Below are positions 1 to 20,000 of a stretch of 20,000 bases of DNA, piece after piece. The notes below the pieces were generated by a model that did no database searches, had not been told where the DNA came from, and was given only the letters and a program-made list of their open reading frames with translations. A program made the position numbers and the translations under genes. Numbering within the stretch: position 1 is the first letter of the stretch; every line of letters starts with the position of its first letter. The stretch lies in the IMG/VR virus record IMGVR_UViG_3300010365_001574. One strand, given 5' to 3'. The DNA is from an uncultured virus (IMG/VR IMGVR_UViG_3300010365_001574) (lineage: Duplodnaviria; Heunggongvirae; Uroviricota; Caudoviricetes).

Positions 1-134
1 AAATTTTCCTTACCATATTTTTTAATAGATTTCTTTATTAACTTACCACTACCAAAATAATAAGGATTATTATTTTTATCTTGTCCAATATAAATTTTGG
101 AATTTATCAAATTAGTAATTTTATAGACTATCAT
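1..134 (-). CDS. GIY-YIG (Seg-like) homing endonuclease, N-terminal part; runs off the left edge
   Basis: Manual translation from ATG at 134: MIVYKITNLINSKIYIGQDKNNNPYYFGSGKLIKKSIKKYGKENF. It contains VY-x10-YIG and the Y-x-GSG...I-KYG-x-ENF signature of T4 Seg-type GIY-YIG nucleases. Not in the ORF track. Confidence 0.9.
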   Translation of the reverse strand, partial: MIVYKITNLINSKIYIGQDKNNNPYYFGSGKLIKKSIKKYGKEN

Positions 135-172
135 AACATAATTATTTTATAGTATATATAAAATAATATGTT
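135..172 (-). promoter_or_regulatory. Hairpin abutting the GIY-YIG start codon and overlapping a TTTATATATA promoter-like motif
   Basis: Arms aacata-a-ttattttata (135-151) and tataaaataatatgtt (157-172): 16 bp with one bulge and a 5-nt loop, ending immediately before the ATG. Confidence 0.65.
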
Positions 173-217
173 CTATCTTTTTTATTTACTCCACTTTATA
201 ACAAAATTAGTTTCTTG

Positions 218-243
218 TTATATGAATAATGGTAGATTTGTTT
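218..243 (-). promoter_or_regulatory. Putative phage promoter, class AAAC-N17-TATAA
   Basis: Minus strand AAAC-aaatctaccattattca-TATAA in intergenic DNA; the same architecture occurs at six other sites in the window. Confidence 0.5.
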
Positions 244-262
244 AATCATGTAACATGATTAA
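242..262. repeat. Perfect 10-bp palindrome just after the 2H phosphoesterase stop codon
   Basis: ttaatcatgt-a-acatgattaa; possible operator or terminator-like hairpin. Confidence 0.5.
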
Positions 263-265
263 TTA

Positions 266-844
266 TTATTTATTAAACTCAACTATTTTTAATTCACTCA
301 ATGGTTTTCTTGGTTCATTAGAAATCAATTCATGTCTTTTACAACACTCTAAAATATATTTAGAATGTTCTATATAATCTTTTTTAATTTTCAAAATTGA
401 ATTATTATTCTCTTCAACACCCTCTGGGTATCTTTCTTCTGCTCTTCCTAATGTTAAGTGCATACCAAAAAATGGATCTCTACTTAAACCCATTATTTCT
501 CTAATACTTTCTGCTTCAGGACAATGAACTCTCAACCACCAGTGTTCACCACTTGAACATGGTTCAGTTTCAACATAGAAATCAATTTCTTTACCATCAA
601 ATAAATCAGTAAACTGGTTGAATGTTTTAGCATCCATTCTATCATTGATAAAGGTAATGTGAGTACCTCTCAAGTTTCTAACTAACTCAAGATTAAATCT
701 TTTTTTCAAAAACCAAGCATAGTATTTATCTAAATCACAGTTAGTTCGGATCATAGCAACTTTCTTCCAAGATGCTTGACTTGCATGCTTCTTGGTTTTG
801 TCCTCTGGACTGAAATCTAATATACCTCTTACTTTAAATACCAT
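266..844 (-). CDS. 2H phosphoesterase superfamily protein
   Basis: 192 aa with two H-x-T motifs about 67 aa apart (GTHITF and GMHLTLG), the defining 2H signature. Confidence 0.75.
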   Translation of the reverse strand: MVFKVRGILDFSPEDKTKKHASQASWKKVAMIRTNCDLDKYYAWFLKKRFNLELVRNLRGTHITFINDRMDAKTFNQFTDLFDGKEIDFYVETEPCSSGEHWWLRVHCPEAESIREIMGLSRDPFFGMHLTLGRAEERYPEGVEENNNSILKIKKDYIEHSKYILECCKRHELISNEPRKPLSELKIVEFNK

Positions 845-848
845 ACTG

Positions 849-856
849 CAAAGATA
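849..856 (-). promoter_or_regulatory. Bacteroidota-type housekeeping promoter -7 element (TAnnTTTG)
   Basis: Minus strand TATCTTTG-cagt-ATG directly before the 2H gene; no clear TTTG -33 element seen. Confidence 0.6.
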
Positions 857-887
857 ATAAAATTATATATAAAATAAAAATTAAATT

Positions 888-1040
888 ATGGATAAATCAC
901 AAAAAGAAAATGTTTCATTATTAAGAGAAAAGTTCCTTCTAAACTATTGTAAAAAGATGAATTGGAATCATAATGAACTTTCAATTAATCAAATGTTGAC
1001 CATAACCTCTCAAAAAGAGTATATTACTCCTAAACAATAA
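888..1040 (+). CDS. Small hypothetical protein (50 aa)
   Basis: MDKSQKENVSLLREKFLLNYCKKMNWNHNELSINQMLTITSQKEYITPKQ*; fills the intergenic gap and is preceded by TTATATATAAAAT and an A-rich leader. Not in the ORF track. Confidence 0.75.
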   Translation: MDKSQKENVSLLREKFLLNYCKKMNWNHNELSINQMLTITSQKEYITPKQ

Positions 1041-1060
1041 GTTTTTTATTAATATAAATA
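1032..1060 (+). promoter_or_regulatory. Putative promoter AAAC-N17-TATAA(ATA) for the glycosyltransferase cluster
   Basis: AAAC 1032-1035, TATAA 1053-1057; the -10 part extends to TATAAATA, the T4 late consensus. Confidence 0.55.
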
Positions 1061-1078
1061 AAAAATAATTAATTATGA

Positions 1079-1813
1079 ATGAATACACATACTTTTACCT
1101 TTGTAATAGGGTATAGACACACATTAGAAAAATTCAATAATCTAAAGAGAACTCTTGATTGGATTAATGGATTTGCAGGAGTTGATGTAATAATTGTTGA
1201 ACAAGATACACACTCAAAAATCTCACACTTACCTTTAAAAGCAAGACAAATTTTCCTAAAATCAAGTAAACCTTATAATAAAGCTTGGGGATTTAATGTT
1301 GCCACAAAATTATCAAAATCAAATGTAATAGTATTTTCTGATTTAGGAATAATTATGGATCCTAATCAATTTATCGAAGGACTTAAAGCAATAGAACAAT
1401 ATGATATGGTTAGTCCTTATAAAAAACAAATTGAACTTCAACAAAATGAATCAGGTTTACAACTACCAGATATTTTAAATATTGATAGATTTGGTAGAGA
1501 AAAATCAATATGTGAAAGCTTATGTATTTTCAGAAAAGATGCTATACAAAAAATAGGCGGCTGGTATGAAGAACTTATAGGAAATGGTGAAGATGAATTT
1601 TTATCAAATAAAGTAAAACAATTTCTAAATTGGACTGAGTTTGAGCAAAAAGGTTATCAATTGTTTTATAATAGAGAAGCTCCTAATATGGCTCTACAAC
1701 AAAGAAACTTACAATTACTTCAAACATTAAATAATCTATCTAAAGATGATTTAGTTAAATCAATAAATCTTAGTATACCAAAAAATTCAATGGTTAATAA
1801 ATATGACAACTAA
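1079..1813 (+). CDS. GT-A glycosyltransferase (GT2/GT7-like) with degenerate motifs
   Basis: VIIVEQ, PYNKAWGFNVA, VFSDLG (DxD incomplete), IGGWYEELIGNGEDE; clear paralog of the next ORF. Confidence 0.8.
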   Translation: MNTHTFTFVIGYRHTLEKFNNLKRTLDWINGFAGVDVIIVEQDTHSKISHLPLKARQIFLKSSKPYNKAWGFNVATKLSKSNVIVFSDLGIIMDPNQFIEGLKAIEQYDMVSPYKKQIELQQNESGLQLPDILNIDRFGREKSICESLCIFRKDAIQKIGGWYEELIGNGEDEFLSNKVKQFLNWTEFEQKGYQLFYNREAPNMALQQRNLQLLQTLNNLSKDDLVKSINLSIPKNSMVNKYDN

Positions 1814-2564
1814 TTTTACTTATATAATACCTTTTAAATATACTGATGATCGATTACTTACTTTAATTAAAGTATTAAAGAATATTAAAGAATCTAATAT
1901 AAATTGTGAAGTAATAGTTATTGAACAAGGTTTAGAACCTATTCTACCAACAAAAAATGTAATCACTGATGAGAATTACATTTTTATGAGTAATCCACTA
2001 CCATTTAATAAATCTTGGAGTCTAAATGTTGCCTGGAAATCTGCAACTACTGATACTATAGTATTTGGTGATGCTGATAATCTAATTGATACTAAACATA
2101 TATTATCTTCTATTGAAGAACTAAAAGATTATGATTTTGTTTCACCACATATCAGACTAGTTGACTTAGAACCTAATGAAAATAATTTAGATAATGATGA
2201 AATATTCAATATCAATAGACCTGGTAGAGGTGAGTTAGACCATCAAAAATTACCAATGTGTGGTGCAATGACTATTTTTACAAAAGAAGCTTTAGAAAGA
2301 ATAGGTGGTTGGCCAGAAGAGTTCTTTGGTTGGGGTGCAGAAGATGATGCAATGAGTATCAAAGTAAAACACTTCTTAAAATGGAAAGAAAATGATAATA
2401 ATTGTTATCATTTATATCATAACAGAGTTCAACCCGAACAACAATGGTATTATAGAAATCTACAGATATACAATAACTATCTAAATATAACTAAAGATAA
2501 ATTACAAGAATATATTGATTCTGTTAAACCATTTATTGGAGATAAAAATAGAAAATTAACATAA
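1803..2564 (+). CDS. GT-A glycosyltransferase (GT2 N-terminus with galactosyltransferase/GT7-like C-terminus)
   Basis: YIIPF, VIVIEQ, PFNKSWSLNVA, FGDAD (DxD), IGGWPEEFFGWGAEDD (GWGxEDD motif), YHLYH. Confidence 0.9.
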   Translation: MTTNFTYIIPFKYTDDRLLTLIKVLKNIKESNINCEVIVIEQGLEPILPTKNVITDENYIFMSNPLPFNKSWSLNVAWKSATTDTIVFGDADNLIDTKHILSSIEELKDYDFVSPHIRLVDLEPNENNLDNDEIFNINRPGRGELDHQKLPMCGAMTIFTKEALERIGGWPEEFFGWGAEDDAMSIKVKHFLKWKENDNNCYHLYHNRVQPEQQWYYRNLQIYNNYLNITKDKLQEYIDSVKPFIGDKNRKLT

Positions 2565-3241
2565 TGATAACTATACTTTGGTGTACTATTAGACCAACAC
2601 AATTTATGAATTTTCACCAGAAATGGTTAGAAAAAGCAGATAATAAAGAAAATATAAGAACTATTGTAGCAGTAAACTGGGAAGAGCATAAAGAGTTTCT
2701 TAAAGACTATCCAGTTGAAGTAGTTGTTGTAAATACTGATAAAATAGGAGTTTGTTATCCATCATATATTCTAAGTTCTACTTTAGAATGTGAAAATGAC
2801 TCAGATGTTGTAGTTTTTGCATCAGATGACTTTTTACCACCTGATAGTTGGGACACTTATCTTATAAATAAGTTTAAAGAACAAGATGGATGTTTATTTG
2901 TACCAGATGGTTACCAATTAGAAAACTCTTCTAATATGATAGATCCTTGTATAACAATACCTCTTATGAGTTATGGTTGTTTGAAAAAAATAAATAAAGT
3001 AATATATCATCCAGCATATAATCATATGTTCTCTGATTGTGAACTATTCTTAAATTGTAAAGAATTAGGATTAATAATAAATGGATATCATGATGGAGTT
3101 CAATTCTTACATGTTCATCACTCAGCTGGATTAAGACAACCTGACCAAGCAGACCAACAATATCATTTAAAATGGCAAGTTGACCAAGAAACTTGGAATA
3201 AAAGGAAATTACTTCCTTTAGAAGAAAGATTAAAAGTATAA
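2564..3241 (+). CDS. Putative GT-A glycosyltransferase
   Basis: N-terminal TIRP, VVVFASDDFLPP (DD motif), YHPAY-x-HMFSD-x-EL, late HxHH; translationally coupled by a TAATG overlap. Confidence 0.7.
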   Translation: MITILWCTIRPTQFMNFHQKWLEKADNKENIRTIVAVNWEEHKEFLKDYPVEVVVVNTDKIGVCYPSYILSSTLECENDSDVVVFASDDFLPPDSWDTYLINKFKEQDGCLFVPDGYQLENSSNMIDPCITIPLMSYGCLKKINKVIYHPAYNHMFSDCELFLNCKELGLIINGYHDGVQFLHVHHSAGLRQPDQADQQYHLKWQVDQETWNKRKLLPLEERLKV

Positions 3242-3996
3242 TGAAAACAAATATAGAAAAAATCTGTAACTATACAGAAGATACTAAAAATCCTTATCAA
3301 CCTACTATAGCTCTATCTTATATTGATATGGTAACAGAAGATGAAGATGCTCATCAAAGAGAAATAAAAAGACAAAATAGAGAATTGGCTATTGATATTA
3401 TTTTAGATGAGAAAGATGAAAGTGAATGGGAAAATAGAAATAATAATATTGTATTTGGTTTTGATTCAGGTTATACATCTACAATAAGTCCTAAAATATT
3501 TACAGTAAATACAATAGCAAAAAACTTTACTTCTTTTAAAGATTTAGAATATGATGTTTTTACTAAATTAGAAAGTTTAACTAAGAATAAACCTGTTAGT
3601 AACAATTCAATGGTAAATACCTTAGATATTAATATATCAAATATAAGTTCATCCTATGATTTTGAAGCATTACAAAGAAGAGTTGTGTCAAAAATTATGG
3701 CTTGTACAAATATTGTTGCAATGGAAAATAGAAAAGGACCAGCAAATACAATAATTGTAGGTATAAATGTTGCTAAGTATATAGAAACAAGAGATATGAA
3801 CATATCAAATATGTTTGTTGGTTTAGATATAGTAATAACACCTTATATTGATAAAGATAAGATAATAGTTATGAGAGTGGAAAACTCTATAGGAACTGGC
3901 CTCAATGTTATAGTAAAACCAAATGACAATAAGTATTATATGGTAGAAACACCACAATCTTGGGAAAAGACCATGAAATGGTTCTGGATAAAATAA
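3241..3996 (+). CDS. Protein resembling a truncated, degenerate gp23-type major capsid protein (C-terminal-half segment)
   Basis: LQRRVVSKIMACTNIVAMENRKGPANTIIVGINVAKYI...GLDIVITPYIDKDKIIVMR parallels the gp23 segment IARQTGRGEGNFIIASRNVVNVL...VYIDQY (recalled, not aligned computationally). Confidence 0.55.
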   Translation: MKTNIEKICNYTEDTKNPYQPTIALSYIDMVTEDEDAHQREIKRQNRELAIDIILDEKDESEWENRNNNIVFGFDSGYTSTISPKIFTVNTIAKNFTSFKDLEYDVFTKLESLTKNKPVSNNSMVNTLDINISNISSSYDFEALQRRVVSKIMACTNIVAMENRKGPANTIIVGINVAKYIETRDMNISNMFVGLDIVITPYIDKDKIIVMRVENSIGTGLNVIVKPNDNKYYMVETPQSWEKTMKWFWIK

Positions 3997-3998
3997 AT

Positions 3999-4021
3999 AA
4001 AACCACTCATTGAGTGGTTTT
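3999..4021. terminator. Bidirectional intrinsic terminator
   Basis: aaaaccactc-att-gagtggtttt between convergent genes, with A and T tracts on the two sides. Confidence 0.85.
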
Positions 4022-4558
4022 TTAGTTTCTTGATTGAACTCTTATTTTATCATACTTTAACATTAACTTATACATACTATCCCATTCTTCATTAGGATTC
4101 TCAACTAACTTTTCATTCCATTGGTTGTTATTGAAATATTCAACAATCATACCAACTCTAAAATCCTCTTTTTGTTTTGGTACCCAATATCTTTTTTCTT
4201 CAAAGAATGAAAATGACATTCCTTTGTAAATATATGAACTATCACAATTTTCATTATATTTACTCACTCCTAATATTTTCTCAGTTCCTGTATTAAATAT
4301 CTTTCTTGGTTTATTCTCACCTTTATATTTTATAATTGCAGATTGAACATTAAACTTATCAAGTAGAAATATAATATCAGTTCTCAATGAATCACTATCA
4401 ATAGTACCATATGCCAAAATTGAATCATTGAATACACCTGATTCATAATTTTTCATTTCTAATATTTGATAATCTCTTGAGTATAATACAGATAAAATAT
4501 CATCCAATTTATCAGATGATATTAATAAATATGATATTTGAGGATTTTCTAAATTCAT
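4022..4558 (-). CDS. Hypothetical protein (178 aa)
   Basis: Intact ORF with AATATATA 4 nt upstream of the ATG; ends at the terminator. Confidence 0.8.
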   Translation of the reverse strand: MNLENPQISYLLISSDKLDDILSVLYSRDYQILEMKNYESGVFNDSILAYGTIDSDSLRTDIIFLLDKFNVQSAIIKYKGENKPRKIFNTGTEKILGVSKYNENCDSSYIYKGMSFSFFEEKRYWVPKQKEDFRVGMIVEYFNNNQWNEKLVENPNEEWDSMYKLMLKYDKIRVQSRN

Positions 4559-4562
4559 AGAC

Positions 4563-4570
4563 TATATATT
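4563..4570 (-). promoter_or_regulatory. Putative phage promoter AATATATA-N4-ATG
   Basis: Minus strand tttAATATATAgtctATG. Confidence 0.6.
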
Positions 4571-4574
4571 AAAT

Positions 4575-4727
4575 TTATTTAGTAGTAACTCTAAATATCT
4601 CTAATAGTTTACCCATACCAATTTGTTTTATTTCTGCAAAATATTCAATTGCTAATTCCTTTGATGGAAAATTTCCTTTTTTAATAACTTCATCAGAAGT
4701 CTTTGTTTTTAGATAAAATGTTTTCAT
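4575..4727 (-). CDS. Small hypothetical protein (50 aa)
   Basis: MKTFYLKTKTSDEVIKKGNFPSKELAIEYFAEIKQIGMGKLLEIFRVTTK*; preceded by AATATATATA-gagt-ATG. Not in the ORF track. Confidence 0.75.
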   Translation of the reverse strand: MKTFYLKTKTSDEVIKKGNFPSKELAIEYFAEIKQIGMGKLLEIFRVTTK

Positions 4728-4731
4728 ACTC

Positions 4732-4741
4732 TATATATATT
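4732..4741 (-). promoter_or_regulatory. Putative phage promoter AATATATATA-N4-ATG
   Basis: Minus strand aaAATATATATAgagtATG. Confidence 0.55.
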
Positions 4742-4776
4742 TTTTATCAATCTTCTTTTTAGAGAGGTTGGTTATT

Positions 4777-4790
4777 TTTATATATAAATA
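4777..4790 (+). promoter_or_regulatory. Putative late-type promoter (TTTATATATAAATA) for the HNH gene
   Basis: Contains TATATA and the T4 late consensus TATAAATA (4783-4790), 14 nt before the ATG at 4805. Confidence 0.5.
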
Positions 4791-4804
4791 AAAGTAAAAG
4801 TTAT

Positions 4805-5515
4805 ATGAAAAATTGTTCAAAATGTAATATTGAAAAGGAATTAGAATTTTTTCCAAAGGATAAAACTAAAAAATGTGGTTATAGTAGTTGTTGTAAAGAT
4901 TGTAAGAAAAAGTACAGAGAAGATAATAAAGAAATGTTAAAAGAGACTTATAAAAATTACAGAGATAATAATAAAGAGAATATTAAAAATTATGTAATAA
5001 ATAATTCAGAAAAGATTAAAGAGTATCAAAAAGAATATAGAAAAAATAACAAAGAGACCAATTCAATTAATCAAAAAGAATGGTACTATAATAATATTGA
5101 CAAAGCAAGAAAAGTAAGAAGAGAATATCAAAAAAATAATAAAGAGAAAAGAAACAAAAAAATAAAGAAAAGAAGACTTGAAGATAATAAATTTAGATTA
5201 GTTTCTATAATAAGAACATTGATTTCCAATTCATTTATAAGAAATGGATTTAGTAAAAATTCTAAAACATTTCAAATATTGGGATGTTCATTTGAGGAAT
5301 TCAAATTACACTTAGAAAGTAAATTTGAACCTTGGATGAATTGGGAAAATCAAGGATTGTATAATGGTGATTTTAATTATGGATGGGACATTGATCACAT
5401 GATACCATCATCAACTGCAAAATGTAAAGATGATGTTATTATTTTAAATCACTTTACTAATTTACAACCATTATGTTCAAAAATAAATAGAGATATTAAG
5501 AGGGATAATTATTGA
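4805..5515 (+). CDS. Free-standing HNH-type homing endonuclease with N-terminal Zn finger
   Basis: CSKC...CKDC, a K/Y/N-rich helical linker, then WDIDHMIP...NHFTNLQPL...N beta-beta-alpha-Me core. Confidence 0.85.
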   Translation: MKNCSKCNIEKELEFFPKDKTKKCGYSSCCKDCKKKYREDNKEMLKETYKNYRDNNKENIKNYVINNSEKIKEYQKEYRKNNKETNSINQKEWYYNNIDKARKVRREYQKNNKEKRNKKIKKRRLEDNKFRLVSIIRTLISNSFIRNGFSKNSKTFQILGCSFEEFKLHLESKFEPWMNWENQGLYNGDFNYGWDIDHMIPSSTAKCKDDVIILNHFTNLQPLCSKINRDIKRDNY

Positions 5516-6734
5516 ATAACTCCTTTAACTTTTTGTTAAATATACTTTTGACAATTTCTCTATATTTCACAGGAAATACAATTGAATCATGTATTGTTAT
5601 TATTTTTATATCTGGATAAATATTAATTATAGTTTTTATTATATTATTGAATATCAAATTTGATTCCATTTTTTGCAAATCATATGCTAATATTTTATAA
5701 TTTGAAAACTCTTTTTTATACAATTTTATAAAATTATGTATAGTTGGAAAATTGCTTTCAAATAAAATGTCACATTTATTATTACTTCTATTCCTACCAA
5801 ATAGAACTTTATATGTCATCTTTTTAATTGTATTTTTATCAAATTTTGATTTACTCATCATATATTCATAATATCCACCACTTTCAACCAAATATGAAAA
5901 CAACTCAAACTCATTTTGGTCAACCCATTTTGTCCCACTATCTCTTATTATCTTTGACAGAAATAATGGTTGACTATTAGAAATATCCAATTCACAAGTT
6001 TCCTCACCATCAATCATTAGACAATTCTTTCTAATAAATGACTTCAATATTGTGTAATTTGTATGCATTCTTCCATAAGCATCAAAGTGATAAAAGATAT
6101 GTTTATTATTTATACATTCAACAGAATAAACATTTCTATTATAAATATCATAATCTTGATACTTCAATGAGTCTAAGAAAAATATTGCTCTATCAAACTC
6201 AATATTAACACTAAATAAGTCAGAAACTAACTTTTCTTTAACATCAATATCAATTAATGATTCTTTCTCACCAATAGAACTTCCAACCATTTCTACAAAC
6301 TTACCTTTATACTTTCTCAAAAGTACTTTGTCATAGTTCTTATATCTTTTAATTTTAGATTTAAAAATATCATCATCTAATGAATATATTCTTGATGTAA
6401 CACCTGTTTGATATTGTGTCATAAGTGCAATTATATTATTATCAATAAGATAATTTATATAATAGTTGTATAAGTAACCATACTTATCTTTTAACACAGT
6501 GGCATTAATTGCAAATCTGTTTTCTTTCTTAAAATAATACTTTAAAATTAGACTATGTATTATATCAATTAGATAATCTGTCTTTAGTTTTGTCTCTTTA
6601 TAATTTATAGTTTTTATATTCTCAATATGATATAAACATTCTGGTAAAAATTGAAGTGTAAAAGTTTTATCTTCTACTCTCTTAGATACTATTTGGCTTG
6701 ATATTTTATTAGTGATTTTGTTCTCAATATACAT
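5496..6734 (-). CDS. Minimal family-A DNA polymerase / single-subunit RNA polymerase-like protein
   Basis: DAYGRMH (DxxGR), ELDISNSQP (motif A), KKMTYKVLFG (motif B), LQKMES, ITIHDSI (motif C); 412 aa, with no exonuclease motifs seen. Confidence 0.75.
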   Translation of the reverse strand: MYIENKITNKISSQIVSKRVEDKTFTLQFLPECLYHIENIKTINYKETKLKTDYLIDIIHSLILKYYFKKENRFAINATVLKDKYGYLYNYYINYLIDNNIIALMTQYQTGVTSRIYSLDDDIFKSKIKRYKNYDKVLLRKYKGKFVEMVGSSIGEKESLIDIDVKEKLVSDLFSVNIEFDRAIFFLDSLKYQDYDIYNRNVYSVECINNKHIFYHFDAYGRMHTNYTILKSFIRKNCLMIDGEETCELDISNSQPLFLSKIIRDSGTKWVDQNEFELFSYLVESGGYYEYMMSKSKFDKNTIKKMTYKVLFGRNRSNNKCDILFESNFPTIHNFIKLYKKEFSNYKILAYDLQKMESNLIFNNIIKTIINIYPDIKIITIHDSIVFPVKYREIVKSIFNKKLKELFNNYPS

Positions 6735-6739
6735 AGTTT

Positions 6740-6765
6740 TTATATGAAAATTAAGCCATATGTTT
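6740..6765 (-). promoter_or_regulatory. Putative promoter AAAC-N17-TATAA for the polymerase-like gene
   Basis: Minus strand AAAC-atatggcttaattttca-TATAA-aaact-ATG. Confidence 0.55.
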
Positions 6766-6960
6766 CAAGATTTTTTCTATTTTTTTCTTTCTCATTTCTC
6801 TTCTCAATTCATCACTTAATTCTTTAACTAATTTATCTTCCACATCACTATTAATATACACATTTAAGTCTGTTGATAATTCAGTTGTCCACTCACTTCT
6901 AAGTGGTCTTGATTCTGACTTAACAATAACTTCTTTCATACTTATATTTATCTCATTCAT
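6751..6960 (-). CDS. 69-aa protein resembling the backbone-helix segment of a gp23-type major capsid protein
   Basis: INISMKEVIVKSESRPLRSEWTTELSTDLNVYINSDVEDKLVKELSDELRRE parallels T4 gp23 FRIDKQVIEAKSRQLKAAYSIELAQDLRAVHGMDADAELSGILATEIMLE (recalled); ends in REMRKKKIEKIL. Confidence 0.7.
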   Translation of the reverse strand: MNEINISMKEVIVKSESRPLRSEWTTELSTDLNVYINSDVEDKLVKELSDELRREMRKKKIEKILKHMA

Positions 6961-6985
6961 AAATTTTATTTATCTCATTCATAAA
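6945..6985. repeat. 19-bp direct repeat (period 22) duplicating the start of the 69-aa ORF
   Basis: tatttatctcattcataaa at 6945-6963 and 6967-6985. Confidence 0.85.
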
Positions 6986-6987
6986 AT

Positions 6988-7014
6988 TTATATCAAAAAT
7001 TAAATATATAGTTT
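6988..7014. promoter_or_regulatory. Overlapping divergent promoter-like motifs
   Basis: Minus strand AAAC-N18-TATAA (7014 to 6988) for the 69-aa ORF; plus strand AATATATA (7003-7010)-gttt-ATG for the GGCT gene. Confidence 0.55.
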
Positions 7015-7347
7015 ATGAGAGAATATTTATTTGTATATGGTCAGTTTAGAGATACTGCTAAAAAGTTATTACAGGATCCTATTTATTGTGGAAAAGCAAC
7101 AATTAATGGTAAAATATACAAAGTCAATGATTTTTATCCAGGGTTTGTTGATGGTAAAGGTAAAGTATTAGGTGATGTTTATTTAATCAATCCTGAATTG
7201 TTTCCAGTACTTGATGAGTTTGAAGGTGATGAGTATATAAGAACCAAAGTAAACACATCAAGTGATATTGAATGTTGGGTATATAAGTATATACATGATG
7301 TTAAAAAATTTGAAGAAGTTAAAGGTGGTGACTGGTGGCTTAGATAA
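7015..7347 (+). CDS. Gamma-glutamylcyclotransferase (GGCT/AIG2-like) family protein
   Basis: YLFVYG, FYPG, VLGDVY, LDEFEG-x-EY-x-R (catalytic Glu motif), CWVY. Confidence 0.9.
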   Translation: MREYLFVYGQFRDTAKKLLQDPIYCGKATINGKIYKVNDFYPGFVDGKGKVLGDVYLINPELFPVLDEFEGDEYIRTKVNTSSDIECWVYKYIHDVKKFEEVKGGDWWLR

Positions 7348-7376
7348 AAAAAACCTACTTATAAAGTAGGTTTTTT
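7348..7376. terminator. Bidirectional intrinsic terminator
   Basis: aaaaaacctactt-ata-aagtaggtttttt between convergent genes. Confidence 0.85.
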
Positions 7377-8693
7377 AGTTTGGTTTAATGGTTCAATTGG
7401 TAGTTTACCACCTTTTTCACCTTTTTTCTTTTTATTTTCAACTCCTTTTTCAAATTCTGAATAAACATCAGGATAAACTTGTCCTTCTGAGTCAGTATCA
7501 TACTTAATATCAAAGAAATCCTCAAAATCAAGTAATCCTGCTCTTGTCAATTCTATCTCCTGCATTTTACCCATATAATCATTAACATGATTATCAATTG
7601 CATCAACAAATACATTAAATAGTTTAACTGTATTCTCTGTAAATACTCCAATTGGTTTTTTCTTTCTTCTGTTAAATGAACCTAATATAACTTTGAAGAT
7701 ATATTCAAGTTTATCACTCTCATCTATGTATTCTTTTGTTAATTTATTGTTAATTAATTCTGTATTTATTTTGAACTTATCTTTATCAAAGAACTCAGGA
7801 ACTATAAAATCAAAGTCAAGTAAATCAGATTTAACTTCTGAAATATAAATATTAAATAATTTACATATCAAGTAAATATAAATCTCATCTTTCTTATCAC
7901 CTTTAAGTTTTACTTGTTCTAAATCAACTGACTGACAGAAATTAAGGAAGTTAAGTAATATCAAAGTGTATATCTCAACAAACTCAGTATCATTATTCTC
8001 ACTTAATCTTCTATATAATGGATTTAATAATTCAAATGAAGTATCATTTGATTTACTTCTAATTATTAACTTTTCAATATTTTTTTGAAATTCATCCTCC
8101 ATTAAAAATGAGTTTTGTAACATAGGATTCAATATCTTATAGAAGAAGAATGTAAATGACTTTTCTCCAAAGATATATTCTAAATCATCTTCACCAGTAT
8201 TGATAAAGTATTTAATAGCTTCAACCATTTTATCAGTAAGTTTTCCCTTGAATACAACTGGAATAACATCAACATCAAACAATCTAGCAAATTCTTCTAA
8301 TTCCTCTAATACAAATTCATACTTACCAGATTTATTAATAGATGTTAGAACTAATTTATTTTTAGGAACTCTATTATATTCAATATTTGCTGGTTGTTCA
8401 TCAGGAAAATATTCAAAACAAAAAGACCACTTTCTATTAAGTAAACTTTTTACTCTACCATCCAAATCATTAAAATAATTTATTGCAGGATTATAATAGT
8501 TCTGCATTGCTAAGTCAATCATATTAATAGGTTCTGCAGATAATGACTTTGGTTTTATTATAAACTCTTTACCATTCCAACTAACCCATATTTTTGAACC
8601 CTGTATATCCTCAAGAACAATAATCTCATTGTTAAATAATTCATTTAGTAATTCAGTGTCTTGATTATTGTTTAATTTTACTAAATTTGACAT
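7359..8693 (-). CDS. RNA ligase (Rnl2-like) nucleotidyltransferase-fold protein, apparently catalytically degenerate
   Basis: Motif order resembles ligases, but motif I reads EDIQGS (no Lys), followed by FCFEY, VIPVVFKG, IEKLIIR (motif IV normally EG) and FELLN (motif V normally K). Confidence 0.55.
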   Translation of the reverse strand: MSNLVKLNNNQDTELLNELFNNEIIVLEDIQGSKIWVSWNGKEFIIKPKSLSAEPINMIDLAMQNYYNPAINYFNDLDGRVKSLLNRKWSFCFEYFPDEQPANIEYNRVPKNKLVLTSINKSGKYEFVLEELEEFARLFDVDVIPVVFKGKLTDKMVEAIKYFINTGEDDLEYIFGEKSFTFFFYKILNPMLQNSFLMEDEFQKNIEKLIIRSKSNDTSFELLNPLYRRLSENNDTEFVEIYTLILLNFLNFCQSVDLEQVKLKGDKKDEIYIYLICKLFNIYISEVKSDLLDFDFIVPEFFDKDKFKINTELINNKLTKEYIDESDKLEYIFKVILGSFNRRKKKPIGVFTENTVKLFNVFVDAIDNHVNDYMGKMQEIELTRAGLLDFEDFFDIKYDTDSEGQVYPDVYSEFEKGVENKKKKGEKGGKLPIEPLNQTKKPTL

Positions 8694-9430
8694 TCTATAT
8701 TATCTTTTTTTATATCCCTATTTATTTTACTACAAAGAGGTTGTAAATTAGTATAGTGATTCAATTTAAGAACTTCATCCTCTGTTTTTGCAATTGATAT
8801 AGGAATTATATGGTCAATATCCCAACCATAGTTTAATTCACCATTATATAATCCATAATTTTCAAAAGTCATCCAATCTTCAAACTTAGACTCTAAATAT
8901 GATTTGAACTCTTCAAAGGAACATCCCAATATTTCTATGGTATTTGATTTTTTTCTAAATTTTCTTTCCACTATTGATCTTCTAATAGAAGATTTAATAT
9001 TTTCAGTTATTGCAAATAAAGGATCATTTATCCTCTTATTTTTGGACCAATTTCTTCTATATTCATTTACTAAATCTTTATTCTCTAAGTTCCAAATTTT
9101 AGCAGTCTCTATCTTACGTTCTTTATTTTCATAATACCATATTTTTGTTCTGTTTGATACACTTTCACTATTTTCAGAATACCAGCTTTTATAATTACTT
9201 CTTATAATTTCTTTATTTGTTTCATAGTAAACCTTTCTCTTATCTTTATTACTATCATTATACTTTTTTTGTATAATTTTTATTTTATCTTTATTATTTT
9301 CACTATACTCATATAGATATTTTTTCTTACATTCCTTACATTGGTTTATATGACCATCTTTACAACGACTACTTTTACCAAAAAAGGACAAATCTTTTAT
9401 AATTTTACAAACTATACATTTTTTACTCAT
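8681..9430 (-). CDS. Free-standing HNH-type homing endonuclease with N-terminal Zn finger (paralog of 4805-5515)
   Basis: CIVC...CKEC and WDIDHIIP...NHYTNLQPL; 60 of 78 C-terminal residues identical to the other copy by manual count. Confidence 0.85.
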   Translation of the reverse strand: MSKKCIVCKIIKDLSFFGKSSRCKDGHINQCKECKKKYLYEYSENNKDKIKIIQKKYNDSNKDKRKVYYETNKEIIRSNYKSWYSENSESVSNRTKIWYYENKERKIETAKIWNLENKDLVNEYRRNWSKNKRINDPLFAITENIKSSIRRSIVERKFRKKSNTIEILGCSFEEFKSYLESKFEDWMTFENYGLYNGELNYGWDIDHIIPISIAKTEDEVLKLNHYTNLQPLCSKINRDIKKDNIECQI

Positions 9431-9457
9431 AATTTGATTTCTTTTTTATATCAAACA

Positions 9458-9465
9458 TATATATT
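9458..9465 (-). promoter_or_regulatory. Putative AATATATA promoter for the second HNH gene
   Basis: Minus strand acAATATATAtg, followed by a short tttgat/atcaaa stem before the ATG. Confidence 0.45.
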
Positions 9466-9466
9466 G

Positions 9467-9754
9467 TTATTCCTCTTGTTTATCATTAAAAAATGATACT
9501 ATTGTATCTAAATTCTCCTTACTAAAACCATCTAATGTACCACCACCTGCTTTTAGATAGTCTTGATACATTTGATTATACTCATCCATTGTATAAATTC
9601 TACCACCAATTTCACTATAAATTACATCAGTATCAAATGAATTTATTGTTTTATTTTGTAATCCAGTCTCACCATATGCAGGTCCAATTGGACCTATAAG
9701 TTCAGTACCACTAAGTTCTTCTTTTATAAAATCAACATACTTTTTAATCTCCAT
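9467..9754 (-). CDS. Small acidic protein, possible internal head protein
   Basis: N-terminus MEIKKYVDFIKEE resembles the T4 capsid-targeting sequence MKTYQEFIAE. Confidence 0.55.
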   Translation of the reverse strand: MEIKKYVDFIKEELSGTELIGPIGPAYGETGLQNKTINSFDTDVIYSEIGGRIYTMDEYNQMYQDYLKAGGGTLDGFSKENLDTIVSFFNDKQEE

Positions 9755-10199
9755 TTTTAACTTCTAATTTTTCAAAATACTCATCCTGTTCCTGTAATGA
9801 ATATCTATTTAACTTGTTATTGTAAATCAAGTTATAAAGAAATCTATCATTTAATTGATGTGTTTCATTCTTCATTATAATCAAACCAAAGTCATCTCCA
9901 TAATTATTAACAACATCCAAAACTGGTAGACTAATTAATCCATTTCTATCATGTAAATCACAAATGACTTTTTTACCTCCATCTAAAAAGAACTTAACCC
10001 TTTCACAAGTAGTATTCTTTGACAGATACATTAAATCCTTATCATCATTTTTATGATTATAAAGTTCAAGAAATTTTTGTTCTCTATTGGTTAAAACACT
10101 CTTTTTTGAAACCTTATTTAATATTCTATTAATTTCAATTTCTTTAAGAGACTCACCAAGTAAATAGTACTTAAACACTTTTTTAATACCCATTTCCAT
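9744..10199 (-). CDS. Hypothetical protein (151 aa)
   Basis: Intact ORF with AATATATA at 10217-10224 upstream; contains an INRILNKV...LTNREQKFL helical-hairpin-like motif. Confidence 0.75.
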   Translation of the reverse strand: MEMGIKKVFKYYLLGESLKEIEINRILNKVSKKSVLTNREQKFLELYNHKNDDKDLMYLSKNTTCERVKFFLDGGKKVICDLHDRNGLISLPVLDVVNNYGDDFGLIIMKNETHQLNDRFLYNLIYNNKLNRYSLQEQDEYFEKLEVKNGD

Positions 10200-10277
10200 A
10201 TGATTATTTCTTAGTTTATATATTAATTATCTATTATAGTAAAAAAGATATAAAATGTTAAAAGGATTAATATTTTT

Positions 10278-10285
10278 AATATATA
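10278..10285 (+). promoter_or_regulatory. Putative phage promoter AATATATA-N4-ATG for the tape-measure-like gene
   Basis: ttttAATATATActttATG. Confidence 0.6.
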
Positions 10286-10289
10286 CTTT

Positions 10290-13200
10290 ATGGATAAACA
10301 GTTATTAGATGGATTAGATAATTTATCAGAAGCTCTTGTTATGATTGCTGAGGCACTTGAGAAGAAAAATGGAAATAGTAATAGCACAACAACAAATGCT
10401 TTAGTAAGTGGTGACTTCACAACTCAGATTAAAGAAATCAATGTTAGTCTTAAATCAATTAAGAAAGACACTAAGAAGATTCTTGAAAGTCAACAAACTA
10501 TATTAGAAATGTCTAAGAAAAAAGACAAGAAAAGTAGTTTAATTGAAGATGTTGGTGGTGATCAAAAAGCAGAGAGCAATCTTAAAAAAGGAGTTTCAAC
10601 TATTCTATTAATTGCAGTTGGTGTTCTTGCTATAGGACTTGCCTTTAAACTAATTGGTAAAGTTGACTTCCTATCTGTTGTTTCTCTTTCATTAGCAATG
10701 GTTTTAGTATCTATTGCATTTGAAAAAATAGCTAAGTTAAAATTAGATATGAAAGAAGCATTCATGGCTTCTGCAGTAATGGTAATAATGTCTGTTGCAA
10801 TAACTATGTCTTCTTGGGTTTTAAGTTTAGTTGCACCACTTAGTTTTACACAACTATTAACAATTGTTTTAATTGCAGGAATGTTTGCAGTTTTATCAAA
10901 TTATTTAGAGAATGTATTTATTGCATCAATTTTATTTAAAAAGTTGAATGTTAACCCATTTCAACTAGTAATAGCACTAGTTAGTATTGCCACAGCAATT
11001 ACATTATCTTCTTGGGTATTAAAAATGGTAACTCCAATATCAATTGGTCAGGCAGTTACTGCTATATTAATTGCAGGAATGTTTTCTGTTATATCATTTG
11101 GAATAGGTGAAATGATTAGTGCATTAGGAAAATCAGGAATGGCTGAATTAGGTAAGTCTATTCTATTCTTACCTCTTATACTACCTGCAATTGCATTAGC
11201 AATTGCAATATCATCTTGGATATTGAAAATGGTAACTCCAATATCATTTCCACAAGCAATAACAGGTATTCTTATTGCAGGAATGTTTACTGTAATTGCA
11301 TATGGTATAGGTAAGTTAGTTGGTTCATTCAAAGACATGAAAGAGAGTGAAATTGCTGCAGCAGTAATTGGATTACCATTACTTCTCCCAGCAATGGCAC
11401 TAGCAATTGCAGTCTCTTCTTGGTTTCTTCAAATGGTTGTACCTATATCATTTGGACAAGCACTTACTGCAATATTAATTGCTGCGGTTTATGTTGTTCT
11501 ATCATATGGTATGGAAAAAATTGTCAAGAGTATTAGTAAAATGGATTGGAAAGATATTCCTAAAATTCCAGTATTCTTTACATTAATGGCATTGGCAATC
11601 TCTGCATCTGCTGTAATTTTTTCAAACTATTCAAAAGAAATTAATGCAGTAACATTTATGATGTTACTTAAAGTACTTATAATAGGTGCTGCAATGGGTA
11701 TAGTTATGGTTATTATTGGGGTTGCAATGAGAATGATAGGTAAATTATCAACAGAAGATGTTATAAAAGTTCCTATTATGTTTACTTTATTAGCAGTTGC
11801 AATAGCTCTTTCTGCTGCAATTTTCTATAATTTTAGAAAAGAAATTGAAGGAATATCATTCATGGCAATGTTTAAAATATTAGTTTTTAGTGTTTGTTTA
11901 GCTATATCAGTTGCAATAATGGCACTAGGTGTAATGATAGTAAATAAAATTGGTGGACCTAAAGATTATCTTATTGGTGGTATATCAATACTAATAATTG
12001 CAACAACAATAATGGCTGCATCATTGATATTAGGATTAGGTGATTATAGTGATGGCAAATATCCTGATTGGAAATGGTCTTTAGGGGTTGGATTATCATT
12101 AATTGCATTTGGTACAGCAGCAGTTATATTAGGAACAATAGCAATGAGTGGTATTGGTGCTCTTGCTATTTTAGCAGGTGCCGCTACTATTTTAGTAGTT
12201 GCAGCAACTATAGTAGCAACATCATTTATTTTAAGTAAAGGTAAGTATGATAAATATCCTACACTTGATTGGTCTTTAGGAGTAGGTCTAAGTATGACTG
12301 GTTTTGGTATGGCAATGGGTCTTCTTGGTACATTCATATTAGGTTCACTTGGATTAGGAATGGTTGCTCTAATGGCAGGAAAAGAAGCAGTTCTTATGAT
12401 TGCAGAAACAATAGTTGAATCTTCATTTATATTACAAAAAGGTAAATATTCTGGTGGACCAACCAAAAAATGGGCTGAAGGAATAGCATTGGCATTAGGA
12501 GCATTTGCACCAGTATATGTAATGTTGGCAACTAATAAAATAATGAGTTTATTTGGTGGAGGAGTTGGTCCTGATGATTTTGCACAAGCAATAAGAACTG
12601 TATCTCAAGGTATTGTAGATGCAGCAAATTACTTTGCAGGTGCAAAAGTGGCATTTTCAGGTGGACCAAGTAAAAAATGGGCCGAAGGTGTAGGTACTGC
12701 AATTGCAGCATTTGCACCTGTATATTCTGCATTAAGTAGTGGTGGTTTCTTTAGTACAAAAGTTACACCAGAAGATATGAAATCAGGAATTCTAACTATA
12801 TCAGATGGTATAATTGCTGCTGCATTAAAATTTGGTAATAATATTGCATTATTTGATATAACAAAGGTACCTTCAAAAACATGGGGGGAAAGTGTTGGGG
12901 CTGCTTTACAAGCATTTGCACCAATATTTACTTATATGAGTGAAAATAGTGGATGGTTTACATCAGGTAAAGATGCAGCTAGTGACATGGTATATGGTAT
13001 TAACTCTGTTGCACAAGCCATAATAACGGTTGCAAAGAGATTTGCATCAGTTAAAGGAAATATATGGGATTCTTATCCAAAAAAAGAATGGATTAATTCA
13101 ATTAAATTTACAATTACTTCTTTTACAGGAATTGTAAAATCTCTTGAAGATACTGATTGGGTAGAATTAGATTCAGTAAGTAGAGTAGCAAGAAAATTGG

Positions 13201-13826
13201 TTGAAACTGCTTCAATACTTTCTAAAGGAAAATTCAATCAAGTTATAGATCCAAACTTCATTAAAAGTCTTTCAAAAAATGTAATTGGATTTGCAGTATT
13301 GGCAAAAAAACTAAGTGATATTAATGAAGGAGATGGTTTACTAAAAACTGCATTTGGTCTAGATCCTGTGTCAAGAACTGCAAACTCCATGGTTAAATTA
13401 GCAAATGCGTATGACAAGATGGCAAATGCACTTAAAAAGTTTGGTGGTGCGTTAGCTTCTATTGATGGTCAGAAAGTAGATGTAATAAGAAGACTTACTG
13501 GTAATATGGCAGTATTGGCCGCAATGAATGAACAAGCCTTTAATTCTATGATGACCACACTTGAAAATAAAGGAAGTGTATTTACACAACTACTTGATGT
13601 AGATAAAACTAAAACTGGACCAGTAGTTGGTGAAGGTAAAGGTAAAAAAGGTGGAGCTATTGAGAAAGCAAAGCCTAAAGGTAAATATGGTGAAACACAC
13701 CAACAATTAGATATTATGATTGATTTACTTAATAATATAAATCATAATACTTCTTCTTTAGATGACTTTTTAGCAAAACAAGGATTTAAAGCAGATGCTG
13801 TTGTTGATTTAACTATGAAAAAATAA
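10290..13826 (+). CDS. Tail tape-measure-like protein (1178 aa)
   Basis: Coiled-coil N-terminus and a long A/G/I/L-rich hydrophobic region with about 68-aa repeats (aaaatggtaactccaatatca at 11022 and 11226). These are followed by about 69-aa GP-x-KKWAEG...AFAPVY repeats (12453, 12660). Confidence 0.75.
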   Translation: MDKQLLDGLDNLSEALVMIAEALEKKNGNSNSTTTNALVSGDFTTQIKEINVSLKSIKKDTKKILESQQTILEMSKKKDKKSSLIEDVGGDQKAESNLKKGVSTILLIAVGVLAIGLAFKLIGKVDFLSVVSLSLAMVLVSIAFEKIAKLKLDMKEAFMASAVMVIMSVAITMSSWVLSLVAPLSFTQLLTIVLIAGMFAVLSNYLENVFIASILFKKLNVNPFQLVIALVSIATAITLSSWVLKMVTPISIGQAVTAILIAGMFSVISFGIGEMISALGKSGMAELGKSILFLPLILPAIALAIAISSWILKMVTPISFPQAITGILIAGMFTVIAYGIGKLVGSFKDMKESEIAAAVIGLPLLLPAMALAIAVSSWFLQMVVPISFGQALTAILIAAVYVVLSYGMEKIVKSISKMDWKDIPKIPVFFTLMALAISASAVIFSNYSKEINAVTFMMLLKVLIIGAAMGIVMVIIGVAMRMIGKLSTEDVIKVPIMFTLLAVAIALSAAIFYNFRKEIEGISFMAMFKILVFSVCLAISVAIMALGVMIVNKIGGPKDYLIGGISILIIATTIMAASLILGLGDYSDGKYPDWKWSLGVGLSLIAFGTAAVILGTIAMSGIGALAILAGAATILVVAATIVATSFILSKGKYDKYPTLDWSLGVGLSMTGFGMAMGLLGTFILGSLGLGMVALMAGKEAVLMIAETIVESSFILQKGKYSGGPTKKWAEGIALALGAFAPVYVMLATNKIMSLFGGGVGPDDFAQAIRTVSQGIVDAANYFAGAKVAFSGGPSKKWAEGVGTAIAAFAPVYSALSSGGFFSTKVTPEDMKSGILTISDGIIAAALKFGNNIALFDITKVPSKTWGESVGAALQAFAPIFTYMSENSGWFTSGKDAASDMVYGINSVAQAIITVAKRFASVKGNIWDSYPKKEWINSIKFTITSFTGIVKSLEDTDWVELDSVSRVARKLVETASILSKGKFNQVIDPNFIKSLSKNVIGFAVLAKKLSDINEGDGLLKTAFGLDPVSRTANSMVKLANAYDKMANALKKFGGALASIDGQKVDVIRRLTGNMAVLAAMNEQAFNSMMTTLENKGSVFTQLLDVDKTKTGPVVGEGKGKKGGAIEKAKPKGKYGETHQQLDIMIDLLNNINHNTSSLDDFLAKQGFKADAVVDLTMKK

Positions 13827-13850
13827 ACTTATTAAAATAATATAATATAA
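13825..13850 (+). promoter_or_regulatory. Putative promoter AAAC-N17-TATAA
   Basis: AAAC 13825-13828, TATAA 13846-13850, ATG at 13857. Confidence 0.55.
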
Positions 13851-13856
13851 ATTATT

Positions 13857-14285
13857 ATGGCAAATATATCATTTTTTAAAAAACTAAGTTTGTTTTCTTT
13901 CTATAAGAAAACATTAAAGTTAAATAAAGTAAGATTGGAAAGAGAACTTAATGTTAGATTTGACTCTGCCTACAGACTTTATACAGTACTAAACATACCA
14001 GAAGAATTATATGGTGAATTTACTCTTAAAAAATCCGATATTGATAAAATATCTGAGAACTATATAAGAGAATATTCATTTGAAGTTTCTAAATTTTTAA
14101 AATCTATTGGATTAAATGAACTTTTTGAATCCTATGAAATTAGAAAAGTAGATAAATACTCTTATTTAATTGTTATTGGATTCTCATTATTCAGAAGTAA
14201 TGTATTTTATAACAACTTATATTATAAATTCTTACCATTTTTAGGAGTAGTATCAATAGTAACATATTTTTTACTTAAATCCTAA
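13857..14285 (+). CDS. Hypothetical protein with a C-terminal membrane anchor (142 aa)
   Basis: Ends in the hydrophobic stretch FLPFLGVVSIVTYFLL. Confidence 0.75.
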   Translation: MANISFFKKLSLFSFYKKTLKLNKVRLERELNVRFDSAYRLYTVLNIPEELYGEFTLKKSDIDKISENYIREYSFEVSKFLKSIGLNELFESYEIRKVDKYSYLIVIGFSLFRSNVFYNNLYYKFLPFLGVVSIVTYFLLKS

Positions 14286-14310
14286 ACTTTTTTGATTTTT
14301 TAGTTTATAA
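14284..14310 (+). promoter_or_regulatory. Putative promoter AAAC-N18-TATAA
   Basis: AAAC 14284-14287, TATAA 14306-14310, A-rich leader to the ATG at 14331. Confidence 0.55.
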
Positions 14311-14330
14311 CCTTAAAATAAACAAAAAAT

Positions 14331-14780
14331 ATGAACGAAAATTTTTACGAGGTATCAGAAGATACTATTAATGATTTTTTTGAAGTTTTTGATAAAAAAT
14401 CTTTCCCTATTAAAATTGACTTTCAATTCTTAGGACACCGAAAACAAAAAGGTTTAATCAAAATTTCTAAAATTTCAGACCAATACTCAGCTATATTGGC
14501 AATTGAATTAGGTTCTCCAAGAGAACTATTAGTAACTATCAATGAAGATTTAATGGATGCATTTGATGAGGAATCAAGAACTATCCTAATTGAGCAAGAA
14601 ATTGATAAAATCAACATGAATGTTGAGAGTGGAAAAATTAAACTAGTGAAAACTGACTTAAATACATTTGCATCTTTGGTAAATAAGTATGGGGTGGAGA
14701 AGGTCTCACGTGCCAATTCTGTTGAAACTTTACTTATTGAACAAAAAGAAGACCAAGAAAACGATGATTTTATAGTATGA
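14331..14780 (+). CDS. Phage metallopeptidase-like protein lacking HExxH
   Basis: The layout V-x-I-N...F-DEE-x-R-x-ILIEQEIDKI...KIKLVKTDL-x-x-F-x-x-LV-x-KYG recalls putative phage metallopeptidases, but the HELxH position reads QEIDK. Confidence 0.45.
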   Translation: MNENFYEVSEDTINDFFEVFDKKSFPIKIDFQFLGHRKQKGLIKISKISDQYSAILAIELGSPRELLVTINEDLMDAFDEESRTILIEQEIDKINMNVESGKIKLVKTDLNTFASLVNKYGVEKVSRANSVETLLIEQKEDQENDDFIV

Positions 14781-14974
14781 TAGATATGAATTTTATAAAT
14801 TTCTTCATTAGAACTAAATATGATTTATCATTAGAAGAATATTATAATGTTCAGAAATCAACGGTTTCCAATTGGAGAAAAAGGAAAATACCTCAAAAAT
14901 ATATTGATAATTTTTCAAATAGAGAAGGGTCTGATAATATTTATAAATTATTTCAAATAATTTATCCAATTTAA
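14777..14974 (+). CDS. Small helix-turn-helix protein (Cro/CI-like)
   Basis: LEEYYNVQKSTVSNWRKRKIP matches the HTH recognition-helix pattern V-x-x-STVS-x-W; ATGA overlap with the upstream gene. Confidence 0.7.
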   Translation: MIDMNFINFFIRTKYDLSLEEYYNVQKSTVSNWRKRKIPQKYIDNFSNREGSDNIYKLFQIIYPI

Positions 14975-14983
14975 CAAAGGAAG

Positions 14984-15024
14984 AATGTGAACTTTAATAT
15001 ATATAATAAATTAAAGTTCACATT
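14984..15024 (+). promoter_or_regulatory. Perfect 15-bp inverted repeat enclosing AATATATA, 2 nt before the endonuclease ATG
   Basis: aatgtgaactttaat (14984-14998), 11-nt loop atatataataa, attaaagttcacatt (15010-15024). Confidence 0.85.
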
Positions 15025-15026
15025 TT

Positions 15027-15956
15027 ATGTTAATAGATAATAGAAGAAGAAATTTAGAAGAAAGAAAGAATAACTTTTTAAAAAAAGCCAATATTTTATA
15101 TGATTATAAATATGATTACTCAAATATTGATTATGTCAATAATGATACTAATATAGATATTCTATGTAAAACACATGGTGTATTTACACAATCTCCATCA
15201 AACCACTTAAAATATGGGTGTAATAAATGTAAACCCAAATCAGATAAATATTATTTGGATTTCATAAATAAATCCAATGAGATACACAATAATAAATATA
15301 CTTATATTAAAGAGTCTTTCACAAACATAAAATCTAAAGTTAGTATAATCTGTACTAAACATGGTAAATTTGAACAGATTGCATCATCACATAAATATGG
15401 TTCAAAATGTCCAAAGTGTGATATTGAAATTAGAGCTGACAATCAAAAACTTGATAAGAATTTAGCAATAAAAAAATTAATAGATGTACATGGTGATAGA
15501 TATGATTATTCAAATTTTGAATATATTGAATTTTCATCAATTATAAAAGTAATATGTAAAGAACATGGTCTTTTTGAACAAAGATATGATGTTCATCTAT
15601 CTGGATGTGGTTGTAAATCTTGTAATAATAGTTTAGGTGAAGATAAAATATCTAAATATTTAGACATTCATAAAATAAAATATAAAAGAGAATATAAATT
15701 TGAAGATTGTATAAATATTAAAAAGTTGAAATATGACTTCTACATAGAAGATATAAATACTTGTATAGAATTTGATGGAATACAACATTATAAACCTATA
15801 GAATATTTTGGTGGTTTAGAAAGATTTGAATATATGAAAAAATGTGATGATATTAAAAATTTATATTGTTTTGAAAATAAAATTAAACTAATAAGAATAT
15901 CTTATTTAGATGTTGATAAAATATATTCTATATTAGATAAACTTTTATTAAGATAA
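15027..15956 (+). CDS. Free-standing endonuclease: three Zn-ribbon (DUF723-like) repeats plus a C-terminal Vsr/PD-(D/E)XK-like nuclease domain
   Basis: Three repeats of Y-x-Y...I-x-C-x-x-HG-x-F-x-Q...H...C-x-x-C, then SLGE, YDFY, CIEFDGIQH, D-x-x-K and LIRISY. Confidence 0.85.
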   Translation: MLIDNRRRNLEERKNNFLKKANILYDYKYDYSNIDYVNNDTNIDILCKTHGVFTQSPSNHLKYGCNKCKPKSDKYYLDFINKSNEIHNNKYTYIKESFTNIKSKVSIICTKHGKFEQIASSHKYGSKCPKCDIEIRADNQKLDKNLAIKKLIDVHGDRYDYSNFEYIEFSSIIKVICKEHGLFEQRYDVHLSGCGCKSCNNSLGEDKISKYLDIHKIKYKREYKFEDCINIKKLKYDFYIEDINTCIEFDGIQHYKPIEYFGGLERFEYMKKCDDIKNLYCFENKIKLIRISYLDVDKIYSILDKLLLR

Positions 15957-15965
15957 ACTATATAA
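15939..15965 (+). promoter_or_regulatory. Putative promoter AAAC-N18-TATAA
   Basis: AAAC 15939-15942, TATAA 15961-15965, A-rich leader to the ATG at 15986. Confidence 0.5.
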
Positions 15966-15985
15966 AATAAAAATAATAAAACAAA

Positions 15986-16633
15986 ATGTCAAAAATAGAA
16001 ACTAATGTAGTTAAACCTCAGATAAATTTTACTGAGAATCTAATTGATTATATTCTTATCACAGAAGAAGCAGAAAAAGAATTAGATATTAAATCACAAG
16101 AAATAACTAACTTCATTGATAACAATGATGGTAAAGGTAAATCTGATGAAGAAAAGGATAAACTTTATGCAGAAGCACAAGAAATATGGACTTCATATAA
16201 AGACCTTTTACAAGAAACAAAATACAACTTTAACTTAAACAGAGCACAATGGAAATTCATCACTGATTTAATTTTAAATAAAGTTGAATATGATGTAAAC
16301 ACTGTTTTTCTTGGATTAGAACTTATAGATTTGTTTGAAGTGATGAAAGGAACAAAATTTACAAATGATTATGAATTAAAATCATTTGAAGTCAATGCAA
16401 CAGAAGTTACTTACATCTATCACTTAATATCAACACACAAAATTAAAGGATTAACTAAAGATGCACAAACATTCTCATTAATTCTTAGAAAAATTGGTGA
16501 TATTAGTAAAGTATTTAACTATTATGAAACTCTTGGTAAAAACCTTTCAGGTGATGTCCAAGACTGGGTTGCTGCTTTTGAAGAAGGGGTGACACGTGAA
16601 GTTAGAAATACGTCTTTTAGATTTCTAAAATAA
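15986..16633 (+). CDS. Hypothetical acidic alpha-helical protein (215 aa)
   Basis: Intact ORF with no recognisable motif; the 3' end may be altered by an insertion (see findings). Confidence 0.8.
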   Translation: MSKIETNVVKPQINFTENLIDYILITEEAEKELDIKSQEITNFIDNNDGKGKSDEEKDKLYAEAQEIWTSYKDLLQETKYNFNLNRAQWKFITDLILNKVEYDVNTVFLGLELIDLFEVMKGTKFTNDYELKSFEVNATEVTYIYHLISTHKIKGLTKDAQTFSLILRKIGDISKVFNYYETLGKNLSGDVQDWVAAFEEGVTREVRNTSFRFLK

Positions 16634-16704
16634 TGAATATAACCAAATGGTGTAAGTGACTTTTCTACACAAACAGAACTTCAATTTGAAGAAGAAGAAG
16701 TAAA

Positions 16705-16766
16705 ATCTTAGTGCTCCTTTGGAGACACAAACCAATTCAAAACTGGTGTATTTAGCACACTAAGAT
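16705..16766. other. Structured intergenic element (multi-stem)
   Basis: Outer stem atcttagtg/cactaagat (9 bp) enclosing ctcc-ttt-ggag and acca...tggt hairpins. Confidence 0.45.
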
Positions 16767-16802
16767 AAAAAAACCCATCAAATGATGGGTTTTTTTATCT
16801 TA
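16761..16802. terminator. Bidirectional intrinsic terminator (20-bp perfect arms)
   Basis: taagataaaaaaacccatca-aa-tgatgggtttttttatctta between convergent genes. Confidence 0.9.
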
Positions 16803-19800
16803 ATACTATTGGGACAAATGGTCCAATTGATTCTATTTGTTGATAAGGTTCTGTTAAGTCTTTTAATCCTCTTACCTCATAACTCTTTTTATCTCTATAA
16901 ACTGAACCATATCCATTATCAGATGTTACTTCAATAACTACAAATGGATCCAAATTAGAATCTATGGTGAAATTAAATGGTAATAAATTATCACCATTTC
17001 TATATTCAGAAATTGTTTGAACTGGATCCCAACTAATAGGTTTCCAATCTGTTATATTTTTCCAATTATTATCTAAATAAGGATTTATTACAGATTGTGT
17101 TGCAGTTGATGATGAATAAACATAAATATTACTATCATATTCTGTAAGACTTGTTAATTCATAGGTATTACCTGATTTCCAAGGTTCAACTAGTTCATAT
17201 TTTCTAGGACTATTTACTTTATTATTATCTATAACAGACTCATATAATATACCATAATATGTGACTCTATCACCAATCATATAGTTCTTAAATGGTGCCC
17301 ATTCTTTATATGTTTTATATGTTCTTATTCTAATATTAAAATAATCAGGTGGAACTACACTAACTCCATTATATGGTTTAGGTGGTTCAACTAATCCTAA
17401 GGGATCCTTATCTGCACCAACTCCTGGAATAATTGAGTAGAAGTCTAATACACAATTATAGATAGTTGATCCACTATTAACAGGCATAAGATATACTTCA
17501 TTCATTTTAAATGAAACTGGAGTCATATTTTCATTAATTTTAATGATTCTAACATCATTTACTTTATGTTGGATTTGATTACCTGAACTTAAATAAACTC
17601 TACCAGTAATATCAAGAATTTTATGTGTTAATGGAATAATATTTTTCTTTAACCAATATTTTAATCCTTGTAATTTTATAATAACCTCATCTAATGAATA
17701 AGTTAATACATTTGTACCATCTTTATCTGTAATAAAATAAGTTAAATTAAATAAATTAGTTCCTTCAAACTTATCATTTGGCATGGTATGTTTTATAAAA
17801 TCATTCTCTGTCCAACCCTCAACACTATTATCAAAAATATCAGGAATTTCAATTTTAAATAATTTAGTAAATTCAGGAGATGTAGTATCAACATTTTTAT
17901 AATACTCATTTAATTGTAAATCATTATATCCAAAGAAATTAATTGCATTAATAATTGACTTGTAAGATCCAATATATGGATAGATAAGATGTTTCATCAT
18001 CATCATCTCTTTTCTCTTTCTATTTAAGAAAGTCCAATCAATTCCACCTTCTAATATATCATATTGTTTAAATATAAATACATCATTAGTATCAATTAAT
18101 TTACCAACATTACCTAATTCTATCTTAAATCTAATATCTTCTTCTTCTGTTTGACCATAAGTATAGAATCTACCTATTTCTTTATCTTTTACTTTTATGC
18201 CAAAATTTAGATATGTTATATCACCTGATTTTGGATGATTATTTATAATAGTTGCTTCTGTTTCTATTATATCATTTGTAATATCAAAGAAGTCAACTAT
18301 TATTGTTCTTGTATAAACTTCTCTTATTATAAACATAGATGCATTATTATGAGAAATATATTGATCTTTTTTATTACTTGAATCTTTAGCATAAATAACT
18401 ATGTGTTGACCAGGTTTCAAACCTCTTCCAGTAAACACTTCATCAGAGTTTGTATTTAATTTTATCTGACCTCTCTTATCAGGACCATATATATCCAATG
18501 TTTCCATTGTAATATATTGTGATTGACTTGAAGATATAGTAAATGAAATATCCTCTTGTTTATAAAGCTGTAAGATAGAACGTAATGCACCTTCACTTTG
18601 AGATTGGAAACCTACAAATAATTGTAAAGGTTCTACATTAGTTGAAATATCATTCTCATCATCAATATAACTTAATGTATATTCAATCTTATCAAATATT
18701 GTCTTTTGATATTCTGAATAAGCTATCTTAGTTACATCATTATTAGGAGTTTTATTTAAAACTACTGGTGATAAAGGAGTAACACCAGTATATGAATATG
18801 ATGGTGAACCTTTATATATGTTCTCACTTAATTGTAATTGTTTACCAGAATAATCATACATGAAAAACTCAGATACATTATCAGCTAACCATTTCCAGTA
18901 ATATTTAACCTGAATATCATTATTGAAGTTCTCTCTTGGTCTTCTAAAATAATCTCTTGTTTTTAACCAAATATCAGGTCTTGGCACATAATCAGGATGT
19001 AAACTACCATACATTGTGTTTTCCTCTATTGATATTGACTCAACTTGAGTAGTTACTGCAGTATTATTTAATTTTACCTCAATTTCAACTACTTTATTTG
19101 TAGATGGTTGTATAAACCACATTGATTTTCTATCTGGATTATAAGTTAATTTTGTTGTTATTGCAGTTTGTACATTAAAAACATATGAATTTGTAAGTGG
19201 GTCAATGATAACTATATTATTATCTGTTGCAGATAAATAGATTGAACCATCATATGGACTTAATCCAATATAACCATGATGAGTAACATCAGTATAATCA
19301 ATCATACTACCTGTAACACTTATTCTTGTAAAATTATTACTTGAATCTGAAATGTTTAACTCACCAGTCAAACTATTGAATATTAAATCTGGACTTGTTG
19401 ATGAAGGTAGTTCACTTATACTTAACAACCCATTATCAATAATATAAACATCTGTACCATATACATAAATACTTTTATTTACTGGTTCATAAAATATATT
19501 TGGTAATAAACCAGGTATTGTAAAAGTTGAAATAGCATTTCTTGTAACACCATTAATTCTATGAACAGTATTAGTAGTTGATGTTATATAAATATCTTCT
19601 TCATATTCATGGAAAACCATTTTACCATTTGATGATGATATTGTTTCTGAATAAGTTGTTGAAGATGTTAGATTATCATAACTAAATATATGAATATCAG
19701 ATGAATTGTCATAACTAACATAAACATCACCATTACTATTATTGATAACTAAATCAAATGCATCATTAGTCAATGTAATAGTTGATATTACAAAGTTTGT

Positions 19801-19989
19801 AACTGGGTCAAATACACTAATTAAATTTTTAGATAAACAATAAACATAATTGTTTACTATATTATATTCCATTTTAATACTTTGTGTATTACCAGTCAGT
19901 TCTATTGTAGTTATTGGTAGTCCATAATATGAATCTATCACACCAACACTACTATCACCATATACATAAACACAATTTGATAATTCATA
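16795..19989 (-). CDS. Large virion structural protein (YVTN-like beta-propeller plus baseplate-wedge-like region), probably 5'-truncated
   Basis: Repeats such as VFDPVTNFVISTI, INNSNGDVYVS, YEPVNKSIYVY and YNPDRKSMW; IGSYKSIINAINFFGY; W...Y-x-x-GD-x-V-x-Y-x-G carbohydrate-binding-like repeats. The frame is open past the GTG at 19941 up to a stop at 19990-19992. Confidence 0.7.
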   Translation of the reverse strand, partial: YELSNCVYVYGDSSVGVIDSYYGLPITTIELTGNTQSIKMEYNIVNNYVYCLSKNLISVFDPVTNFVISTITLTNDAFDLVINNSNGDVYVSYDNSSDIHIFSYDNLTSSTTYSETISSSNGKMVFHEYEEDIYITSTTNTVHRINGVTRNAISTFTIPGLLPNIFYEPVNKSIYVYGTDVYIIDNGLLSISELPSSTSPDLIFNSLTGELNISDSSNNFTRISVTGSMIDYTDVTHHGYIGLSPYDGSIYLSATDNNIVIIDPLTNSYVFNVQTAITTKLTYNPDRKSMWFIQPSTNKVVEIEVKLNNTAVTTQVESISIEENTMYGSLHPDYVPRPDIWLKTRDYFRRPRENFNNDIQVKYYWKWLADNVSEFFMYDYSGKQLQLSENIYKGSPSYSYTGVTPLSPVVLNKTPNNDVTKIAYSEYQKTIFDKIEYTLSYIDDENDISTNVEPLQLFVGFQSQSEGALRSILQLYKQEDISFTISSSQSQYITMETLDIYGPDKRGQIKLNTNSDEVFTGRGLKPGQHIVIYAKDSSNKKDQYISHNNASMFIIREVYTRTIIVDFFDITNDIIETEATIINNHPKSGDITYLNFGIKVKDKEIGRFYTYGQTEEEDIRFKIELGNVGKLIDTNDVFIFKQYDILEGGIDWTFLNRKRKEMMMMKHLIYPYIGSYKSIINAINFFGYNDLQLNEYYKNVDTTSPEFTKLFKIEIPDIFDNSVEGWTENDFIKHTMPNDKFEGTNLFNLTYFITDKDGTNVLTYSLDEVIIKLQGLKYWLKKNIIPLTHKILDITGRVYLSSGNQIQHKVNDVRIIKINENMTPVSFKMNEVYLMPVNSGSTIYNCVLDFYSIIPGVGADKDPLGLVEPPKPYNGVSVVPPDYFNIRIRTYKTYKEWAPFKNYMIGDRVTYYGILYESVIDNNKVNSPRKYELVEPWKSGNTYELTSLTEYDSNIYVYSSSTATQSVINPYLDNNWKNITDWKPISWDPVQTISEYRNGDNLLPFNFTIDSNLDPFVVIEVTSDNGYGSVYRDKKSYEVRGLKDLTEPYQQIESIGPFVPIVLR

Positions 19990-20000
19990 TTATGGACTAC
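19917..20000. repeat. Inverted repeat of at least 18 bp (fold-back) reaching the window edge
   Basis: gtagtccataatatgaat (19917-19934) is the exact reverse complement of attcatattatggactac (19983-20000); 48-nt spacer. Confidence 0.9.

Follow-up and report, generated by a model that had tools for sequence, protein, structure and literature searches.

The window, by which we mean the whole 20,000-nucleotide stretch of uncultured virus DNA analysed here, is AT-rich phage DNA with a G+C content of about 25%. On its minus strand, a small gene begins with an ATG at 6960 and ends in a stop codon at 6751-6753, and its product is homologous to one piece of the T4-type major capsid protein. The ORF list of the window contains no further ORF of at least 40 aa across this mini-gene. 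By our estimate, the chance of a 69-codon open frame at about 25% G+C is about 0.002, so that a fortuitous frame is unlikely. The features of the locus and its surroundings are the following:

6751-6960, minus strand: capsid-fragment mini-gene, 69 aa, stop codon included
6895-6960, minus strand: codons 1-22, aligned with T4 gp23 residues 248-268, the strand before the helices
6811-6894, minus strand: codons 23-50, the acidic and most variable helical middle, aligned with T4 gp23 residues 269-296
6754-6810, minus strand: codons 51-69, the basic C-terminal tail, with the tag core R-x-x-K-I-x-x-I-L at 6766-6792
6947-6985, no strand assigned: 22-bp tandem duplication in the start region of the mini-gene, with two exact 17-mers (0 expected)
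6988-7014, minus strand: AAAC-N18-TATAA promoter-like motif, 28 bases 5' of the mini-gene ATG
5496-6734, minus strand: downstream neighbour of 412 aa, family A polymerase-like (palm and fingers), with a winged-helix-like N-terminal part
7359-8693, minus strand: upstream neighbour of 444 aa, RNA-ligase-like as a lead; its Atlas neighbours carry PF09414 RNA_ligase
7015-7347, plus strand: GGACT (gamma-glutamyl cyclotransferase-like) gene, PF06094 E 7.5e-20
3241-3996, plus strand: truncated capsid paralogue of 251 aa covering the A-domain region, in the same conserved block
4805-5515 (plus strand), 8681-9430 (minus strand) and 15027-15956 (plus strand): three HNH or endonuclease VII-like homing endonuclease genes

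The start region of the mini-gene combines a promoter-like motif with a local duplication. The AAAC-N18-TATAA motif that an earlier note on this DNA had assigned to the gene is present at the position given above. The window holds three matches against 1.28 expected, a count that is not above chance, since 30 of 200 shuffles reach three as well. All three matches stand 21-28 bases upstream of an ORF start. The upstream copy of the 22-bp duplication provides a second ATG and a nine-codon upstream frame, the end of which overlaps the true start. This duplication is limited to records of the window phage; the related locus L008 has a single copy, and the contig of a relative is without the 22 bases at this site. 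Metatranscriptome contigs from three runs cover the 412-aa and 444-aa genes in part and leave 6751-6960 uncovered, and in one run of uncertain kind the contig of a relative spans the mini-gene region. No RNA feature emerged when the window was scanned with Rfam and for tRNAs.

The two flanking genes resemble nucleic-acid enzymes. No Pfam family matches the 412-aa protein, and a search of its profile against PDB sequences found nothing. It is 57-84% identical across the clade, and an Atlas neighbour bears the label 'family A palm domain'. Its structural model has a mean pLDDT of 58 and is confident in the C-terminal half only. The top Foldseek rows are Pol theta, apicoplast Pol, Pol I and T7 DNA polymerase, all at weak E-values (0.028-0.3), and the N-terminus retrieves MarR-type winged helices. 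Judged by this model, the protein looks like a minimal family A polymerase behind a winged-helix-like N-terminus. The 444-aa protein likewise gave no Pfam match. Between the 444-aa gene and the mini-gene, the GGACT gene occurs in the window and in loci L004, L006 and L009 only, and 12 other loci are without it. Like the HNH endonuclease genes of the window, it is an insertion specific to its lineage. The endonuclease genes at 4805-5515 and 8681-9430 are paralogues that share a zinc-ribbon start and an HNH end, and their insertion is recent, since most relatives do not have them.

The 251-aa ORF, one of a family of truncated capsid paralogues, has no Pfam match itself. It aligns with a protein of the related record G003 by BLASTP (E 4e-52), and that homologue matches Gp23 positions 184-305 at E 4.3e-6, which passes the Pfam cut-off. 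By hhalign, the 251-aa ORF matches the capsid protein of its own clade with a probability of 81% (E 1.2e-5). A tag-like stretch, R-x-x-x-I-D-x-I-L, lies near its N-terminus. Elsewhere in the window, a hairpin of 13 pairs with T-runs on both sides (7348-7376) separates the converging GGACT and 444-aa genes and resembles a two-way terminator. Three glycosyltransferase-like genes of the family 2 type stand in a row at 1079-3241 (plus strand). Two very large ORFs have no family match, one of 1178 aa at 10290-13826 (plus strand) and one of 1048 aa at 16795-19941 (minus strand). The former has a higher G+C content, up to 36%, and a weak relative in the near-complete related record G004 (26% identity over 488 aa).

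The mini-gene is conserved well beyond this one phage. A virus record of 42.5 kb (G001; CheckV completeness 9%) is 99.99% identical to positions 1-7263 of the window, hence it represents the same phage, and it carries an identical mini-gene. Relatives with the same gene order include three IMG/VR records (385, 476 and 483 kb, with 95-98% completeness) and the 635-kb GenBank record LR745206.1, also from an uncultured phage. At the syntenic loci of these huge phages (385-635 kb), an intact ORF of 61-70 aa is found in 18 of 18 cases, corresponding to 12 distinct proteins with identities to the window mini-protein down to 33%. The conserved order runs 151-aa gene, 95-aa gene, 444-aa gene, mini-gene, 412-aa gene, 50-aa gene and 178-aa gene. 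In 15 of 16 related loci the 412-aa gene comes after the mini-gene, and the sixteenth contig stops there. On the other side, the 444-aa gene lies upstream in 13 of the 16, and in several loci its stop codon overlaps the ATG of the mini-gene by one base. In G004, the mini-gene is present and the ligase-like gene upstream of it is absent.

Database searches extend this family. A word-index search returned 31 close homologues of 47-72 aa, most of them exactly 69 aa long, with 52-83% identity; one lies on a 640-kb contig. An exhaustive profile search yielded 891 proteins at E<=1e-3. Among the best 150 of these, many are stand-alone proteins of 56-74 aa that align from residue 1 and each form their own 50%-identity cluster, and the remainder are full-length or truncated capsid proteins. 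Metagenomes thus contain dozens of stand-alone relatives of 56-74 aa. When three family members were compared by tblastn with cultured and GenBank phages, only full-length capsid genes were recovered, apart from the mini-gene of LR745206.1, which is syntenic. The count of similar fragments in relatives that had been suggested as a check therefore revealed a large and diverse stand-alone family. Some database homologues show peculiarities of their own. P0009 and P0018 look frameshifted at the A-rich tail. P0038 and P0056 (120-125 aa, metagenomic) have the capsid helix segment followed by a stretch like the N-terminal motif of T4-type capsid proteins, in an order opposite to that of the full capsid protein and with the tag absent. 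P0053 (164 aa) contains two copies of the capsid helix segment. The match to P0082, a low-complexity repeat protein of 3048 aa with 14 matched stretches, was rejected as false.

The mini-gene is a selected gene and not a decaying relic, as follows from the 18 of 18 intact loci together with the large, diverse family.

Likeness to the T4-type major capsid protein is supported at several levels. The Pfam profile PF07068 (Gp23) matches the mini-protein at E 8.9e-7 and 29.1 bits, above the curated cut-off of 24.4, and residues 1-65 correspond to profile positions 131-195 of 376. The PHROG family phrog_138, 'major head protein', matches it at E 1.1e-7. A profile built from 32 family members finds solved T4 gp23 chains at E 1.9e-7, with family positions 2-59 aligned to residues 248-305 (of 521) in chain 6uzc_a. 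The single mini-protein sequence searched against the PDB gave no significant match (E 0.83). T4 numbering was transferred through the profile alignment, so that fragment position p equals gp23 residue p+246. With the family alignment, AlphaFold2 predicts disorder in residues 1-22 and one helix from 23 to 68 (mean pLDDT 76). Only about 17% of the Gp23 profile is present, and the A-domain, N-arm, insertion domain and P-loop are missing. Since the profile match is confined to positions 131-195 and the model consists of a helix and a disordered arm, the HK97-type fold is incomplete, and the protein is classed as a fragment homologue instead of a capsid protein. For the same reason it cannot form a shell or a capsomer.

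Conservation is uneven along this segment. Codons 1-22 are conserved, R18 and R21 are invariant, and the mean share of the majority residue in codons 1-28 is 0.81. The middle has a majority share of 0.67, and residues 27-51 carry a median net charge of -5.5; D39 is conserved in at least 90% of the family. By alignment, the copied segment (T4 248-305) comprises a strand and the short acidic helix of the P-domain, and it extends into the first part of the spine helix. According to PMC9546572, the T4 head-length mutations A268V, A275T, D285V and D287V/N lie near a short, negatively charged P-domain helix, which is close to the quasi-threefold axes and has charge interactions with neighbouring capsomers. 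In that paper, the spine helix of gp23 is the site of the gp31-bypass changes G292S/V306I/V307I. In fragment numbering, gp23 sites 268, 275, 285, 287 and 292 become positions 22, 29, 39, 41 and 46. PMC3014915 locates the Gol region, the trigger of Lit, in the first quarter of gp23.

Against this background, the description given in the earlier note can be refined. Its gp23 pattern stands up to the profile comparison, and so does its statement that the peptide cannot build a shell. The protein is indeed a stand-alone gp23 fragment; the term backbone helix is too narrow, given that the fragment covers a strand, the P-domain helix and the beginning of the spine instead of the spine alone. Both the helix fragment and its basic end were seen, and the shared nature of that end as well as the sister mini-genes described below were missed. 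A trigger of the Lit type, which the earlier note had brought in as a parallel, does not fit the position of Gol given in PMC3014915, as the mini-protein corresponds to 248-305.

The phage possesses a capsid gene of its own, from which the mini-gene is remote in both position and sequence. This capsid gene, seen in G001, is full-length (554 aa; PF07068 E 2.5e-29), adjoins a scaffold-like gene and is separated from the mini-gene by about 35 kb. Foreign T4-type capsid proteins from metagenomes receive 50-57 bits from the family HMM (8 of 8), whereas own-clade capsid proteins reach only 9.6-10.7 bits (4 of 4). Alignment to the full-length capsid gene of this genome, another check proposed at the outset, gave nothing significant: BLASTP of the mini-protein against the phage's own capsid protein found no homologous match, and hhalign assigned a probability of 1.7%, though it picked the equivalent place. 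Across the clade, that equivalent segment of the own capsid protein hardly varies. Recent duplication of the own capsid gene was rejected as an origin of the mini-gene on the grounds of these scores.

The last third of the mini-protein belongs to a different context. Its helical C-terminus had been described as basic, and residues 52-69 do have a median net charge of +6. R57, K59, K60 and I64 are conserved in at least 90% of the family. Residues 57-65 fit the pattern R-x-x-K-[IV]-x-x-[ILM]-[FLY] within about 12 residues of the end, and 39 of 40 family sequences have a tail motif. In the window, an HMM of the tail matches the mini-gene only (E 5.1e-7). In G004, by comparison, 19 of 524 genes carry the strict tag no more than 12 residues from the C-terminus, where the gene set is a crude one of 524 non-overlapping ORFs. 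Residue shuffles of G004 averaged 0.1 and never exceeded 2. No tag was found near N-termini or in reversed sequences of G004, and 24 occur anywhere in its proteins. The bearers have a median size of 92 aa, and most are without capsid likeness. The same phage, in record G001, has at least one further bearer, a 58-aa ORF.

Because the tag codons differ synonymously among bearers, it is the peptide that is conserved and not a DNA word. An embedded late promoter or other DNA element was rejected as an explanation of the tail for this reason, no fixed DNA word being present. The tail is thus a basic amphipathic C-terminal tag, which sits on a few per cent of the mostly small proteins of related huge phages. 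A similarity of the tail to sliding-clamp-binding peptides was considered and dropped; searches of G004 with PF09116 and PF02916 found no gp45-type clamp. Across G004 (pieces L037-L056), many proteins of 75-170 aa end in ...R-N/D-x-K-I-E-Q-I-L-K, with examples at 233792-234464, 368374-368667 and 371504-371797.

The mini-gene has sisters. Each of four large relatives encodes one full-length capsid protein and several small Gp23-matching frames that correspond to other parts of the profile. The tagged mini-genes among them, by position in the Gp23 profile, are these:

154-194: two tagged mini-genes with the second half of the helix, E 8.6e-7 and 3.2e-7
305-354: tagged mini-gene with the C-terminal block, E 3.5e-8
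303-376: tagged mini-gene with the C-terminal block, E 3.4e-5
308-356: tagged mini-gene with the C-terminal block, E 2.2e-4
222-259: tagged mini-gene with an A-domain piece, E 0.01 (phmmer against the own capsid protein, 0.0029)

G004 has a tandem of three tagged mini-ORFs, which opens with the A-domain piece. Next comes one like the head maturation protease (phrog_207, E 4.9e-4) and then one like the end of the T4 portal (Portal_T4, E 0.0034); these last two are weak leads. Another tagged ORF matches the phage's own protease-like protein weakly (E 0.0028). Tagged mini-genes with other gp23 pieces adjoin quite different genes from those around the mini-gene of the window. Candidate G004 mini-ORFs that might derive from terminase, polymerase B, helicase or tail sheath were discarded, as no matching profile appeared at E<=1. 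A 139-aa ORF of G004 at 190610-191029 (L046:16910-17329) matches the Gp23 N-terminal motif at positions 26-48, weakly (E 0.033); its tail end is rich in lysine and arginine, and it may be a further capsid-fragment gene.

The mini-gene also evolves in an unusual manner. Nei-Gojobori dN/dS, a measure that the earlier note had asked for, is 0.49-0.87 over six pairs, which is below 1 and rests on small counts (5-9 synonymous changes per pair), against 0.06-0.26 for the larger neighbour genes; the 50-aa neighbour offers too few changes to judge. Pooled pN reaches 0.205 in codons 23-50 compared with about 0.075 for the two ends. Most of the variation falls within residues 29-50, and residues 1-28 as well as the tail are conserved. 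Synonymous divergence is low in these conserved ends (pS 0.07-0.10) relative to the neighbours (0.3-0.5), which may reflect recent recombination or a constraint that acts on the DNA sequence and not on the protein. When the window is compared with L009, identity is 99% for the 444-aa gene and 96% for the GGACT gene, whereas it is only 64% for the mini-gene, which is the most variable gene of the conserved block. Fast change and sharply differing alleles between near-identical flanks fit a gene engaged in conflict or mimicry.

Our preferred reading, to which we assign a probability of roughly 45%, is that the tagged mini-protein would be a molecular mimic of a contact segment conserved in capsids and would act on a non-self partner. 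Its starting points are the observed homology, selection, synteny, tag enrichment and sister mini-genes, from which we infer binding, a target and a role for the tag. The front two thirds are a copy of one piece of the canonical T4-type major capsid protein, and the last third is the tag. The capsid-like part would occupy the site at which a partner receives that segment of a T4-type capsid protein, and the tag would tie the mini-protein to a common reader, be it a place, a hub or a carrier. A non-self partner appears likeliest because foreign capsid proteins are much more alike to the mini-protein than the own one and because its evolution is conflict-like. As partners, head assembly of co-infecting T4-type phages ranks slightly ahead of a host sensor of the T4-type capsid protein.

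Several points temper this proposal. The dN/dS values rest on few changes and lie below 1, and the low pS at the two ends is odd. The fixed slot between RNA-ligase-like and polymerase-like genes, away from the head genes, would fit a role in nucleic-acid metabolism just as well. Given that many bearers have no capsid likeness, the tagged class need not concern capsids, and the likeness to portal and protease is weak (E 5e-4 to 3e-3). Moreover, a 40-residue peptide might neither fold nor bind outside a full capsid protein. A wider form of the mimic reading would see a kit of tagged mini-proteins directed against the T4-type head assembly of rivals or against host sensors, sparing the phage's own diverged head proteins. 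Each member would reproduce a single conserved stretch of a head protein of the T4 type (in several cases from the capsid protein, and probably from the portal and prohead protease too), and the common tag would deliver or gather them. We consider this wider form quite unlikely.

Other explanations have to be weighed against the mimic reading. If the mini-protein tuned the phage's own head, a free inter-capsomer contact segment would adjust capsomer angles or shell size, and the tag would perhaps carry it into the prohead of a very large capsid; small size-redirecting proteins of satellites offer a comparable mode of action on capsids. The copied segment spans the cluster of T4 head-length mutations, genomes of 385-635 kb call for very large heads, several other tagged mini-genes copy head-module proteins, and a truncated capsid paralogue is part of the same conserved block. 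These arguments meet the family profile, which gives about 10 bits on own-clade capsid proteins versus 50-57 on foreign ones. They also meet a mismatch in tempo, in that the own capsid segment hardly varies at all and the mini-gene varies more than any other gene of its block, and the distance of about 35 kb from the head module. Modulation of the own head, one of the functions that the earlier note had envisaged, is weakened by the far greater likeness to foreign capsid proteins, and we regard it as unlikely. The alternative that the capsid-derived helix has been reused outside capsids, for instance as an adaptor or accessory subunit of the flanking ligase-like and polymerase-like enzymes, draws on the constant company of these two genes (15/16 and 13/16 loci, often with overlapping codons), on their resemblance to nucleic-acid enzymes and on the absence of capsid likeness from most tag bearers in G004. 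A mere helix would not be expected to keep the gp23 motif residues in a family with less than 50% identity, sister tagged gp23 pieces have quite different neighbours, and the G004 mini-gene does without the ligase-like gene upstream. We therefore hold that such reuse is not the probable explanation, at a level of doubt similar to that for the own-head reading.

A functionless relic of a capsid gene, perhaps carried by homing endonucleases, is very improbable. The three HNH or endonuclease VII-like genes in the window, a dN/dS that is high for a phage gene and the few database homologues that look frameshifted would speak for it. Yet the frame is intact at all 18 syntenic loci despite identities that fall to 33%, both ends are conserved, the tag is kept and dN/dS stays below 1; an unselected frame in DNA of 25% G+C would soon gain stop codons. 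Neutral decay, the possibility that the earlier note had set against its own idea, is contradicted by these data. Carriage by homing endonucleases was rejected in particular, as most relatives with the mini-gene are without endonuclease genes.

Known systems offer partial parallels to the tagged mimic. Capsid-size redirecting proteins of satellites, such as SaPI CpmB and P4 Sid, are small and act on capsids, and they are not derived from capsid proteins. By analogy, the mini-protein shares with them a small helical build and possibly an action on the capsid lattice through a short C-terminal helix. It differs in that it is phage-borne and capsid-derived, whereas CpmB and Sid are satellite-encoded, and in that capsid binding is putative here. 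Anti-defence mimics and decoys of phages, for example DNA-mimic proteins, copy a recognised surface. The mini-protein would differ from these in being cut out of a class of structural protein that the phage itself uses and in bearing a shared tag. T4 gp23 and the vertex protein gp24 (PF07068; PDB 5vf3, 6uzc and 7vs5) belong to the family from which the fragment stems: homologous to gp23 248-305, it retains about 17% of the profile, adds a C-terminal tag and has its gene at a great distance from those of the head. Gol, as described in PMC3014915, is likewise a short linear piece of gp23 that is active by itself; it lies in the first quarter of gp23 and has no separate gene, in contrast to a mini-gene that corresponds to 248-305. 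Within the accessible portions of open-access papers and preprints, the literature on mimics describes no structural-protein cut-out mimic and no shared-tag mimic, and stand-alone capsid-fragment genes or the tag are not described either (including PMC7824862).

The family stands even if the mimic idea fails, with dozens of 50%-identity clusters of proteins of 56-74 aa, and the tag is a statistically strong feature of these genomes. Since the mini-proteins match the capsid profile in Pfam, annotation pipelines could mislabel them as 'major capsid protein'. If the mimic reading is true, these huge phages would have found a new viral use for their own parts list, in which selected and tagged cut-outs of structural proteins serve as mimics. 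Such a use would make three propositions testable: that the inter-capsomer contact segment of T4-type phages can be targeted in trans; that a reader exists for a tag at the C-terminus of a few per cent of the proteins, in which case phages would have a signal for protein sorting; and that huge phages deploy protein decoys against other phages or host sensors.
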